This document shows, one piece after another, positions 1 to 64,000 of a DNA stretch of 64,000 nt; positions within the stretch are counted from its first letter, which is position 1, and every line of letters starts with the position of its first letter. Source of the DNA: a virus. The stretch lies in the IMG/VR virus record IMGVR_UViG_3300012953_006207, positions 16,697 to 80,696 of that record, one strand, 5' to 3'. The position numbers and the translations under genes are program-made. The notes beneath the pieces are model-generated. The model was not told the origin of the DNA and did not search any database. It saw nothing but the letters and a program-made list of their open reading frames with translations.

Positions 1-32
1 TGAAAGAAGTACGCGAATTCTCCTTTTGGACA

Positions 33-392
33 TTGCTTCGTGCAAGTTGGAGAGGTCATGATGTAATCTTTGGGGTAACCAAAAGTAAAAGTGCAAAGGC
101 TATGCTCCAGCTAACGAACGAAATTAATAAAGACGTTAAAATTATCTTAATGCCAGAAGATTCAAACGCGCAAATAGAACCACCATCAAAGGAAGACTTT
201 GAATGCATGGAAAAATATTTCTACGAGGAAGGCTACTTTGAATTTATAGAAGAAATTTACAACCTACTAAACAACGAACCAAATAAAATAAACGAGACAT
301 GGTTCAACTCAAATCTAGCAAAAGTGCAAGCTCAAGCTGCAACCGCATGGTCTGAGAGAACCGAAGCTGAATACGGCAACAATGAGACCTAG
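33..392 (+). CDS. Hypothetical protein (may be 5'-truncated by the window edge)
   Basis: Open frame overlapping the next ORF; no motif recognised. Confidence 0.5.
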   Translation: MLRASWRGHDVIFGVTKSKSAKAMLQLTNEINKDVKIILMPEDSNAQIEPPSKEDFECMEKYFYEEGYFEFIEEIYNLLNNEPNKINETWFNSNLAKVQAQAATAWSERTEAEYGNNET

Positions 393-645
393 AAAAGCTA
401 CCAAAGAAATTCATGGTATCACCATACCCAATCCACCCAAAAAAGCTACGCATGTGGAATTGCTTGTTGAAGGAGGGAGGAAAGCAGTGGTAGGAATAAA
501 AGATTTTGATACGCTTTTAGGAACAGAGGGAATATTTCAATACATACAACGGAATAATTCTGGGAAAGTTGTAGAAAAATGGGAAAAGACATGGAAATGG
601 TCTGGAAAGGAAGTAGTCTGGGACATTTTGAAAAAATCATCTTGA
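382..645 (+). CDS. Hypothetical protein
   Basis: 87-aa ORF overlapping the upstream stop. Confidence 0.6.
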   Translation: MRPRKATKEIHGITIPNPPKKATHVELLVEGGRKAVVGIKDFDTLLGTEGIFQYIQRNNSGKVVEKWEKTWKWSGKEVVWDILKKSS

Positions 646-673
646 TTTTTTATTTAAATTAAACAATATTATT

Positions 674-764
674 ACGCTCTCTAGGGAATAGAGTTACGAG
701 AGATTCGTAGACGAAGGATTAATTTCTGTAGTTTCGTCCTTTCATTGAACACCCTAGAGAGTGT
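674..764 (+). ncRNA. Candidate small structured RNA or cis-element (3-way junction)
   Basis: ACGCTCTCTAGGG (674-686) pairs with CCCTAGAGAGTGT (752-764). The stem encloses the hairpins TACGA-GAGAT-TCGTA and GACGAA...TTCGTC and is followed by a T run. Confidence 0.45.
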
Positions 765-772
765 TTTTCTTA

Positions 773-1111
773 ATGGCTAAACTAGAAAAACCTTTTGACT
801 TCGACATAATGTCCTCTTACGAGGAGTTTGCTGAGCTAGAGCCAACTTCCTTGTATCAATGGGGTTCAGACAAATGGACTGGAGAAACTAAAGACGGTCA
901 CCTAATAGCGGTAAGTACTTCAAATGGTGCTCTTCAGCTTGCGAAGAGTGAAACTTACGACGGCCTTAAATACGCTAAGTTTTATCTAGTAGGAATTCTA
1001 AAAGACAAAAAATCAGTTATATCGGCTTCTTCCGCTCTATCAACTAAAGAAATATGCGAATTCATGTCTTGGAAAATTGACTACGATTACGTAATGGATT
1101 TCCTCAAGTAA
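773..1111 (+). CDS. Hypothetical protein
   Basis: ORF; the ATG at 773 (MAKLEK) is more plausible than the GTG at 761, which lies in the RNA stem. Confidence 0.6.
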   Translation: MAKLEKPFDFDIMSSYEEFAELEPTSLYQWGSDKWTGETKDGHLIAVSTSNGALQLAKSETYDGLKYAKFYLVGILKDKKSVISASSALSTKEICEFMSWKIDYDYVMDFLK

Positions 1112-2069
1112 ACACAGTTTTAATAACTTTATTACTAGCGAATTGCCAAGGCTGCTTCCGAAGTTTGTGATTCGCAGGAACAACTGAGTTAGGAACAGGA
1201 AAGACTATAGTGGGAGTATATTTATAAACTCCTACAGAATGAAATCGAAAATGATGATGACCTTTTGGCCCCTCTCCTTTTTCTACATAACTTCCTTCGA
1301 CTTGATTCATGTCGATGCACCTCCATCCACTTCTTTCGTAATATCTTTCTCTCGTTTCTGGATCAGTTTTGCTTAAGTTGTGAACTAATTGAACATGAGC
1401 ATCAGTTATAATTTCTTTACACCAATAGTTAAACGGGTAGTTTTCGCAATGAATTTCATGATCTCCGAAGGTAGTTCTGTCAGTCAAAGGAATGCATTTT
1501 GGAAGCCTTTCGAAAGGTAAGTTCCTAGCTTGATCCCACTTCAGCTTTGTTTCATACTCAGCGGATACACCAGATACAGAAAGGTCTACGTATTTGCATT
1601 TTCCTATGTCGGGTCTTTCGAACCATTTCTGATAAGTAATTCCATGATAATTTAATCTCCCATAGAATTCCATGTCTTGAAACATTGCGCCCCACCCCAT
1701 AAAGACATTATTTCCCCCAGAATCATAAAATGACCTTGGTATAATTTTATATCCACCATACATAAGAAAGCATATTTCATTTTGTCCCGTCCAAGAATAA
1801 TCTATGTTCTCTATGGGTATATTGTCTATGCCAACTAAAATCACGTAGTCACAACCTAGTTTTTCAAACGCAGTCCTAATTCCTACGTTTGAAGCTAGAT
1901 TAAAATTAAATGTAGTTTCGTGGTCTACTTGTTCAGCTAAAATAATTTCATAACTAGAAAACTTGGGAGACTTTGGGTGGGCTTCTAGATATTTCTTTGT
2001 TTTCTCTAAGAAGATAGGGAGATATCTTTCTCTCCTCTTACTAAAGGGTGCAACTATTCCCGCTTTCAC
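1104..2069 (-). CDS. Glycosyltransferase, GT7 (beta-1,4-galactosyltransferase)-like
   Basis: N-terminal IVAPF..R, IILAEQ, FN...SNVG and the N-x-F-x-GWG-x-D motif typical of GT7. GTG start 6 nt after a TTGAAA-17-TATTGT promoter. Confidence 0.65.
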   Translation of the reverse strand: MKAGIVAPFSKRRERYLPIFLEKTKKYLEAHPKSPKFSSYEIILAEQVDHETTFNFNLASNVGIRTAFEKLGCDYVILVGIDNIPIENIDYSWTGQNEICFLMYGGYKIIPRSFYDSGGNNVFMGWGAMFQDMEFYGRLNYHGITYQKWFERPDIGKCKYVDLSVSGVSAEYETKLKWDQARNLPFERLPKCIPLTDRTTFGDHEIHCENYPFNYWCKEIITDAHVQLVHNLSKTDPETRERYYERSGWRCIDMNQVEGSYVEKGEGPKGHHHFRFHSVGVYKYTPTIVFPVPNSVVPANHKLRKQPWQFASNKVIKTVFT

Positions 2070-2123
2070 GCTTGAACAATATCAAAAACCCTGTATGATT
2101 TCAACTAAATAACAAGAACTGAC

Positions 2124-2864
2124 ATGTCGAGAATTAACCCCAATTTAGACTTACAGCACATTAAGAATGAGTACATCAAAAACGATAAATTCGTAATAGT
2201 TAGAGACTTTTTAAAACCAGAATACATAGAAAAATTAAGAAACTTTTACAATAACGTTCACGATGAAAGCTGGTGGTCTTGGATGTTTTTCCCTGAGCCG
2301 AGCGTAATATCTGAAAATAAATGGCAATCAACTGTCCTTAAAAACACCCCAGAGAACAAAGAAAAGGTTGAAGCTAAACGTAAAGAGTTAGCTAAGATAA
2401 GAGATGCGGGAGGATGTTTTTCTTACATATACCAAAGAGTTTTTTATGGTGACCACTGGGAACACTGCGATTGTCCTGAATGTGATAACTGGAAAGGTTT
2501 TTTAATTCAACCTGAGATGCTTAATTTTTTAGAGTTTGTCTCTGACTTTAAAGAGCTTAGGGCTGGAGAACTTTTTACTAGCAGACTTCAAAAAGGTGAC
2601 TGGAACGGCCCCCACCATGATTTCCAAAAAGGAAGAGTCACTATTGTTTTAAATCTATCAGAGGGCTTTAAACCTGAGGACGGCGGAGCATTCTACTCAA
2701 TGGAAGAAGATTACTGCACGATAAAAGGCTTCGAGCCACCAACGTTCAACTCTTTAGTTTTATTTGACGTATCCGAGAGACCTAATGGAAAAGGCTTGCC
2801 TCATGTCGTTACCCCATTAAAGGCGAATAAAAAACGGGTAGCTATAACAGGCTGGTATCTTTAA
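2124..2864 (+). CDS. 2OG-Fe(II) oxygenase (prolyl-hydroxylase-like)
   Basis: HxD (PHHD), P.FNSLVLF, PHVV and R.AITGW motifs. Confidence 0.85.
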   Translation: MSRINPNLDLQHIKNEYIKNDKFVIVRDFLKPEYIEKLRNFYNNVHDESWWSWMFFPEPSVISENKWQSTVLKNTPENKEKVEAKRKELAKIRDAGGCFSYIYQRVFYGDHWEHCDCPECDNWKGFLIQPEMLNFLEFVSDFKELRAGELFTSRLQKGDWNGPHHDFQKGRVTIVLNLSEGFKPEDGGAFYSMEEDYCTIKGFEPPTFNSLVLFDVSERPNGKGLPHVVTPLKANKKRVAITGWYL

Positions 2865-2870
2865 CTTAGC

Positions 2871-3590
2871 ATGAAAACAATATGCTTAACTTTCGATGAT
2901 GGAGTGCAATCTCACTATGATGTTGCTCTACCATTATTAAAGAAGCATAAATTAAAAGGCACTTTTTTTATCACCGGAGACCCTAATGTTTGGCATTGGC
3001 ATTTCGACTCTATTAAAAAAGGTATGGAGGAATCTGCTATGGATTTTAGTAAACTTCATGAATTTGTAGAAGCTGGACTTGAATTAGGCAACCACAGCTT
3101 TAGCCATCCCAACTTCACGAAGCTAAATAAAGATCAAATAATAAACGAACTAAAAGATGTAGACAGAATCTTTCTCATGAATGGAGTTCACCCTGCTACT
3201 ACTTTCTGCTACCCAGCTTACGATACAAATGATTTTGTCGCAGAAGTCCTTAGTTCTTGCGGTATAACTCACGCCAGAACAGGTTATATTTATAAAGAAG
3301 ATATTTGGGCTGACTGGAGACTTAATCACCCACCTGTCATGGAGCCAAAACCTAAGCCGAATTATTACGACCCGAAAACACCTTTACTTACTCGCTGCAC
3401 AGGCATACTGAATTGTCTGTACGGCTATGAGTATTTTGTCGAAGATATCGAGCGGATGCCAGAGGATGCTAAGGCTATTTTTGCTTTTCATGGTTTAAAG
3501 AAGAAGAATCTTCTAGAGGATTTTGAAAATATAATCAAATATATCGTTGATAACAATTTAAATACAATTAACTTTAGAGACTTAAAATGA
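2871..3590 (+). CDS. Polysaccharide deacetylase (CE4/NodB)
   Basis: LTFDDG, GTFF, ELGNHSFSH and FCYP motifs. Confidence 0.9.
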   Translation: MKTICLTFDDGVQSHYDVALPLLKKHKLKGTFFITGDPNVWHWHFDSIKKGMEESAMDFSKLHEFVEAGLELGNHSFSHPNFTKLNKDQIINELKDVDRIFLMNGVHPATTFCYPAYDTNDFVAEVLSSCGITHARTGYIYKEDIWADWRLNHPPVMEPKPKPNYYDPKTPLLTRCTGILNCLYGYEYFVEDIERMPEDAKAIFAFHGLKKKNLLEDFENIIKYIVDNNLNTINFRDLK

Positions 3591-4129
3591 ACGAAATAAA
3601 TATAGAACTATATGTACCCTCCAGAGAAGTGCCTGACCGCACACCAAAAGCTGTAATTGATGGTATGTCAGAATTCATACAAGGCAAAGTAGTTTGCGAT
3701 CTCGGCTGCGCCGAAGGAGACACTATGGTATTTATGAGCAAATACGCCAAAGAGGTTATTGGCTTCGAATTTGATAAAGCTCGCGGTTCAGTAGCGGAAG
3801 AAAAAGGGTTAAACGTTGTCTACGGGGATTATTTTAAAGACGACCTACCAGAAGCCGAAGTGTATTATTTTTGGCCAGACGAAGGAGCTAAAGTTAACGA
3901 ATTTTTAATTAACAAAATTCATTCAAACGAGAACTGGAACGGGACAATAATCGTAGGGGGAGATAAGAGTTTTTACCCAGAGCCAGAAATTCTAGAAGAA
4001 CAAGTTAGAAAATGGAAGGGAGACATAAAGGATATTAGCTGGGAGGAGAAAAAAACAGACCATCATCGTAGTGGCAGCGGAGTATTTTCGCTTTGCATCA
4101 TAATAAAACCTAACCCCGGTTTAACTTAA
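3587..4129 (+). CDS. Class I SAM-dependent methyltransferase
   Basis: VCDLGCAEG motif I. Confidence 0.75.
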   Translation: MNEINIELYVPSREVPDRTPKAVIDGMSEFIQGKVVCDLGCAEGDTMVFMSKYAKEVIGFEFDKARGSVAEEKGLNVVYGDYFKDDLPEAEVYYFWPDEGAKVNEFLINKIHSNENWNGTIIVGGDKSFYPEPEILEEQVRKWKGDIKDISWEEKKTDHHRSGSGVFSLCIIIKPNPGLT

Positions 4130-4845
4130 TGTCTGAAAAAAATATATGTATCTTCATATTAAGTAACCATAGGTCTGGCACTTCTGCCACTGGTGGATGT
4201 CTAAATATTTGCGGGATAGACTACGGAAAGAGCAAGCATCCTTTCAAAGGCGAAGGTACTCAATGGAACTCAAAGGGTTACTTTGAAAACACCGCTTTCT
4301 CAAGTAAGCATAACGAAATACTAGAATCCTTTGGCCAAAGCTGGAAAAGTCCTTGGCAGATTACAGAAGAACAAGACCAATCCTTATTTCTTAACGATAA
4401 ATACGCTTCACAAATAATAGACTTAATAAATAAAGAATTTGATTCAAATGTTTTCTACATAAAAGACCCAAGGATACTTTTTTTATATCCTGTATATGTA
4501 AACGTCTTAAAGAAAGCCAATATAATCCCTTACTTTCTATGGATAGAAAGAGATGTAGAATCAATTTTAAAGTCGCTATGGCGGAGAGGTCATACTGGCT
4601 GGCATAACGACAGAGAGCTAGGTCTTATGCACCACTACAAACATGTAAGTAGATTCAACAAGCTCTTAGGAAGCTGCGCTTCTGAGCGCATACCTTTTAA
4701 ATTTACCACGCTTAACTATCAATCTTTAGTAGCAAACCCAGTGCTTGAACTAAATAAAATAGATGAAATTTTTAATTTAAATCTTGTGAGCGGTAACGAA
4801 AAAGAAATAACTTCATTTATAGATGGAAAATTGAAACATTTCTAA
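4129..4845 (+). CDS. Sulfotransferase family protein
   Basis: HRSGTS PAPS-binding loop, N.KGYFE and IKDPR motifs. Confidence 0.8.
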   Translation: MSEKNICIFILSNHRSGTSATGGCLNICGIDYGKSKHPFKGEGTQWNSKGYFENTAFSSKHNEILESFGQSWKSPWQITEEQDQSLFLNDKYASQIIDLINKEFDSNVFYIKDPRILFLYPVYVNVLKKANIIPYFLWIERDVESILKSLWRRGHTGWHNDRELGLMHHYKHVSRFNKLLGSCASERIPFKFTTLNYQSLVANPVLELNKIDEIFNLNLVSGNEKEITSFIDGKLKHF

Positions 4846-5864
4846 TGAAAAAAACTCCCCAAAAAGAAACAAGCACTCCAGTGGGGTTTCACTGGCTTGA
4901 ATACTTGTCTCTAAACCCTGATATCCAGCACCTCGACAGGTTTCAGGCTGTAAAGCATTGGATAGAAAAAGGGCAATTCGAGAATAGAATTTATCACATG
5001 AAAAATAAAATTCGTGTGAGCGATGCATCTACGAATAAACATCATAGCACTCTCGTATATTCAGCTATAATAGGTAATTACGAGGAGCCTAAACGACCAA
5101 ATATAAAGCTAAACAATAACACCCCCTTTGTTTTGCTCAACGATACATATGGCGATGGAATACCTGCTCATGACAATCGCCACAAAGCTAGACACGTTAA
5201 AATTTTAGGCTACAAAAATTTCCTACAAAAGAACACAATATGGATAGATGGCAGTTTTATACTGAACTGTAACCCAAATCATCTCCTGAAAGAAATTGAT
5301 TTTGAAGATTACGATATAGCCGTACCGAAGCATAGAATAAGAAATAACGCTCTTGAAGAAGCTGAACAAATTCTAAGGAACGAGACTGACTATGTGACCC
5401 GAGGCAAAATTGAACGTCAAATAGACATTTACAAAAAAAGAGGATATAAGTTTGATAACGGCCTAGCAGAAACAGGAATTCTAGTCCGAAAGAACACTAA
5501 TCCAGTAAACGAATTTTGCGACTTATGGTGGAAACAAATTTGCGACCACAGCTTAAGAGATCAACTTAGTTTTAATTATTGTTTGTGGGTGATGGAAAAG
5601 CAGGGGAAACCATTAAAAGTTAAATACATAGATAAATCTTACTGGAGACGACCCATTGTTAGCGTAATTGAAGAAGAATGCCCCAAAGAATTACCCAAGG
5701 ACTTTCATTATTTAGAGTACGAAAAGCTAAACGCGGACATTGCGAGAGACAATCTCTCAAGAGAAGAAATCGAAAAACATTGGATAAAATGGGGGCAAAG
5801 GGAAGGCAGAGAGTACAGTCTGGAAGATGCTAAAAATAGACATTTCATATACATACCTCACTAG
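4845..5864 (+). CDS. DUF616-type glycosyltransferase flanked by two F..Y...N.D...HW..G..E.R repeats
   Basis: VYSAIIGNYE, WIDG, H..RN...EEA and RDQLSFNY motifs; repeat present at both ends. Confidence 0.75.
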   Translation: MKKTPQKETSTPVGFHWLEYLSLNPDIQHLDRFQAVKHWIEKGQFENRIYHMKNKIRVSDASTNKHHSTLVYSAIIGNYEEPKRPNIKLNNNTPFVLLNDTYGDGIPAHDNRHKARHVKILGYKNFLQKNTIWIDGSFILNCNPNHLLKEIDFEDYDIAVPKHRIRNNALEEAEQILRNETDYVTRGKIERQIDIYKKRGYKFDNGLAETGILVRKNTNPVNEFCDLWWKQICDHSLRDQLSFNYCLWVMEKQGKPLKVKYIDKSYWRRPIVSVIEEECPKELPKDFHYLEYEKLNADIARDNLSREEIEKHWIKWGQREGREYSLEDAKNRHFIYIPH

Positions 5865-5911
5865 ACTTTTGCCAGATGTCATTTTTCGGCCAAATAAGTG
5901 TATTCATATAT

Positions 5912-6106
5912 ATGAACAAGCTTTCCAAGGGCGACCAGAAACTATTGCTCCAACTTTTAGCCAATCAAATAAAAGAATCTCATTTCAACTCTTTGCGCTA
6001 TCATTCAGAGTCATATTACGAAAGAACCGTTAGCTTACAGAGAATATTTAATATATTAAGTCATGAAGCTTCGGACATAGGAAGGATTAAATTTGATTTA
6101 TTTTAA
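5912..6106 (+). CDS. Small hypothetical protein
   Basis: ATG at 5912 follows a GTGTAT motif at 5898. Confidence 0.5.
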   Translation: MNKLSKGDQKLLLQLLANQIKESHFNSLRYHSESYYERTVSLQRIFNILSHEASDIGRIKFDLF

Positions 6107-6776
6107 TATACCTTGGGCAGAAGATCAAAACATAGTGGAGGCTTACAATAAGTTTATGGAGGTCATACCTAACGACAGTGACTTTGCTTGTTTTGTAGAC
6201 GGAGACGCAATGTTTGCGAATGCATTCTTCGGAGCAATGCTTTATGAAATTATAGAAAAGCACTCAGACAAAAACTTTTTTTCTTCTTATGTTAGCAGGT
6301 GCGCTTATGATGGCGCGGGAGCTTGGATGATTCCAGATGATCAAGAATGCCGTTCAATAAAGGTATCCCGAAAAGATATAGTAGAAAGTAATGATATGAA
6401 ATTTCATAGAGATGTCGGTAAATCTTTATGGAAAAAAAATAAAACTAGTTTAATTAAAATAGATGAGCCTTTCCTGAAAGAACGAAAAACTTCTAGCGGA
6501 GACCTAAGCTATTTTTCAGGCACTTGTTTTTTAATAAGGAAATCTCTTTGGAAAAAAATAAACAAATTTAAATCTTTTTGGAGACAAGGAAGCGATCTAA
6601 ACACTCGCTTCTTCGGGGTAGACAATAGGATTCATAAAGACGTGTTAGAATACGGCGAGTCTCTTTATTTAATGAGAGGAGTATACTCTTACCACTGGTA
6701 CAGAAACATTCATACAAAGCAAGAGTTTTACGATTATTCACGCGCTTCGCACGAACACAAAGTAATTAGTTTATAA
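6093..6776 (+). CDS. GT-A fold glycosyltransferase
   Basis: CFVDGDA DxD motif, SG.CFLIRKSLW and GVDN. Confidence 0.65.
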   Translation: MIYFNIPWAEDQNIVEAYNKFMEVIPNDSDFACFVDGDAMFANAFFGAMLYEIIEKHSDKNFFSSYVSRCAYDGAGAWMIPDDQECRSIKVSRKDIVESNDMKFHRDVGKSLWKKNKTSLIKIDEPFLKERKTSSGDLSYFSGTCFLIRKSLWKKINKFKSFWRQGSDLNTRFFGVDNRIHKDVLEYGESLYLMRGVYSYHWYRNIHTKQEFYDYSRASHEHKVISL

Positions 6777-6791
6777 ATTTTATTTTTCATA

Positions 6792-7442
6792 TCAACCTTC
6801 AAATTTGTACCCGAAATACTCAATGTCTCGCGCATATTTTTTCGTAACGATTTGTTTTGTTTCATTATCGTAATATTCGGTATAGTGTTTGCGCTTTGAT
6901 TTGTTTAAGTGCGGAAGTTGCTTTTGTAAAATTCCAGCTTTATCGCAAACAACATTAAAGTCTTCTTGGAAGTTTTCGAATCTGCCTATAAAATCTATAT
7001 TGTCTAAGCTAATTACTTGTCTCTCAAATTTATCAATTTGTGATTCCCAGTGGTCGTCAAAGTTTTTTTGAGTAAAATTTACAAAATCTTTAAAATTAAA
7101 TTTATTTATATCGGGATTCTTTTCGTTAAAAAAGTCACGGATATTTTGATCTTGTGGAATGTTCCTGTAACAGGCTCCATTGTTTAATTCTAAAATTCTT
7201 CTGCATAAGTGGGTGTATCTTGAAACTAACCTTGAATAAGGGTTTCTAACAAAAGTAAAAATATAATTTAAATCAGAAAGATCGACTTCAATTAACTCTC
7301 TATTTGTATACCCATGTTTTTGCAATTTTTTTCCAATAGAAGTATTTCCTGCTTTATGATTTACAATGTATAGTACTTTTGTATTTTCGTTTAGTGATCC
7401 ATATACTTCACGTTTCATATTTATATTAAAACTAAACCTCAC
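6792..7442 (-). CDS. Sulfotransferase_2 family protein
   Basis: KAGNTS, FTFVRNPYSRLVS, DFIGRFE and Y..D...FGY motifs. Confidence 0.85.
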   Translation of the reverse strand: MRFSFNINMKREVYGSLNENTKVLYIVNHKAGNTSIGKKLQKHGYTNRELIEVDLSDLNYIFTFVRNPYSRLVSRYTHLCRRILELNNGACYRNIPQDQNIRDFFNEKNPDINKFNFKDFVNFTQKNFDDHWESQIDKFERQVISLDNIDFIGRFENFQEDFNVVCDKAGILQKQLPHLNKSKRKHYTEYYDNETKQIVTKKYARDIEYFGYKFEG

Positions 7443-8044
7443 TACTCTCCAAATTTGTAGCCAAAATACTCAATATCCTTTGCGTATTTCTCTGCAATAA
7501 TCTGCTTTGTTTCTTCGTCGTAGTATTCGGTGTAGTGCTTGTGCTCCGTTCTGTTATGATGCGGGAGTTGTTGTCTTGGGATTCCTATCTTATCACAAAC
7601 AACATTAAAGCCTTCTTGGAGTTTTTCAAATTTTATAACTACATCAGCGATAAATTTTCCAGATTTATCAATTAGTATATCAACTTGATTACGTGTTATA
7701 TGTCTGTAATCATGACCCGCAGGGCCAGTTTGATATTGTGGCAAATTCAAAGCTGTTTCTTTCAATGATAGACCTTTAATCAAAGTACTTTCGATAACTT
7801 TAGGAAGGGGTTTTTGTAAATATTTCCACGCGCTTACAAATTTGTCCCACGGATTTCTTGATACTACGAATATTAAATAATCAGAATATTTAATTAAATC
7901 TTCATCTTTGAATTCTGGGCTATCGACTCCATCGATAAAAGCAGTATTGGGAATATCATGCATAGACAATGCGTTAAGTATGGAAGTTTGCCCACACTTT
8001 CTTTGATGAATAAAGATAAATTTGTGTTTATGGCTGATCATCAC
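7442..8044 (-). CDS. Sulfotransferase_2 family protein
   Basis: SHKHKFIFIH..KCG.TS and RNPWDKFVS motifs; C-terminus nearly identical to the neighbour. Confidence 0.85.
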   Translation of the reverse strand: MMISHKHKFIFIHQRKCGQTSILNALSMHDIPNTAFIDGVDSPEFKDEDLIKYSDYLIFVVSRNPWDKFVSAWKYLQKPLPKVIESTLIKGLSLKETALNLPQYQTGPAGHDYRHITRNQVDILIDKSGKFIADVVIKFEKLQEGFNVVCDKIGIPRQQLPHHNRTEHKHYTEYYDEETKQIIAEKYAKDIEYFGYKFGE

Positions 8045-8840
8045 CTTCGTAACGTTCTTTAACTATTTGTATTATATCTTCTTTAGATTTTTTCCTAATA
8101 CTTTTACGTAGGTCATGATTAGTTTCTATTTCAGGGTCTGAAAAGCTTATGTGATAAATGTCTCCTATCGTCTTACATAAGTTACCGCTCGTATTAGGAT
8201 CATAAATAAGATTTATCATTTTATCTTTGTTAAAACCTAGTCTCCAACATAGATCATTTTTATCGTTTTGTCCGAAAGGTATACTCTCATCAAATTTTTC
8301 CTTTGATGCCTTTGTGAATGCCAACATTGGCTCAGAATCTATGAGTTTATCAAAATCTGGTTTCCCGTTTTCCACAGGAACTCTTTTGGCCATTAATGCA
8401 TAGTAATTAAAATCACCTTCGTCAGAGGTTAAGCCTTTGCATATATCGTCAAATAATTTTGATGTAAAAAAACAATCTCCGTCTAAACAAAATAAATATT
8501 TACCTCTCGACAAGCCCTCTTTTATAGCCACGTTTCTTGCGTTGTTTATATTTGTTAAGTAATGAAATTTGTGCTCGAAAGTTCCCAAAGGCTTATACTC
8601 ATTATAAAGGAAAGGAATTTCTATATGGTCATGCCTGAACTTCTCCAATAATAATTTTATGTCATTTAGGTAATCTGTATCAAAAATACGATTTAAAACC
8701 CAAATTCTTTTAAAATTTATCTCCTTTTCCTTTTCGAGTATGTAACTCAATTCAGTTAATCGAGAGATGCGAGAAGATTTCGGCGGGGTATAATTACCAA
8801 GCACTCTAGCAACTACTATATCGTGATTGTTAGTGTTCAT
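8028..8840 (-). CDS. Putative glycosyltransferase (GT-A)
   Basis: NNARN.AI..G and LDGDCFF (DxD) motifs. Confidence 0.6.
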   Translation of the reverse strand: MNTNNHDIVVARVLGNYTPPKSSRISRLTELSYILEKEKEINFKRIWVLNRIFDTDYLNDIKLLLEKFRHDHIEIPFLYNEYKPLGTFEHKFHYLTNINNARNVAIKEGLSRGKYLFCLDGDCFFTSKLFDDICKGLTSDEGDFNYYALMAKRVPVENGKPDFDKLIDSEPMLAFTKASKEKFDESIPFGQNDKNDLCWRLGFNKDKMINLIYDPNTSGNLCKTIGDIYHISFSDPEIETNHDLRKSIRKKSKEDIIQIVKERYEGDDQP

Positions 8841-9651
8841 CGGCTCCCGATTTAATGCTGTTGTTTTGTGAGTCTAAGTCTCCAACAAGGTATGCATCAG
8901 TAAGCAATTGTTTGTGCGTCTCTGACTTGGAGAACTTTCTCAGTTTCTCTAATGATTTGTCCCACTTTGCAAATTTAGCGTAAGATGGAAATAACATTCC
9001 GTAAGCTACCCGCCTCATGGGAGCACCAGCTTTCATTTTAGATTGACCGTGGCAAAGGTTCTCTGGAAATATTATTACATCTCCTGCATTTAATTTTGGT
9101 ATAGTTACCTTATCGAAGAAGTTGGAATCTTCCTTTAAAAAAGACTGTAGTACATCTTGACCTCTCGCAAAATAAGAGCTTTTATGCGACCCTCTTATGT
9201 AGCCAAGTCCGCCCGTAGAAGGTTCTTGGCCTTTCAATATTATTCCAACTGATAGCTGTCCCGTTCTCGTCCAGCACGGAGAATCTAAACTTTCAGTTCC
9301 TTGCGTTAAATAATAATGTATAGCGTCTTTGCCAAATGATTTTCCATGCAAATGATTGAACGGGTCTGTTGAAGCTTCCTGCTCTACTATAAATCCATGA
9401 TCTAATCTAAAGTTTTTGCCTAAACATTCTCGCGCTATACTTGTTATTTTTTCATCAACGAAGAAGTCTATGAATACTTCATGACTTTCAAACACGTCTA
9501 ATATTTTATATCCACCATCTTTTCTTTTCTCTTTGGCGTTATCTATAACGGAATTAGCTAAATCAATTCTTTCTTTAGAAAATGCATTTCTTTTTATAAG
9601 CATTCCAAAGCAATCGAAAAAATATAAATCTTGTGAAATCATAACTACCAA
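8830..9651 (-). CDS. PhyH-like 2OG-Fe(II) dioxygenase
   Basis: LHG, GGL.YI.GSHK, L.AGDVIIF.E.L.HG and RR motifs. Confidence 0.8.
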   Translation of the reverse strand: MVVMISQDLYFFDCFGMLIKRNAFSKERIDLANSVIDNAKEKRKDGGYKILDVFESHEVFIDFFVDEKITSIARECLGKNFRLDHGFIVEQEASTDPFNHLHGKSFGKDAIHYYLTQGTESLDSPCWTRTGQLSVGIILKGQEPSTGGLGYIRGSHKSSYFARGQDVLQSFLKEDSNFFDKVTIPKLNAGDVIIFPENLCHGQSKMKAGAPMRRVAYGMLFPSYAKFAKWDKSLEKLRKFSKSETHKQLLTDAYLVGDLDSQNNSIKSGADEH

Positions 9652-10766
9652 CCCTTCTTAATACAGTCGGTAATGTATTCTCTTTGCTCTTTCGTGACCC
9701 ACCAACCTACTGGAATAGAAATAAGTTCGGGTGTTATTTTGTCTAGAGTTGGAAGGTGACTATTAAATTGATTTACGCAAGAGTGAATATCATTCCTCTC
9801 ATGAACTTGACTCACCATGATTTCGCACTCTTTCATATAAGCCATGAAGTCGTCTTTTCTTTCTACAAATAAACTGTAAATCCAAAAGCTTGAATCCATT
9901 CTTTCATCTCTTTCGGTCAACCTCACGCCTTCAACACCTTCCAGTTCTTGATCGTAATAATGCGCGTTGCTTTTATGAGTAGCAAGATTGGCGTCAAGGT
10001 GTTTTAAATTTTCTATACCTATAGCAGCAGCGATATCGTTCATATGAAACTTGAATCCCCATTCGGGTATATCTGCTTCACACCTAAAATCTTTTTTATT
10101 TGTATCTCTATCTATTCCGTACCACCTCAACAACTTGGCGCGTCTATGAAATTCGTTAGTCGGACATACAAGTAATCCGCCATCGCCAGTAGTTAAATGT
10201 TTGATGGCTTGGAAGCTAAACGTACAAAAATTTCCACTATTACCTATCCTTCGGCCATTAAAGGTACTTCCAATCGCGTGGGCGCAATCTTCAATAACCA
10301 AAGGTCTAAAGCCGTACATTTGCTCTGTTTTATCTACTATGTTTTTAATTCTATCTAAATCTACGGGGTATCCTCCCCAGTGGACTATAAATATAACCTT
10401 AGTCGAAGGAGAGATTTTTCTCTCTAAGTCGTCTAAATCCATATTTAAATTAAAGTAATCGACATCTACCCATTTTATATTTAAACCATTAGCAAGTATA
10501 GGCCAGTTTGTGGCTGTACAAGTCAACGGAGTAGTTAGAACTTCATCACCCTCACTTATGAAATCTTTTTTCATCAAGTGAAGTGCGAGATGTTCAGCCG
10601 AAGTAGCAGCATTAGTAGTGCAAATGTAATCGTTGCTAAGATAAGATTTAAGTTCAGTTTCGAATTCTTCTACTTTCGGCCCCTGACCGATGAATCCGCT
10701 TTCTAAAACTTTGCCAACTTCTTGTTGGGCTGTACTTGACATAAATACTTTAAATAAAGGAATCAT
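9645..10766 (-). CDS. DegT/DnrJ/EryC1/StrS nucleotide-sugar aminotransferase
   Basis: GPKVEEFE, VHWGG.P, IEDCAHA.G and FSFQAIKHLTTGDGG (PLP lysine). Confidence 0.92.
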   Translation of the reverse strand: MIPLFKVFMSSTAQQEVGKVLESGFIGQGPKVEEFETELKSYLSNDYICTTNAATSAEHLALHLMKKDFISEGDEVLTTPLTCTATNWPILANGLNIKWVDVDYFNLNMDLDDLERKISPSTKVIFIVHWGGYPVDLDRIKNIVDKTEQMYGFRPLVIEDCAHAIGSTFNGRRIGNSGNFCTFSFQAIKHLTTGDGGLLVCPTNEFHRRAKLLRWYGIDRDTNKKDFRCEADIPEWGFKFHMNDIAAAIGIENLKHLDANLATHKSNAHYYDQELEGVEGVRLTERDERMDSSFWIYSLFVERKDDFMAYMKECEIMVSQVHERNDIHSCVNQFNSHLPTLDKITPELISIPVGWWVTKEQREYITDCIKKGW

Positions 10767-12049
10767 ATATTTTTAACTTTCCATACTGTGTCTGGGTTAA
10801 TTTCTATTCCAAATCCCGCTCTATTTCCCAGTTGATCATCAAACCAAGCTTTGTACTGTCCTACCATATGATTATGCATACATCCTCCCCATGCGTTCTT
10901 CATATCTTCATAAAGGTAAGCATCTAATGATTTAGTTAGAGGCCATTTAAACTGAATTTTAGATTGCGTGAAATTAAATGTCCTCCAAGATACTTGAGAA
11001 GAGTCTAAATTATTGAACCCGTTATTGACTATGCCTTTTTTATTGAGTCGATTAGCGTGTTCTTCGTCGCTAGAAGATTTTATATCCTCAAGCCTCTCCG
11101 TCTGACTTGGATCGTATGTTATCAGATGACAATATGAATATATGCAGTTTCTGTGTTCTTTGTAGAACTTATTTAATTTAAATAAATAATCAAAAAGAAT
11201 CGCATCATCGTCACAAAGCATAAACGTTATATCTGAATCAGTTTGATTAACGGCTTCAGTGGCGAACTTTCCAAATATAGAATTACCCCTTTTTCTTTTT
11301 TCTTCTTCGGAGTCATTTGTTTTTATAATCTTTACTTGAGATTCCATTTGCCGATGTTCGGGGTAAGATTCGAAATAATCAGACAGAACATTTTCTACGT
11401 CTTGATTCGTGCTATCATCTACAATGCATAACTCCCAATTTTTATAAGTCGAAGTGAAAACGCTTTTCAGTGCAAATTTTTGAGACATTTGCGGTCTATC
11501 ATAATAGAAAAATAATATCTGTATTTTTAAATCTGGATTACCATCTCTGTGCTTTACTTCAGGAACTTCAGGTACGTTTATTAAACTTAAATCTAAGGAC
11601 ATTCCCAAGTCTGTTTCAGTTTCGTCATCTACGTTGAACCCAAGTTCGTAGTAGCACTTTAAAGCCACCATGTTTTTCCTCAATACTCTTAAAGTAGCAG
11701 TGGAATAACCATCTTTTTTCAAATATTTAAATAGTTCAAGGTACGCAGCTTTCGCGTAGCCGTATCCCCTGTGGGTTGGATGTATATCCATACCTACTTC
11801 TATGGAAGTTCCGGTGTCTTTGTCTGTGCGAATATAACCTACAGGTATTCCGCGAACTGAAGGAGCACCAGTTTCTACTACAATTTTAAACCAAGAAGGT
11901 CTATCTTTCCGATACCACTTTTCGTACTCATCTATGGTAAAGGTTTTGTCGTTATGAAGAAAAGATCGCGTACTCGGATCGTTTCTTATATTTAGTACAA
12001 ACTCAGCATCTGTGACTTCTAGATGTTTAAGGTGTATTTTCAACACCAA
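10763..12049 (-). CDS. GNAT acetyltransferase (PseH-like) fused to a GT2 glycosyltransferase
   Basis: N-terminal HRGYGYAK acetyl-CoA motif; C-terminal Y.NWEL.IVDDS and LCDDD motifs. Confidence 0.8.
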   Translation of the reverse strand: MVLKIHLKHLEVTDAEFVLNIRNDPSTRSFLHNDKTFTIDEYEKWYRKDRPSWFKIVVETGAPSVRGIPVGYIRTDKDTGTSIEVGMDIHPTHRGYGYAKAAYLELFKYLKKDGYSTATLRVLRKNMVALKCYYELGFNVDDETETDLGMSLDLSLINVPEVPEVKHRDGNPDLKIQILFFYYDRPQMSQKFALKSVFTSTYKNWELCIVDDSTNQDVENVLSDYFESYPEHRQMESQVKIIKTNDSEEEKRKRGNSIFGKFATEAVNQTDSDITFMLCDDDAILFDYLFKLNKFYKEHRNCIYSYCHLITYDPSQTERLEDIKSSSDEEHANRLNKKGIVNNGFNNLDSSQVSWRTFNFTQSKIQFKWPLTKSLDAYLYEDMKNAWGGCMHNHMVGQYKAWFDDQLGNRAGFGIEINPDTVWKVKNI

Positions 12050-12080
12050 ATTTTATTCTAAACTAAATTGTTTAGCAAGC

Positions 12081-12713
12081 TTATACCCGTAGTTCTCCCA
12101 TCTTGAGGTACTTCATATTATCTTCTACAGAGTCTAGGCAGTATTTTACCCAACTTTCAACCGAGTCCTTGCCCACTTCTTTCCCGCCTACGTTTACCCA
12201 GTAAGGAGGAGGAAGTTTGTCTACTATTTCGCCAGATTCAATACTGAGTTCTGCCATGTCCATATAATAATCCATCCAGCATTGAAACCATGAGTTTGTA
12301 CTTAAATAAAAATTTAATTCAGCAACCCCTACTGGGATAGCACGATTCTCCTCTTTCTCTTCTTTTACCATTTTTTTCACTTCGAAATCATCCAGATAAT
12401 AAACGCTTTCCCAATCCCCATCCATATCACCTTGCATTACTTCGACCCAAAAGTTATTACCTTTTCTTCCGTAGTTAATCGCGTCAAAAGCATAGACGTA
12501 AGCAGAACCATTTGCTGCTACTTTTACAGGATAAGGGTCTCCTCCTTCATTCTGCTGGAACTCAAAGTCTCCGGTTTCGTTTCGAGCAGTTTCTTTCTTA
12601 AGTTTGTAGAAGGTATCCGTTACCGATTCCGCTTCTTTAGATGATACAAAATCACGACTGTATTGATTGATTACCTCTTGTAACTCATCCAGCCTCTTTT
12701 TCATTTCTTGCAT
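12081..12713 (-). CDS. Hypothetical protein, early promoter, leaderless
   Basis: 210-aa ORF; minus-strand TTGACT-17-TACATT ends 6 nt before the ATG. Confidence 0.75.
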   Translation of the reverse strand: MQEMKKRLDELQEVINQYSRDFVSSKEAESVTDTFYKLKKETARNETGDFEFQQNEGGDPYPVKVAANGSAYVYAFDAINYGRKGNNFWVEVMQGDMDGDWESVYYLDDFEVKKMVKEEKEENRAIPVGVAELNFYLSTNSWFQCWMDYYMDMAELSIESGEIVDKLPPPYWVNVGGKEVGKDSVESWVKYCLDSVEDNMKYLKMGELRV

Positions 12714-12796
12714 TCGTTAAATGTATTTTATTTTTTGGAATAAGTCAACTGGAAAAAGTATTGACCCAAAATCAGAATTCTGGAAATATACAATGT

Positions 12797-14383
12797 ATGA
12801 AGCAGACCGATAATTTTTCTTTTGATTTTCCACAAGGCCAGCCTCGACCATCCAATAAAGAAATTGGTGATATTTTGAGGGAAGCCTTGGAAGATGCAGG
12901 TAAGAATCCAGATAAGGCTGCGGATAAAATGATGTCAAAGCTTCCGAAAGGAACAAAGATAGTAAGGTCAGGCGCAAGCGGTCAATTAAGTCCGCAGGAT
13001 TTGCTGGGTGCGGAAAGCTTTCGCGCCGTTGGCAACGAATGTACATCATCTCTTAACAGTGGTGTTGACGCTCCTTGGGGAAAAATGGATATCAGAATGA
13101 AAGTTCCTAACCATTCCTCGCCCAAAAATGAAGATGAATTTGGCGTAGATGAATTAACGCCTTTGAATGAGTTTAACTTTTGGTGGGATAACAGAATTTG
13201 TTATAGAGAAAAGTTAGGTTCAAAAAAGCATATTAATAGTTACTATAATCACGTTTGCACTTCGGCTGATAATCCTTGGTGGGATGTCCCCGAAATGCCT
13301 GACTGGGATGAGGCGTCAAATCTTCTTCCTAGCGTTTTTGATAAAGTCCCTCAAACACCTTTTGCGATTATCTCTCAAAATCAATACGCGCAGATGGGTT
13401 GGAAATATATAATCCCCAAGGAGGTGGATGATTGGTTGCGTGACAAGCAAATAGAGAAGCAAGAAGAACTTGAATCTCCAGAAGATGACACTCCTAAAGA
13501 TTTTAACTTCAGGCCAATCTCGGAAATATTTAAATACACTAAGAGTAAAAGCATACTCATTGACAGAACTAGCGTAGACGACCCTCCTATTTTGATTAAC
13601 TATTTTGATACAGAAATAGCTAGAAAGCTTGTGAAAGGTGGACGCTCGTCAGTTGTAGACAAAGACGGTATCCCCGTGGATTTCTTTAAAAGGGTAAAGC
13701 AACTTGCAGGGGCAAATGGATACTACCCACTTGATTACATACTAACTATATCATGTCCGGTAAGTTTTAAACCTAAATCTGGCAAAGGAAGCGTAATCTA
13801 TTCGACTCAGTGCTTTGTGATAACGTGTGACCAAATGCTCAAAGATTTGAGTTACCTTCAGGTTGAATGCAACAAGGAATCTATTTCTGACGATATGAAT
13901 TTAAATATTGGTTGCGTTCTAGGTTATGAAGAATCTGCTGGGCATCTTCATGCGCGTCAGTGGGCGATGCCTTGGACTATGAGTGGAATCGCAAGAACCA
14001 TCATGAACTCTTTAAACTACGTTCACTACTCGACGTTGAGAGAGGTTAGGGAAAGCTCAACCATAAGCTCTATCGCTCAGGTCAAAAGTTCAGAGGACTT
14101 AATTGGCTTGGGTACTCGCAAGGTTGTTCGGCCAGAAGTAAATGTTTCGATATTACCTGCTATTACTTACCTGAATAAACCCAAGGTGGTTCGCTCTGAC
14201 AATAAGACAGGAAGGGAAGTCTCAGGTCATGAACGCACAGGGCATTGGCGCACAAATTGGCGTACTGGTAAAAAAGACATATGGATTGAAGCTCATAAAG
14301 TCAAAGGTGGTACACCAGAGGGTCAGCGCAAAGTAGCTAAACTTGTAACAAGAAAAGGCAAGTTAGTAGAACCCACTAAATAA
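12797..14383 (+). CDS. Hypothetical protein with C-terminal H.R.GHWR...WI..H motif
   Basis: Long ORF. The listed TTG at 12761 is the -35 box (TTGACC), so the real start is likely ATG 12797. Confidence 0.75.
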   Translation: MKQTDNFSFDFPQGQPRPSNKEIGDILREALEDAGKNPDKAADKMMSKLPKGTKIVRSGASGQLSPQDLLGAESFRAVGNECTSSLNSGVDAPWGKMDIRMKVPNHSSPKNEDEFGVDELTPLNEFNFWWDNRICYREKLGSKKHINSYYNHVCTSADNPWWDVPEMPDWDEASNLLPSVFDKVPQTPFAIISQNQYAQMGWKYIIPKEVDDWLRDKQIEKQEELESPEDDTPKDFNFRPISEIFKYTKSKSILIDRTSVDDPPILINYFDTEIARKLVKGGRSSVVDKDGIPVDFFKRVKQLAGANGYYPLDYILTISCPVSFKPKSGKGSVIYSTQCFVITCDQMLKDLSYLQVECNKESISDDMNLNIGCVLGYEESAGHLHARQWAMPWTMSGIARTIMNSLNYVHYSTLREVRESSTISSIAQVKSSEDLIGLGTRKVVRPEVNVSILPAITYLNKPKVVRSDNKTGREVSGHERTGHWRTNWRTGKKDIWIEAHKVKGGTPEGQRKVAKLVTRKGKLVEPTK

Positions 14384-14574
14384 ATATGTATAACCCCGTG
14401 AAATCAAACGATGGTGACTGGTGGGAGGAGATGTGCAAGAAATACGGCGAAAAGCCATCTAAACAATTGCCTCCCAAGAAAGTAAGTAAAGCTAGTAAGA
14501 AGAAAAAGAAGAGTGGAGGTAAGTAACCATTTATTTTAATGGTTTTTCGGTTTCGTTTTTTTAGAAAAAAGTCC

Positions 14575-14603
14575 TTGCACTTATTCCAGAAATTATGCAT
14601 TGT
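14575..14603 (+). promoter_or_regulatory. Early sigma70-type promoter (TTGCAC-ttattccagaa...-CATTGT)
   Basis: Member of the repeated promoter family; 17-nt spacer; ATG 6 nt downstream. Confidence 0.8.
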
Positions 14604-14609
14604 TGAGTT

Positions 14610-14888
14610 ATGTCAACAAGCTTCGAAAACTTTAAGTACCAACGCAAGGAATGCAAGGACGGCGGATACCCGCCTTCTCCTGCAAAGCGTATTAGCAGCG
14701 ATATCAACCAAGCATTCCGAGAGTTGGGTGCATTAGATAGAGGTTTATCAATCGCGCTCAAAAACGATAAGCAGCCTGAGTTTGTTTATAGTCTTATTAG
14801 ATACCACGAATGGAATAAGACTTGGGATGTAAAAGAGTGCGTCGAAGCTGCTTTAATGGATTGGGACATCAACCCAGAGGATAAATAA
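14610..14888 (+). CDS. Hypothetical early protein
   Basis: ORF starting at the predicted +1. Confidence 0.7.
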   Translation: MSTSFENFKYQRKECKDGGYPPSPAKRISSDINQAFRELGALDRGLSIALKNDKQPEFVYSLIRYHEWNKTWDVKECVEAALMDWDINPEDK

Positions 14889-14890
14889 TC

Positions 14891-15121
14891 ATGGAAAACC
14901 AATATTACGATAACAATATCTACAGCCGACTGCTTCTTGCAGAAACTGTTGCAAAATCTATGACTCAGGATGAGTTATTCAATTTCGTCAAAACAACCAT
15001 GTATAGCCACTTTGGTAAAATAACTGACGAAGAGTTCAAACAATGTTGGAATGATTACGGCATGGGCGATACTTTGAGTCGTGCCGAATCTGAAGAAGTC
15101 TCCATAAAAAACGAGGACTAA
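14891..15121 (+). CDS. Hypothetical protein (paralog of 29469-29636)
   Basis: Shares LA...v.S....L..F......EEFK..WN.Y with the 29469 ORF. Confidence 0.7.
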   Translation: MENQYYDNNIYSRLLLAETVAKSMTQDELFNFVKTTMYSHFGKITDEEFKQCWNDYGMGDTLSRAESEEVSIKNED

Positions 15122-15167
15122 AAAATTTTCCTTGTACTTAATCCAGAAATTATTAATACTCTAAATC

Positions 15168-15854
15168 ATGATAGCTGACACAGAGAAAACCCGAAAATAT
15201 ATCTCCAACTCGAATCACTTTCGTATAGATGAATCCGAGTTGCTCTGCATGAGGCTAGGTGAGTTAGTTGTATCCTTTGAGGGATACGTCTATCACGATG
15301 GTCTTGATATTACTTGGAATCGTCTTGGCCCATCACGAAACAAAGAAGAGTGGTACGGCGCATACCTTGGCCTTACCGAGGATTGTGATTTTAATTCTAA
15401 CGACTGGTTCAGTCCACGTTATGATTTCGACGGAAACGGTTACTACTTTGACGACAGTAGAGGCGATTATGCATTTAACCCTTTTAGGAATTATGAAGAT
15501 AAATACATGCTCTGGGAGGCTAACGCATGGAAGCAGCAGGGTTTTGGTACAGCCGACAACTGGTGGAGTGCCAAGGGAATCATGGAGGAGAGTGTGTGGA
15601 AGCGACTCACCGACCCATCCAACCAACTGCCATACGCTTTCCAAGGTCACAAGTCTGATTACACTAGTCCTTTAGAGATTATCAAGGCTAAAGGTCTCAC
15701 TCAATCCGACTTGCGTCTGGAAACGATTTACCTTTATAAAGAATTTGATAGTAAAGCAGAACTGAACGAGGCACACAAAGCCTTTCAGATTAAAGAGTAC
15801 GAAAATAAAATCGAAGCACTTAAAGAACTACCTTACGGCAGCTTCAAGGAGTAA
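15168..15854 (+). CDS. Hypothetical early protein
   Basis: 228-aa ORF; promoter TTGTAC-17-AATACT at 15132-15160. Confidence 0.75.
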   Translation: MIADTEKTRKYISNSNHFRIDESELLCMRLGELVVSFEGYVYHDGLDITWNRLGPSRNKEEWYGAYLGLTEDCDFNSNDWFSPRYDFDGNGYYFDDSRGDYAFNPFRNYEDKYMLWEANAWKQQGFGTADNWWSAKGIMEESVWKRLTDPSNQLPYAFQGHKSDYTSPLEIIKAKGLTQSDLRLETIYLYKEFDSKAELNEAHKAFQIKEYENKIEALKELPYGSFKE

Positions 15855-15857
15855 ATT

Positions 15858-16031
15858 ATGAGTAACAAACAAGCATTTAGTATTGTATTAAAAATGGCAA
15901 AAGACCGTGATATGATGGGATATGAATGGCCCGAAGCGGAAGTCAAACGTGAACGAGAGGCGATTGAAACTGTTGAACGCTTCCTTTTCTTAGCCTATCT
16001 CGACTATGACGAAAACATTAGGGAGGACTAA
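15858..16031 (+). CDS. Small protein, MSNKQA.. paralog 1
   Basis: Hand-translated 57 aa, AAGGAG SD; not in the ORF track. Confidence 0.65.
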   Translation: MSNKQAFSIVLKMAKDRDMMGYEWPEAEVKREREAIETVERFLFLAYLDYDENIRED

Positions 16032-16181
16032 ATGAGTAACAAAGAAGCACTGGATATTGTGTTGAAGGTTGCGAATCGTCACGCACATGACCGTCACGCA
16101 CATGATTACGGCCAAGATGAAGAAACCCTAGCTGCTTTATCTCAGATGGAAGATTATTACAACAATGTAATGGAGAATTAA
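16032..16181 (+). CDS. Small protein, MSNKEA.. paralog 2
   Basis: Hand-translated 49 aa, GGAGG SD; N-terminus like the upstream gene. Confidence 0.65.
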   Translation: MSNKEALDIVLKVANRHAHDRHAHDYGQDEETLAALSQMEDYYNNVMEN

Positions 16182-16182
16182 A

Positions 16183-16365
16183 ATGACTAAAGAAAAAGAA
16201 ATCATAATGATGGTATTACAATCTCACGCATTAAAGAAAACAGATTTACTTTCTGATTTTGCGAGAGAGGAGATTGCCGATGAAATCATGGAAGCTCAAA
16301 AGCTAATTTGGAATGAAGTACTGCTCGACATGGGTATCGAGTTAGTAAAAAAGGAGGAGGATTAA
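16183..16365 (+). CDS. Small hypothetical protein
   Basis: GGAG SD; coupled ORF. Confidence 0.6.
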   Translation: MTKEKEIIMMVLQSHALKKTDLLSDFAREEIADEIMEAQKLIWNEVLLDMGIELVKKEED

Positions 16366-16530
16366 TAATGTTTGAAATAATAAATGCAACGGCAATCATA
16401 GCAGCGTTAATAATTTTATGTTGGACGCTAGACCTAGACGATGAACAAGAAGATGAGAACCATTTAAATTAATTAAAATAAATCTTTTCTACTTGCAGTT
16501 ATTCCAGAATTTTTTAATACTCTTAATCAC

Positions 16531-17433
16531 ATGAGTTACAGTCTTTGTTGCATATCGAATTCCCTCGCGAAGGAAGGTCACAAATTTCAGACCATGACTT
16601 GGCATCGCTTTTCTCAGCTTGACCGCGAAGAAGCAGTCGCTACAGTCTCGGCGCGAACGCTCAATAATATTCGTGTTACTTATAAAATTCTACAGCGGTG
16701 CGCTGCAAAACGCTGGGGCTATCGTGTTAGCTCTAACCTTTTCCCGCTACTCACATATGACGTAGCAGAACTTAAAATAGAAGAATACCCAGATTGGATT
16801 GACATACAGGCTGCGCTTGCAGATTGCGCTTCTATCATCAAGTACAATAGCATTCGTGTTTCTTGTCATCCTGACCAGTTCAATGTTCTTGCAAGTGAGG
16901 GTAAACACAATGTCGCTAAAACCATAAAAGAATTAAATCATCACGGTTGGTTCATGGATATGCTCGGCGCGTATAGTGATTACCGTTCCCCCATCAATAT
17001 TCATGTCAACAATACCAAAGGCGAACCACAAGAAATCGCTGACCGTTTTATGCTTAATCTCCGCGAGTGCAATCAATCTGTTCGCTCTCGCCTTGTTGTA
17101 GAAAACGAGGACAAGGGCATTTGGACTCCAGCATTACTTGCCGAGTGTTTCCTCAAATTGCCCATTACTTACGACAACCTACACCACAAATGCTTACCCG
17201 ATGGCCTCACAGAGGATGAAGCCTATCGCTTATGCTATAATACATGGCAGGAGAACGGTTACTTCAAACCACTATTCCACTACTCAGAATCTCATCCAGA
17301 CAAAAATAACCCTCGCAGTCATGCTGATATGCCTACTGGGTTACCAAAAGACGGAGGATACTCTTTCGCTGTCGATTACGACATCGAACTCAAGTCCAAG
17401 GATGATGCCATTGAAGCTTTCGCAGCGTTGTAA
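16531..17433 (+). CDS. uvsE: UV damage endonuclease UvsE/UVDE
   Basis: YRVSS.LFP, HPDQF.VL, INIH, LVVENED, D.LHH, HYSE, HAD and ELKSKD motifs. Confidence 0.92.
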   Translation: MSYSLCCISNSLAKEGHKFQTMTWHRFSQLDREEAVATVSARTLNNIRVTYKILQRCAAKRWGYRVSSNLFPLLTYDVAELKIEEYPDWIDIQAALADCASIIKYNSIRVSCHPDQFNVLASEGKHNVAKTIKELNHHGWFMDMLGAYSDYRSPINIHVNNTKGEPQEIADRFMLNLRECNQSVRSRLVVENEDKGIWTPALLAECFLKLPITYDNLHHKCLPDGLTEDEAYRLCYNTWQENGYFKPLFHYSESHPDKNNPRSHADMPTGLPKDGGYSFAVDYDIELKSKDDAIEAFAAL

Positions 17434-17475
17434 AAAGTGCTTGCACTTATTCCAGAAAATAACTAATCTTTAATC

Positions 17476-17952
17476 ATGCCTTTCAAACATAAATGGAGTA
17501 GAGTAAATGTTCTGCCTAGCAAAGAGTGGAATATTTTAATTGATTACGCTGATGCTTGCATTGAGGAGGAGAAAAAAAATGGTGCAGAGTTTGCATGGAC
17601 TTGGGGGCATAAAGGAGACGACTTGACCGCGCCGTATTTGCGTAAAGATTATACTGACCCCTCTAGCTGCATGGCTCCATCTGGTTTCATAAGATTTAAT
17701 GCTCTTGGCCCAGATGGATATTGCGGATGTGATTTTACTTTTAATCAAAATCGCTCGCATCCTTGGGGCGACATTAAGATTGAGGAGGGACAATACCCAA
17801 ATGACATTGAAGTTCACGAAGAGGTATCAGTAGCTCGGTCAAATTCTCTCAAAGAAAAGCCTTACGAAAGAGTAATTAGAAAAATCTTAATCAAAGCAAA
17901 GATTCTTTTTGGAGAACGCTTTAATGTAAAAGCTCTCAACGAAAAAGATTAA
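17476..17952 (+). CDS. Hypothetical early protein
   Basis: Promoter TTGCAC-17-TAATCT at 17441-17469, ATG 6 nt later. Confidence 0.7.
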   Translation: MPFKHKWSRVNVLPSKEWNILIDYADACIEEEKKNGAEFAWTWGHKGDDLTAPYLRKDYTDPSSCMAPSGFIRFNALGPDGYCGCDFTFNQNRSHPWGDIKIEEGQYPNDIEVHEEVSVARSNSLKEKPYERVIRKILIKAKILFGERFNVKALNEKD

Positions 17953-17975
17953 AATTAATTAAAATAAATACAACG

Positions 17976-18170
17976 ATGAAAACTGACCCGAATAACCCAC
18001 GACCACACGACATTCAACTCATTGCTCAAGGGCTTGAGAAAGCGAAGCCTTGGGGATTAGAAGCAGAGTTTGCATGGAGTTTAGCAACGCATATCAGAAC
18101 CTACCCAACAGACCCAATGGATATGGCCGTTCAAGTTGCGCTAGATGATTGGGATTTAGACAAACATTAA
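17976..18170 (+). CDS. Small hypothetical protein
   Basis: ORF; C-terminal AL.DWD resembles that of the 14610 ORF. Confidence 0.6.
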   Translation: MKTDPNNPRPHDIQLIAQGLEKAKPWGLEAEFAWSLATHIRTYPTDPMDMAVQVALDDWDLDKH

Positions 18171-18358
18171 AGGATTAAATTATGAAGAACAATTCAAAAT
18201 CAAAAATTCCGACCGAGATTACACATTTCACATGGATGAACAAAGAACAGTATCGCAAGGGTCTTACCAAACTAGAAAAGAAAGTTGGTCAGTCCAAACC
18301 GCAGATTAAAATTGTTGTCCTCTCCTAAACCCAGAAGTAAGTATTGGAGAATTAAATT

Positions 18359-18580
18359 ATGACTGACCGCGAAATATTAGACCATGTATACCGTGAATTG
18401 CTTGCGGGTAGAGTCCACCAAGAAATGATTGACTTTATACAAACAGAATGGCAAAGACGAGATGAGTTACTAGACGCACAAGAAATAGAACACATACAAG
18501 GATTACAAATCGGGAAAGACGGAACCGTAGACGACCAATACAACGAAGGAGATGCTGGAGATAATGATTACCAAGGATAA
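18359..18580 (+). CDS. Small hypothetical protein
   Basis: GGAG SD. Confidence 0.6.
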   Translation: MTDREILDHVYRELLAGRVHQEMIDFIQTEWQRRDELLDAQEIEHIQGLQIGKDGTVDDQYNEGDAGDNDYQG

Positions 18581-18585
18581 TCTTA

Positions 18586-18798
18586 ATGAGTAAAAAGAAC
18601 TTTAAACTATCTGCTCGGATTGACGAATCAAACCCCAATCATCATATGTGGAACAATAACGGCACTTGGTACATTCACTTTATTATCCATAAAGAGGACA
18701 AGACTGCTGAGAGATTCAGGAAAAGCCTGAAAACTCGCGATGTTGAAGAAGCTAGAAATAAACGAGATAAGATACTAGAGAGATTAATGAAAGACTAA
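18586..18798 (+). CDS. Small conserved protein (NPNHH.WNNNGTW...R.SL.TRD..EAR..RD; integrase arm-binding-like)
   Basis: Motif recalled from Verrucomicrobia proteins; the SL.T.D..EA pattern resembles integrase N-terminal domains. Confidence 0.6.
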   Translation: MSKKNFKLSARIDESNPNHHMWNNNGTWYIHFIIHKEDKTAERFRKSLKTRDVEEARNKRDKILERLMKD

Positions 18799-18980
18799 TC
18801 CATTTAAATAAATAAAAAAAAAATGAGAAACTACGAAATCATAAAGGCGATATACGAACGCTGTCCCAGCCAAGAAAGCTTTACCAACGGAGGGGAAAAG
18901 GAACTCACCAAAGAACAGATTTTCGACAGATGTTTAGACATCATAGAATTAATCGAACGAGAAAGACCACAACTAACAAA

Positions 18981-19175
18981 ATGAAAACAATATTACTATC
19001 TTTACTTGTTATGAGTACTGGCTGCATGACTTACGAATACCAAGTTCACTTAACGTCAGACGATAACGGAACTCATCATCTGATAAATGCGCGTACAGAA
19101 AAAGAAGCTCAAGACTTCATTAAATCTTACGAAACAGACCACGGGCCAATGAAAATTATTAAAAACCCAAAATAG
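18981..19175 (+). CDS. Putative lipoprotein
   Basis: MKTILLSLLVMSTGC lipobox-like signal. Confidence 0.55.
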   Translation: MKTILLSLLVMSTGCMTYEYQVHLTSDDNGTHHLINARTEKEAQDFIKSYETDHGPMKIIKNPK

Positions 19176-19213
19176 TTCTTGTACTTATTCCAGAAATTAT
19201 CAATACTAGAGAC

Positions 19214-19462
19214 ATGGTATACGAGATACAGAAACGCAAGTTCCAAGCTGGAACTCACCCCGAAGAAGAGTTGTTCTTTATCTATGGTCAAACGCCCGAT
19301 GGCGAATGGTTCCCAATGCAAGGGCCATACGAGTCTCAGGCAGAAGCCATTAAAGACAGTTATGATTCTAGGTACGAAGAATGCTCTTGGGATGGCAAGA
19401 AAGTAGACGTTCAACTTGGTCTCGATATGATTATTGATGGCGACAAAATGCCTTGGCAATAA
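19214..19462 (+). CDS. Hypothetical early protein
   Basis: Promoter TTGTAC-17-AATACT at 19179-19207, ATG 6 nt later. Confidence 0.7.
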   Translation: MVYEIQKRKFQAGTHPEEELFFIYGQTPDGEWFPMQGPYESQAEAIKDSYDSRYEECSWDGKKVDVQLGLDMIIDGDKMPWQ

Positions 19463-19570
19463 GGAGGGTTAAATGAAAACGGCAGTAGAAATGTTATTAA
19501 TTAGTGTTGATTGGTTTGTTATAGTCAACGTAGCAAAAGAAATGAGAGTATTAATATACGGAGGATAATT

Positions 19571-19804
19571 ATGTTGAAGCAAGTAAAACCTAACGGAGAA
19601 TACAAAGAAATGGAAGAGGATAAAACAATTACATTAAGCAAACACGAAGTGGTTCTCGACAGAGATTTTGTTGAGGAGGTATGGGAACTAGCTTTTGGTG
19701 CAGACGCATGGGACAAAGGCTTTAACGACCAAGAAGTGCTAGATAAACTAAAACAATACGAAGCACACGCTTTGAAATGGGAAGAACAGGAAGGGCTAGT
19801 ATAA
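19571..19804 (+). CDS. Small hypothetical protein
   Basis: GGAGG SD before MLKQVK. Confidence 0.6.
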   Translation: MLKQVKPNGEYKEMEEDKTITLSKHEVVLDRDFVEEVWELAFGADAWDKGFNDQEVLDKLKQYEAHALKWEEQEGLV

Positions 19805-20010
19805 TGATGTTAGATAAACAATATTACGGTGCAGTCCGGTGGACTACCTCAGACCTGCAAATGCTTTTCGACCTAACGGACGACGAAGCTCACGAATGGC
19901 TCCACAACAACGAAAAGCACATCCAGAACCGATTGGTTGAACTTGGATGGGAAGTTCTTGAAGATTTAGGTAAGATGGACGACTTACCTCCGCTGAAAGA
20001 ATGCGACTAG
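19804..20010 (+). CDS. Small hypothetical protein
   Basis: ATG overlaps the upstream stop. Confidence 0.6.
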   Translation: MMLDKQYYGAVRWTTSDLQMLFDLTDDEAHEWLHNNEKHIQNRLVELGWEVLEDLGKMDDLPPLKECD

Positions 20011-20208
20011 AGAAAACCATTTAAATTAATTAAAATAAATGAAATTCTGGGTAGTACAACAAAGGGCTGGGTCTGGCCATTGGAGGCATATCGCATACTG
20101 CAAAACCTTGAATGACGCTCACAAAGTATTGAAAGAATACAACACCAAGGTTGAAGTAAACGCAATGCGTGTCGAACAGAGAGATTTCTGGAAAAAGGGA
20201 GGCAAGTA

Positions 20209-20514
20209 ATGCAAAACGGCTACAAGTTTAATGAAGATACTGGAAAATATGAGTGGGGAGAACATTCCTATCAACCAGACCAGTACGAACTCAACAAGAT
20301 TGCGGGTACGCTTAAAACTCCAGTAAAGGCTTTATTTGATGAGAAAAAAGAGTTAGAAGAATTACTTCGCATCGACGTAGAACAATTTACAGACTGGTGC
20401 ATAGAAAAAGATGAAGAAATAGAACTATTATACAAGATAGATGGAACTAAAATTCCGATAGAAGATTTTGCCCGTACCTTATACAATAAAAACAAAGAAT
20501 TGAAGTTTATTTAA
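20209..20514 (+). CDS. Hypothetical protein
   Basis: GGAGG SD. Confidence 0.65.
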   Translation: MQNGYKFNEDTGKYEWGEHSYQPDQYELNKIAGTLKTPVKALFDEKKELEELLRIDVEQFTDWCIEKDEEIELLYKIDGTKIPIEDFARTLYNKNKELKFI

Positions 20515-20667
20515 TATGAGAAAACTGATGCTAATGATGTTCGTTTTAGGTGGCTGTACCTCAGAACCAGAGTCCCCTACGGAACAGGACGATAATGCCC
20601 CCAGAAACGATTCTAAGGACGTTTCAGACGAAACTACCCCTACGATATACCTCAACGATTACAGGGC

Positions 20668-21003
20668 ATGAAAAAGGAATCTTACAGCTTTGAAGATTTG
20701 GGAGATTATATTGATTGTGGAAATAATCTAGCCTTTGGAGATGACATTCAGCTTTTTGCCCAAGAACACGGTTGGGATGGCCGATTAATAACTCACAACG
20801 AATTCTGGTCTCAGAGAATGGGTGCTGGCCCCGATGCTCTTACATGGCAGGACTATCACCATGCATACCAAGAAGCAACGGCGTATATGAACGAGAACTT
20901 CTTGCCACGTCACGGGGAACCAATCGGCAGTATTGCATGGCGTTTTAATGGAGATATGAGTAAATGGGGACTTTATTCCATAAATAATAAGGAACAACAA
21001 TAA
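20668..21003 (+). CDS. Hypothetical protein
   Basis: 111-aa ORF in the co-oriented run. Confidence 0.6.
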   Translation: MKKESYSFEDLGDYIDCGNNLAFGDDIQLFAQEHGWDGRLITHNEFWSQRMGAGPDALTWQDYHHAYQEATAYMNENFLPRHGEPIGSIAWRFNGDMSKWGLYSINNKEQQ

Positions 21004-21879
21004 CTATCCTATTTCATATATAAATAGAACTAAAAACAAACCTAATAATATATAACATGAGTGATATTCCTTTTATAATTTTCGCAGCAGTTGTTTGGTA
21101 CTGGGTCTACTCTGGGCTTTGCTCCGTGAAAGACCACCTCAAATAGGAAACCCCTGTTTTTACGATACGAAACGTACTACCGCGTTCCGTTCGGAACACA
21201 AAGCTATATAAGCCATATACATATAAATAAACAAAGGATAATAGGGTTTAGAATTAAGTGTTGGGTAGTGCCTTTCTTTTATTTATGCAAATAATAATGT
21301 AAATAAATTCTTTTACATTTAAATAAAACAAAATATATTAAAAAACCCTAACCAAGGAACCTTAACTGAGAAACCAAGACCACAAACTACAACCGGAACC
21401 ACAGTCTATGTTCGGGTTCACAAACCAGTTCAGTACAAACCAGTTCAAGTGTATAGATATGAAAGCTAATAAGCTAAATAAAGAAATTCCTCTGCCGAAT
21501 CACACGGCAACAACCGAGGAACTCAGCCAAATGCTGGGGGAGGACTTAATAAAAAAGAAAAATAAAAATTATATCAAAAAATCAATATGTTCGGTCAAGC
21601 TTTACAGATTTTTAAACCGTTATGGCAAAGGCGACTGGTCTACAGACGCAACAAAATACTTTGCCAAACAAACGAAATAAAGCCAAATAAACACAGAAGA
21701 AAGCGGGCGTTTTATGCGCCCATTTTTTTTAATTATTTTAAATCATTTTTAATTAATTTAAATGCTTTTAAAACAATAAACGGCCCTTTCATTAATTTAA
21801 ATCAATTTTCATTTTTTTATATTTTAATAAATAAAAGTTATGGCTTGACCTTATTCCAAAAATTAAATACAAAAGGAGT

Positions 21880-22143
21880 ATGCAAATGACTACAGAAAAG
21901 AAATCTAAATCAGACAATAAGAAGTCAATCGAGTTGATGACCGCGCTTTACAAAAAACATTACGACGAACTTTGGTCTAAGCTGCCCCCGACTTCTCAGC
22001 AGTTAATCATAGAAGACCCTCTTGGGCGACGTGCAAAAAGCTTTGCTCATGAGGTTGCAAAGAAAGCAGAGTCCGAGGCGTATGACTTGGAGAAGATCAA
22101 AGCCAAAGTAAAAGAGAATCTAAAAAAGTATTTAGAGAAATAG
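21880..22143 (+). CDS. Hypothetical early protein
   Basis: Promoter TTGACC at 21845; AGGAG SD. Confidence 0.65.
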   Translation: MQMTTEKKSKSDNKKSIELMTALYKKHYDELWSKLPPTSQQLIIEDPLGRRAKSFAHEVAKKAESEAYDLEKIKAKVKENLKKYLEK

Positions 22144-22168
22144 TGTCTCACCTACTTGTGACACATAG

Positions 22169-22261
22169 TTTTGCCAAATGTCGTTTTTCGGCCAAATAAT
22201 TTAGCCAAACGTCTGAAAATTCCCAAATAATTTAGCCAAATGTAGATTTTGGCCCAAATAA
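22169..22261. repeat. Three tandem 31-bp repeats (TTTWGCCAAAYGT...CCAAATAA); a fourth copy at 5867-5897
   Basis: CCAAA cores at 22174, 22192, 22205, 22223, 22236 and 22254 (18/13 spacing, 31-bp period). Confidence 0.75.
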
Positions 22262-22265
22262 GCTA

Positions 22266-22281
22266 TGGCATACCATCTGCT
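22266..22281 (+). promoter_or_regulatory. Sigma54 -24/-12 promoter of hsp20
   Basis: TGGCATACCATCTGCT fits TGGCA-N-GC with GG-N10-GC spacing. Confidence 0.55.
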
Positions 22282-22297
22282 CGTAGTACTTATGCAT

Positions 22298-22621
22298 ATG
22301 ACTAATTATATCAATAACAGAATTAAAAATTTTATGGATGATGAATATACTCATTCTTTATTTCATTATGAAATTGATGATAACCCCAACGAAGTGAAGT
22401 TGAATCTCGCGGGCATTAAAAAAAATGAAATACGAATCCAAATACACGGGAATCTATTAAAGATAAAAGCCGAGTCGGAACTTGATAAGAGTTTAAAGTA
22501 CAACCACACAGTTCGCCTCCGCAGTAACGTGGATACAGATTCTATTAAAGCTAAATACGAAGATGGTTTACTTACTATAAATATAGAAAACAAAAAATCT
22601 AAAACCATTGACATAGAATAA
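22298..22621 (+). CDS. Small heat shock protein (Hsp20/alpha-crystallin)
   Basis: LAGIKKNEI.I...GNLL.I and VD.DSIKAKYEDGLLTI motifs; start uncertain (22292/22298/22334). Confidence 0.88.
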   Translation: MTNYINNRIKNFMDDEYTHSLFHYEIDDNPNEVKLNLAGIKKNEIRIQIHGNLLKIKAESELDKSLKYNHTVRLRSNVDTDSIKAKYEDGLLTINIENKKSKTIDIE

Positions 22622-22696
22622 AAAATAATGTAGTACTGTATCAGTACTAAGTTCGAAAAGTCGTTCATCTGTCTTCTTGTTCTTTGTATGTCTCGA

Positions 22697-22744
22697 GACC
22701 CCGCTGGCTAGTTGCTCATACAAGCTGGTGGGGTTTTTCTTTTT
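22697..22744 (+). terminator. Rho-independent terminator
   Basis: GACCCCGCTGGCT...AGCTGGTGGGGTT stem followed by a T tract. Confidence 0.65.
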
Positions 22745-22800
22745 CAATTAATTCCATTTTTTTATTTGACCTTATTCCAAAAATAATGCCTAATAGATTT

Positions 22801-23046
22801 ATGGCAGGAAACAAGAATTCAGGAAAGAAGAAGGGTGCTACGAGTTTTATTGCTATCCCTTTATGTAAGGTGGCAGAAGTGGTTATGCCTAACGCAGAGA
22901 TTATTGTATCGCGCAAGTGGGCAGAAGCTTTGGGTCTCGCTGACGCTGGCACAGCACGTAAGCTATCGATGAAACAAGGCACGGCAGAAAGCATGTCGAA
23001 GCCCATTAATATTAATGAAAAAGAAATGGATGCAATCGACTTTTAG
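22801..23046 (+). CDS. Hypothetical early protein
   Basis: Promoter TTGACC at 22766 puts +1 at ATG 22801 (MAGNKN). Confidence 0.65.
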   Translation: MAGNKNSGKKKGATSFIAIPLCKVAEVVMPNAEIIVSRKWAEALGLADAGTARKLSMKQGTAESMSKPININEKEMDAIDF

Positions 23047-23084
23047 TCGTTGACCTTATTCCAGAAAAAGATAATACTCAGAAC

Positions 23085-24065
23085 ATGGACACAAACAAGT
23101 TATTCCCGAATGTTGTTGGCCAAAGCAAAGTGAAGCGCAAGCTCGCTTTTTACGCCAAAAATTACAAAGCGAACAGTCGCATTCCTCATCTGTTCTTTTC
23201 TGCGCCCAAGGGTGCAGGTAAGACTCATGTCGCTACGGCGATGAGTCGCTTGCTCGCCTCTCGCGAGAACGAGGGCAAGGCCAAGGTTTTGCGTACTGTC
23301 AACTGCTCTGAGTTCAAGGGCTTGGCAAAGTTCGTCAACGAGTTCCTTATTCCCAAGGTGGTTGACCAAGAGGTGACCGTGTTCTTTGACGAGTGTCACA
23401 TGATGCCCAAGCAAATCGCTAATGCATTGCTGACTATCCTCAACCCCAACAAGGATAGGCGTACTCAGTATTCCTACGAGGATTTCGACATGGACTTCGA
23501 TTTCACTCGTCAGTCTTTCATGATGGCGACCACCGAATACGACAAGGTATTCGAACCTTTGAAGTCTCGGTTCACTGAGATTACTCTCCAAGAGTACTCG
23601 TTGGAGGAGTTGGGCAAGATTGTCTCCTATAACCTTGATGGTTATGATTTCGAGGATGGCGTGTTGGAGGACATCGCCAGCGTTACCCGTGGCAATGCTC
23701 GCACGGCAACCACTCTGGCCGACGACATCAAAGACAATTTGGATATGCTCGGCACTACTGAGTTGACCAATGACATCTGGGATTACTTCAAGTACGCCCA
23801 CAACTTGAATCCGCTCGGCTTGTTCGAACGCGAGATTGGCGTACTCAACGTCCTTAACGAGAATCATCCGTCTCCGGTCAGCGTGTCTTTTGTTTGCGCT
23901 AATGTTGGAGATACCCTCGGCACTGTTCAGAATTACGAGAGGATGCTTATGAAGAATGGCCTCATGGAACGTGAGAATAACTGCCAGCGGTTAATTACCG
24001 CCAAAGGTCGCGATTACCTCACCAACCTAGAGGAGATAACCCAAAAGAATAAAGCATATGCATAA
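23085..24065 (+). CDS. ruvB: RuvB-like AAA+ ATPase (Holliday junction branch-migration motor-like)
   Basis: VVGQ, Walker A APKGAGKT, Walker B FFDECH, ATTE...PL.SRF, Y..EEL..I, RGNAR and a C-terminal YE..L...GL...R..T..G winged helix. Confidence 0.75.
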   Translation: MDTNKLFPNVVGQSKVKRKLAFYAKNYKANSRIPHLFFSAPKGAGKTHVATAMSRLLASRENEGKAKVLRTVNCSEFKGLAKFVNEFLIPKVVDQEVTVFFDECHMMPKQIANALLTILNPNKDRRTQYSYEDFDMDFDFTRQSFMMATTEYDKVFEPLKSRFTEITLQEYSLEELGKIVSYNLDGYDFEDGVLEDIASVTRGNARTATTLADDIKDNLDMLGTTELTNDIWDYFKYAHNLNPLGLFEREIGVLNVLNENHPSPVSVSFVCANVGDTLGTVQNYERMLMKNGLMERENNCQRLITAKGRDYLTNLEEITQKNKAYA

Positions 24066-24122
24066 AGACTGTACTGCATAGCAAGCGCGTTATAATTCGG
24101 GTTGTGCGCGTTTGTGTCCTAA

Positions 24123-24160
24123 GGCCCCACTTGAGATTGTCTGCTCAGGTGGGGTTTTTT
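24123..24160 (+). terminator. Rho-independent terminator
   Basis: GGCCCCACTTGAG/CTCAGGTGGGGTT stem followed by T6. Confidence 0.75.
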
Positions 24161-24199
24161 AATTTGACGTTTGCCGTGCGTGGTATTAAATTTTTTGAA

Positions 24200-24445
24200 A
24201 TGGAAACGATCATCACAAAGAGGAAGAAGAATCGATCAGATCACATTCATTCCAAAGTTAAAAACGTTTACAAAGTAATTATTGTTGAGCACGAGGGAGA
24301 GATGTGGGAAGTAGAGGAATGCCATAAGCTGAAAACAAATTTAGAAGATTTCAAAATCTCTCGCCAAGGGAAGTGGAGAAAAGTGGATAAGAGGAAGTTT
24401 ACCGCTAATACTATTAATGATATAGATTGTTATCGAACTCGTTAA
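24200..24445 (+). CDS. Hypothetical protein
   Basis: ATG 24200 (METIIT) downstream of a TTGACG...TATTAA promoter-like sequence. Confidence 0.55.
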   Translation: METIITKRKKNRSDHIHSKVKNVYKVIIVEHEGEMWEVEECHKLKTNLEDFKISRQGKWRKVDKRKFTANTINDIDCYRTR

Positions 24446-24473
24446 TTTCTCACAGCGTCACCTCACCCACCAC

Positions 24474-24508
24474 AAAGTAGGGACCTTAATTGGTCCCTGC
24501 TTTCTTTT
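24474..24508 (+). terminator. Rho-independent terminator
   Basis: AAAGTAGGGACC/GGTCCCTGCTTT stem followed by a T tract. Confidence 0.7.
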
Positions 24509-24652
24509 GTAGGTGTATATATACTCGATGGTAAGAGTACACTTTGACAGGTTATGTCTCGCTTAATTGCCAACCAACTAGACCATCAATAAGATCAAAA
24601 TAATCCATTTTTCCCAAATAAAGCAAATAAGGCAAATAAGTATTTTTTAGTG

Positions 24653-24729
24653 TTGACTTCCCCCCCCAGACCCCCGTGTCATCAGCCAAGGCTTGGCCAA
24701 TGACGTGGGGTCCCCAATTTTGCGTCAAG
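24653..24729. repeat. GC-rich palindromic element, copy 1
   Basis: TTGAC..CCCCCCCAGACCCCCGTGTCAT-cagccaaggcttggcca-ATGACGTGGGGTCCCCAATTTTGCGTCAAG. Confidence 0.9.
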
Positions 24730-24865
24730 TATAAAAGCGGTATTTCATGCAGAAAAAAAAGTACTTATAACGCAAAAAAAACCTTGGCCTAAATCCAGAA
24801 ATTGATTAATCTAAGTACAGAGTTAAGAGACACAACAAAGAAACAAGAAAGCGAGAATACATATT

Positions 24866-25792
24866 ATGCCTATCCTAAAACAAACCACTTCCGACTTCGA
24901 CTACAACGTGGCTACCGTGCCGACTTACGTCAAAGACCCTCACACGGGCGAGTTCATTCGCACCGGAGTCCACGCCAACCAGCGACAAGATGACGGGCGC
25001 GTGGTCGGCCCTATCGTTTCGCATCGTTACGGGCTTGCCCAGAATAGCGATGTCATCAACATTGGCGAAGCTGCCATGCGTAACGCTGGCTTGCCGATGG
25101 ATTCGGTGGAACGTAACGTGTCCGTGTACGGTGACGGCGAACGTATGCGCGTCACTTGGGATTTCCGCGACCAAACCAAGGCCGTGCGCGTTGAAGACCG
25201 CAAGGTCGGTGATGAGTTGGGCTTGCGCTTGTCACTGCAAAACTCCTTCAACCGCGAGACGAAGCTCTCGCTTAACCTTGGCTTGCTTCGCCTTGTTTGC
25301 TCCAATGGCATGACAGCCTTGGACAACGAGTTCGGGCTTTCCCAGAAGCATAACTCCAAGTTGAACCTCGGCGCGATGTCCAGCGCATTGTCTCGCGCTT
25401 TGGAGTCGTTCAACTCCGGTGCTGCTACCGAGGTTTTCCACTTGCTCGCCTCCAAAGAGGTCGAACAGGAACAGGGACTCATTGCCCTGCAAAACATGGT
25501 CAACGACAAGTTGTTCAGCGAACGCACTCGCAAGGGCATTGCCGAAATTTGGAATGCTCCAACCTTCGACGAAGACGGTGACCGCAACCTGTACAACCTG
25601 TACAACGCGGGTACTCAGTACCTCACGCACTCCATCGCGGACAATCGCCGTGAACTTGCGGAGAAGACTTCGCGCCGACTGCTCACCACGCTGAACACGG
25701 CGGTGCGTTCCGAGGCAAACCTGACAACCCTCATCACTCCGCGCAAGACGCTGCAAGTGGTCGAGACTGTCGAGGACTCCCTCGCCATCTAA
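24866..25792 (+). CDS. DUF932/DUF945 family protein
   Basis: VS.RY...QN, L.LQNSF and RLVCSNGM...H motifs, plus NLYNLYNA.TQY.TH; GC-rich codon usage. Confidence 0.85.
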   Translation: MPILKQTTSDFDYNVATVPTYVKDPHTGEFIRTGVHANQRQDDGRVVGPIVSHRYGLAQNSDVINIGEAAMRNAGLPMDSVERNVSVYGDGERMRVTWDFRDQTKAVRVEDRKVGDELGLRLSLQNSFNRETKLSLNLGLLRLVCSNGMTALDNEFGLSQKHNSKLNLGAMSSALSRALESFNSGAATEVFHLLASKEVEQEQGLIALQNMVNDKLFSERTRKGIAEIWNAPTFDEDGDRNLYNLYNAGTQYLTHSIADNRRELAEKTSRRLLTTLNTAVRSEANLTTLITPRKTLQVVETVEDSLAI

Positions 25793-25812
25793 GGGTAGGC
25801 TACCCAACCCAC

Positions 25813-25859
25813 AAATCCCTCGCCCTCTCCCCCATCCACGGGGGCGGGGGATTTTTTTT
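25813..25859 (+). terminator. Rho-independent terminator
   Basis: AAATCCCTCGCCC/GGGCGGGGGATTT stem followed by T8. Confidence 0.7.
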
Positions 25860-26024
25860 GTATTAATTAAATGCTTTTATTAGCGCGTCATTTCTGAGCG
25901 ACAAATCAATTTGCCAACCAAAAAACGCAGAAAGTGATCGGCAAGTTTTCGTGAAAAGGGGGGTTTTCTCGTGTGCGAAATTCGCCCGAAATACGAAATC
26001 TTCACGGGCTGTTGACAAGAAAAG

Positions 26025-26106
26025 CTTGACGGCAAATTGGGGACCCCATGTCATTAGCCAAGATTTGGCCAATGACGCGGGGGTCTGGGGGGGCATGGAA
26101 CTTGCT
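26025..26106. repeat. GC-rich palindromic element, copy 2 (inverted relative to copy 1), with sigma54-like site
   Basis: CTTGACGGCAAATTGGGGACCCCATGTCAT...ATGACGCGGGGGTCTGGGGGGG-CATGGAACTTGC. Confidence 0.9.
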
Positions 26107-26166
26107 CATTAAAAAAAATGCTTTTCCTGTATTGACTTATTCCAAGAATTAAACGATATTTAGGTT

Positions 26167-26376
26167 ATGGACGCTTTCAGAATCGCATTGGACACCAAAA
26201 GAAGGCATGGGTACAACTATCAAAATGGACGGTGGATTCGTGGCTTTCAACACAACGGAACTGCGGATGATGAAATTCGTTGGATGAAATGGCAAAGACT
26301 AGAAAAAGCATTGCGAACGATAGATGAAAACACTTCTTACGAGGACATAATTAAAAAAGTGATGGGAGGCGAGTAA
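26167..26376 (+). CDS. Hypothetical early protein
   Basis: TTGACT-17-GATATT at 26132-26160, ATG 6 nt later. Confidence 0.7.
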   Translation: MDAFRIALDTKRRHGYNYQNGRWIRGFQHNGTADDEIRWMKWQRLEKALRTIDENTSYEDIIKKVMGGE

Positions 26377-26927
26377 TGAGTTTTAATGATGATAAAAAAG
26401 AAATTCAAGAACGAGTCATAGACTTAATTGATAAAACGAATGATAAGTTTGGCTTGGGCATGGCGTACCCGACTATCACCTACGACCTAAAAGGTACGGT
26501 GGCGGGTCAGGCATTCTATTATGAGAATAAGTTGAGACTTAATTCTATAGCACTTAAAAAGTACCGCGAACATTTTATTGAACAAACTGTTGGGCATGAA
26601 GTTGCTCACCTCACTGCGTTCAAACGACACGGCGGTGGGATTTCTCCTCATGGAACCGAATGGAAGAACTTCATGAGATTCTTCCGTCTCCCACCAGACC
26701 GTTGCCATACTTATGATTTGCCATCCGCTCGCGGTGGGGGCAGGAAGCGATACGTTTGCCAGAGTTGCCCCAAAGAGTTTAGCCTCAGCACAATCAAACA
26801 CAACAGGTGGCTGCGCGGTGAAAGCAAGCTCAGTTGCCAACGGTGTGGTGGTAAAGTTGTGTGGGAAAACACAGTGCCACAAAAGAAAAAGCCCTCGGAA
26901 GTAGGAATGGACTTGATTGAATTCTAG
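26376..26927 (+). CDS. SprT-like zinc metalloprotease
   Basis: AG.A, HEVAHL, PHG.EWK..M and C-terminal CxxC...CxxC motifs. Confidence 0.88.
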   Translation: MSFNDDKKEIQERVIDLIDKTNDKFGLGMAYPTITYDLKGTVAGQAFYYENKLRLNSIALKKYREHFIEQTVGHEVAHLTAFKRHGGGISPHGTEWKNFMRFFRLPPDRCHTYDLPSARGGGRKRYVCQSCPKEFSLSTIKHNRWLRGESKLSCQRCGGKVVWENTVPQKKKPSEVGMDLIEF

Positions 26928-26947
26928 AAATGGAATAGTATAAGATT

Positions 26948-27199
26948 ATGAGAATGAAAGAAGCAATTAACGGCAGACTAGTTTACAACCAGAAGCGCAA
27001 CCAAGTGGAACGGATTCGCTCTACCAACCTCAACGGCTCGAGTCTGATGGTGTCTCGGCACGGCGATGACTTGATGGCAGCTAAGCTCTCAGACCTTAGG
27101 TATGCCACTCAGAACGAGGTTGATGTTTATAAGGCTGAGACTGCCGTCAACCAATCGATGCAAAACGGAATTGTCACACGCAACGGAGTGACAGTCTAA
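26948..27199 (+). CDS. Hypothetical protein
   Basis: 83-aa ORF followed by a terminator. Confidence 0.7.
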   Translation: MRMKEAINGRLVYNQKRNQVERIRSTNLNGSSLMVSRHGDDLMAAKLSDLRYATQNEVDVYKAETAVNQSMQNGIVTRNGVTV

Positions 27200-27211
27200 C
27201 TTTACTCGCTC

Positions 27212-27257
27212 GGCGGGTGGAGGGTTTTTCCGCTGGCCCTCCGCCCGCTTTCTTTTT
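27212..27257 (+). terminator. Rho-independent terminator
   Basis: GCGGGTGGAGGG/CCCTCCGCCCGC stem followed by a T tract. Confidence 0.75.
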
Positions 27258-27424
27258 CTGGACTTATTCTAAGAATTAGTGTAGATTGGAGTATGAAGAA
27301 TGAAACTATCTCACCAACGCAACAAGTACGGCTTCACCTAGGCTGTATATTTATACAACTTAAAAACAATCGGATGTCTAAGATTTGGTGGCATCTGAAA
27401 GGAATAGTTCGCTCTTTAATCTAA

Positions 27425-27880
27425 ATGAAAAAAAATGCTATTTATATCACTCTTTTGTTTCTTAGTTTTGCTCTCAATGCTGGGAAGAAGGACCTGACAG
27501 ACCAACAAGTTGTAGCTCTCACGATTCTCGGGGAGGCGCGTGGAGAAGGGGCGGGGGGTATGTATGGCGTCGCCTGTGTTATAGCCGAACGCTCTATCAA
27601 CTGGAAAAGGAACGGGCGCAAACAAACTCCCCGACAGGTATGTTTAGTAGACAAACAATTCGAATGTTGGAACAACGGAAAGATACCCAGCGAAAGATTA
27701 CTTGATACCCCACAAGGAAAGTATGCTCTTTATTTGGCTATGAATATAAAAAGAGTAGACCGTAGCTATGTAAACTTTGCTGACCATTTTTGTCATATCA
27801 AAAAAAATCCATATTGGGCGAGTGGACGCAAGCCAGTAGCTATCATAAAAAAACATAAGTTCTTCAAACTCAGGGGTTGA
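27425..27880 (+). CDS. Cell wall hydrolase, SleB/Hydrolase_2 family, with signal peptide
   Basis: A.TI.GEARGEG..GM..VA.VI, QFECWN, PYWA and H.FFK motifs. Confidence 0.88.
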   Translation: MKKNAIYITLLFLSFALNAGKKDLTDQQVVALTILGEARGEGAGGMYGVACVIAERSINWKRNGRKQTPRQVCLVDKQFECWNNGKIPSERLLDTPQGKYALYLAMNIKRVDRSYVNFADHFCHIKKNPYWASGRKPVAIIKKHKFFKLRG

Positions 27881-27911
27881 CTTATTCCAAGAATTAACCG
27901 ATACTGAATAC

Positions 27912-28202
27912 ATGGTAAGCGGATTGGTTAAACTACAGGCTAAAGAGGACGCACGTTCTTCCACCAAAAAAAGCATCGAAAAGCACGGGCCGTGGTTCGT
28001 GGTTGCTCGCGATTTCGTGCGAGACACAAAAGGACGCTTGGGGTATTACGTTTACCCCGCCAACGATGTAACGAATCTGCTCATGCAAAGCATGGCCGAC
28101 AAACGCGCAGGGTGTGAGTCTGCGTTGCCCCATCTATGGTCGGGCGTTCTGCGTCACGACGAGTGCGAACTCCTCAAGGGTTCAGCGAATATGTACCCTT
28201 AA
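27912..28202 (+). CDS. Hypothetical early protein
   Basis: TTGACT-17-GATACT at 27877-27905, ATG 6 nt later. Confidence 0.7.
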   Translation: MVSGLVKLQAKEDARSSTKKSIEKHGPWFVVARDFVRDTKGRLGYYVYPANDVTNLLMQSMADKRAGCESALPHLWSGVLRHDECELLKGSANMYP

Positions 28203-28246
28203 TTGCGTTGACTTATTCCAACAATTAACCCATAATTAGAAATCTT

Positions 28247-28600
28247 ATGAAAGCGGAACCATTAAAATCAAATCACTACAACCAAGCTCAAGAACTTGGT
28301 ATAACTAAAATCGTTCTCGAATGGTCGGGAGGAAGCGACGAGGGGCATCTCCATGTTTCTACTCAAGTAGCCGACAGGTTGGACGAAATCTCTGACGAGA
28401 AGCGTAAAACGATATATAGACTTGAAAGCGACATTGAGGAGTGGGGTTATGACGTTTACGAATATAGTGGCGCGGGTGACGGCAATCCCTACGGAGACAC
28501 AATTAAGTACGACCTTGTAAAAGGTACAGTCTCAACTGTGGAATGGTATACCAAAGAAGTCTACGACGAACCAGAAACTTTCACCTTGTCCGTTGATTAG
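28247..28600 (+). CDS. Conserved hypothetical protein (SGGSDEG motif; DUF6878-like)
   Basis: GI..I...WSGG.D.G pattern; adjacent to a DUF6915-like gene. Confidence 0.6.
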   Translation: MKAEPLKSNHYNQAQELGITKIVLEWSGGSDEGHLHVSTQVADRLDEISDEKRKTIYRLESDIEEWGYDVYEYSGAGDGNPYGDTIKYDLVKGTVSTVEWYTKEVYDEPETFTLSVD

Positions 28601-28602
28601 AC

Positions 28603-28959
28603 ATGACGCCTTGGAAACACGCTGAATCCTCTGTTGCCCGATGGGGTGGAGAACCTACTGACTACGTTGCTCTGCATGATTGGTTTGATGAGACAAAGCA
28701 ATTCACTGGTGATTGGACTCATCGCGCATTGCGTCACCACTCTGCGGGTATTCAATGGGCCGTTGAAAGGTTTGGACACGCCATAAGAAACTCAAAGGGT
28801 AAACTTATACCAACTAAAGCACTTGCGGAACAGCACGTTACAGAGGACTGCGGATTCATTCCGACACCACAAGATTGGCTCATGCAAGTTAAAGTGAATC
28901 CAGACCCTTGGATGTTAAAAGTTAAAACTAAAAGCGTAACAAAATTGGAAGTAAAATGA
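28603..28959 (+). CDS. DUF6915-like protein
   Basis: P..HA.SS...WGG...DY...HDWFD.TK...D..HRALRHH..GI...EQHV.ED.G.IPT..DW. Confidence 0.75.
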   Translation: MTPWKHAESSVARWGGEPTDYVALHDWFDETKQFTGDWTHRALRHHSAGIQWAVERFGHAIRNSKGKLIPTKALAEQHVTEDCGFIPTPQDWLMQVKVNPDPWMLKVKTKSVTKLEVK

Positions 28960-29129
28960 AAAGATACTCAGTAAAAATTAGAGAGGTACACGAACAGCAG
29001 ATATTTGTATCAGCTAAAGATGCAGATGACGCCAAAGAAAAAGCTGCCGAAGGAGTAGGGGATTTAGCTAATGGTACAGAGTTTTTGTATGCGCTGGATT
29101 CAGACACTTGGGAAGTAGAGGAGGACTAA
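28956..29129 (+). CDS. Small DpnD/PcfM-like protein
   Basis: Hand-translated MKRYSVKIREVHEQQIFVSAKDADDAKEKA; not in the ORF track. Confidence 0.6.
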   Translation: MKRYSVKIREVHEQQIFVSAKDADDAKEKAAEGVGDLANGTEFLYALDSDTWEVEED

Positions 29130-29291
29130 ATGACCAAAGAAGAAGTCAGAGAACAAATCCAAGAGGACATAATTACCTATCTTGAAGGCTTGCCATCTGG
29201 GTGGCTGATGGGGTTTGAGAAAATGCCTCAAGAGGAAATTGATGCACTTTGCCAAATCGTAGTAGACAACTTTAAGAAATTGGAGGACTAA
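29130..29291 (+). CDS. Small hypothetical protein
   Basis: Hand-translated; GAGGAC-TAA-ATG coupling. Confidence 0.6.
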   Translation: MTKEEVREQIQEDIITYLEGLPSGWLMGFEKMPQEEIDALCQIVVDNFKKLED

Positions 29292-29294
29292 ATT

Positions 29295-29468
29295 ATGAAA
29301 TACAAAGTACCAGTTAGTTGGCAGATGTACGGTCACGTTACCGTAGAAGCAGATACGCTTGAACACGCAGCAAAAATTGCTGAATCAGACATGGGTATTG
29401 GCTTGCCTGACAATGGTGAGTATGTAGAATCATCATGGGAAGTGGATTGGGCGGTATTGGAGGACTAA
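29295..29468 (+). CDS. Small DpnD/PcfM-like protein
   Basis: Hand-translated MKYKVPVSWQMYGHVTVEADTLEHAAKIA. Confidence 0.6.
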   Translation: MKYKVPVSWQMYGHVTVEADTLEHAAKIAESDMGIGLPDNGEYVESSWEVDWAVLED

Positions 29469-29636
29469 ATGAAAACATCAGAAAGAACAGAACAACTTGC
29501 CCGTGACATGGTTGATTCATGGGATGACAAAGACTTGTATAGTTTTGCGGTAGACATGGTAACAGAGAACCTTGAGAAGTGCGACGAGGAAGAATTTAAG
29601 TCTGAATGGAATAACTATTACGGAGAGGATGCATAA
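29469..29636 (+). CDS. Small acidic protein (paralog of 14891-15121)
   Basis: Hand-translated ...LARDMVDSWDDKDLYSFAVDM...EEFKSEWNNY. Confidence 0.6.
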   Translation: MKTSERTEQLARDMVDSWDDKDLYSFAVDMVTENLEKCDEEEFKSEWNNYYGEDA

Positions 29637-29836
29637 TGGAACATAATCACAAACAAGACCAACACGATAGAATAATGATTAACCGAATCAAGGACGACCT
29701 TGAGGATTGGTTGACTACTCATGGAGAAATCACAATGGGCAGCGAGATGGTTAAAGATGTTCACCGACTCATTGACGAATCGGTGCATCGCACCAAACTC
29801 ATGCGAAAGGATTGGATGAAGCCAGACAGAAGTTAA
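29636..29836 (+). CDS. Small hypothetical protein
   Basis: TAATG overlap with the upstream stop; GAGG SD. Confidence 0.6.
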   Translation: MEHNHKQDQHDRIMINRIKDDLEDWLTTHGEITMGSEMVKDVHRLIDESVHRTKLMRKDWMKPDRS

Positions 29837-29896
29837 AGTCATAGCCAAATAAATTTGCCCATTTAAATAAATATAAATAAATAATAATCCCCTTCA

Positions 29897-29962
29897 CCCC
29901 CCCAGACCCCCGTGTCATCATCCAGATGGCCAATGACGTGGGGTCCCCATTTTTGAGTCAAG
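29897..29962. repeat. GC-rich palindromic element, copy 3
   Basis: CCCCCCCAGACCCCCGTGTCAT-catccagatggcca-ATGACGTGGGGTCCCCATTTTTGAGTCAAG. Confidence 0.9.
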
Positions 29963-30114
29963 CCTAAAGTGAGGAATTTTTTTAGAAAAAGTGCCTCTGA
30001 GGCATTGACTTTTTCTAGTAATTGAATTAGATTGGTTGAAGATGAACGACGCGGAAAGAGTAGCACAGGACAAACGGATTTTAGAATGGTGGAGGCTCAC
30101 AAAGAATTTATCAA

Positions 30115-30150
30115 GTAGGACAGCGGATGTCCCACCTCCCGTGGTAGGGT
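30115..30150 (+). promoter_or_regulatory. Palindromic-box promoter (GTAGGACA-GCGGA-TGTCCCAC + TGn-TAGGGT), copy A of 5
   Basis: Same box at 32480, 32727, 33741 and 33964, each followed by an extended -10 and a leaderless ATG. Confidence 0.7.
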
Positions 30151-30156
30151 ATGCAT

Positions 30157-30291
30157 ATGAAAAAAAACAAGAAACAACCGAAGGCGCGAGTGAATCCCGA
30201 AGGCTACATGGGCAGCGCATCGCGTGAGCATAAAGTGAAGAAGGGCAAAGGCTCTTACAAGCGGAACAAAAAAATTAACCCAGAGGACTAA
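30157..30291 (+). CDS. arfA: ArfA-like (alternative ribosome rescue factor) peptide, 44 aa
   Basis: Hand-translated MKKNKKQPKARVNPEGYMGSASREHKVKKGKGSYKRNKKINPED; carries the KKGKGSY.R signature. Confidence 0.55.
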   Translation: MKKNKKQPKARVNPEGYMGSASREHKVKKGKGSYKRNKKINPED

Positions 30292-30298
30292 AAAGATT

Positions 30299-30715
30299 AT
30301 GAGTAAAACAAGTGTTCAAAAATGCGGAACCAACTGGCGCGTGATTCTCACAGGAGACGCCCAAGCAATCGAAACCAAACATTGGTCAATGTTCAATCAT
30401 GGCGCGACAAGCTCCGACCTCGAATGGGAAACGGCAAATTGCGCGTGGTTCTGGTCTACTCCTGAAAAGATTTTGAAAGCGTTTACCAACGCGCATCTTT
30501 TCTCATACTTGAATCAATTTGATTTGATAGGAGACGAACCAGAAGTGGCAGGGCATGAAGCAAAAGCTCACAATGACGCAAAGCAGGAATTTTTTGCGAT
30601 GGGGAATATGCCTAGCTTCAAGCCGTTTCGCTCTGTTTCAATCCTGAATTTGGATTGCTTCGCGATGGGTACGGGTTCGGCTCGTGCTGAAAAAATGGCA
30701 GTAGAAACCAAGTAA
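30299..30715 (+). CDS. Hypothetical protein
   Basis: 138-aa ORF, GAGG SD. Confidence 0.7.
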   Translation: MSKTSVQKCGTNWRVILTGDAQAIETKHWSMFNHGATSSDLEWETANCAWFWSTPEKILKAFTNAHLFSYLNQFDLIGDEPEVAGHEAKAHNDAKQEFFAMGNMPSFKPFRSVSILNLDCFAMGTGSARAEKMAVETK

Positions 30716-30734
30716 AGAAAAAGGTTTATTTGAT

Positions 30735-31487
30735 ATGAAAATTCTCTCTATCGATGCAGACGCAAAAACCGTTAAAGGTCTCAAGAAAGGCTATCGCACT
30801 GCGATTAGCTACCTTGCGCCCAGTAACGCCAGCGGTGTAATGAATACTTGCCCAAGTGCAAGCAAAGGGTGTCGGGCTGCTTGTCTTTACGGGGCAGGTC
30901 GTGCCAAGTTCACGCCATCAATTCCAAAGGCGCGAATCAACAAAACAAAGTTTTTTCATTCCGACCCTGTAGGCTACGGCCAGCAGCTTTACAAGGAATT
31001 AAAAGCTCACCAGAAAAGCTCTGCGCGTAAAGGCTTAACACCTACCGTGCGCCTCAACGGAACAAGCGATATTGCTTGGGAGGATTTCATTCTAGAGGAA
31101 ACGGGGAAAAACGTTTTTGAATCTTTCCCCGATTTACAATTTTATGACTATACCAAGCGGACAAACCGCGTTGCGGATTATGCAGACGGCAAGCTTCCGA
31201 AAAATTACCACCTCACGTTTTCAAAGAGTGAAAACACCAGCGACGAACAAGTTGCAAAGATTCTGGGTTGGGGTGTCAACGTTGCGGTAGTCTACGCAAA
31301 CGAATTGCCCGAAGCTGACTTTGACGGTTGGCAGGTTATCAATGGCGACGAAAACGATTTACGCTTCCTCGACCCCATCGGCGTTGTTGTTGGTCTAAAG
31401 TATAAAAAGACTTCAGCAACTGAGGAGGACAAAAACGGATTTGTTCGCGAGTTGAAATTTGCAAACGCAGTTCTTGAGACTGCATAA
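30735..31487 (+). CDS. GP88-like phage protein (C-x6-C-x3-C, radical-SAM-like)
   Basis: YLAP...NTCP.AS.GC...CL..AG, RLNGTSDI.WE, FYDYTK, NYHLTFS.SE, NVAVV and GD..DLRFLDP motifs. Confidence 0.75.
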   Translation: MKILSIDADAKTVKGLKKGYRTAISYLAPSNASGVMNTCPSASKGCRAACLYGAGRAKFTPSIPKARINKTKFFHSDPVGYGQQLYKELKAHQKSSARKGLTPTVRLNGTSDIAWEDFILEETGKNVFESFPDLQFYDYTKRTNRVADYADGKLPKNYHLTFSKSENTSDEQVAKILGWGVNVAVVYANELPEADFDGWQVINGDENDLRFLDPIGVVVGLKYKKTSATEEDKNGFVRELKFANAVLETA

Positions 31488-31608
31488 CAAAAAACCGAAA
31501 GGAAAAAAAATGCTATGGATAACGTTATCTATCATATCAGCCGTAGTACTTTGTAAATTGGTATCAAAATAAAAAAATAAAATAATAGCTCCCCCTTGAC
31601 AGGGGGGG

Positions 31609-31681
31609 CAAATTGGGGACCCCATGTCATTAGCCGAACACGGCCAATGACGCGGGGGTGTGGGGGGGTACAGAACTTGCT
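31609..31681. repeat. GC-rich palindromic element, copy 4, with sigma54-like site
   Basis: CAAATTGGGGACCCCATGTCAT-tagccgaacacggcca-ATGACGCGGGGGTGTGGGGGGG-TACAGAACTTGC. Confidence 0.9.
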
Positions 31682-31759
31682 TCGGAACCATTTAAAAAAA
31701 AGAAAAAAAATGACCGTTAGGGGGTTGACTTATTCCAAGAAAGAGAGTAGATTAAGAGA

Positions 31760-32146
31760 GTGGACAGGGGTAAGACCCAGTACGAGCCCAAGGGCAGGAT
31801 TACAAAATCTAGGCAGACAGTATGCGACGAGGGCAAGAAGCTGTAAGACCCTCGGCCTGAAACTGCCGTTTAAATTTCTCGCAACAACGCGAGGAAGCAT
31901 AGGTGAAGAACATTAAACGTCCGTGAGAGGCAACGGCCTATGCAACAATTTACTGGGAGGCAGAATACAGTCTAGGCAAGCCTAACGTAGCGAACGGGGT
32001 ACGCGCCCTGTTAGGGACGAGGAAGCACCAGTAGACGTTTTCGCAATAACGCGGGAATGAAACTAACTAGAAAGGTAACATAGTGCAGGAGGTTGGCCAG
32101 AGAAGGCGGTTACCGCTGGGCCGTAAAGCACTTGAAAAATGCCTCT
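31760..32146 (+). ncRNA. Candidate large structured non-coding RNA (~390 nt)
   Basis: Starts at +1 of the family promoter (TTGACT 31725, TAGATT 31748), has no credible long ORF, and contains more than 10 nested helices. Confidence 0.65.
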
Positions 32147-32159
32147 TAATTTTTGATAA

Positions 32160-32366
32160 ATGAAAAACTACAAAACATACCAAGCCCGTAACGCTGTCAA
32201 AGCAGCGCAAGTCACCAACCACATCAAATCCCGCAAGGCTCAAGGCGTTGAACACAACGAAGCTAAAGCTGAAGCGTATTATATATATAATATAAAACAG
32301 GGTAAGAAAATTATTCTAAACACCCTAAACTACGCAACGCCTACCAAATCTCTGGTATGTAAATAA
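32160..32366 (+). CDS. Small basic hypothetical protein
   Basis: 68-aa ORF directly after the candidate ncRNA. Confidence 0.55.
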   Translation: MKNYKTYQARNAVKAAQVTNHIKSRKAQGVEHNEAKAEAYYIYNIKQGKKIILNTLNYATPTKSLVCK

Positions 32367-32393
32367 ATAATAAAAATAACAAGTCTGGGTTCA

Positions 32394-32454
32394 CCCCCAG
32401 ACCCCCGTGTCATTGTCCTTGGCCCATGACGTGGGGTCCCCAAAAACGGTCAAG
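32394..32454. repeat. GC-rich palindromic element, copy 5
   Basis: CCCCCAGACCCCCGTGTCAT-tgtccttggccc-ATGACGTGGGGTCCCCAAAAACGGTCAAG. Confidence 0.9.
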
Positions 32455-32522
32455 CTTTATTTTTTTTATTTATTTAAATGGTGGGACAGCCAATGTCCTA
32501 CCCCCCATGGTAATCTATACGC

Positions 32523-32729
32523 ATGAAGTTTGAGACAGGAACACAAGTACAGCACCGCGACAACCCCATGTGGAAGGCCGTTGTGGTGCGCGACCTCAAC
32601 CCCCGCAAGCCAGTGAATAGCTGTGTGATGGTGAATCACAACGGGCGGGAAGTGCCAATGGGCAAGAGTCTTTTGCGGGTATCCTTCCACGCAGACGCCA
32701 AAAAAGAATTTGGCGAAGTTGTAAGCTAG
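32523..32729 (+). CDS. Small SH3-like protein (paralog of 37306-37503)
   Basis: V.H...VV.DLNP..PV motif shared; palindromic-box promoter at 32480-32516. Confidence 0.65.
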   Translation: MKFETGTQVQHRDNPMWKAVVVRDLNPRKPVNSCVMVNHNGREVPMGKSLLRVSFHADAKKEFGEVVS

Positions 32730-32766
32730 GACAGCGGATGTCCTACCTCCTATGCTAGATTTAGAT

Positions 32767-32967
32767 ATGAATATGAAGCAAGTAAAGATAGTGATAAACG
32801 AAAATGATACACTTTGCCGTATCAGCATCAACGGATTCGCAAGCGAACACAAATGCGAGGTGCATGAGTCCGACCACGAAGGTAAAGACGCCACCACAAT
32901 CAACATCGACGGCGTGGGAGATTTTATTTCTTACAACGATTGCAAAAGCTGGGAAGTGATGGACTAA
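32767..32967 (+). CDS. Small hypothetical protein
   Basis: Palindromic-box promoter at 32727-32761 implies a start at 32767. Confidence 0.6.
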   Translation: MNMKQVKIVINENDTLCRISINGFASEHKCEVHESDHEGKDATTINIDGVGDFISYNDCKSWEVMD

Positions 32968-32971
32968 AATT

Positions 32972-33163
32972 ATGAGTATGAGTAACAACAAAAAGACGGA
33001 GCTAGAAGCTCGAAAAGTATACGCACACGGCGTGAACAAAGACACACACTTCAACACCCCACAAGGGCCGAAGCCATATCCAAAAGTCAATTACGACAAG
33101 ATGTGGAACGTTGAAGGTTATTATAGCGACGATAACGGAAACGACATCAGAGACAGAGACTAG
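32972..33163 (+). CDS. Small hypothetical protein
   Basis: Co-oriented, coupled ORF. Confidence 0.55.
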   Translation: MSMSNNKKTELEARKVYAHGVNKDTHFNTPQGPKPYPKVNYDKMWNVEGYYSDDNGNDIRDRD

Positions 33164-33172
33164 GAAACGATT

Positions 33173-33475
33173 ATGGAAAAAAAGAATTACATTATCAATC
33201 TACACGCAGTAGGTGAGAAGAAGATTACCAGCGGTTACGCTGGCCCCCGTGAAGTATGCGGTCACTTTAGCACACCCGCAAAGGTTGGCACTATCGCCTT
33301 TGAAGAGGCTAAGATGAATGCAGTAGACTACTACTGGAATCAAAACAAGCGTTACTGGCACGGCTACCGCATTGGCAAGTTAGAAGTAGAAGTTGGGCGC
33401 GAGTCTGTCAGCGTAATGACTCCCGCTTGGGACTATCACAAGGGACGCACGTTCCCCGTATGGGAGGAGGTATAG
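33173..33475 (+). CDS. Hypothetical protein
   Basis: 100-aa ORF, AGGA SD. Confidence 0.65.
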   Translation: MEKKNYIINLHAVGEKKITSGYAGPREVCGHFSTPAKVGTIAFEEAKMNAVDYYWNQNKRYWHGYRIGKLEVEVGRESVSVMTPAWDYHKGRTFPVWEEV

Positions 33476-33649
33476 AATCAAAAGCAGAAGATACAACGCA
33501 GACAAAGAAACGAGTAAACAGTTTTACGCTAGAAGAAAAAAGGAGATGGAAGATTATTTTAATCACCCTTATTATAAAACTTACTCTGAAAAAATTTGGG
33601 CCGAATATAAAAAAGCTAACAAATAGTATTGTCTTTGTCGAAAAAGTTA

Positions 33650-33714
33650 AAATTGGGGACCCCATGTCATCGTCCATTGTGGCCAATGACACGGGGACCC
33701 CATTTTGCGTCAAG
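33650..33714. repeat. GC-rich palindromic element, copy 6 (hybrid, GGGGACCCC at both arms)
   Basis: AAATTGGGGACCCCATGTCAT-cgtccattgtggcca-ATGACACGGGGACCCCATTTTGCGTCAAG. Confidence 0.85.
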
Positions 33715-33783
33715 GAAAAAGTTTATTGATAATTCTTTTAGGTAGGACGGCGGATGTCCTACCCCCTATGGTAGATTAGACAC

Positions 33784-33951
33784 ATGATGATGAACGACAA
33801 CAACAAGATGAACAAAGAACAATTCAAAAACGAAGTGCTGGCCCTAGTGTCAGAGGATGCGTTGCCAATGGTGGACGCACTAACTGACCAAGGATTTGCC
33901 GAAGGCTGGACACCAGCCGAAGTAGCTGGACAATGCGAAGCTGATGCATAA
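33784..33951 (+). CDS. Small hypothetical protein (MMMNDNN...)
   Basis: Hand-translated; leaderless start after the palindromic-box promoter at 33741-33777. Confidence 0.6.
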   Translation: MMMNDNNKMNKEQFKNEVLALVSEDALPMVDALTDQGFAEGWTPAEVAGQCEADA

Positions 33952-34006
33952 AAGAAATTAAAGGGTAGGACGGCGGATGTCCGACCCCCTGTGTTATATT
34001 TACTAC

Positions 34007-34150
34007 ATGATTATGAGCATATACGAAGTTCAAACCCACGACGGAGACGCTACCCTTGGATGGATACAAGGACATGATGACGACCACGCCCAGCGCGTAG
34101 CCGAGAGGCTTTACTGCAAAGGCGTACTGGTTGTTCTTTGCGATGACTAA
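34007..34150 (+). CDS. Small hypothetical protein
   Basis: Hand-translated; leaderless start after the palindromic-box promoter at 33964-34000. Confidence 0.6.
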   Translation: MIMSIYEVQTHDGDATLGWIQGHDDDHAQRVAERLYCKGVLVVLCDD

Positions 34151-34203
34151 AAAACTATGGGCCAGCGTGATGGCCTTGGAGATCACGCCCTTATTAAATC
34201 ATT

Positions 34204-34401
34204 ATGATTGAACTCGGAATGCAAGTGGAGGATATGCGCGGTTACCTTGGTGTGGTCGCTGCCTCCCCACGCGGTGGCAAGTGGTTCATCCTCAAAAAGG
34301 ATGGACGCATGGTTCGCCGTGCTGACCATGAGATTCGTGAATACGACGAGTCTTATTGCCCAGCCTTCGAAAAGTGGCTGGAGAAGCGTTCGCTTCGTTA
34401 G
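34204..34401 (+). CDS. Small hypothetical protein
   Basis: 65-aa ORF followed by a CCCCC-TAGT-GGGGG hairpin. Confidence 0.6.
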   Translation: MIELGMQVEDMRGYLGVVAASPRGGKWFILKKDGRMVRRADHEIREYDESYCPAFEKWLEKRSLR

Positions 34402-34459
34402 TATCAACCCCCCCTAGTGGGGGGCTTTAATTTATTTTTATTTATATATTTATATCGTT

Positions 34460-34852
34460 ATGGAAAAAGTACAAGTTTATCGCAACCTGCATCGGACAGA
34501 AGAAGACGGAACGCACGTTTATAGCGTTCGCAATGACAAGGGCATTGTCGTAGACCACGTTGCAGAAATTACATTGAGTCGTCCTATCTTGAGAGTCGGC
34601 CCCAAAGGTAATCAGCGAGTGCGTGATGAGAAACGTAAAAACGTTCATGCTTATATCCAAGGCATGAAGATGAAAGAGTCAGTGATTGATGACCCCCGCT
34701 CAGGCGAAAAAAAGTGCGAGTGGCAAAAGATTACTTATAACCCTTATAAACATAAGAGTTTTGTTTTAGTAAAGGACGAGTCCGTTGCAGTGCGTGAAGC
34801 GTGGTTTGTTGAGATTCGTCGAGATGGTGTTTGGGCGTGGCTCCCGGAGTAA
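34460..34852 (+). CDS. Conserved phage protein (VYRNLH...KRKNVHAY...TYNPYK)
   Basis: Motif pattern recalled from many tailed phages; function unknown. Confidence 0.75.
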   Translation: MEKVQVYRNLHRTEEDGTHVYSVRNDKGIVVDHVAEITLSRPILRVGPKGNQRVRDEKRKNVHAYIQGMKMKESVIDDPRSGEKKCEWQKITYNPYKHKSFVLVKDESVAVREAWFVEIRRDGVWAWLPE

Positions 34853-34906
34853 GAACCCCAGTTCCCTGAACGCTAATAAATACCAAACAATTAATATCAA
34901 TATTGA

Positions 34907-34973
34907 AAATTGGGGACCCCATGTCATTAGCCTTGGCCAATGACGCGGGGGTCTGGGGGGGTACGATTCTTGC
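34907..34973. repeat. GC-rich palindromic element, copy 7, with sigma54-like site
   Basis: AAATTGGGGACCCCATGTCAT-tagccttggcca-ATGACGCGGGGGTCTGGGGGGG-TACGATTCTTGC. Confidence 0.9.
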
Positions 34974-35056
34974 TAAGTCCATGCCCAGTAAAGTTGTGAA
35001 TAACTTTCGAGGAACTCCCCTTGACTTATTCCAGTAATTAAGGTAGGTTTATCTCG

Positions 35057-35308
35057 ATGATTAAAACGACTACAGTCAAAGTAACCGCCAGACCCAACGC
35101 CAAGGCCCGCACCAAAAACCGCCTTCGGGATCATGGTCCCATGTTCAAGGACGTGACCGAATTAAACACTGGCCACAGTGTGCGCCACGATGAAAAACTT
35201 GGCGACTGTGTGCTGCTGCGTTCTTTGAAGAAGCCACAGCTAGGCTGGGCGCAGCCTTGGAATGGCTGGTTGTCTCTTGATGAAATTGTTGTGAATAAGT
35301 TTGAGTAG
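35057..35308 (+). CDS. Hypothetical early protein
   Basis: Promoter TTGACT at 35021; similar in pattern to the 27912 ORF (A..RTK.....HGP.F). Confidence 0.65.
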   Translation: MIKTTTVKVTARPNAKARTKNRLRDHGPMFKDVTELNTGHSVRHDEKLGDCVLLRSLKKPQLGWAQPWNGWLSLDEIVVNKFE

Positions 35309-35351
35309 AAACCCCCTTGACTTATTCCAGTAAATCCCTTATTGTATTCCC

Positions 35352-35666
35352 ATGATGAACGACGACCTACGAGACCTAATGCCCACCAGTGAAGAGTTCT
35401 ACGCCAGCATGGCCCCCGCGCCAGTTGACGAGAACGGAATGACGCCTGACGAGCGTGACGAGTACGAGTCCGAGTATAATGCTTATCTCGATTCCATTGG
35501 CACTTCCTTTGCCGAAGTGCAGGAGAAATCCCGTCAGTTCGCTGACGACCTTGAGAACGCTTACAAGTGCGACGACGACGAAGACGACCATGACAGCATG
35601 AATGACGGCCACGGAACGCTGGCGGATGATGCATGGCACGATGCCAACGAATACCCTGAGTGGTAG
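35352..35666 (+). CDS. Highly acidic small protein (DNA-mimic candidate)
   Basis: About 32 Asp/Glu against 5 Lys/Arg in 104 aa; leaderless from the promoter at 35317-35345. Confidence 0.7.
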   Translation: MMNDDLRDLMPTSEEFYASMAPAPVDENGMTPDERDEYESEYNAYLDSIGTSFAEVQEKSRQFADDLENAYKCDDDEDDHDSMNDGHGTLADDAWHDANEYPEW

Positions 35667-35672
35667 GGCCAG

Positions 35673-35750
35673 AGCAACGCCCGTGCCAACATGGGCCATT
35701 GTGAATAACTTGGCCAATGACGCGGGGGTCTGGGGGGGCATGATTCCTGC
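35673..35750. repeat. Half-element copy 8 with divergent sigma54-like sites and a DnaA box
   Basis: AGCAACGCCCGTGCCA..GGCCATTGTGAATAACTTGGCCAATGACGCGGGGGTCTGGGGGGG-CATGATTCCTGC. Confidence 0.85.
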
Positions 35751-35863
35751 TGTGGTTCCTGAGAATTTTTTTTAGAAAAAGTGCCTTTGGGGGGTTGACT
35801 TTTTCCAACAATTGAACGATATTTAAGAAGTCAGCAGGACAACAAACAGAAAGAGAAAACAAG

Positions 35864-35983
35864 ATGAGCATACAGAGAGAAGACATCGAATGGGATTCAG
35901 CGCAAGCCGAATCAGAGTACGACATCAGCGAAGAGAAAATGGCCAAGTTGGAAAACATGGCGTGGGACAACGACAACGACTAG
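35864..35983 (+). CDS. Small acidic peptide
   Basis: Hand-translated MSIQREDIEWDSAQAESEYDISEEKMAKLENMAWDNDND. Confidence 0.5.
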   Translation: MSIQREDIEWDSAQAESEYDISEEKMAKLENMAWDNDND

Positions 35984-35997
35984 ACGAAAGGAATCAG

Positions 35998-36363
35998 ATG
36001 AACGATAACAAGTTGTATAACAAGCGGGCCTTCGGACTTCCGAAGATGGAACTCCCCAACGGAACTATGAGCCTGACCTACTCCGGTCACGCTCGGACTG
36101 CTGCTGCACGTCCCGAACGTTTCGGGTACGCCGAGAACATCGACCTGCCTCGCGCAATCAACCTGAACGATTGCGAAGTGGTCGAAGCTGAAATGGCAAA
36201 GGGTAACCCTGTACCGGAAAAGATTGTTGTGCGTTACCCGTACAGCGACAACATGGACTTGGTTATGCCTATGTATATGGACGGATTCGTTAAGACCGTA
36301 TGGCTTAATGACCGTTACGACCAGCACCGCACCCTCGACAAGCGTCGCTATGCACGGCCTTAA
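35998..36363 (+). CDS. Conserved phage protein (HA...R...VKTVWLN...D.H.TLD...Y; DUF4258-like)
   Basis: AAGGA SD before MNDNKL; motif pattern. Confidence 0.65.
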   Translation: MNDNKLYNKRAFGLPKMELPNGTMSLTYSGHARTAAARPERFGYAENIDLPRAINLNDCEVVEAEMAKGNPVPEKIVVRYPYSDNMDLVMPMYMDGFVKTVWLNDRYDQHRTLDKRRYARP

Positions 36364-36596
36364 CGACAAGCAACAGTTCGGAGAATGGCTCGACAAGTTT
36401 GACGGGCCTCTCCGTTCTCTTTATGAAGACTATAAAGAAAAGAACTATAAACCGTTGTCATACTTTGCGTGGTGCTTGGGCGTGTACCAAGAAACCAAGT
36501 ATGCCGACACGTTGAGGAATAATTGATATGGAATTGATTGTATTTATTACAAGCTCAAGCATAGTCGCCTTCTGGTACGCCGAGGCGTTCCACTAA

Positions 36597-36671
36597 AGCA
36601 AGGCCCGTGCCAGCACAGGCCATTGTGAATAACTTGGCCAATGACGCGGGGGTCCCCCAATTTGCGTCAAG
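36597..36671. repeat. Half-element copy 9 with a sigma54-like site and a DnaA box
   Basis: AGCAAGGCCCGTGCCA..GGCCATTGTGAATAACTTGGCCAATGACGCGGGGGTCCCCCAATTTGCGTCAAG. Confidence 0.85.
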
Positions 36672-36761
36672 GTTATTTTCAAGAAAGTTATCCACGGTTT
36701 GCGAATAACTTTTTCCAGAAAGTCCCTTGACTTTTTCCAGCAATGTGTTATCTTATTACAG

Positions 36762-36998
36762 ATGAACGACAACGGAACATTCATAGGGCTAGTCAAGGCT
36801 GGCAAAGCTCAAAACGTAGTACCCACTTCCCGCAAGATGAACATGGCAGCAGCATTGGCGGGGGCGGTCAGCTTACGCGACGCAGAACAGTACTTCCGTA
36901 GGCTACAACACGCAAACAACATGGGAACCACTGAGGCGGACTATGCAGAACTAGAACGCAAGTTTTATGCGGAACACGGCTACCCTCATGGGTATTAA
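36762..36998 (+). CDS. Hypothetical early protein (MNDNG...)
   Basis: Promoter TTGACT at 36727 implies a start at 36762. Confidence 0.65.
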   Translation: MNDNGTFIGLVKAGKAQNVVPTSRKMNMAAALAGAVSLRDAEQYFRRLQHANNMGTTEADYAELERKFYAEHGYPHGY

Positions 36999-37064
36999 AA
37001 AAAATCAAAAAAAATTAGAAAAACCCCTTGACTTTTTCCAGCAATTAGACTATATTTAAACAAG

Positions 37065-37259
37065 ATGAACGACATAAAAAAGACCAAAACCACTAACTGG
37101 ACAAGCTACAAACGCGAACGTTTCAACAAGGCGGAATTCAACGCTGAAATGGCTCGCATTGAAAAGCAGACTTTTGTACTGCAACACATTACATCTTTCT
37201 GCATCGGGGCAAGCATTGCGCTCGGATTCGTATTGATTCACATGATTGTAACTGGATAA
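37065..37259 (+). CDS. Small membrane-anchored early protein
   Basis: Promoter TTGACT-17-TATATT at 37028-37056; C-terminal hydrophobic helix. Confidence 0.65.
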   Translation: MNDIKKTKTTNWTSYKRERFNKAEFNAEMARIEKQTFVLQHITSFCIGASIALGFVLIHMIVTG

Positions 37260-37305
37260 AAAAACCGCTTGACTTTTTCCAGAATATCCCTTACATTATA
37301 AACAG

Positions 37306-37503
37306 ATGAACGACATAACAGTAACAGCACGAGTCAAGCACCACCGCAACCACGCCAAGACTGGCACGGTGGTCGCAGACCTTAACCCCAAGGCTCCGGT
37401 GTACGGAGTCGTAAGAGTAAAGTGGGACGATAACGAACACGAAAGCCGTCACCACAAGTTCACCCTTCGGCGTTTGCAGTACGCATGGCCGACCAACAAC
37501 TAA
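37306..37503 (+). CDS. Small SH3-like protein (paralog of 32523-32729)
   Basis: RVKH...GTVV.DLNP..PV..V.V.WD; promoter at 37269-37297. Confidence 0.65.
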   Translation: MNDITVTARVKHHRNHAKTGTVVADLNPKAPVYGVVRVKWDDNEHESRHHKFTLRRLQYAWPTNN

Positions 37504-37518
37504 AAAATTTAAAGAGAC

Positions 37519-37719
37519 ATGGATAAAGAATTAAAACAGTTCACTATCACAATGGAAAGCGGTACGCGCTTCGGAGGCAAGTATCGTGACGAGGCTCACG
37601 TCCGCGATGCTAACAAATGGTTTAGCGGTAAAATTGTTAAGATTGAACAACGCCCACTCTGGACACCTGAAGAGGAGGCAGAGATGGACGCAGACAAGGC
37701 ATGGCATCGCGCCTACTAA
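37519..37719 (+). CDS. Small hypothetical protein
   Basis: Co-oriented ORF. Confidence 0.6.
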   Translation: MDKELKQFTITMESGTRFGGKYRDEAHVRDANKWFSGKIVKIEQRPLWTPEEEAEMDADKAWHRAY

Positions 37720-37794
37720 AATCGGAGGTTATAGTCATGTTGTGTTTAGCAATCATCACCTTACTAGTCATCGTTTACTAGTCGTTCGTCATCA

Positions 37795-37826
37795 CCCGCC
37801 CCCTTCTTCGGAGGGGGGTGGTTTTT
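37795..37826 (+). terminator. Terminator closing the early region
   Basis: GCCCCCTTC-TTCG-GAGGGGGGT (UUCG loop) followed by T5. Confidence 0.75.
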
Positions 37827-37976
37827 GAAAAATTTTTTGTCGCAATAACTACGAAAGGGCGTGAGGGGGTTGTTTTACAACTTTACAAGAAAAGAAGTCC
37901 TACTCTTTTACGACCTCGAAAAAATCCCCGGAGGGGATTGCTTTTCAGAGTCCTTTTGATATACTGGCGTTGCCTT

Positions 37977-38684
37977 ATGAAGACTTTACTATTCTGCACA
38001 TCACATTTCAAAGAAAGAGAAGAATATTTAAAAAGATATGAAAAATGGGCGGGATACTACCTTGATTTAGATTGGGAGGACAAAACCCTCTTTATGATCG
38101 ACGACTGTTCCGACGCTTCGCTCGTAAACACAAACTTATTTAACATAATTAAAAGCAGTGAGTTGCCAGAAGAATCGGCGTTATCCACAAACAAAGTCAA
38201 TTTCGTACATTTTGAAGAAAAAGCTCCATGTCACAAAGACGGACAGGCAGCAAATTCAGCAGGATGGTGGAGAGGTTACTTGTCTATAGTCGATATAGCT
38301 AAAAAGTACGACTTCGAGAGAATCATACATGTAGAATCAGATTTATATCTAATCTCAAAAAATATAAGAGATTTTATTGAAGGTAGAATGACTGACGGGT
38401 GGCATTCCTTTTTGTGCAGAAAGTACAACTGGCCAGAATCATCTTTGCAGGTAATTAACAAAGATAAGTATGAAGCATTCGAAGAATTGCGGTCAGACCT
38501 AGAAGAGCTTGGTTTAGAGAATATTGATGCAAGCCGTGGACCCGCAGAGCTTTTGCTTCCATTCACAAGAATAACAAAGGGCTTTAATGGAAGTAGGTAC
38601 GGAGAGGATTCCCCAAGTCAAACTGCTGGAATGGACTACTTTGCCCAGTGCAGAGACAACACTTTAATTATAGCAGAAAAATAG
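37977..38684 (+). CDS. Putative glycosyltransferase-like protein
   Basis: MIDD.S and IIHVESD motifs; start at MKTLLF after a TTGCTT..TATACT promoter. Confidence 0.55.
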   Translation: MKTLLFCTSHFKEREEYLKRYEKWAGYYLDLDWEDKTLFMIDDCSDASLVNTNLFNIIKSSELPEESALSTNKVNFVHFEEKAPCHKDGQAANSAGWWRGYLSIVDIAKKYDFERIIHVESDLYLISKNIRDFIEGRMTDGWHSFLCRKYNWPESSLQVINKDKYEAFEELRSDLEELGLENIDASRGPAELLLPFTRITKGFNGSRYGEDSPSQTAGMDYFAQCRDNTLIIAEK

Positions 38685-39545
38685 ATGATAAAAAAAGGTA
38701 TCATACTAGCAGGAGGAGCAGGGTCTAGACTCTATCCGCTAACAAACAATCATCCCAAAAGCTTGTTGCCCGTATACGACAAGCCGATGATATACTATCC
38801 TCTTACTACTCTTATAGAAAATGGAGTAAAAGAAGTATGCGTTATATCTTCAGTGGAACACACTCCCAAGTTTAAAGAGATAATTGGTGATGGAAGTAGA
38901 TTCGGCGTAAAAATACAATACAGGACCCAAGAAAGCCCAATAGGAATTCCTCAAGCATTTACGATCTCAGAGGACTTTATCCAGAATGATAGTGTGGCAC
39001 TGATTCTTGGAGATAACGTCTCAAACGGCTCCACAGCGTTCAAAAAGGCATTCAGAGAGTTTAAGGACGGAGGTTCTATATTTGCCTATGAAGTACAAGA
39101 CCCAGAGAGATACGGAGTGGTTGAGTTCGACGAAGAAGGAAAAGCTATCTCAGTAGAAGAAAAGCCAAAAAAACCTAAAACCAATTTTGCAATTCCGGGT
39201 TTATACATTTTTGACAATAAAGTGGTAAAAGTAGCTAAATCTCTTAGACCTTCAGCCAGAGGAGAGCTAGAAATAGTAGATGTCATTAAATTTTATTTAA
39301 ATAAAAGAAAATTAATGGTTTATCAAATCAATCGTGGCTGCGCTTGGCTCGACTCTGGCACATCAAGCAGCCTAAATGAAGCATCGGAGTATATAGCAGT
39401 AATAGAAAAGAGACAGGGCGTAAAAATCGGATGCCCAGAAGAAGCAGCATTAAGGAAAAAGCTAATAACAAAAGAAAAATTAGAAGAAATTATTGAAAAC
39501 ACTCCTAAATGCGAATATAGAGAATATTTAGAAAGATTAACATAA
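38685..39545 (+). CDS. rmlA: Glucose-1-phosphate thymidylyltransferase
   Basis: GIILAGG.GSRLYP.T...K.LLPVYDKPMIYYPL, LGDN, EKP, SARGELEI and WLD.GT motifs. Confidence 0.95.
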   Translation: MIKKGIILAGGAGSRLYPLTNNHPKSLLPVYDKPMIYYPLTTLIENGVKEVCVISSVEHTPKFKEIIGDGSRFGVKIQYRTQESPIGIPQAFTISEDFIQNDSVALILGDNVSNGSTAFKKAFREFKDGGSIFAYEVQDPERYGVVEFDEEGKAISVEEKPKKPKTNFAIPGLYIFDNKVVKVAKSLRPSARGELEIVDVIKFYLNKRKLMVYQINRGCAWLDSGTSSSLNEASEYIAVIEKRQGVKIGCPEEAALRKKLITKEKLEEIIENTPKCEYREYLERLT

Positions 39546-40334
39546 ATGCAATATCCATTACCTCCCCTCGACTTAAGAATAGAAGTAGGTCAACCCAAAG
39601 ACGCAGGAGAAAAGCATTGGAAAGTAGTATGCGATCATGCAGAGCGGTGTTTTCGGTTTCTAGCAGGTCGCCCTCAAAAACACTGGAATGTCCTCGACGT
39701 AGGATGCGGTTGTGGAAGATTGGCCGTAAACCTCGTAGATGAAGTAGAACAATACACTGGCATAGAAGTGCAAAAACGCTTTGTTGATTGGTGCAGAGAA
39801 AATATCGATAAAGGGCATTTCTATTATTATGATTTCCATAATCATATGTACAATAAAGAGGGATCAGTTAATAACATAGAATGGGCTAATATTGAAGACT
39901 CTTCACAAGACGTAGTATATATGTCTTCTGTGATTACTCATATGAGAACAAAAGACTTCTTATCTATAATGGATGAATCTTATAGAGTTTTGAAGAACGG
40001 CGGTAAATTAGTTTTTTCATGTTTTGTGCAATCAAGTGCCAGCAAAGGAAAAGAAACTGTTCCACACGGTAAAGACGGAATACTTCCTATAGATAAAACA
40101 ATTGATGAGGTGTCTTGGACTGATGATTTGAATGATTGTAGATATATTGTCTATAAAGATGAGTGGATCGAAGAACAATTTAAAATACGCGGATTTAACC
40201 CGAACGCCTTCCTTCCCGGTTTCTGGGGAGGCAGAGAAGTAACTAAAGGGGAAAGAAGCTGGACTTTTGAGGATAGATATCAAGATTGGTTTTGTTGGCA
40301 AAAACCCTCAATACAGAAATCACCTTTACTCTAA
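39546..40334 (+). CDS. Class I SAM-dependent methyltransferase
   Basis: VLDVGCGCGRLA, SVITHM and RVLKNGG motifs. Confidence 0.85.
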   Translation: MQYPLPPLDLRIEVGQPKDAGEKHWKVVCDHAERCFRFLAGRPQKHWNVLDVGCGCGRLAVNLVDEVEQYTGIEVQKRFVDWCRENIDKGHFYYYDFHNHMYNKEGSVNNIEWANIEDSSQDVVYMSSVITHMRTKDFLSIMDESYRVLKNGGKLVFSCFVQSSASKGKETVPHGKDGILPIDKTIDEVSWTDDLNDCRYIVYKDEWIEEQFKIRGFNPNAFLPGFWGGREVTKGERSWTFEDRYQDWFCWQKPSIQKSPLL

Positions 40335-40359
40335 GCCAGAATTTAATTATTATCTGAAT

Positions 40360-41253
40360 ATGATTGCGTTGATAGGAGCAACAGGATACGTAGGCCAAGC
40401 TTTCGTAAAAGAATTAGTAAATAGGAAATTAACTTTTTTTGAAATTCATAGGAAGAATACTGATTATTATGATATTCAGAAGTTAGTTGAAATACTGTCC
40501 ATCATTAACGCCGATTTTGTTATCAACTGCGCTGGCTACACGGGCAAGCCTAATGTGGATGCTTGTGAAACTAATAAGGGGGAATGCAGAAAAGGTAACA
40601 TCGAGTTACCTAAAGTCATTTCTAACGCTTGTGCGTTAGTAGGCATTCCTTGGGGTCACGTTTCTTCTGGGTGCATTTACACTGGCAATAGATTAGATGG
40701 TGCGGGGTTTACGGAAGAAGACCCTCCTAATTTTCATCATTTTTCTGAAGTTAAGGGTAGTTACTACAGCGGAACCAAAGCTGAGGCTGAAGATTTAATC
40801 AAGGTTATATCTGAAGATTATTATATATGGCGTCTGCGTATTCCTTTCAACAACGAAGATGGCCCAAGAAACTATTTGTCTAAGGTTATGAACTATGACC
40901 GTCTGCTTGAAGCAGAGAACTCAGTCACTCACTTGGGGGACTTTGTTAGTTCCTGCATCGACCTTTATCAAAATAAAGCTAGTTATGGAATTTATAACGT
41001 AGTTAATTCTGAGCCTATTACTACATCTTTTGTAGTTTCAAAAATCAAAGAGATTTTAAATTTAGATAAATCTTTTGAGTTTTTCTCTGACGAAAAGGAG
41101 TTTTATCAAGTTGGGGCATCTGCCCCAAGGTCTAACTGTGTTTTGGATAATTCTAAATTAATCAGGGCTGGGGTTAATATCAGGTCGTCCTCAGAAGCTA
41201 TAGAAGACAGTCTAAGGAACTGGGCTTACCAAGATGAATTGCTACATAATTAA
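40360..41253 (+). CDS. dTDP/UDP-4-keto-6-deoxyglucose 3,5-epimerase/4-reductase (RmlD/NRS-ER-like)
   Basis: GATGYVG, NCAGYTGKPNVDACE, SGCIY, F.EED.PNF, YS.TK and RN...K motifs; start at ATG 40360. Confidence 0.85.
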   Translation: MIALIGATGYVGQAFVKELVNRKLTFFEIHRKNTDYYDIQKLVEILSIINADFVINCAGYTGKPNVDACETNKGECRKGNIELPKVISNACALVGIPWGHVSSGCIYTGNRLDGAGFTEEDPPNFHHFSEVKGSYYSGTKAEAEDLIKVISEDYYIWRLRIPFNNEDGPRNYLSKVMNYDRLLEAENSVTHLGDFVSSCIDLYQNKASYGIYNVVNSEPITTSFVVSKIKEILNLDKSFEFFSDEKEFYQVGASAPRSNCVLDNSKLIRAGVNIRSSSEAIEDSLRNWAYQDELLHN

Positions 41254-42139
41254 TTTCAACAGACTAAAGTGGACTAAGCAATTAGCTATAGACCTAGCCG
41301 ACAGAGGCTTCACTCCTATTATACTTGATAATAATTCTTCGTACCCACCTTTACTGGATTGGTATAACTCTTCGGATTTTAAATTTAAATTAGTGAAGTT
41401 TGATCAGAATCATGGCCATAGAGCTTTCTATCATAGCGGATTTTATAAAGAGGTAAAAAGCGAATACTTTGCTATGACCGACCCTGATCTTGATATAACC
41501 TGCGCTCCAGAGGATTTCAAAGAAGTTCTAATGGAAGGTTTCAGCGCAAAACATGAATTCATAGGAAATAATGATGATATAATCAAAGTGGGGTTAAACC
41601 TAAAAATAGATGACCTACCAGAAAAGAGTGAAGATTTAATTTTTGATCCCGACATTGTAATCAATCACGAAAAAGGTTATGGAGGAGGAGAAACCAAAAA
41701 GGGTTTATACATAGCTGCTCAACTAGACACAACATTCGCTATATACAAAAACCACGGATCAGAATTTAGTCAACGAAGAGAATACAGCTTATGGCCTTCG
41801 ATTAGAACCGCACCCCCATACGAAGCTAGACATTTGCCTTGGTACTCAACTTACAGCGGAGTAGACGAAGAAGATAAATACTATATGGATAGTATACAAA
41901 GAAAAGATGTTGATTGGAGTTGGAGAATGAAATGTAATATTGACGAAGAACTTTACGGCATTAAGCACGATAATAACACGCCAATAGAAGTTGAAGTCGA
42001 AATAGGTCAAGGCGGAGTACTGGAATCCAAACAGCAAGAAAATATTTACAAAAACAAAGACTTAGATAACCTATCCGCATTTGCTCACCTCTCAAACCCG
42101 CCTCAGCGCGTATATTTTAATCCAAAGCATGACTCTTGA
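41234..42139 (+). CDS. GT2-like glycosyltransferase
   Basis: II.FNR, ILDNNS.YPPLL, TDPD, DTTFA.Y and HLPWY motifs. Confidence 0.75.
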   Translation: MNCYIINFNRLKWTKQLAIDLADRGFTPIILDNNSSYPPLLDWYNSSDFKFKLVKFDQNHGHRAFYHSGFYKEVKSEYFAMTDPDLDITCAPEDFKEVLMEGFSAKHEFIGNNDDIIKVGLNLKIDDLPEKSEDLIFDPDIVINHEKGYGGGETKKGLYIAAQLDTTFAIYKNHGSEFSQRREYSLWPSIRTAPPYEARHLPWYSTYSGVDEEDKYYMDSIQRKDVDWSWRMKCNIDEELYGIKHDNNTPIEVEVEIGQGGVLESKQQENIYKNKDLDNLSAFAHLSNPPQRVYFNPKHDS

Positions 42140-42761
42140 TATCATAGTTTGTACATATCATCAGGATGCATTGCTAAAATGCTTTATAAACTGTGTTAAA
42201 TCCCAGACCAATCGTAATTGGAGGCTGATAATAGTTCACGATGGCTATGATTCGTTTTATGAAAATCTTGAGAAAGATTTAGAAAGCAATGGTTATTTAG
42301 GGGAGAATATAATACTTACTCACACAGGGCAAAGAGTTGGCGATTATGGGCATAGCGTTTTAAGATTTGCTGTAAACAAATATGTGGAAGATGAAAACTA
42401 CGTAATTCTTACTAACGCAGATAATTACTATGTTCCCGTTTTAGTTCAAGAAGTCCTCGGAACTGCGAAGCAGTTTAAAGAGCCTGAATTTATATATTTT
42501 GATTGTGTTCACGATTACGCAAGGCCATACTTCAATCCGCCATTCGGCTATGGGCATTTAAGCTCAAGGTTAGAAATGAACCTTATAGACAGGGGATGCG
42601 TGGCATCCAAAGGTTGGTTATGTAAAAAAACTGAGCCAGATCATATAGGCGGAAGGTGTGCTGATTGGACTCATTTGGATAAAATGATCAAGCACAAAAA
42701 AGAAGATGGATCGGCAGTTAGATGCCAAAAAATAAGTAAGATTTTATTTACGCATAATTAA
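42129..42761 (+). CDS. GT2 glycosyltransferase
   Basis: SQT..NW.LIIVHDG, G.YGH and NADNYY.P motifs; start at MTLDII. Confidence 0.75.
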   Translation: MTLDIIVCTYHQDALLKCFINCVKSQTNRNWRLIIVHDGYDSFYENLEKDLESNGYLGENIILTHTGQRVGDYGHSVLRFAVNKYVEDENYVILTNADNYYVPVLVQEVLGTAKQFKEPEFIYFDCVHDYARPYFNPPFGYGHLSSRLEMNLIDRGCVASKGWLCKKTEPDHIGGRCADWTHLDKMIKHKKEDGSAVRCQKISKILFTHN

Positions 42762-43712
42762 ATGAAAATATTAGTTACAGGTGGTTCAGGTTTTATAGGT
42801 TCAAATTTTATTAGATGCATAATAAATAAGCCTGAAGTAGACGTTGTTATTAACCTTGATAACTTATCCTACGCTGCTGATGAATCTAACACCAAGCAGT
42901 TCGAGGATTGCGAAAAATATCAATTTGAAAAAATATGCCTCTCTGAATACTCTAAAGTTTTAAAAGCTGTAGAAAAGCACGAGCCCACACATGTAGTTCA
43001 TCTCGCTGCTGAATCTCACGTTGATAATTCAATAGCTAGTTCAAAAGAATTTATAAACTCTAACATAGTAGGTACTCACTCCCTACTTGAAGCTTGCAGG
43101 GGGAAAGACATAAGATTTCATCATGTGTCAACTGATGAAGTATACGGCGAAGTAATTGATGATTGTAAGTTCACCGAGCAAACACAATATAATCCTAGGA
43201 ATCCATATTCCGCCACTAAAGCAGCTTCAGATATGCTTGCTCTTGCATACACGAATACATACGGAATGAAAATTACGCTTTCTAATTGCTGTAATAATTA
43301 TGGACCCAATCAGCATGACGAAAAATTCATCCCCACAGTAATCAGATCGCTAACCAAGGGCTCCAAAATTCCAGTTTACGGTAAAGGTGAAAATATAAGA
43401 GATTGGATTTATGTAGACGACCATTGTTATGCCCTATGGGAAATATTAATTAATGGAAAAATAGGGGAAAACTATTTAGTAGGAGCAGACTGCGAAAAAA
43501 CTAATTTAGAAACTATTAGCTGTATTTGTAGCGAGCTTAATCTAGAAAGTGACGATTATATAGAGTTTGTTGAAGATAGGCTTGGTCACGATATGAGATA
43601 CGCAATAGACAATAGTAAAATTTTAAATGAATTAAAATGGAAGCCTACGTTTAGCTTTTCTGAAGGTATAAAGCAGACTATATCTTTTTACGAAAAAAAA
43701 TATTCCAAGTGA
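42762..43712 (+). CDS. rmlB: dTDP-glucose 4,6-dehydratase
   Basis: VTGGSGFIGSNF, HLAAESHVD, STDEVYG, YSATKA, NNYGP.Q..EK.IP and DR.GHD.RY motifs. Confidence 0.95.
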   Translation: MKILVTGGSGFIGSNFIRCIINKPEVDVVINLDNLSYAADESNTKQFEDCEKYQFEKICLSEYSKVLKAVEKHEPTHVVHLAAESHVDNSIASSKEFINSNIVGTHSLLEACRGKDIRFHHVSTDEVYGEVIDDCKFTEQTQYNPRNPYSATKAASDMLALAYTNTYGMKITLSNCCNNYGPNQHDEKFIPTVIRSLTKGSKIPVYGKGENIRDWIYVDDHCYALWEILINGKIGENYLVGADCEKTNLETISCICSELNLESDDYIEFVEDRLGHDMRYAIDNSKILNELKWKPTFSFSEGIKQTISFYEKKYSK

Positions 43713-43742
43713 GTCTTCGCCAAGTGTATTTCTTGATACAAT

Positions 43743-44540
43743 ATGGAGAACAAGAAAACTACTTCTAAAAAAACCTCCGACAGAAAGCTTAAAGTCAGAG
43801 GCGGTAAAAAGTTAGCTGAAGAGATAGTTGACGCAACAAACATTCATGAACGAAAACGAGTTGAAAACCCCCTTAAAAGAGCTATTAAATTAAATCAGCT
43901 TCCTTGGACGGAAAAACAAAAAGAGTTTTTTAAGATAGCACTTCACCCTTCTACAAAGATAGTGTTTGTTAATGGACCTGCTGGAACAGCAAAGACCCTG
44001 CTTTCCACTTATTGTTCGTTGCAGTTGCTCAATATGAAAGTAGCTGACAGTATCATGTATCTAAGGTCTGCCGTGGAAAGCTCAGATAAAAGCCTAGGCT
44101 TTCTTCCCGGAACAGCAGAAGAAAAATTAAGATTCTATAACTTACCATTTTTGGATAAGTTGGATGAACTACTATTAGAGACCAAGGCCGAAAAGCTTGA
44201 GGAGCAAAACAGAATATCTATGTTTCCTGTTAACTTCGCTAGAGGTATGAACTGGAAAGACAAGTGCATAATCTTGGATGAAGCTCAAAACTCAACCATA
44301 AAAGAAATCGTAACTGTTTTAACTAGGATGGGCGAGGGTTCTCGCTGTTTTATTTTAGCTGATCCGATGCAAACAGATTTAAAGCAAGAGGATAAAGCTC
44401 ATGGCTTTGAGAAAATTTGCAAAGCTCTTTCGGACGAAGAAAGTGTCCAGAATGGAATTTATACTTTCAACTTCGACGAAGAGGATGTTATGAGGTCTGA
44501 GTTAGTTAAATTTATAGTTTCAAAGCTCAAGGGGATATAG
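43743..44540 (+). CDS. phoH: PhoH family ATPase
   Basis: GPAGTAKT, LGFLPG...EK, RG.NW, ILDEAQN, TRMGE and R.ELVK motifs. Confidence 0.92.
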   Translation: MENKKTTSKKTSDRKLKVRGGKKLAEEIVDATNIHERKRVENPLKRAIKLNQLPWTEKQKEFFKIALHPSTKIVFVNGPAGTAKTLLSTYCSLQLLNMKVADSIMYLRSAVESSDKSLGFLPGTAEEKLRFYNLPFLDKLDELLLETKAEKLEEQNRISMFPVNFARGMNWKDKCIILDEAQNSTIKEIVTVLTRMGEGSRCFILADPMQTDLKQEDKAHGFEKICKALSDEESVQNGIYTFNFDEEDVMRSELVKFIVSKLKGI

Positions 44541-45657
44541 CGTCCTCTGCAAACTTCAAATTACCCTTCACCCTCTCTCTTTCTCCTTCTGAGAGAAAGG
44601 GGGAGGCTAAAACTTTTTGGCATAACTCAAGGGAGTGATTGTAGTGACCAGCCCAGTAAGCGCATATAGAAACTTCGTCGTCGAATCTCCATTGGTATAC
44701 ATCAGGACTTAAAAACAAAGAATCCTCTGGTACGGGAAAGTTTAAATAGTTTTTTCCTATTTCGTATCCTAATCTATAAGATTCTGATAGACGACAAAGG
44801 TTAACGATTTCATAAATTGGTTCTAATCTATTCTCGGTTGACCGAAAAGCTAACAAGCAGCTATCTATAACTTCATGCATGGGAGCACCCATAGAACGCT
44901 TGATTTTAGCTATACTGTAATAAGACTCAAAGATTTCTTGAGACCAATACCCTAGCTCTCCCCTTTTAAAATAATACTCAATAGCTTTTTTGTTATTGCC
45001 ACAGTCTTTATATGATTGCGCGGTATAAAAGGTATACCGAGCTTTCATAAATGGGTCCTGCTCCTTCTTTAAAGCTTCGCTAAGAATTTTTGCATCTTTT
45101 TTGTATTTATCTCTATCTTTGCTTCTGTTTCCGTCCGTAAAGACTTTCACTTTTATATCTCTATTGTCTCCTATTGAGGCTACCTTGCTTTCGCATTCTA
45201 AAAATTCATGAACTACTCCTTTGTATATCCAATCAGTGTTATTTCTAAAAATTAGATACCTGAAGTATTCCGTGCTTCCAAACTCACACGGAACCCTGTA
45301 GGCGTCATGTTTGAGATTTTTTAAGAATTGTTTTTTATTAAAATTCTCTGGGACTTCGAAAATTTCATCCGCATCTAAAGTTATTCCGTATTTTACGTCT
45401 TTTCTTTTTCTTAAATGTCTTAGAGCAGATGTTCTGTTATGAGCAAAATCTTTCCAAGGCTCTTCGATTACCTCAAACTCAATTGAGTGTTTCTCCAAGA
45501 ATTTCGAAATTATTTTTTGTGTTCCATCTGTAGAGCCAGTGTCGACAATTAAAGCGTAGTCTATGATTGGTAGGGCAGACTTTAGTGCTCTTTCTATTAC
45601 CTTGGATTCGTTTTTAACTATGCAACATAATCCTATTTTTTGAGAAGTTCTAGCCAT
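44527..45657 (-). CDS. GT2 glycosyltransferase with TPR repeats
   Basis: IVKNE, VDTGSTDGT, DFAHNR, LDADE and VHE motifs; C-terminal R..FY.AQSY.D helical repeats. Confidence 0.88.
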   Translation of the reverse strand: MARTSQKIGLCCIVKNESKVIERALKSALPIIDYALIVDTGSTDGTQKIISKFLEKHSIEFEVIEEPWKDFAHNRTSALRHLRKRKDVKYGITLDADEIFEVPENFNKKQFLKNLKHDAYRVPCEFGSTEYFRYLIFRNNTDWIYKGVVHEFLECESKVASIGDNRDIKVKVFTDGNRSKDRDKYKKDAKILSEALKKEQDPFMKARYTFYTAQSYKDCGNNKKAIEYYFKRGELGYWSQEIFESYYSIAKIKRSMGAPMHEVIDSCLLAFRSTENRLEPIYEIVNLCRLSESYRLGYEIGKNYLNFPVPEDSLFLSPDVYQWRFDDEVSICAYWAGHYNHSLELCQKVLASPFLSEGERERVKGNLKFAEDAISP

Positions 45658-45697
45658 ACGGGAAGATATGTACCAGAATTAACGCCCACAGTCAAAA

Positions 45698-45889
45698 CTA
45701 CTTTTTTCGATTATCTGGAGAAAGTTTAACGTCTATATTCTTAATAGCTTTAAAAGCCAAAGTGTTTATTTTGGAGCATTTGGATGATATGAGGGGGTCT
45801 TGGTTTTTGCAGAGTGGGTAGGATATCTCCAGTATTTCCCTCATCATTTCTAATGTTTCGGCAAGTGGAGAATGATCTGTAGTCTTCAT
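45698..45889 (-). CDS. Small hypothetical protein
   Basis: Minus-strand GTGTAT motif 8 nt upstream of the ATG. Confidence 0.55.
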   Translation of the reverse strand: MKTTDHSPLAETLEMMREILEISYPLCKNQDPLISSKCSKINTLAFKAIKNIDVKLSPDNRKK

Positions 45890-45986
45890 ATAAATAAATA
45901 CACTTTAATGAAAAAAAAAGCTTTTTGTATTTGGCTTATTTAAGGTGTATGGTGAAACGCCAATTAATAATTGAATAAAACGAAAA

Positions 45987-46370
45987 ATGCTTAAAGAATT
46001 TTGTAGTAAATGTGGTCACCCTAATTTGTATTCATACGATAAGCCTTTGTTCTGCGCTAAGTGCGGAGAGCCTTTTGGGGGAGCAGCTAAAGCTAAGTTG
46101 GCAACTAAAAGCAAACCAACTCAGACCCCTAAGGTAGAGACTCCGTTTGAGATTGAAGAAGAGACTGAAAGCATACCAAGTATAAACAAGTTAGACTTTA
46201 GCGTTGAAACGTTTGAGCCCAAGCCTCCCACGATAGGAGCTATAGCTTCGCAAGGCCCTCCTTCAAAATCTAAAAACCTAGAACAGCAAAGACCACAAAC
46301 TTCTATACCTTTTGATAAAGACAAGTTTATAAAAGAATTCGAGAAAGAAGCTGGTTCTATAAGAAGGTAA
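45987..46370 (+). CDS. Zinc-ribbon protein
   Basis: CxxCG...P.FCxxCG motif. Confidence 0.7.
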   Translation: MLKEFCSKCGHPNLYSYDKPLFCAKCGEPFGGAAKAKLATKSKPTQTPKVETPFEIEEETESIPSINKLDFSVETFEPKPPTIGAIASQGPPSKSKNLEQQRPQTSIPFDKDKFIKEFEKEAGSIRR

Positions 46371-46378
46371 TCTCTTAA

Positions 46379-47080
46379 ATGCCGAAAAAAAAAGAGTCAG
46401 CCCCACAAAAGCCTTACGAGGATTTCGTGGAGATAATTGACGAAGAGATTCTTAAAAGAAAAAATAAATGGAACCTCAAATCTTTATCGTGGATTGACTA
46501 TGATGATGTAGCTCAAATAATAAGAATACACATCCATAAAAAGTGGCATTTATACAATCAGGAAAAACCCATAGGGCCTTGGCTAAATACCCTGATTTCT
46601 AATCAGATAAAAAACTTAATAAGAAATAACTACGCCAATTTATCTAAACCATGCTATAGGTGTGACGCAGCGGAGGGAGAGGATTTATGCGTTATTTATG
46701 AAAAACAATCATCAGCTTGCCCTATATACGCTAAATGGGAAGGCACTAAGAAAAGTGCTTTCTATCTAAAAATAGCGACCTCTTTAGAATTCCATGCTCA
46801 CGAACTTAACAGCAGTGAGTTGCAAGAAAGCATGAAAATGGAATCAAACATTTCAAAACTTCACGAAGTTATGCAGACCATACTTAAGCCCAATGAATGG
46901 AAAATATACAAGCTGCTATACATAGAAAATAAAAGTGAAGTTGAAGTAGGCGAGATAATGAAATATGTTTCTTCGGAAGAAGGTAGATTTCCGGGCTATA
47001 AGCATATAAGAAACATTAAAAAATCTATTGTTAAAAAGGCTAAGAAAGCTTTCGACGATGGAAAAATAGACATCTTTTAA
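46379..47080 (+). CDS. Phage sigma-factor-like transcription factor
   Basis: D.DDV.Q.I......W..Y...P...WLN..I.NQI.NL.R resembles region 2; C-terminal L...E......Y....SE.EV...M resembles a region 4 HTH; central Cys cluster. Confidence 0.6.
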   Translation: MPKKKESAPQKPYEDFVEIIDEEILKRKNKWNLKSLSWIDYDDVAQIIRIHIHKKWHLYNQEKPIGPWLNTLISNQIKNLIRNNYANLSKPCYRCDAAEGEDLCVIYEKQSSACPIYAKWEGTKKSAFYLKIATSLEFHAHELNSSELQESMKMESNISKLHEVMQTILKPNEWKIYKLLYIENKSEVEVGEIMKYVSSEEGRFPGYKHIRNIKKSIVKKAKKAFDDGKIDIF

Positions 47081-47083
47081 ATC

Positions 47084-48175
47084 ATGAGTAATGAACTAAG
47101 CAGCGAACAAGGAAGCCTTGTTCTCGAAGAGTGGAACCGTGACCCTGAGAATCCTCCGTCGTTATATGATTTAACAAAAATTATTTTCCCAGAATTAGAA
47201 AAGGTGGATGGCAGATGCAAAGAGGGGAGAATGATAAAAGAGTTTTTAGCAAAGCATGGCTTAAAAGCTAGACCTTCAAACGAATACAAGCCTAAAGACA
47301 AAATAGAATTAACGGAAGAGCATCAATCTTTCTGTCGTAACAACGGTTCCATGATGTCTTTTGTAGAAATAGCGAGAATCATATTTGATAACCCAGATTT
47401 AAATAATTTAAGTCAAGAATCTAGGGCGGTGAAAGAATACATTGATTCTCTAGGCGACCAAATAGTTCCTTTCGAAGATACGCTTCCTCAAAGACTAGAC
47501 GAGTATGAACCCCCCAGAACTTTCTCTAAAGTATTGGGTAAAATTAAAAAATACGCTCCGTCCTCCTTACCGGAAGATATGGATAAGATTACAGCTAGAA
47601 CAAAAAAAGAAATAGACGCTCTCACAAATTATTTAGCGACTTATCGGTTCGTACACCAAATTAATACTTACTCAAACGAAATGGCTAGGGACCTATTTGA
47701 GAGTAGCTTTGTCAGGTACACTCACGATAAAGGTGACTTGACTCAAGAAGAGGTGGATCAATATATAGTGTTGTCCACTGAGGTCGTAATAGCCTCTAAT
47801 ATTCAAAGGAGGGTCGAGCACCTAAATCGACTCTTAGATGATTCAGCGGATGACACAGAAGGTAGGAGAATATCCATGTCTTTAGTAGAGGCTATTAACA
47901 CTTCTCAAAATGAATACAACCAGTCAGTGAACAGGCAGCAAAAACTCCTAGGAGACCTGAAGGAAAAAAGAAGCGATAAACTTAAGAAGCAGCTAAACAA
48001 TAACGCCAGCATATTGAATCTAGTAGAAATGTGGAAATCCGAAGAGTCTCGCCATAAAATGATCGGGCTAGCTCAACTAAGGCAAGAGTCCATGAAAGAA
48101 GAGATTCAAAAACTAGGAAGCATGGATGAAATAAAATGTAGAATCTTAGGCGTTGATGAAAATGAAATCGTTTAA
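47084..48175 (+). CDS. Conserved helical protein upstream of the terminase (small-terminase candidate)
   Basis: Position and C-terminal coiled coil; function is inferred from position only. Confidence 0.45.
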   Translation: MSNELSSEQGSLVLEEWNRDPENPPSLYDLTKIIFPELEKVDGRCKEGRMIKEFLAKHGLKARPSNEYKPKDKIELTEEHQSFCRNNGSMMSFVEIARIIFDNPDLNNLSQESRAVKEYIDSLGDQIVPFEDTLPQRLDEYEPPRTFSKVLGKIKKYAPSSLPEDMDKITARTKKEIDALTNYLATYRFVHQINTYSNEMARDLFESSFVRYTHDKGDLTQEEVDQYIVLSTEVVIASNIQRRVEHLNRLLDDSADDTEGRRISMSLVEAINTSQNEYNQSVNRQQKLLGDLKEKRSDKLKKQLNNNASILNLVEMWKSEESRHKMIGLAQLRQESMKEEIQKLGSMDEIKCRILGVDENEIV

Positions 48176-48178
48176 GTC

Positions 48179-49126
48179 ATGAGTGATTCTTTTGTATGTA
48201 AGGAATGCGGTAAAAGCTTCTCGTCAGAGAGAAGTCTTCATTCTCATTTTAAAGTGCATGGACTTAGAGTTGTTTCGTATTACCAGAAACATTTTCCTAG
48301 ATACGATCTTTATGACGGAAAGATCATTAAGTTTAAAACAAAAGGAGACTACTTTAGTAGAGAGTTTAATACTAGAACAAATCAAAGAAAGTGGCTTGAG
48401 TCTCAAAAACCAGAGGAGTCTAGGGAATATTTAAGAGGTATCATAAAAAAGCGAATCGAAGAAAAAAACATTACCGTTGCTCCCTGCCAAGTAGAGTTAA
48501 GGACTTTGATGGCTCCATCTATAATTTTTTACGAGAAATTCTTTAATGACTATTATGAGCTATGCTCTTCTTTGGGGCTAGAAAAACGTTACGTTCAGCC
48601 AAAGCAGACTATAGTAGCTAAAACTTACAAGAATCGAAAAGACTTAAAGGTATACGTGGATACTCGGGAACAGCTACCTTTGAAGTTTAACATTCCTTCT
48701 GAGAGCAGGGCTCTTAAATTTGGAGATTACGCCCTTAACGACAAAAGTTTAACTTGTAATTGTTATGTAGAAAGAAAAACTCTTGCCGACTTTATATCTA
48801 CGATAAGCGTTATGAATTACGACAGGTTTTGCAGGGAAATTGAAAGAGCTAAAGAGGATGACGCTCAGCTAATTGTATTAGTAGAAGAGAGTCTTTCTAA
48901 CGCTTTGTCCTTCCCCTTTTTACCTCATATATCCAAAAAAATAAAAGCTACTCCTGAGTACATTTTTCATAAGGTGAGAGGGTTGATACAAAAGTATGAT
49001 CACGTACAATTTCTTTTTGTAGACGGAAGGAAAGAGGCTGTAAGGGTTATAGAGAAAATTTTCTTCTCAGAATGTATGCATAAAAAAATTGACTTACAAT
49101 TAGCTTACGACAAAAAGACCCTCTAA
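48179..49126 (+). CDS. C2H2 zinc finger + ERCC4 (XPF/Mus81) nuclease
   Basis: CKECGKSF...SL..H...H; VDTREQ, GDY, VERKTLADF and RF.REI.RA motifs. Confidence 0.85.
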   Translation: MSDSFVCKECGKSFSSERSLHSHFKVHGLRVVSYYQKHFPRYDLYDGKIIKFKTKGDYFSREFNTRTNQRKWLESQKPEESREYLRGIIKKRIEEKNITVAPCQVELRTLMAPSIIFYEKFFNDYYELCSSLGLEKRYVQPKQTIVAKTYKNRKDLKVYVDTREQLPLKFNIPSESRALKFGDYALNDKSLTCNCYVERKTLADFISTISVMNYDRFCREIERAKEDDAQLIVLVEESLSNALSFPFLPHISKKIKATPEYIFHKVRGLIQKYDHVQFLFVDGRKEAVRVIEKIFFSECMHKKIDLQLAYDKKTL

Positions 49127-49132
49127 TTCATT

Positions 49133-50962
49133 ATGTGGTACTGCCCGGAAAAATATAAAATAGAGCCCCATGATATAAACGCTGAGCTTTTATCTTTAAA
49201 GGGCGAGCTCGACGATAAAGAAGCTAAAATAAGCTTGGCGAAGTTTTTAAACACCAATTTAGCTTTTACTACTGAATTGATATCAGGCATAAAGTTGGCT
49301 CCTTATCAAGAGGTGACGCTTAGGGGGATGATGAATAGGAATTTCTCTATGTGTGTTTGGGGCCGTGGCTGCGGGAAAACTTTTATAGCTTCAGTTTTTT
49401 GTTTTTTGCATTGCATTTTTAATCCCGAGACCAAAATTTTAATTGCTGGACCTACGTTTCGTACAGCTAGATTTATATTTAATAACCTCGAGAAGATAGT
49501 AAACTCAAAGGGAGCAGAGTTACTACAGCAAGCCTTTAGCGCAAAGCCTTCTAAAAGAAATGATCAGTACGAGTGGACTATAAACGGTGGATCAATAACC
49601 GCCATTCCATTGTCAGGCGAGAAAATACGTGGTTTTAGAGCCAACATACTTTTGCTAGATGAGTTTTTGCTTCTACCCGAAGAGCTCATCAACACCGTAC
49701 TTATGCCTTTCCTCGTAGCTCCGCAAAACATGAAGGAGAGAATTGAGATTCGCGAAATGGAAGACGAGTTAATCAAGAAAGGTAGAATGACAGAGGACCA
49801 AAGGATGGTCTTCGAGAATAACTCAAAAATGATAGCCCTGTCTTCTGCTAGCTATACATTTGAAAATTTATATAAAACTTACAAAGAGTGGCTTAATAAA
49901 ATTTACTCCGACGAAAAAACAGACGCCACTTATTTTATATCTCAAATGGGATACGAAGCTCTTCCTTCGGAAATGATAGATAGGACGGTGATTGAAGAAG
50001 CTCAAAACGGAGGCTCGTCGCACTCATCATTCCAGAGAGAGTATTGCGCTCAGTTTACAGATGGATCGGATTCTTATTTCAGCGCAAAAAAAATGCACTT
50101 ATGCACGATCCCTGACGGAGAGCAACCTACCACTCAGATTAAAGGAGGCAGGGGGTCGAAGTACATACTAGGAATTGACCCTTCTTTCTCTAACTCCCCT
50201 AGCTCTGATTATTTTGCCATGTCTTTGCTAGAGCTAGACGAAGAAACAGGACAGGGAACCTTGGTTCATAGTTATGCGGTTGCTGGAGGAGATTTAAAAA
50301 ATCACATCGATTACCTTCATTATATATTGTCCAACTTTAATGTCGAAATGATATGCATTGACAATGCTGGTTACCAATTTATAGATAGCTGCAACGAGTC
50401 TACTAAATTCATAGAAGATAATATAAAATTAAAATTTATAGATTTTGACTCAGATGCAGAAGGTGAGAAGTACGTACAGGGGCTCGCTAGAGCCAAAAGA
50501 GCTTATAACAAAGAAGAAGGAGCAATCTGTTTCAAGCAAAATTTTACTTCAAATTGGCTGAGAAAAGCTAATGAACACCTACAAGCTTGCATAGATCATA
50601 AAAGGCTGTGGTTTGCTTCTAGGTGTACCGCTCACGGTTCTGAGTTCTCTAAGCAAAGTGCCTATGCTATAGACGCTAAATCTGCTGGAGCAGACTCCAC
50701 CGGAGACTTGATCGAAACTCAGGATATACTCGTTTATTCCACGAAAAAACAGTGCGCCTTAGTTGAGGTAAAAAGTACCGCCAGAGGCACTCAAACCTTT
50801 GATTTGCCCCAACACTTAAAAAGGAGCACTTCTGCAAATAGAGCTAGAAAGGACAATTATACGACTTTAATGCTCGCAAACTGGGCTACCAAGTGCTATT
50901 TTGACATGAAATCGGAGAAAAATGAGCAACCTGAGACTTTTTTACCTGTAATGTTTGATTGA
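49133..50962 (+). CDS. terL: Terminase large subunit
   Basis: L.PYQ Q-motif, Walker A GRGCGKT, IRG.RA..LLLDE Walker B, F.REY.A.F, GIDP nuclease Asp and RKD motifs. Confidence 0.9.
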   Translation: MWYCPEKYKIEPHDINAELLSLKGELDDKEAKISLAKFLNTNLAFTTELISGIKLAPYQEVTLRGMMNRNFSMCVWGRGCGKTFIASVFCFLHCIFNPETKILIAGPTFRTARFIFNNLEKIVNSKGAELLQQAFSAKPSKRNDQYEWTINGGSITAIPLSGEKIRGFRANILLLDEFLLLPEELINTVLMPFLVAPQNMKERIEIREMEDELIKKGRMTEDQRMVFENNSKMIALSSASYTFENLYKTYKEWLNKIYSDEKTDATYFISQMGYEALPSEMIDRTVIEEAQNGGSSHSSFQREYCAQFTDGSDSYFSAKKMHLCTIPDGEQPTTQIKGGRGSKYILGIDPSFSNSPSSDYFAMSLLELDEETGQGTLVHSYAVAGGDLKNHIDYLHYILSNFNVEMICIDNAGYQFIDSCNESTKFIEDNIKLKFIDFDSDAEGEKYVQGLARAKRAYNKEEGAICFKQNFTSNWLRKANEHLQACIDHKRLWFASRCTAHGSEFSKQSAYAIDAKSAGADSTGDLIETQDILVYSTKKQCALVEVKSTARGTQTFDLPQHLKRSTSANRARKDNYTTLMLANWATKCYFDMKSEKNEQPETFLPVMFD

Positions 50963-50992
50963 AGGTGTATGTATAAAAAATAATTTCCAGAG

Positions 50993-52984
50993 ATGAGTGA
51001 AAAAAGAAAATCCCCAAAGCGGGCTTCAGCGAAAAAGCAGCCCAAAACGACTTCTACAGCTAGTAAAAAGCAGGAAGAATCAGGCACGTCGCCTTTAATG
51101 TCTTACGAGGCTTTGGGAACAGCGGGCTATTCCTCTACTAGATCGAGAAGAAACTTAAGTAGTGTTATCGATAGAACTGATAAGTACAGAAATATTGATG
51201 ACGGTTTAGTACCTTTTATATACTCCTCCCCATCCGCTACTGGCTCAGCATCTTCTTCTATAGAAATTAGAGATGCGGTAATTTTGTGCCAAAAAGCTTA
51301 TTATAACTTTGCTCAGTTTAGAAACGTTATCGATCTGATGACTGAGTTTGCTATAGGGGATTTATACTTTAATGGTGGAAACCGTAAATCTAGAAGTTTT
51401 TTCGAGCAGTTTTTTAAAAAAATAGACCTGCATAGTCTTCAGGATAAATTCTACAGAGAGTTTTTTAGGTCTGGGAATGTCTTCATGTATAGATTCGAGG
51501 GTAAGCTAGACGACAGAGATTCTAAAAGGATCGCTGAAGTATTTGGCGCGGAAAACGTATTAGGGGATGAAGCTAGATTGCCGATAAGATATGTAATGTT
51601 GAACCCTGCTGATATTCGACTTACTGGAACGGCTTCATTTTATAGAGGTAACTACGTTAAGATGCTTAGTGCTTATGAGATTCAAAGGATCAGAAGTCCC
51701 CTTACTGAAGAGGATGAAACCTTAAGAGATTCTTTATCTCCAGAAGTCATAAAAGAAATAGACTCAGGTCGCAAAAGAAATATTTCTATGCCACTTGACC
51801 CTAGTAGACTCATTTCTATTTTTTACAAAAAACAAGATTACGAGCCATTTGCGGTCCCAATGGGATTTCCAGTTCTAGGAGATTTAAATTTTAAATCAGA
51901 ACTTAAAAAAATGGATATGGCGATGGGGAGATGTATGCAGCAAGCAATCCTTTTAGTCACTATGGGTACTGATCCAGAAAAAGGTGGAATTAATCAGAAG
52001 AATCTGGTGGCTATGCAAAAGCTTTTTGAAAACGAATCAGTTGGTAGGGTTCTCATCGCGGACTACACAACCAAAGCTCAGTTCGTAGTTCCCGGAGTTG
52101 CAGAGCTAATGTCTCCAACTAAATACGAAATATTTGATAGAGATATCAACATGGGTCTCAACAACATTCTAGTTGGCGGAGAAAAATTCGCCAACCAAAA
52201 TGCAAAGACTGAAGTATTTATCGCTAGGTTGGAGTCCGCAAGGCAGACCTTCTTACAAAGCTTTCTTATCCCTGAGATGAAAAGGGTGAGTAAAAAGCTT
52301 GGGTTCAGGTCTACCCCAGAGCCGTTGCTGGCCGAAATGTCTCTAACCGACGACAACGTTAAAGATAGAATCTTCACTAGACTGTATGAATTGGGCGTTC
52401 TTACTCCAGAAGAAGTTTTAGAAGCTATAGACAGCAAGCGTTTGCCAGAGATTAAAAATTCAAGAGAGTCTCAAAAAGATTTTCTGAAAGAGAAGCAGGA
52501 AGGTCTTTATGAACCTATTATGAGTAAAGACCCACTTGGCGGTCCCCCTGCTCCGAATGAGGAGGGCAGACCTGCTGGGACCAAAGCTCCCCAAGAAACA
52601 AAAAATGTTTCTCCTATTGGTCAAGGAGAGCAGTCTAAATTCACTAAAGCTAGCGAAAGTCCTTTGAAGTACAGCTTAGCTAATCTCAAAGATAATATGA
52701 TTTTATCTCAAAGACTGAACTCTGAAGTTATTTCGCATCTCAAGAAGATGCATAAAGTGAAAAGGATCACTCAGAAACAGAAGCAGGTAGCTGAAGCTAT
52801 TTGCGATTTAATTATTATAAATGAGTCTCCATCCGAATGGATCAATTGTGTTAGTAAATACTGCGAGGAGCCAATGGATCATAACCTTGACAGAGTTAAA
52901 AAGGTTCAAGATATTGCCTACGAAAATAATTTAGACACTTACCTAGCTAGTCTTCTACTGGGGAGTATAAAAGAAACAGATTAA
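50993..52984 (+). CDS. Portal protein
   Basis: 663 aa directly after terL; RNVIDLM.EF and REFFRSGNVF.Y patterns. Confidence 0.7.
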   Translation: MSEKRKSPKRASAKKQPKTTSTASKKQEESGTSPLMSYEALGTAGYSSTRSRRNLSSVIDRTDKYRNIDDGLVPFIYSSPSATGSASSSIEIRDAVILCQKAYYNFAQFRNVIDLMTEFAIGDLYFNGGNRKSRSFFEQFFKKIDLHSLQDKFYREFFRSGNVFMYRFEGKLDDRDSKRIAEVFGAENVLGDEARLPIRYVMLNPADIRLTGTASFYRGNYVKMLSAYEIQRIRSPLTEEDETLRDSLSPEVIKEIDSGRKRNISMPLDPSRLISIFYKKQDYEPFAVPMGFPVLGDLNFKSELKKMDMAMGRCMQQAILLVTMGTDPEKGGINQKNLVAMQKLFENESVGRVLIADYTTKAQFVVPGVAELMSPTKYEIFDRDINMGLNNILVGGEKFANQNAKTEVFIARLESARQTFLQSFLIPEMKRVSKKLGFRSTPEPLLAEMSLTDDNVKDRIFTRLYELGVLTPEEVLEAIDSKRLPEIKNSRESQKDFLKEKQEGLYEPIMSKDPLGGPPAPNEEGRPAGTKAPQETKNVSPIGQGEQSKFTKASESPLKYSLANLKDNMILSQRLNSEVISHLKKMHKVKRITQKQKQVAEAICDLIIINESPSEWINCVSKYCEEPMDHNLDRVKKVQDIAYENNLDTYLASLLLGSIKETD

Positions 52985-52985
52985 A

Positions 52986-54134
52986 ATGAACGAAAATAGC
53001 GATCAAGATCAGAACATACAATCCATGTACGAAGAGCCATCTTTTGACATTCAAATGGACGACCTTCTTGTCCCAGAGGCTGGAGACCAAACTTCCAATG
53101 CTGTGGTAATTGACGACGAAGTTGAAGGAGGTTTTAAATTTAACTTTTTGGGCGTAGGTCAAGGTGGATCGCGCTTGGCTGAAACTTTCTATAAAATGGG
53201 ATACCGCAGGTGCGCTGCTATAAACACAGCCGAGCAGGACCTCAATACTATCGACATACCCAACAAGCTTTTGATTGCCGAAGGCGGAGCAGGTAAAAAT
53301 CCAGACAAGGCCAAACAAAAATTTAAAGAGAAAGAAGATGACGTTCTAGACTTTATCCGACGTTCTTTTGGAGATAAATACGATAAAACGTTTATTTGCG
53401 CTGGTGCTGGAGGAGGAACAGGCTCTGGTTTAGCGGTTCCCATAGTTGATACTGTTAAAGAAGTTTATAAGACGTTAAAATTAAAAGAGCAAAAAGTTGG
53501 AATGATTCTCACTTTGCCTAAGGACTCAGAAGGCTCTGGAGTTATGAGGGTGGCTGGAGAGGTATTAGAGGAAGTATGGAATAAAGTTGCAGACGGACAG
53601 ATTTCTCCTCTTATAATTGTTGACAACGAAAGGGTGGGTCAACTTTATCCTAATCTAGCAATATCTAAATTTTGGGACACCGCCAACCGAAGCATGGCGA
53701 GCCTTTTTCACTTATTTAATCTTACCTGCGCCAAGGACAGTACTTACTCTACTTTTGACGCAAATGATTACAAGCAAGTATTAGACTCTGGCATCTTAGT
53801 TTATGGAGCTTCTCCGGTTAAAGACTGGGATGATCCAGTAGCAGTTTCGAGAGCTATCAGAGAAAACTTAAAAGGCAATTTACTTACTGGAGGAATTGAT
53901 ATTAGCACTGGGACCTGCGCTGGAGCCATAGTAATTGGCGGTAATGAGCAGTTAGATAATATTCGCCAGTCTGCTCTAGACGATGCTTTCTCCCAGCTTT
54001 CTAGAATGCTTAGACCAAATAGCTTAGTTCACCGTGGCATATACAGCGGAGACAAACCTAATTTAACTATATTTACTGCGATTGGAGGAGTTACTATTCC
54101 TACCCAGAGGAGAGATGAGTTAAGAAATGGATGA
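52986..54134 (+). CDS. Tubulin/FtsZ-family GTPase (PhuZ/TubZ/CetZ-like)
   Basis: G.GQGG, INTA..DL, GAGK.P, GAGGGTGSG signature, DNE and D..D T7-like loop. Confidence 0.88.
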   Translation: MNENSDQDQNIQSMYEEPSFDIQMDDLLVPEAGDQTSNAVVIDDEVEGGFKFNFLGVGQGGSRLAETFYKMGYRRCAAINTAEQDLNTIDIPNKLLIAEGGAGKNPDKAKQKFKEKEDDVLDFIRRSFGDKYDKTFICAGAGGGTGSGLAVPIVDTVKEVYKTLKLKEQKVGMILTLPKDSEGSGVMRVAGEVLEEVWNKVADGQISPLIIVDNERVGQLYPNLAISKFWDTANRSMASLFHLFNLTCAKDSTYSTFDANDYKQVLDSGILVYGASPVKDWDDPVAVSRAIRENLKGNLLTGGIDISTGTCAGAIVIGGNEQLDNIRQSALDDAFSQLSRMLRPNSLVHRGIYSGDKPNLTIFTAIGGVTIPTQRRDELRNG

Positions 54135-54411
54135 TAAAGAAATATACAGGAAGCTGCTGGAAGTAGAGTCTAATAGACACAAAAAAGGCTTTTTCCTAGA
54201 TATTTTTTTTATGGTAATTTTCGTTGGCTTTGTCGGCTGGAGCATAGCCAAAGACATAAGTCAGGAAACTGAAATTCAAAAGCTTAACTCCTCTTTAATA
54301 GAGAAAAAAATAATCATACAAGAAACAGTTAAGCAAAATATAGAACTAAGAAGAACTTTGCAGCAACTTTTGGATGCTACGGCTCCAAAGAAAAACAAGA
54401 GTGAAGCGTAA
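54127..54411 (+). CDS. Membrane protein with coiled coil
   Basis: One TM helix followed by a coiled coil. Confidence 0.55.
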   Translation: MDDKEIYRKLLEVESNRHKKGFFLDIFFMVIFVGFVGWSIAKDISQETEIQKLNSSLIEKKIIIQETVKQNIELRRTLQQLLDATAPKKNKSEA

Positions 54412-54452
54412 AAAAGCTTGCTCTGCAAAACATAGATACATAAAATAAAAAT

Positions 54453-54671
54453 ATGCCAACTACTAATAACAAAAATGAAGTCAAACCCGGATACAAAAGT
54501 ACCGAGTTCTGGATCACAGTTTGCGTTACTTTAGCATCTCTCGCATGGGGTGCTGGGGTCGTGGACCCAGAGGGTGCTTCCAATGCCGATAAGGTTTTTG
54601 GATTTATCTGTTCTGCTGCTGCTGCTTTTGGATACACCATTTCCAGAGGCTTAGCTAAGAAGAAAGCTTAA
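54453..54671 (+). CDS. Holin-like small membrane protein
   Basis: KPGYKSTEFW motif, two hydrophobic helices, basic tail. Confidence 0.55.
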   Translation: MPTTNNKNEVKPGYKSTEFWITVCVTLASLAWGAGVVDPEGASNADKVFGFICSAAAAFGYTISRGLAKKKA

Positions 54672-54678
54672 AGGCTGT

Positions 54679-54879
54679 ATGGCTTGGCTAACGGCATTAT
54701 TTAAAGCTCTTTTAGAGTGGCTTTCTTCTGAAGCGAAGAAGGACACGAAAGCTAGTGATGCCGACGCAACGCCGAAAGACCTAAAAGATAAATGGCGTAA
54801 GCGGATTCAACAACAAGAACAAAGGATGAAAAAACAAAGTGAAAACTATCCTATTGGCCCCAAAGGCGATATTAGCTAG
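54679..54879 (+). CDS. Small amphipathic protein (possible i-spanin-like)
   Basis: Lies between the holin-like and lipoprotein genes and overlaps the latter. Confidence 0.4.
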   Translation: MAWLTALFKALLEWLSSEAKKDTKASDADATPKDLKDKWRKRIQQQEQRMKKQSENYPIGPKGDIS

Positions 54880-55072
54880 CAGCTTAATTCTTCTATCAGG
54901 TTGCGGTTCTACTAAAGTAGTGTTTGTGGACACACAAGCTAATCTAGTGAGAATTGGACCAGATGTAGAGGGAAGAGTGTATGTCCAGAAAAATGGCGAG
55001 TGGGTTCTTTCTAAGAATAAAGTAAAACTACCAGAAGGCTGGTATGCAGGAGGACTTCCTACGGACGACTAG
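54839..55072 (+). CDS. Lipoprotein (possible o-spanin-like)
   Basis: LILLSGC lipobox. Confidence 0.5.
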   Translation: MKTILLAPKAILASSLILLSGCGSTKVVFVDTQANLVRIGPDVEGRVYVQKNGEWVLSKNKVKLPEGWYAGGLPTDD

Positions 55073-55120
55073 CCAAGTTCTTGTTTTTTTATAATAGCTT
55101 CAGCTTTTAGTGTATACTAA

Positions 55121-55630
55121 TTGTTGAAGCTTTTTTTTACATTTTTTTTAATGTTTTTCTTCACTGGGTGTGGGGTGCTTCAGTCTATTTCGAATAGTAC
55201 GCTTTACTGCGATAAGAGAGTTAAATCGTTAGACCCTTTTCATATTTATAGCTGTGGTCCCAAAGCGTTAGAAAAAGCTATCCGTTATTCTCAGCATGAT
55301 TCGTTAGCTTCAAAAGCGAATTACAGTTATTACCTTCAAAGAGACGATTTTTTTCTTAGGCATTGTTTATCTGTGTTTGACGAAAGAGCTAGAGGCATTA
55401 CTTTTCCCGGCGAAATTAAAAAGATTTTAAGAAAAGAAGGGATTGAATTTAGGACGCTCAAAAAACTGTCAGACCTACAGCCTGACGACGTAGCTTTAGT
55501 ACTTGTTAAGAAAAGTTGGTCATTAGACTATCATTGGATGTGTCACCCTGTAGACAAAAATATAGAAACATACTTCGAAAAAGATAAAACTATAGTGCTA
55601 GAAATCTACGCTTTCAAAGCTAATACATAA
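55121..55630 (+). CDS. Lipoprotein, possible peptidase C39-like fold
   Basis: FTGC lipobox; SCGP.AL and HW motifs. Confidence 0.45.
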   Translation: MLKLFFTFFLMFFFTGCGVLQSISNSTLYCDKRVKSLDPFHIYSCGPKALEKAIRYSQHDSLASKANYSYYLQRDDFFLRHCLSVFDERARGITFPGEIKKILRKEGIEFRTLKKLSDLQPDDVALVLVKKSWSLDYHWMCHPVDKNIETYFEKDKTIVLEIYAFKANT

Positions 55631-55833
55631 TGATTAAACCAAGTCCAGAAGAGAAAACTATTATAACAATTCTGCTCTCCATTAGTTTCGGATTGTTCAT
55701 AGGCGTCTTGTCCGCGCAAGAAAAAATCAACGAATTAGAAACTGATAAAGATTTATTAATACTTCATTTAGAAGAGGTAACAGAAATGAATGATATGTTA
55801 CTAATAATGAGGAATCAAACAAATGGCAACTAA
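55630..55833 (+). CDS. Small membrane protein
   Basis: One TM helix. Confidence 0.5.
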   Translation: MIKPSPEEKTIITILLSISFGLFIGVLSAQEKINELETDKDLLILHLEEVTEMNDMLLIMRNQTNGN

Positions 55834-56053
55834 AGAAGACAAATACGAAGATAATGTAAAGGGAAAATACTACGTCGACACCGAATGTATTGATTGCAAT
55901 TTATGTCGTGAATTGGCTCCAGACAATTTCACCAATCATGATGATGGATACTCTTATGTTTATAAGCAACCTAAGGAGCAAGGCGAGGCAGATGCTTGCG
56001 CTGATGCGATGGAAAACTGTCCAGTAGAGGCTATAGGCGACGACGGAGATTAA
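55823..56053 (+). CDS. Monocluster ferredoxin
   Basis: CIDCNLC...AP..F and C...M..CPVEAIG motifs. Confidence 0.9.
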   Translation: MATKEDKYEDNVKGKYYVDTECIDCNLCRELAPDNFTNHDDGYSYVYKQPKEQGEADACADAMENCPVEAIGDDGD

Positions 56054-56695
56054 TTATCTAAGCCACTTACCGTAGTATATTTTCCTAAGGTGAAGCCTCA
56101 TTTCTGTTTCAACGTTATTCTGCCAAGTCTGACTAAGCCTTGGAGAGTTTAAGTCGTAAGGCTGTAATTTATACCAAGCGTTCTCTTTTATGCTTTCGCG
56201 CACAGCTTTATAATGATAAGGGAGAGCACTTGAAGGGTCTTTTTCATGATGCTTAACGGTTGCATCTATCATTTTATACATTGTGTTTAATGTATTTGCG
56301 TCGAAGTGGATAAACCTAATCCTAGAGGGTACGCATTCAGGGAGACCGTTCGGATTCCAAGTCTGTTCCATTGGAGGACGGGGAGTAGGCACTCTATAAA
56401 CTCTGGTCACGTAATTAGTTTCATATCTTCCATTATCGGGGCCGGGAATAGCTATAGTTCTTTTAATCTCCCTGTAAGGGTAGTGGTGAAAATATATCCT
56501 TCCTCCGACTTCTAAGGTAATCCCATCGGCGCGTGGTCTCCATTCGCCATTTATTCCCATATGAATTTTAGCGTTTCTTAAAACTGTTCCGTCTTTAAAC
56601 CTAACTACTGGTATAATGTTTCCTGTGGCAAGTTCTGCATTTAGCATTGAAGAACTCAAGATGAGTATCGGTAAAGCAGTCAGGATTGTTCTCAT
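56054..56695 (-). CDS. Secreted hypothetical protein with an early-type promoter
   Basis: Signal peptide; minus-strand TTGACT-17-TACCTT ends 6 nt before the ATG. Confidence 0.7.
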   Translation of the reverse strand: MRTILTALPILILSSSMLNAELATGNIIPVVRFKDGTVLRNAKIHMGINGEWRPRADGITLEVGGRIYFHHYPYREIKRTIAIPGPDNGRYETNYVTRVYRVPTPRPPMEQTWNPNGLPECVPSRIRFIHFDANTLNTMYKMIDATVKHHEKDPSSALPYHYKAVRESIKENAWYKLQPYDLNSPRLSQTWQNNVETEMRLHLRKIYYGKWLR

Positions 56696-56817
56696 ATATA
56701 CAAGGTAATTCTTTTCTTGGAATTAGTCAACCTTAATCCAGAAAAAAAAATCTTTACTTAGTCTCACATATTGAATAGTATTTAAATCACGCGCCTTTAC
56801 GCGCAAATCATAAGATT

Positions 56818-57030
56818 ATGAAACAACTACTATTAGTTATTACAACTATCGCTCTTGTGGGCTGCTCGTCCACAATGCAACTTCCGTCTGTGACAGTCGG
56901 CGGTGCAGCTAATAAAGATGCTGTGCTGGACGCTAAGTTGGATAAGACTGGCGTAGGCGTAACTGCCCCCTTGGTATCAATTGACGTGCCTTTTCCTTCT
57001 GTGAAAGCAGCGGATAGCAAGAAGAAGTAA
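56818..57030 (+). CDS. Small lipoprotein
   Basis: ALVGC lipobox. Confidence 0.65.
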   Translation: MKQLLLVITTIALVGCSSTMQLPSVTVGGAANKDAVLDAKLDKTGVGVTAPLVSIDVPFPSVKAADSKKK

Positions 57031-57068
57031 ACCTTTAGGTTACAACATATACATTATGTGTTCTTTGC

Positions 57069-57100
57069 ACCCCCCACTAAAGTGGGGGTTTTTATTTTTT
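57069..57100 (+). terminator. Rho-independent terminator
   Basis: CCCCCACT/AGTGGGGG stem followed by a T tract. Confidence 0.7.
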
Positions 57101-57150
57101 TTCATTTAAATATTTCATTTTTTCCTACTTTTGGTGTATCTATTACACTG

Positions 57151-57657
57151 ATGAAAAAAGAGACATCTAGTGATTCGCCTATTATATCCTCCACGGAGGA
57201 ATGTATAGAGTTTTCTAATAGGCTACTTACCGCTTTCGAGACTAAAGCTCGACTTCATAACGAAGCGGGAATAAGAAAAGTCACTGTATCTAAACTCAAA
57301 GAGATATACCTACAAGCAGCTTCTACCGATACTCCTTTAGGTAAAAACATAAAGGGTTTAGCTTTCATCAACTCTTATTTAAGTTTTTTAAACTGTGTTG
57401 ATTTAAAGAATAGATTTTTAAATATGGAAGGTCTTGAGTTCGAAGAACAAGAGCATGGTGATCATGAAAAAGCTTTTGCGAAAATTGATAAAGACTTTTG
57501 TGATCTGCCAGAAGACGAGGTAACTACCGAGGAAAACCTTTCCGCAGCAAGAAAAGACTTAGAAGATTACGATTTAAACAAATCGTTTGAAAGTATAGAT
57601 GATCTTTTTATTTATACACAAAATAAACCTCTTGAATTTAATTGGGAAATAAGATGA
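57151..57657 (+). CDS. Hypothetical protein (head module)
   Basis: ATG 57151 follows a GTGTAT motif at 57134. Confidence 0.6.
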   Translation: MKKETSSDSPIISSTEECIEFSNRLLTAFETKARLHNEAGIRKVTVSKLKEIYLQAASTDTPLGKNIKGLAFINSYLSFLNCVDLKNRFLNMEGLEFEEQEHGDHEKAFAKIDKDFCDLPEDEVTTEENLSAARKDLEDYDLNKSFESIDDLFIYTQNKPLEFNWEIR

Positions 57658-59192
57658 AATATCACACTTCTTTTAGTTCTGTAGTAAAACCTTTAGTTCC
57701 TGAGTATAAGGATAAATTTCTTGCTTTAGCAAGCTTGGAGAACCTTGGGGAATTTTTACCTAATATAGATACCGATAAAAATGTCGATGTACTCCCTATC
57801 GCTTTTAATGCTTGCGTCGTGAATAGAGCCAATAAAAATGGTGACGTAATTGACGCAAACACTGCTATAGACATTTATAAAACCTTTATAAATAAGCCTA
57901 TAAATATTGAACATAACAGAGAGAAGCTAATTGGCGTAATTCTTACTGCTGGTTTTAGCGAGTTCGGGACAGATCAGCCCATCGCAGAAGAGCAAGTAGT
58001 AGATAAAAAAGAGCCATTCAACATTACTTTAGGTGGTTTAGTTTGGAAAGTCGTTAATACTGAGCTAGCTGCAAAGATAGAGGAGTCAAGCGACCCCGAA
58101 AGCGATTTATACATGAAGATTTCTGCTAGCTGGGAGCTAGGTTTTTCTGATTATGAAGTCGCTATAGTGAAAGAGGGCAACGATATAGCTGAAGCTCAAA
58201 TTGTTTCCGCCGAAAAAGACGTAGATTCACTAAAAGAATACTTAAAAGGTTTTGGAGGCTCCGGGCAGCTACAGGATGGCCGTTCTGTATACAGAAAGGT
58301 TGTAAACGACGTAGTTGCACTTGGAGTAGGTCTCACCGTTACCCCCGCTGCTGAAGTAAAAGGCTTAATAAGTAACAAAACACTTTCTGAAGAAGAGCCT
58401 TCCCAAGAAGAGTCTTCTGCTGAAATTTTAGAAAAAGTAGACAAAACTACCGATTCTGAAAGAAAACCATTAGAAAACGAAAATAAATGTTCACAATTAC
58501 AGGAAAAAACTGTAGCAAAAGATAAAGGTATTATTGTTATGAAAGAAATCAAATCAATCAATGATTTAAATGACGATAACCTCCAACAACTTTCGGCCTC
58601 TCAGGTGACTGACTTTATTGAGGAAGAGCTCAAGAAATCGTCTGAAAAGTTTGCCGAAGAGAAAAGAGAGGTTGAAACTCAGCTTCAAGCTGCCAACGAG
58701 AACCATAAGGCTCTCCAAGGTGAACATACAGAATTAAAACAGCAAGTTGATTCTCTCAACGAAGAGTTAGAAAAGCTCCGTTCGGAAGCTGCTCAGAAGT
58801 TGGCTGAAGAGAATTTTTCTCGCCGTATGTCTGTGTTAGACGACACTTATTCGCTCACCGATGGTGATCGTGAAGTTATCGCTGCTGACGTTAAAGACAT
58901 GAGCGACGAAGATTTTGAAGCTTACGCTAAGAAACTTGAAGTTCTCTTAAGTGCTAAGAACAAAGAGGTTATTGCTAAGCAAGCTGAAGAGGTTGCTAAG
59001 CAAGAGCAAGTTGAATTAACCGCTTCCGAAGCTGATTCCGACGAAGAAGCAGAAGAGGTTGTTGAAGACGCTATTTCTCAGGCTGAGACAGATTCGCAGG
59101 AAATTCCTGCTTCAGTGGAAGCATCTGAGCAGACTGTGTACCAAAAGTACAAACAGGCTTTTAATGTCGAAGAGTTCGACATTCAAGTTTAA
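57654..59192 (+). CDS. Prohead protease-scaffold fusion
   Basis: N.NGD, KPIN.EH, S.SWE and G.GLT..PAA (HK97-like protease pattern) followed by a long acidic coiled coil; upstream of the capsid genes. Confidence 0.7.
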   Translation: MKYHTSFSSVVKPLVPEYKDKFLALASLENLGEFLPNIDTDKNVDVLPIAFNACVVNRANKNGDVIDANTAIDIYKTFINKPINIEHNREKLIGVILTAGFSEFGTDQPIAEEQVVDKKEPFNITLGGLVWKVVNTELAAKIEESSDPESDLYMKISASWELGFSDYEVAIVKEGNDIAEAQIVSAEKDVDSLKEYLKGFGGSGQLQDGRSVYRKVVNDVVALGVGLTVTPAAEVKGLISNKTLSEEEPSQEESSAEILEKVDKTTDSERKPLENENKCSQLQEKTVAKDKGIIVMKEIKSINDLNDDNLQQLSASQVTDFIEEELKKSSEKFAEEKREVETQLQAANENHKALQGEHTELKQQVDSLNEELEKLRSEAAQKLAEENFSRRMSVLDDTYSLTDGDREVIAADVKDMSDEDFEAYAKKLEVLLSAKNKEVIAKQAEEVAKQEQVELTASEADSDEEAEEVVEDAISQAETDSQEIPASVEASEQTVYQKYKQAFNVEEFDIQV

Positions 59193-59224
59193 ATACTTAA
59201 CAACATTTAAGGAGAAAATTAAAA

Positions 59225-59776
59225 ATGGCTACTACTTTAAGACCATTTAGAGATTACGATGAGAAGGACGTAATTAACCTTTACGCCGTCTCGGGAACAT
59301 CCGATCTGAACCGGGGTCATCTTATGAAGATTCAAGGCGATGGTTGGGTCACTACCAATGAGTTAGAAATGCTCGGTAGTGTGGGCAAAGCATACGGAAA
59401 CACTGTTTCGGAGCGATATGGCGTCGCAGCTAAAGTCACCAAGGCTGGTGCTGGCGATGTGCCTATTGGCATGACGCTTATGGACGTGAAGGAAGAAGAC
59501 GAAAACGGCGAAAAGCTGAAGTTCAATCCTCGCAAAGCTGCCGAAATGGGAGTTGTTCTCAGTGGCCAAGCAGTACCTGTCGTTAGTAAGGGAGTTTTCC
59601 TTTACAGCGGTACTACTCTTGCCTCCGAGGCTCCTACTGCTGGCCAGAAGCTCTATTGTGGAGCTAACGGATTAATTACAACTGGCGTTGCTTCTAACGC
59701 TCAAGTTGGCGTCGCACTGGGCGTAAAGGACAGTGACGGATGTGTTCTTATTAGATTAGAATGCGGAGCTCACTAG
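59225..59776 (+). CDS. Capsid decoration/cement protein
   Basis: Gly-rich beta protein between scaffold and MCP; strong AAGGAG SD. Confidence 0.6.
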   Translation: MATTLRPFRDYDEKDVINLYAVSGTSDLNRGHLMKIQGDGWVTTNELEMLGSVGKAYGNTVSERYGVAAKVTKAGAGDVPIGMTLMDVKEEDENGEKLKFNPRKAAEMGVVLSGQAVPVVSKGVFLYSGTTLASEAPTAGQKLYCGANGLITTGVASNAQVGVALGVKDSDGCVLIRLECGAH

Positions 59777-59811
59777 AGCTACGATCATAGTCAAATAAGG
59801 AGGATATTATA

Positions 59812-60972
59812 ATGAAATTAACATTAAAAAATACCCCAGAACAGGTTGAGCTCATTCGCGCAATGGGTTCTAAAAACCAGATTGTAGCTCGTGAAGCAGC
59901 CGAAGCCTTTGCAGCCTTTATTGGACCAGTGGTTCAACAGGTGATTTATCAGGCTGGCACTGCTAGCGGTATCTATACTGATGCCCCATTCGATGAGGAC
60001 GACAATCCCAGCTATCCGCTCGACTTATACTACAACGAAGGTGCAAACTTCGTGACTGTGTGGAGTCAAAGTGCTGCTGGTGGTCTTCCCTCTTCTCACG
60101 TAGAAGGTCTGGAAGAAATGAAAATCAGCACTTACCGTTTGGATAGTGCGGTTTCTTTCAACAAACGTTATGCTCGTAGAGCTCGTTTGGATGTTGTTAG
60201 CAAAGCCATCGAGAGAATGGCCAACGAAGTTCTTGTTAAGCAAGAGCGTAACGCTTGGTCCGTTATCCTGAAGGCTCTTGCTGAAGGCTCCACCAAGCAA
60301 GGTGACGGCACTAGCCCAATCAAGCATGTTGTGAAGGGTCCAGATAGCTCTGGTACTTTCCAATTAGCTCGTTTGAACGAAATCATGACTCGCATGAGAC
60401 GTATCAATGAGTCGTATGCTGGTGGTACTCCCGCCAATCCTTACGCTAAAGGTCTTACCGACTTGTATCTCAGCCCTGAGAGAATGGCTGATATTCGTGG
60501 TTTCGCCTACAATGCTGTTGGTGGTAACACTACTGCTGCTGGTGATGAGTACGGTGGTGCTATGACTGACCTTCCCGAGTCCGCTCGTGAAGAAATCTTC
60601 CGTAATGCTGGTGCAGCCGAAATCTTCGGCGTGGCATTGCACGAGATGAATGAGTTCGGCGTTGGCAAGAAGTACAATGCTCTGTTCAATACCTTAGCTG
60701 ATGGTGTTACTTACCTTGAGGCTGACGGTACTGGCGGAGAGACCTTCGGTGCTGCTGACGAAATCATCGTTGGCATTGACAATAGCAAGGGCTCCTTCGT
60801 GCGTCCTATCGCTCGTAATGCTGAAACTGGTAGCACTTTCCAAGCGTTGCCTGATGATCAGTACAACATCACTCGTGCCGATAAGGCTGGTTTCTACGGT
60901 GCTTTGGAAGAGGGGCGTGTCTGCCTCGACTCCCGCGCTATCGTAGGTTCCTTCCTCGACAACGATGCGTAA
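59812..60972 (+). CDS. Major capsid protein
   Basis: 386 aa, AAGGAGG SD, strongly biased codons, position after protease and decoration genes, followed by a terminator. Confidence 0.75.
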   Translation: MKLTLKNTPEQVELIRAMGSKNQIVAREAAEAFAAFIGPVVQQVIYQAGTASGIYTDAPFDEDDNPSYPLDLYYNEGANFVTVWSQSAAGGLPSSHVEGLEEMKISTYRLDSAVSFNKRYARRARLDVVSKAIERMANEVLVKQERNAWSVILKALAEGSTKQGDGTSPIKHVVKGPDSSGTFQLARLNEIMTRMRRINESYAGGTPANPYAKGLTDLYLSPERMADIRGFAYNAVGGNTTAAGDEYGGAMTDLPESAREEIFRNAGAAEIFGVALHEMNEFGVGKKYNALFNTLADGVTYLEADGTGGETFGAADEIIVGIDNSKGSFVRPIARNAETGSTFQALPDDQYNITRADKAGFYGALEEGRVCLDSRAIVGSFLDNDA

Positions 60973-60995
60973 TCGGTAAAATAACTTACCTCACA

Positions 60996-61025
60996 GACCC
61001 CCAGCTTCGGCTGGGGGTTTTTTTT
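60996..61025 (+). terminator. Rho-independent terminator after MCP
   Basis: GACCCCCAGC-TTCG-GCTGGGGGTT followed by a T tract. Confidence 0.85.
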
Positions 61026-61098
61026 ATTTATTTATTTATTTTTATTTCCCAAGGAACTTCAAATGGTGTACCTTGAAGTAAGGAAAAAGGAATATATT

Positions 61099-61500
61099 AT
61101 GCCTAAAAAGAAATCTACAAGTTCAAAGCGTAAATCTACTGCGTCTAAAGCCAAAGCTAAGAAAGTAGAGGATATGTCTCAAACTCACGGAAAAGAAGAG
61201 TTTGCACCGAGCACCCTTGATCAAGTTTGGGGAGATACTGGATTAAGTAAATACGGTACTATGGATGAAGACGAGTATGCTACTCAAGTGCGAGACATGA
61301 CTAAATCAGAGCTTTTCGCTCATGCATCCAGACAGGGGATTATTCCAATTGAGAATAGAGATCAACTAGAAAAAAGATGTATTCGTGAGTTTGTTAAGCA
61401 CACCTCAAGCTATACAAAACCGAAAGCGCAGCAGTCAAATCACCTAGCTAAAAACGAACTACCTTTAGAAATAAGAAGAATCTTAGACGAAGGTAAGTAA
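61099..61500 (+). CDS. Hypothetical protein with basic N-terminus
   Basis: AAGGA SD before MPKKKS. Confidence 0.65.
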   Translation: MPKKKSTSSKRKSTASKAKAKKVEDMSQTHGKEEFAPSTLDQVWGDTGLSKYGTMDEDEYATQVRDMTKSELFAHASRQGIIPIENRDQLEKRCIREFVKHTSSYTKPKAQQSNHLAKNELPLEIRRILDEGK

Positions 61501-61540
61501 AAAAAAAGGCTTAAAAGCCATAATAAGTGTAATATTTATT

Positions 61541-61882
61541 ATGGCTACTAGCTACAATTTCAACGTTGAGCAAGGTTCCGAGTTTTACGTAAGGCTTAAG
61601 GTAAAAGACACTAACGGAAGTGCTATTGATTTAACTAATTATAGCATTAGCGGTACAGCTAGAAATCGTTATGGTTCTACTGGCGTACTGATTGATCTTC
61701 AGCCTTCTGGCGTAGCAGGGGCATTAACCAGTGGGTTCATCGACATTCTGTTAAAAGGGGCGACTACCGCAACTTTACCAGTTGTTTCGGCTGTATACGA
61801 TGTGGAAATCTATACAGCGCAAGGATATCAAGAAAAGATAGTAAACGGGAAGTTTAACGTTTATCCAGAAGTAACGAGGTAA
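61541..61882 (+). CDS. Virion protein (BppU-like Ig fold)
   Basis: N..VEQGS.F...IDLT.Y...YDVEI...G.F.V.PEVT pattern. Confidence 0.6.
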   Translation: MATSYNFNVEQGSEFYVRLKVKDTNGSAIDLTNYSISGTARNRYGSTGVLIDLQPSGVAGALTSGFIDILLKGATTATLPVVSAVYDVEIYTAQGYQEKIVNGKFNVYPEVTR

Positions 61883-61885
61883 AAA

Positions 61886-64000
61886 GTGGCTGAAGTAGAA
61901 GTCATAGTATCTGGTAGAGCTAACGCCGAAGTCGTCACGTCAGACGATCCGACTTCTTGTATTTCCACTTTTGGCTTAAGGGGTGCTGATGGATATACAG
62001 GTCCTATTGGCCCCATTGGTCCCACTGGTCCAAGAGGAGGAGCAGGTGGAGATAGCCTGAGATGGAATTTCGATTCTTCCACTACAGACGCCAACCCCGG
62101 ACTAGGCGAACTTAGGTTCAATAATTCTACGTTCAGTTCAGTAACTGAACTTTATTTAAGCGTTTATGATTCTAGTAACACTTTTGTAAAAGAATGGGTA
62201 ATTGCATTAGACGATAACTACTCAGACCTTAGCAAGCCTAGATTAAAAATTTATAAAGAAAATAGCCCAGAGAATTTTGTAACTTTTGATATTTCAGGCA
62301 CATTTACTTTCGAGTATCAATATAGAAAATTTCCTCTTGCATTTGTGGCAAGCAACGGCTCTTTCTCTGATGGAGATGGTTTAGTTGTCACTACGTCTCC
62401 TGCTGCTCCTGTGGGTCCAGTTGGGCCTATAGGAATTACAGGTACTGGGGGTGTTACAGGCTCTACAGGTCCAACTGGAAGTAGCATTACAGGAGCAACA
62501 GGAGTAACAGGCTCTGTTGGAGGAATGAGTCTTGAATATGATTTTGACTCTTCTACTTCGATGGGCGACCCCGGAAGTGGTAAATTAAGATTTAATAATA
62601 CAGCTAATAATGTGAGCGTTTCTTTAGTTAGCAAGATTGCAGTGGATGGCAATGACGCTAATGGGAATTCGGCACATGGAAGGTATGGACTGTGGACATC
62701 TTCAACTAACTCTGTACCTTCTACTCTTAAAATATTTAAAAAAGATAACCCATCTGTATTTTCCGTTTTTAAGGTTACGAGTGCTGTAAACGATACTTCG
62801 GATTATGGTGAGTTTAATGTTTCATGGGTTGAAAATTCTTCTACGTTTTCTTTTTCTGCGAGTGATAAAATAGCCATAACAAGCTCAATGGCGGGTGATG
62901 TAGGCCCCCAAGGCCCTCAAGGTGCTCAAGGTCCTCAAGGTACTCAAGGTTCTACTGGTCCTGTTGGTCCTGCTGGACCTACTGGGGCTGACAGTACTGT
63001 AGCTGGTCCTACTGGTCCTCAAGGCTCCGTTGGTTCTGCTGGAACCACTGGTCCTCAAGGTGCTGCTGGTCCTGCTGGACCTACTGGTCCTCAAGGCCCT
63101 TCTGGTTCTCAAGGTCCTGCTGGACCTACTGGGGCTGACAGCACTGTAGTTGGTCCTACTGGCTCTCAAGGTCCTGCTGGTTCTCAAGGTCCTGCTGGAC
63201 CTACTGGGGCTGACAGCACTGTAGCTGGTCCTACTGGCTCTACTGGCCCCTCTGGCTCTACTGGTCCCACTGGTTCCTCTGGACCTACTGGTTCTTCTGG
63301 CTCTACTGGTTCTACTGGTTCTACTGGTCCCACTGGCTCTACTGGCCCCTCTGGCCCTACTGGTCCGATTGGATATCGCGGGGGAACACAATACAAATTT
63401 GATACTGCTGTAGCCGATTCAGACCCCGGAAATGGGGACATCAGATTTAATCATGCTAGTTTCGGTAGCGTTTCGAAAATATTTATTGATGATGAAGATG
63501 CTGACGGTAACGACCAACAAGGGTGGTATCGAACATGGAACGATTCCTCAAGCACAATAGAAGGCGTAATAATTATTCAATCTGCTGACGGCGCAGGTAC
63601 ATCTTATGCTTCTATGCAAGTGACGGGCGTTACTGAAGCTTCAGGTTATTTCAAAATTGATGTAAACCCATTAGTGAGTTCAGCTAATCCACCATTTAGC
63701 GATGCTGAAAGGATTTCTTTAGAATTTAATAGAACTGGAGACAAAGGCTCTCAAGGTTCCCAAGGCTCTGCTGGTCCTCAAGGTCCTGCTGGGCCTCAAG
63801 GTCCTGCTGGTTCTCAAGGCCCTGCTGGTTCTGCGGGAGCTACTGGTCCTGCTGGTTCTGCGGGAGCCACTGGTCCTCAAGGTTCTGCTGGTCCTCAAGG
63901 TCCTGCTGGTCCTCAAGGTCCTGCTGGTTCTGCGGGAGCTACTGGTTCTGCGGGAGCTACTGGTCCTGCTGGTTCTGCGGGAGCCACTGGTCCTCAAGGT
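61886..64000 (+). CDS. Collagen-like tail/head fibre protein (3' end beyond the window)
   Basis: Open frame from GTG 61886 (absent from the ORF track because there is no stop). G-X-Y tracts ([12 protein letters not shown]) alternate with three FD.....DPG.G..RFN domains. Confidence 0.85.

Follow-up and report, generated by a model that had tools for sequence, protein, structure and literature searches.

In an uncultured marine phage, nine conserved GC-rich hairpin repeats delimit units of early genes, and they look like a variant of the terminator-promoter cassettes that let phages swap genes, with an unusual second promoter type added. We put at about one in two the probability that the elements serve as boundary modules of early transcription units, each being a terminator/insulator-plus-promoter cassette similar to the promoter-early stem-loops (PeSL) presented in the available parts of Arbiol et al. 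(2010; PMC2839356) and Comeau et al. (2014; PMC4122927). New are the gene-strand central box with two swappable flank types, the sigma54-type -24/-12 box carried by one of these types, and the different palindromes that relatives carry at the same gene junctions.

Elements of the early region

Seven full palindromes (E1 to E7) and two half copies (E8 and E9) were located between positions 24661 and 36672 of the window, the stretch of 64,000 nucleotides analyzed here (Table 1). They lie where the sequence-only reading had placed them, in numbers far above chance. With up to 2 mismatches, AAATTGGGGACCCCA gave 6 matches against 0.05 expected, a number reached by none of 100 shuffles, and GGCCAATGACGYGGGG with up to 3 mismatches gave 15 (0.28 expected), namely, on the + strand, the right arms of all nine copies and, in the - strand reading, six left arms. 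Both arm motifs are confined to window positions 24669-36641 and absent from the rest of the 80,696-bp contig, which extends the earlier statement that the elements occur nowhere else. Successive spacings from E1 to E9 are 1372, 3861, 1714, 779, 1260, 1254, 777, and 924 nt. As had been proposed, all nine copies are intergenic, lying between plausible + strand genes and 33-248 nt after a stop codon. Overlapping ORFs are doubtful TTG-start ones only (e.g., 33427-33729 across E6). Searched against one representative genome per species, the 21-nt core gave a single match, a lone 21-mer in apparently coding DNA and without partner arm; no match to a host repeat was found.

Table 1. Hairpin elements, promoters, and selected genes, in window coordinates.
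Feature	Position	Strand	Stem	Sigma54-type box	Description
E1, full	24661..24729	+	24669-24712		left flank C-run (type X'); right flank type Y' (CCCCAATTTTGCGTCAAG)
E2, full	26025..26106	+	26041-26086	26091-26106	left Y, right X (G-run + box)
E3, full	29897..29963	+	29905-29947		type X'-Y'
E4, full	31600..31681	+	31617-31662	31666-31681	type Y-X
E5, full	32389..32450	+	32400-32440		type X'-Y'; central box GGCCCATGAC; no T-run after it
E6, full	33647..33715	+			type Y-Y'
E7, full	34904..34974	+	34914-34955	34959-34974	type Y-X
E8, half (right arm only)	35668..35751	+		35736-35751 (+)	left module Z, right arm, X flank
E8, box in module Z	35673-35688	-			perfect TGGCAC-N5-TTGCT, then TGTGAATAACTT
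E9, half (right arm only)	36597..36672	+			module Z, right arm, Y'-like flank
E9, box in module Z	36597-36612	-			perfect sigma54-type box
TTGACT-N17-nATAnT early promoter	26132..26160	+			example after E2
Same family, other members following an element	starts 30005, 31725, 35021, 35795, 36727
Same family, no preceding element	starts 27259, 27877, 28208, 35317, 37028, 37269
Palindrome + extended -10 promoter	32480..32522	+			after E5
Same type	start 33741				after E6
Same type, no preceding element	starts 30114, 32725, 33964
RuvB homologue	23085-24065
ERCC4-type nuclease	48179-49126
Tubulin/FtsZ-family gene	52986-54134				closest element 16.3 kb away

Polarity, flanks, and folding

The core is an imperfect GC-rich palindrome of 41-46 bp, and its loop is variable as described before, with GTCAT and ATGAC 12-17 nt apart. 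In 9/9 copies the + strand, that of the genes, carries the central box, which reads GGCCAATGAC or, in E5, GGCCCATGAC. Only the outer flanks, of two types able to swap sides, occur in both orientations, so that the mixed orientation claimed earlier stands for the flanks and not for the box; E6 was rightly called a hybrid, its two flanks being of one type. Extension of the X flank to TTGCT is limited to flanks pointing with the genes (4/4 rightward vs. 0/3 leftward), and the -35 hexamer of each phage is mirrored in its flanks (CTTGAC for the window, CTTGACAA for the distant relative L002). All six segments between full elements have matching inverted flank types (Y'...Y or X...X'), an arrangement with a chance of ~1/64 if types were independent.

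Predicted RNA hairpins range from -17 to -29 kcal/mol, with -24.0 for E1 (z -3.3), -27.7 for E2 (z -3.1), and -28.8 for E6 (z -3.6). These three copies fold on either strand (z -3.1 to -6.2), the - strand fold being the stabler one in 7/7 full copies, and E1 and E2 are the most alike pair (69 nt, 87% complementary). RNA folding found no significant hairpin in the half copies (z -0.35 for E8 and -1.07 for E9), which nevertheless keep the right arm letter for letter. This, together with the single orientation of the central box, points to recognition of sequence and not of structure alone. The T-run is absent in the four X-type copies and in E5, and in the Y' copies it begins ~5 nt past the stem. 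With the T-run absent or displaced and none of the full hairpins called by a terminator consensus scan, the hairpins are poor canonical terminators; ordinary T-rich terminators are present elsewhere in the phage, two of them directly upstream of E1 and E2.

Promoters next to the elements

Eight of the nine copies are followed, 39-70 nt past the stem, by a promoter of one of two families, and E1 by a merely weak promoter-like site 71 nt beyond its stem. Most of these promoters lead onto a predicted leaderless ATG; nine other family promoters of the region have no element in front. Four copies have a sigma54-type -24/-12 box in the X flank, abutting the hairpin and co-oriented with the genes. 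The sigma54-type pattern GGYAY-N5-YTGCW matched 8 times against 1.4 expected, with 6 matches inside elements. Of 13 perfect boxes in the related record G001 (0 with the reversed control pattern), 11 are on the gene strand; nine of these 11 stop 10-18 nt short of an ATG, and one lies before a tRNA-Arg gene. The homologous long hairpin of L058 has T8 behind it and, after that, a perfect sigma54-type box, and boxes next to palindromes recur in L002, L003, L058, and L060. The phage fragments examined yielded neither sigma54 nor an activator for it.

Constraint and variation among relatives

Constraint on the elements is strong: in 11 related metagenome contigs 8/9 copies are unchanged, while 2.6% of other intergenic DNA is changed (213/8080 site comparisons). 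Element cores showed 16 mismatches in 1213 site comparisons, all in E6, and X flanks none in 344; third codon positions gave 643/6722. E6 is the sole copy varying among close relatives, and in L050 it carries E1-type inner arms, hybrids that bear out the recombination between copies suggested earlier. No compensatory changes were seen in the 13 pairs examined, where structure-preserving covariation had been anticipated. The 11 contigs and the window disagree at 12 breakpoints: none comes as close as 40 nt to a full element, two abut the left edge of half copies, and five are at promoter repeats; in one variant, a whole promoter-plus-gene unit has been inserted directly before E9. Among close variants, genes are swapped at promoter repeats and not at hairpins, where gene-content differences had been expected to fall. 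An empty site was found in no close variant, nor among the 15 of 48 joints that were listed.

At the RuvB-like/DUF932 and DUF932/next unit junctions, and likewise behind GP88 and behind the gp82-like gene, the distant relatives L002 and L003 have different palindromic elements of their own, which agrees with the proposed partition of the early region into units. L002 has nine copies of a TTGAC-flanked G7-CAG-C7 hairpin; the L003 element combines a box, on the + strand at all 17 sites, with a GC hairpin, some sites being a single box. Genes of the Y-flanked segments are syntenic in both relatives. The 3.8-kb E2-E3 block is missing from the corresponding junction in both, and its cell-wall hydrolase gene is located elsewhere.

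A proposed passively recombining boundary cassette

The first interpretation is partly supported: the partition into units and the hybrid copies hold, whereas an active and undescribed shuffling or loading system is not supported. Its anatomical part was largely right, including the lack of a visible recombinase: no recombinase, integrase, or transposase had a Pfam match among the ~70 proteins scanned, in a record rated only 51% complete. The absence of covariation, recombinase, and host repeat match in these searches, together with swaps that break at promoter repeats, argues against active shuffling, and the element is better read as a boundary cassette whose recombination is passive. Transcription of the upstream unit through the element can give an RNA that folds as a hairpin, which may attenuate read-through or protect the 3' end of that unit's message. 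The downstream side would carry the signals from which the next unit starts; it is there that the sigma54-type box abutting four of the hairpins may be active and that, in eight copies, the TTGACT-N17-nATAnT or palindrome + extended -10 promoter would fire, mostly onto a leaderless ATG. Selection and exchange between copies would keep them alike, and elements and promoter repeats could provide homology for ordinary recombination by which promoter-gene units are added, removed, or moved, making a dedicated recombination enzyme unnecessary.

A possible but rather less probable explanation is that the elements are operator- or enhancer-like DNA sites, each palindrome being a pair of sites and not an RNA hairpin, at which a phage-specific protein recognizes the central box (TTGGCCAATGACG + GGGG clamp) and represses or activates early promoters. 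The + strand polarity of all nine boxes, their exactness in the non-folding half copies, and the constancy of eight of the nine copies in the variant contigs fit this, as do the boxes of each relative at the same junctions, some of them single in L003, and the flanks mimicking -35 hexamers in the window and L002; co-oriented asymmetric repressor sites dispersed among short intergenic spaces are also known, the cluster A mycobacteriophage stoperators in the available part of PMC9283540. A rigid dimer would not, however, tolerate arms 12-17 nt apart, the sites are limited to 12 kb instead of being genome-wide, no candidate DNA-binding protein was identified, and relatives have plain G-run/C-run hairpins in place of the box, one followed by T8. 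It appears unlikely that the early program is based on host sigma54 polymerase at the boxes of the X and Z modules, opened by an activator bound at or near palindromes serving as anchor or enhancer sites. The boxes themselves (four co-oriented ones in X flanks, two perfect ones in Z modules), the gene-ward extension to TTGCT, the recurrence beside palindromes in four relatives, and the G001 boxes, whose 11 co-oriented members predict starts on the ATG or a few nt ahead of it, have to be weighed against a palindrome centre only ~35 nt upstream of the -24 GG, usual activator sites lying farther upstream. Besides, the Z boxes and most L002 boxes are antisense to genes, the sequences upstream of the 11 G001 boxes look dissimilar by eye (unaligned), and the fragments yielded neither sigma54 nor an activator.

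Very unlikely, in our view, is an active site-specific system, attC-like or palindrome-targeting, in which a hairpin-reading enzyme inserted the X...X' blocks (26.1-29.9 and 31.7-32.4 kb) into Y-Y' palindrome centres. The matching inverted flanks of all six segments would follow from it, the E2-E3 block is absent from a junction whose Y-flanked neighbors are syntenic in L002 and L003, and a RuvB homologue and an ERCC4-type nuclease are encoded; yet the ~70 proteins scanned from the incomplete record included no transposase and neither a tyrosine nor a serine recombinase, each cassette has promoters of its own, no empty site was seen in the close variants or the joints listed and no variant breakpoint at a full element, no private variant is common to the X and X' ends of one block, and the closest likeness, that of E1 and E2, fits the opposite pairing equally well. 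It is scarcely credible that the elements act as centromere-like sites for the phage tubulin or prime replication on single-stranded DNA: a tubulin/FtsZ-family gene is present and the elements fold as single strands, the - strand better, but this gene is far from the elements, which are dispersed at unit borders by promoters and not clustered at a partition operon, no primase was identified, and neither idea accounts for promoter-linked flanks.

Comparison with known systems

In phage T7, the early genes share upstream promoters and are separated by irregular intergenic RNase III processing hairpins of ~50-60 nt with internal loops and shared sequence. The present elements are likewise several irregular intergenic hairpins of an early region, although nearly each unit has its own promoter and the half copies do not fold. 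Imperfect palindromes with variable centres at gene cassette borders are also seen in integron attC sites and bacterial REP/MITE elements; here, however, no integrase was found (~70 proteins, Pfam), the cassettes have their own promoters, and flank orientation is mixed. Stoperators, in the available part of PMC9283540, are short, asymmetric, phage-specific intergenic boxes all oriented with transcription, as here; they are 13 bp long, form no palindromes, number more than 20 genome-wide, and are bound by the known monomeric repressor of a temperate phage, whereas our box lies inside a palindrome, within 12 kb only, and has no known repressor.

The claim that the elements resemble no known analogue does not hold, their architecture being the PeSL layout of stem-loop, AT-rich stretch, early promoter, small gene, and variable region, as far as it is given in the available parts of PMC2839356 and PMC4122927. 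Compared with these descriptions, our phage is not demonstrably T4-type, and its palindrome of 41-46 bp is irregular and almost invariant, with a fixed centre polarity and two flank types that swap sides. In four copies a sigma54-type box separates the hairpin from the sigma70-type promoter, downstream genes are mostly leaderless instead of Shine-Dalgarno-preceded, and most copies lack a T-run, which makes terminator activity doubtful. Shared by both are an intergenic G/C-rich stem-loop with an AT-rich stretch and early promoter before a small gene, concentration in a variable region of small function-unknown genes, an element sequence that differs by phage lineage, and half or degraded copies. 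In both, gain, loss, and replacement of genes between close relatives break in the promoter part, PeSL crossovers having been mapped between the -10 element and the ATG in the part of PMC2839356 concerned.

Anatomy of the Palindromic Elements

The window takes up the final 64 kb of the source record, a single viral contig of 80,696 bp rated 51% complete by CheckV, and a scan of the whole contig found both arm motifs of the element confined to one stretch of it (Table). Allowing up to two mismatches the left-arm motif has 6 matches against 0.05 expected, and allowing up to three the right-arm motif has 15 against 0.28 expected, these 15 being the nine right arms on the + strand plus six left arms read on the - strand. 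With matches so far above expectation and absent from the rest of the contig, the repeat described by the sequence-only reading is real. Seven copies (E1 to E7) are full palindromes with stems of 41–46 nt, and two (E8 and E9) consist of a right arm behind a different left module, here called Z. Spaced 777–3861 nt apart, all lie between genes encoded on the + strand, which bears out the claim that they are always intergenic.

On the + strand, all nine copies carry the box GGCCAATGAC, which in E5 is GGCCCATGAC; after the box come a G, a variable base, and GGGG. The left arm pairing with the box in the seven full copies reads GACCCC, A or CG, TGTCAT, and then three looser bases. The arms are 12–17 nt apart, a range less easily reconciled with a rigid protein dimer than with a hairpin. 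Two types of outer flank were distinguished: X, a G-run that extends into (C/T)A(T/C)-N5-(C/T)TGCT when it points right, and Y, consisting of AAATTGG with CTTGAC further out. Marking the reversed side with a prime, the left and right flanks are X' and Y' in E1, E3, and E5, Y and X in E2, E4, and E7, Y and Y' in E6, Z and X in E8, and Z and Y' in E9. The centre keeps one orientation while the flanks flip, so the earlier statement that copies occur in both orientations holds for the outer flanks and fails for the centre, where the box is always on the + strand. All six segments between full elements are bounded by matching inverted flank types, a post hoc hand count with a chance of about 1 in 64 if types were independent.

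The RNA folds of E1, E2, and E6 have energies of -24 to -37 kcal/mol (z -3.1 to -6.2) on either strand. Half copies fold no better than shuffled sequences (+ strand z -0.35 and -1.07), and the idea that they form alternative hairpins was discarded for lack of significance against these shuffles. As the - strand fold is the stabler one in all seven full copies, folding energy is no argument for a sense transcript, and a preference of G-U pairs for the + strand was dropped for the same reason; this strand asymmetry reflects a right arm that never varies and a left arm that is less strict. Structure-preserving covariation, proposed earlier as a check on the pairing, was not found when the seven full copies were aligned with two E6 variants (compensatory changes at 0 of 13 pairs), but 10 of the 13 pairs never vary in these nine sequences, so that the alignment is silent for or against pairing.

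Promoters, Terminators, and Genomic Setting

The elements lie 33–248 nt after the preceding stop codon, and 39–70 nt downstream of eight of the nine, beyond an A/T-rich stretch, there is a promoter of one of two families. Six of these are TTGACT-N17-nATAnT, a family in which the ATG mostly comes 6–10 nt after the -10 element, and two belong to the second family, in which an extended -10 comes after a palindrome of 23 bp. At E1 there is just a weak promoter-like site 71 nt past the stem, and nine further promoters of both families stand in the region without an element in front of them. The 12 kb with elements contain about 35 small ORFs, most of them without a family match.

Ordinary T-rich terminators are present in the region, two of them just upstream of E1 and E2, and a consensus scan placed such terminators at four positions (Table). 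Under the canonical criterion for intrinsic terminators, a GC-rich stem followed within 0–2 nt by at least five T in 8 nt, the scan called none of the full hairpins, its sole match in an element being a 5-bp inner piece of E3; on reading, the X flanks have no T-run. Judged by sequence, it is doubtful that the hairpin acts as a terminator.

Three promoter classes (TTGACT, palindrome with extended -10, and the sigma54-type treated below) seem interchangeable, all of them placed for a message starting at or just before the ATG. Gene 30151–30291 has the palindrome class in the window, a TTGACA promoter in the distant relative L002, and a sigma54-type box in the related locus L058. A motif, TGTGAATAACTT, recurs 20–35 nt upstream of -35 hexamers, in places as the palindrome AAGTTATTCACA...TGTGAATAACTT, is common to the other distant relative, L003, and may be bound by a conserved regulator. 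Downstream of E4, about 390 nt separating a promoter from the gene that starts at 32160 have neither a credible ORF nor an Rfam match, and close variants show small insertions and deletions there. Rfam gave nothing at gathering score over the whole window and, in E-value mode over 24500–36800, one weak match outside any element; no tRNA genes were found in the window.

Coordinates of features in the window and in other loci
Feature	Sequence	Coordinates
Span of both arm motifs	Window	24669–36641
T-rich terminators	Window	24121, 24474, 27212, 37796
Three promoter classes	Window	26132–37297
TTGACA promoter of 30151–30291 gene	L002	6860–6910
Sigma54-type box of 30151–30291 gene	L058	2111–2140
TGTGAATAACTT sites	Window	about 34995, 35290, 35697, 36621, 36680–36712
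TGTGAATAACTT sites	L003	about 12437–12470, 15201–15227
Promoter before ORF-less stretch	Window	31725
ORF-less stretch	Window	31760–32149
Weak Rfam match	Window	34349–34428
Gene replaced or deleted	Window	35057–35308
Gene replaced	Window	33784–33951
ORF with acidic tail	Window	35352–35666
Acidic tail and stop codon	Window	35568–35667
Acidic tail and stop codon	L050	1073–1172
ORF whose homologue carries the tail	Window	33977–34150
Second site of the tail swap	Window	34147–34157
Extra promoter-gene unit	L051	3404–3664
Insertion point of this unit	Window	36597
Five very small genes	Window	28953–29698
RuvB homologue	Window	23085–24065
ERCC4 nuclease	Window	48179–49126
Tubulin-family protein	Window	52986–54134
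ECF-type sigma factor	L057	10565–11224
Four-region sigma70-type factor	L057	12872–13798
Protein with sigma region 2	Window	46379–47080

Constraint and Breakpoints among Close Variants

The variant set, found with the 21-nt core pattern, comprises ten metagenome contigs and one viral contig, 82–99% identical to the window over aligned pieces. Mismatches per site comparisons amount to 16/1213 in the element cores (all in E6), 0/344 in X flanks, and 10/416 in Y flanks, besides 49/1426 in TTGACT promoters, 213/8080 in other intergenic DNA, and 643/6722 at third codon positions, with E1 and E3 covered by one contig each, E2, E4, and E5 by two each, and E6 to E9 by five to seven. It follows that the elements are either conserved by selection or homogenized by copy-to-copy exchange. 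Such exchange does occur, since the E6 copy of the variant contig L050 has the inner arms of E1 within the outer flanks of E6.

Within the element region, these eleven contigs and the window disagree at 12 places, none of them within 40 nt of E1 to E7, with one or two contigs covering E1 to E5. Promoter repeats bound five of the 12; one gene was replaced or deleted between two promoter copies and another was replaced between two palindrome promoters. Two of the 12 abut the left edge of half copies. In one of these, two early ORFs exchange an acidic C-terminal tail, and in the other the contigs L051 and L052 gain a complete unit of palindrome promoter plus gene just before E9, which illustrates clearly how a promoter-gene cassette is acquired at the edge of an element. 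The acidic tail, about 30 residues and a stop codon, sits on different ORFs in the window and in L050 and contigs of two runs, and the swap runs through GAC-codon repeats; the extra unit of L051 holds a palindrome promoter and a leaderless ORF of about 70 codons. Elsewhere, five very small genes have a repeated GGAGGACTAAATG start region, and the contig L046 is without 744 nt of this run, so these repeats also act as recombination points. Among the 15 joints listed of 48 in 22000–39000, several with short sides, none lies inside an element, the contigs of the four runs concerned ending inside repeats and being thus blind to exchange across elements.

Distant Relatives

Both L002 and L003 are true relatives, with RuvB-like, DUF932, the 30151/30299/GP88 unit, and gp82-like genes in window order; of that unit L003 matches GP88 only, and the gene starting at 32160 is present in L002. 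A full-length RuvB homologue lies just upstream of the element region and is found in these two relatives too. The element motif of the window is absent from both. In L002 the element is G7-CAG-C7 between inward-facing CTTGAC sequences and is present nine times; L003 has a box on the + strand at 17 of 17 sites, where it stands singly or as a pair about a GC hairpin, often accompanied by a C-run. These elements occupy the same junctions as E1, E2/E3, E4, and E7. At the junction between DUF932 and the next unit there is one element in each relative, against E2, a 3.8-kb block, and E3 in the window, and the cell-wall hydrolase of this block is located elsewhere in both. At this distance, therefore, gene-content differences coincide with the elements, as the sequence-only reading anticipated, these sites being also the borders of units, at which a rearrangement has the best chance of persisting. 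That the same junctions carry different element families amounts to a natural experiment through which the factor reading the elements could be identified.

Most of the GP88-bearing loci L004 to L045 share GP88 alone with the window, as checked in five of them (L005, L006, L011, L012, and L016), where it is the sole match. Megablast of 24000–37500 against cultured phage records gave no match.

Sigma54-type Boxes

Sigma54 promoters have the consensus TGGCAC-N5-TTGCW, with GG and GC 10 nt apart, and depend on sigma54 and an ATPase activator. The pattern GGYAY-N5-YTGCW matches the window 8 times against 1.4 expected; the matches include four X flanks, read on the + strand, and two Z modules, both of which carry a perfect TGGCAC-N5-TTGCT on the - strand. 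The X flank is extended into the box in 4/4 rightward copies vs 0/3 leftward ones, and in the window's own contig the boxes ahead of genes are only those inside elements.

Closer relatives were gathered by a search with the gp82-like protein. L060 has a palindrome built on a perfect box ahead of a TTGACT promoter, and L058 a long hairpin, then T8, then a perfect box. G001, the whole record to which L058 belongs, carries 13 perfect boxes and 0 matches to a reversed control pattern; 11 of these boxes, of the form TGGCAC-N5-YTGCT, lie co-oriented on the gene strand within 9 kb, in section 27000–41000 (L127). Nine of the 11 end 10–18 nt ahead of a small ORF's ATG, so that the message is predicted to start at this ATG or a few nt upstream of it; of the other two, one stands before a tRNA-Arg (TCT) gene and one before a short ORF that by eye resembles window gene 30151–30291. 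Sigma54-type boxes also stand beside the elements of L002 and L003, mostly facing into the palindrome. Reading the X flank and the G001 boxes as ECF- or sigma70-type was rejected, the spacing to the ATG being unfit for a -10 element, and a Pho box, a parS site, and a G-quadruplex were considered by eye and left unsupported.

No sigma54 domain was found on the records G000, G001, and G002, and the Sigma54_activat family search, matching 14 of 14 control genomes, does not discriminate. Phage proteins include an ECF-type sigma factor, a four-region sigma70-type factor, and a third protein with sigma region 2, as well as an ERCC4 nuclease with a zinc finger and a tubulin-family protein.

The sigma54-type boxes are the less expected part of the finding. 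We consider it improbable, though worth stating, that in this lineage of uncultured marine phages some of the early programme depends on sigma54-type promoters from which leaderless messages start, with the phage-specific palindromes anchoring or insulating it. The palindromes could then be, for example, activator-binding enhancers or stops shielding promoters, and the window would present a fused form in which palindrome, sigma54-type box, and sigma70-type promoter follow one another. If the boxes are active, these phages would transcribe leaderless early genes with a form of the host polymerase that requires an ATPase activator; among the papers listed by a full-text literature search, no title or abstract describes such a use.

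Interpretation

With a probability of about one half, we read the element as a boundary cassette resembling PeSL, the promoter-early stem-loop cassette of T4-type phages, in which a conserved hairpin module is fused to directional promoter modules. Selection and copy-to-copy exchange would keep the elements alike, and elements and promoter repeats would supply the homology for a passive turnover of cassettes. The position of the element and its T8-tailed homologue in L058 suggest that the hairpin may act as a terminator or insulator. That the box is instead a sequence-specific protein site stays a serious rival, since T-runs are missing, the box has a fixed polarity, and the half copies keep it intact; the varying distance between the arms counts against a rigid dimer.

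The active, integron-like shuffling proposed by the sequence-only reading is not supported, with none of the 12 variant places at the hairpins of E1 to E7, of which E1 to E5 are covered by one or two contigs each, and no recombinase among about 70 proteins scanned in a record rated 51% complete. For its other suggestion, centromere-like or priming sites, the tubulin gene is the sole point in favour. The PeSL-like reading would extend the idea of terminator-promoter cassettes beyond T4-type phages to an uncultured marine lineage, with cassettes assembled from swappable parts: a core of fixed polarity, flanks of two types, and promoters of three apparently interchangeable classes.

Comparison with Known Systems

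The full hairpins depart from canonical intrinsic terminators, and four X flanks and two Z modules have the -24/-12 sequence of sigma54 promoters. Integron attC sites would be expected with an integrase and with one site, in one orientation, behind each promoterless cassette; here no recombinase was found among about 70 proteins of a record rated 51% complete, the units carry their own promoters, and the flanks lie in both orientations. Host REP or MITE sequences have many copies in a bacterial genome, whereas the 21-nt core pattern, which misses diverged copies, gave a single match among one genome per species, without a palindrome partner. Like stoperators, all nine copies are oriented with transcription, but stoperators are genome-wide and these elements occupy 12 of 80.7 kb, and no counterpart of the cognate repressor was identified here.

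In PMC2839356 and PMC4122927, PeSL stem-loops are G-run/C-run hairpins just upstream of a promoter, half or degraded copies are described, and crossovers are located either in the AT-rich part or in the interval from the -10 element to the ATG. PeSL belong to T4-type myoviruses; here the N-terminal domain of the terminase alone matches the T4-like family, the best cultured relative of this protein having 25% identity. The PeSL arrangement of an intergenic stem-loop, an AT-rich stretch, and an early sigma70-like promoter is found at eight of the nine elements, and all copies fall within 12 kb of small ORFs that differ at 12 places among the variants, as PeSL concentrate in variable regions of small non-essential genes. 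Of these 12 places, the five at promoter repeats resemble the crossover sites of the PeSL papers; two abut the left edge of half copies and none lies at the hairpins of E1 to E7, with E1 to E5 covered by one or two contigs each.

Follow-up and report, generated by a model that had tools for sequence, protein, structure and literature searches.

The locus described here begins with a sigma-70-type promoter, continues through approximately 400 nucleotides that hold no ATG gene, and is followed directly by a basic 68-amino-acid open reading frame (ORF), with palindromic elements on either side (Table 1). It lies in the stretch of DNA that we analyzed, a 64-kb window that forms part of an 80.7-kb IMG/VR virus record with an estimated completeness of 51%. 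A first-pass annotation, made from the sequence alone, had read this gene-free stretch as a large structured noncoding RNA with a promoter of its own. The promoter is as that annotation described it, a member of a family with six matches in the window against 0.01 expected, and every sequence string that it cited is present where it had been placed. Within the gene-free stretch, which we refer to as the array, no internal promoter was found.

The array does not behave as protein-coding DNA. On the + strand between 31760 and 32160, the only frames are two that begin with GTG, of 28 and 26 codons, and a 106-amino-acid TTG frame whose start lies ahead of the promoter, and there is no credible ORF until the ATG at 32160, in agreement with the earlier reading. 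In relatives with approximately 86% DNA identity, translated matches are spread equally over both strands, in five frames that overlap. The 106-amino-acid frame is broken by stops in the matches of four of five relatives, and the start codon of the 28-codon frame has changed from GTG to GTC in all five. Equal matches across frames, together with the stops and the lost start, indicate that conservation acts at the nucleotide level. Neither a kept start codon nor codon-wise substitution in relatives, the marks of a protein-coding gene, was seen in the array, and its description as a noncoding locus therefore holds. Furthermore, the + strand folds at −124.6 kcal/mol, compared with −108.9 ± 4.8 kcal/mol for shuffled sequences (z −3.26; 0 of 100 shuffles as good), whereas the − strand is unremarkable (z −0.68; 25 of 100 shuffles as good), which upholds the proposal of a structured RNA encoded on the + strand.

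Table 1. Features of the array and its immediate surroundings, in window coordinates
Feature	Position	Strand	Description
Palindromic element	31620..31657		Upstream of array (bracket)
Promoter, sigma-70 type	31725..31753	+	TTGACT-17 nt-TAGATT; one of a family of window promoters; predicted start near 31760
Leader	31760..31808	+	Two small hairpins; ends in degenerate linker ACAAAATCT
Cassette A	31810..31869	+	5' bookend; GGCAG 31812/CTGCC 31863 around CGAGGG/CCCTCG
Cassette H, copy 1	31875..31896	+	Hairpin UUUCUCGC-AACAAC-GCGAGGAA; z −5.45
Cassette B	31897..31943	+	GCAUAGG/CCUAUGC stem, conserved large loop, inner hairpin
Linker	31944..31951	+	AACAATTT; cassette joint
CORE	31949..32036	+	Three-way junction; covariation, 53 distinct sequences
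CORE P1	31951-31956/32028-32033	+	
CORE P2	31958-31961/31970-31973	+	
CORE P3	31981-31999/32006-32022	+	Long helix
Cassette H, copy 2	32038..32057	+	UUUUCGC-AAUAAC-GCGGGAA; z −4.05
Cassette D	32066..32156	+	3' bookend; AGTGC 32082/GCACT 32128 around GGCGG-TTA-CCGCT; ends in CCTCTTAATTTTT
68-aa ORF	32160..32366	+	Basic protein; directly downstream, outside the RNA array
Palindromic element	32385..32441		Downstream of the 68-aa ORF (bracket); read in sequence

Known RNA families do not account for the locus. Rfam 15 gave no match at gathering score anywhere in the 64-kb window, and the seven sub-threshold matches around the region (E 1.1 to 9.1) all fall far below gathering. The families from which the first-pass annotation had set the RNA apart, including tmRNA, RNase P, 6S, introns, ROOL, and GOLLD, are thus unmatched at that score, as are the self-cleaving ribozyme, riboswitch, and CRISPR-repeat families of Rfam 15 across the window. 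ARAGORN called no tRNA or tmRNA in the window, and the Rfam tRNA model found none in the record. Likewise, manA (RF01745; threshold, 55.2 bits), a family that recurs below, has no match in the window or in the whole 80.7-kb record.

What the array consists of became clear from its relatives. Loci retrieved through two flanking proteins share similarity only with positions 31941 to 32054, and they carry it at varying places relative to those genes. This shared segment contains the cassette that we call CORE. A first CORE pattern gave 7 true copies among 11 matches in viral contigs; a second gave the same yield there (7 of 11) along with 90 stretches in metagenome contigs. Matches at L057, L059, L061, L062, L079, L095, L156 to L159, and L172 are chance occurrences of the pattern and not CORE. 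The same is true of the 10 pattern matches in 185,579 bacterial and archaeal species genomes, none of which was accepted by our CORE model, R1. At the sensitivity of blastn, the 2-kb region, CORE, and one manA-containing array found no match among 50,697 phage records.

The 92 loci with CORE reduced to 72 non-identical arrays, onto which we mapped 16 seed modules taken from the window and its relatives. The window's array was mapped as leader-A-H-B-CORE-D, the second H (32038 to 32057) being missed by the mapping. Other arrays combine the same and further modules differently: leader-A-H-B-E-CORE-D in L073, leader-A-F-B-G-I-CORE-H-D in L114, G-I-CORE-H-Tend in L092, leader2-tl1-CORE-K in L060, tl2-CORE-manA in L065, leader2-CORE-B-G-manA in L064, and CORE-B-manA-G in L143. 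Across the 72 arrays, the module before CORE may be B, E, I, G, tl1, tl2, or a leader, and the one after it H, K, manA, B, G, or D, with B and G occurring on either side of it. Two relatives catch a cassette change almost in isolation. Up to the end of B, identity to the window is 98.9% for L120 and 99.6% for L073. Both then carry one extra self-closing cassette of approximately 74 nucleotides together with another copy of ACAATTT, the insertion falling precisely on the ACAATTT that the window has there. CORE itself can be missing: L171 shares the window's promoter type, leader, A, H, and D but encloses other inner cassettes, with CORE not among them. In addition, among 51 loci retrieved through neighboring proteins and hence not selected for CORE, seven have cassettes and five of those seven lack CORE. 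The gene-free stretch of the window thus reads as a chain of independent cassettes, namely leader, A, H, B, CORE, H, and D.

Some of the cassettes in sister arrays have features of their own. Cassette K (L058:2880-3103, approximately 224 nucleotides; also after CORE in L060) starts with a manA-type hairpin, GG..-GCGACGG-..CC; Rfam does not call it manA, and it may be an uncatalogued manA relative. The cassettes tl1 and tl2 (141 to 169 nucleotides; L060:8895-9040, before CORE in L065, and in L171) have ends that pair like an acceptor stem and a T-arm, GGTTCGA(A/T)TCC, beside the 3' end; they are not called by ARAGORN or by the Rfam tRNA and tmRNA models.

CORE is the best-defined part of the array. 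Its alignment comprises 53 distinct sequences, in which 48 of 99 columns are invariant. We tested the three-way junction given by RNAalifold, extended by two inner pairs of P3, which amounts to 26 pairs and 1378 cells. Standard pairs form in 99.0% of these cells, compared with 30 to 46% when the partners are slid, and 92 cells are changed on both sides, whereas shuffles give 25.3 ± 3.7 and none of 500 comes as high. Changes on both sides affect 8 of the 26 pairs: an A-U/G-C exchange in P1 (18 sequences), another in P2 (18), a U-A/C-G exchange at 47-87 (14), and five pairs in P3. The single-sequence minimum free energy (MFE) fold of the window's CORE is the same as the comparative structure. 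G-U pairs at two positions of P3, in 22 and 8 of the 53 sequences, fix the strand as +, so the earlier remark that G-U pairs favor this strand is confirmed within the comparatively supported helices. With model R1, the window's CORE scores 111.8 bits (E 1.8e-32), which places it within the family, and each of three virus records contains exactly one copy. By its covariation and conservation, CORE is a new, strongly conserved RNA family for which no catalogue entry was found in Rfam 15. The 48 invariant positions include the unpaired junctions and the P3 loop, and they point to a fixed molecular partner, which may be a host factor, a phage factor, or CORE copies themselves.

These comparisons also sort the helices that had been drawn in the first-pass annotation. 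Three of them, TTTACTGG/CCAGTAGA, AACGGGG/CCCTGTT, and GCATAGG/CCTATGC, have comparative support, and those of A and D are present in the sequence. Two others do not survive. The proposed TAGGC-AA-GCCTA hairpin would have a loop of 2 nucleotides, and its A is a T in most relatives. The long-range pseudoknot GAGGCA/TGCCTC fails in L073, where the two strands read GAGACA and TTCCTC, a non-compensating change. Instead, the 5' strand of that pseudoknot belongs to P2, in which GAGRC pairs with GYCU, with compensatory change in 18 of the 53 sequences; in the window, GAGGC (31958) has GUCU (31970) as its partner and not TGCCTC at 32140. As for the larger claim of a new class of phage noncoding RNA, it finds support in the uncatalogued CORE RNA but not in a single large RNA with domains and a pseudoknot, the parts of which are separate and reordered in the 72 arrays. 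Of the functions suggested at first pass (protein sponge, anti-defense decoy, or ribozyme), the last has no match among the known families of self-cleaving ribozymes.

The other cassettes differ in how much comparison they allow. Cassette B was aligned from 11 sequences, and 4 of its 13 pairs show compensatory changes; it precedes CORE in the window and follows it in L064, L072, L078, and others. The leader and cassette A are conserved together in L070, L073, L120, L114, L148, and L171, with A always after the leader in this sub-lineage, but the three distinct sequences are near-identical and hold no compensatory changes. Cassette D was likewise aligned from four near-identical sequences with no compensatory changes, a fifth copy being present in L171, and alone it folds no better than shuffles (z +0.89). 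Two scans of viral contigs for more relatives of A and D yielded L171 only. The CCTCTTAATTTTT at the end of D may be a terminator; the scan tool called none between D and the 68-amino-acid ORF, and this ORF is probably read through from the promoter of the array. This ORF belongs to no Pfam family, and its homologues are found in seven viral contigs at 61 to 71% identity.

Hairpin H, a type that follows CORE in many arrays, is duplicated in the window, as had been noticed at first pass; the duplication is a two-copy, 16-nucleotide direct repeat at 31876 and 32038, and the window's array contains no tandem repeat. Because H ends in ...GAAAC, a CRISPR-repeat or Racr reading was considered and rejected, as there is no CRISPR-DR match on the + strand and just two copies that lie 162 nucleotides apart. 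Type III toxin-antitoxin (ToxI-like) repeats were ruled out as well, given that there are no tandem near-identical repeats of fixed period. In arrays that terminate in Tend (L055, L058, and L148), the GGGRA of H and a YUCCC before the final T-run change together (GGGAA/TTCCC versus GGGGA/TCCCC), which suggests a long-range terminator stem that would compete with hairpin H.

The cassettes are joined by a common sequence. AAYAATTT occurs 62 times in 25,305 nucleotides inside arrays (2.45 per kb), compared with 19 times in 84,139 nucleotides outside (0.23 per kb), an approximately 10-fold enrichment, and it does not occur inside arrays on the opposite strand. Junctions between unrelated pairs of cassettes read (A/G/T)AACAATTT, TATAAATTT, or AAACAACTT. 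In 51 of the 53 CORE copies, the final linker U forms a pair with the A that follows the 3' strand of P1. A cassette therefore has its start within the U-run and its end immediately ahead of the following AAYAA. RNase E is reported to prefer RN↓WUU in Salmonella (PMC5222698) and an A upstream with a U at +2 in Synechocystis (PMC8682795). The AA↓UUU of the linker fits both of these preferences, which come from species that may differ from the host in this respect, and we count against the fit that any A/U-rich spacer between GC-rich hairpins would match RN↓WUU easily. The linker could alternatively serve in recombination or protein binding. A spacer of related appearance is found at L004:226-400, where true tRNA genes (Arg-TCT and Met) encode ACCA and are preceded by TAATTT; the spacer, ACCA-TTTTT, resembles the cassette linker AACAA-TTT.

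Sequences of the array are present in RNA libraries. For an 801-nucleotide stretch, at least half of its words occur in 14 runs, all but three of which are labeled as DNA-type, and six RNA runs contain small shares of its words; of these six, X17 and X19 are given no weight here. Contigs that cover CORE were found in all four of the metatranscriptome runs compared, which come from four studies; these are assembled contigs and so carry no read ends. One such contig is 99% identical to the window over 31955 to 32110. Another (X18, depth 69) holds a short leader, CORE, and cassette K, and the X20 contig holds a leader, CORE, and the next module. Outside the array, cover is limited to an X16 contig at 32479 to 32582 and to X20 pieces of 18 nucleotides (31691 to 31708) and 23 nucleotides (32456 to 32478), although the uncovered parts of the 1.3-kb stretch compared are not evidence of silence. 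This contig cover lends weak support to an abundant transcript. DNA can occur in RNA libraries and the contigs are assembled, so neither processing nor transcription itself is established by them.

Taken together, our results are most consistent with an RNA-only operon of exchangeable, separately folding cassettes that is probably cut at its linkers into small stable RNAs, a reading to which we assign a probability of roughly 0.6. In such an operon, an early host-type promoter would transcribe small RNA modules in a chain; a terminal stem would close each of them, and the A/U-rich linker AAYAAUUU would join it to the next. The modules would be independent genetic units, a whole module with its linker being gained or lost at the linker. 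Related marine phages would differ in which modules they carry and in what order, while keeping a leader and an end module of the same kind at the two ends. A host endonuclease would then cut the transcript at the linkers and release separate stable RNAs of tRNA-like size, as in tRNA operons, and these RNAs would be products in their own right rather than switches for a downstream gene. The anatomy of the operon is well supported, whereas linker processing and stand-alone function are what we infer mainly from the relatives and from cyanophage S-CREM1. In particular, the window's array has no tRNA gene, tRNA-like cassette, manA, or boxA-like leader, and the analogy with tRNA operons therefore rests on the relatives.

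An argument can be made that the stretch is instead a large RNA of several domains working as one molecule. The shuffling would then be a trace of how a modular scaffold evolved, as it does in other large RNAs associated with phages. The whole stretch does fold better than shuffles, from a single promoter with none found inside, and the explanation retains some weight because contigs from RNA libraries cross cassette borders (X18 and X20) and because leader/A and H/D are kept together as constant bookends. We nevertheless consider it unlikely. Relatives keep neither the long-range pairings of the global MFE structure nor the proposed pseudoknot, each cassette that was tested (CORE and B) closes on itself with covariation, and CORE is dispensable and has varying neighbors on both sides.

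Another possibility bears on what the array does and could be true alongside the operon anatomy. The cassettes could form an anti-defense island of RNA decoys or antidotes for RNA-guided or RNA-sensing defense proteins of the host, with a set that varies because hosts differ. The early promoter would suit such a role, as would the presence and absence of cassettes among near-identical phages, a pattern also seen in protein anti-defense islands, and an abiF-motif RNA lies in the same S-CREM1 cluster as manA (PMC9964418). Yet, no cassette of the window matches the defense-system RNAs in Rfam, the only hit being CRISPR-DR48 at E 9.1 on the opposite strand, and CORE is near-invariant in 53 sequences while decoys would be expected to track diverse targets. 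On balance, a defense-related role for the array seems distinctly improbable.

We give still less credence to a cis-acting 5' leader, in which riboswitch or attenuator modules would control the 68-amino-acid ORF at 32160. It is true that this ORF begins 5 nucleotides past the T-run, with neither a promoter of its own nor a called terminator in between, and that the sister cassette manA was first described as a 5' untranslated region riboswitch candidate (PMC2864571). A leader role for this ORF is unlikely, however, because arrays with the same end module precede other DNA: in L114, L148, and L171, module D is followed by unrelated sequence. By translated matches, the homologues of the ORF in other phages lie 1.7 to 2 kb upstream of the array (approximately 1.7 kb in L048), and in S-CREM1 manA sits between tRNA genes. 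A row of different, shuffled structured cassettes is also unlike an aptamer with its expression platform; neither a constant class of downstream gene nor an expression platform was found, and no terminator/anti-terminator pair was called. Finally, a DNA-level element for replication, packaging, or recombination, with hairpins acting in DNA, would be in keeping with the bracketing palindromic elements and with a linker that marks a recombination joint but is scarcely credible when G-U pairs, fold stability, and linker are all strand-specific, a promoter stands in front, and the sequence is present in RNA libraries.

Returning to the operon of exchangeable cassettes, a bolder version of it can be put forward tentatively. 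Marine phages might carry a combinatorial library of RNA genes, including CORE, B, manA, tRNA-like modules, and others, in which a universal AAYAAUUU joint would flank every cassette and serve both as the cutting site and as microhomology for cassette transfer between phages. CORE would then be a new near-invariant class with a partner of its own, either a captured host factor or itself, as with the cage-forming manA. We regard this version as conceivable, though more doubtful than not.

The genomic setting of the array is that of an uncultured marine phage lineage and not of a T4-like cyanophage, as indicated by a large terminase with at most 27% identity to any cultured phage and by psbA, which was not found in any of three records (the window's own and two relatives, one of 162 kb at 96% completeness and one of 137 kb). 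A search for gp23 carries no information here, as it matched nowhere, its controls included. The window also contains a large gene set for sugar and polysaccharide modification (1104 to 12049 and 37818 to 45657), with a DegT aminotransferase, glycosyl-transferases, a polysaccharide deacetylase, a sulfotransferase, a 2OG-Fe oxygenase, and a nucleotidyl-transferase. In a Pfam analysis of 24 window proteins and one related-locus protein (from L004 and L056), we recovered sugar-modifying enzymes and RuvB-like, DUF932, SprT-like, L5 gp82-like, and gp88-like proteins. The same analysis gave no RNase, ligase, or nucleotidyl-transferase acting on RNA, and the idea of a dedicated processing enzyme encoded nearby was rejected. 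Clustering of the neighbors of array loci revealed early-region synteny only. A protein of the Mycobacterium phage L5 gp82 family (PF25735; window 34457 to 34846) is a neighbor in 39 of the 72 array loci; its gene is mostly just upstream of the array (median, −455), while in the window it lies 2.5 kb downstream, which suggests that the array shifts position within the early region.

Among known systems, manA is the closest in context. It scores above gathering in 4 of the 10 sister loci scanned (L064, L065, L067, and L075), and apart from one true tRNA it is the only family that Rfam finds in sister arrays. There it forms a sister cassette that either follows CORE immediately or is separated from it by a few cassettes, with the same linker at its joints, and both it and the window's family are marine and phage-borne; manA and CORE share no common sequence or fold, however, and the window has no manA. 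The family was published in 2010 as a probable cis-regulatory element and riboswitch candidate from marine metagenomes and T4-like cyanophages (Weinberg et al., PMC2864571), and it is still classed as cis-acting in a review from 2025 (PMC12197685). A 2026 preprint describes manA RNAs that assemble in vitro into 60-mers, decamers, and octamers, or cages (10.64898/2026.07.01.735769). The cages are reported for manA; CORE is not known to form any such assembly.

In the cultured cyanophage S-CREM1 (OP535465), manA starts 2 nucleotides after a tRNA-Leu gene and runs into tRNA-Asn, and wcaG and abiF-like RNAs are found in the same tRNA cluster. Like the window's array, this cluster strings many small folded RNAs end to end in one transcript, with short spacers. 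The two differ in that S-CREM1 alternates wcaG, manA, and abiF-like RNA with tRNA genes, while the window's array has no tRNA, and in that cassettes of the window type are joined by the fixed AAYAAUUU linker, unlike the tRNA ends of phage tRNA clusters. Between tRNA-Met and tRNA-Leu of the S-CREM1 cluster (L170:1163-1332; positions 9962 to 10131 of that record), the DNA is unannotated and includes a T-arm-like GGTTCGATTCC as well as a hairpin-rich segment; further RNAs of the cluster may lie there. Stable RNAs embedded in a tRNA gene cluster have a precedent in the species 1 and 2 RNAs of phage T4. Our literature search turned up no paper on shuffled RNA cassette arrays or on CORE; the supplements of PMC2864571 and PMC9964418, which lay outside its scope, may list manA beside tRNAs.

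Some sister arrays have a further element that would be expected for long untranslated transcripts. In 23 of the 72 arrays, the opening consists of a hairpin and the motif G[AC]TCTTT(G)AAACAA, never found downstream of CORE or on the other strand. This motif resembles rRNA-operon boxA, and the leader in the window lacks it. The single large RNAs GOLLD and ROOL are also phage-borne and ornate, with no function assigned, and often lie near tRNA genes. The window's array, which has no Rfam match to either, differs from them in being a chain of exchangeable small RNAs.

More generally, the arrays recast manA and uncatalogued RNAs such as CORE as probable stand-alone products of phage RNA operons. 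Such operons appear to be common in ocean metagenomes, where the CORE pattern alone matched 90 stretches. A fixed linker between exchangeable RNA genes would offer a concrete signal for processing or recombination, and CORE, with 48 of 99 positions invariant, is a well-defined new target for studies of structure and binding. If the products assemble or capture host factors, they would constitute a largely unexplored RNA-based layer of phage takeover. And if RNA genes are indeed drawn from a combinatorial library, then the arrays would represent the RNA-gene counterpart of a gene-cassette array.
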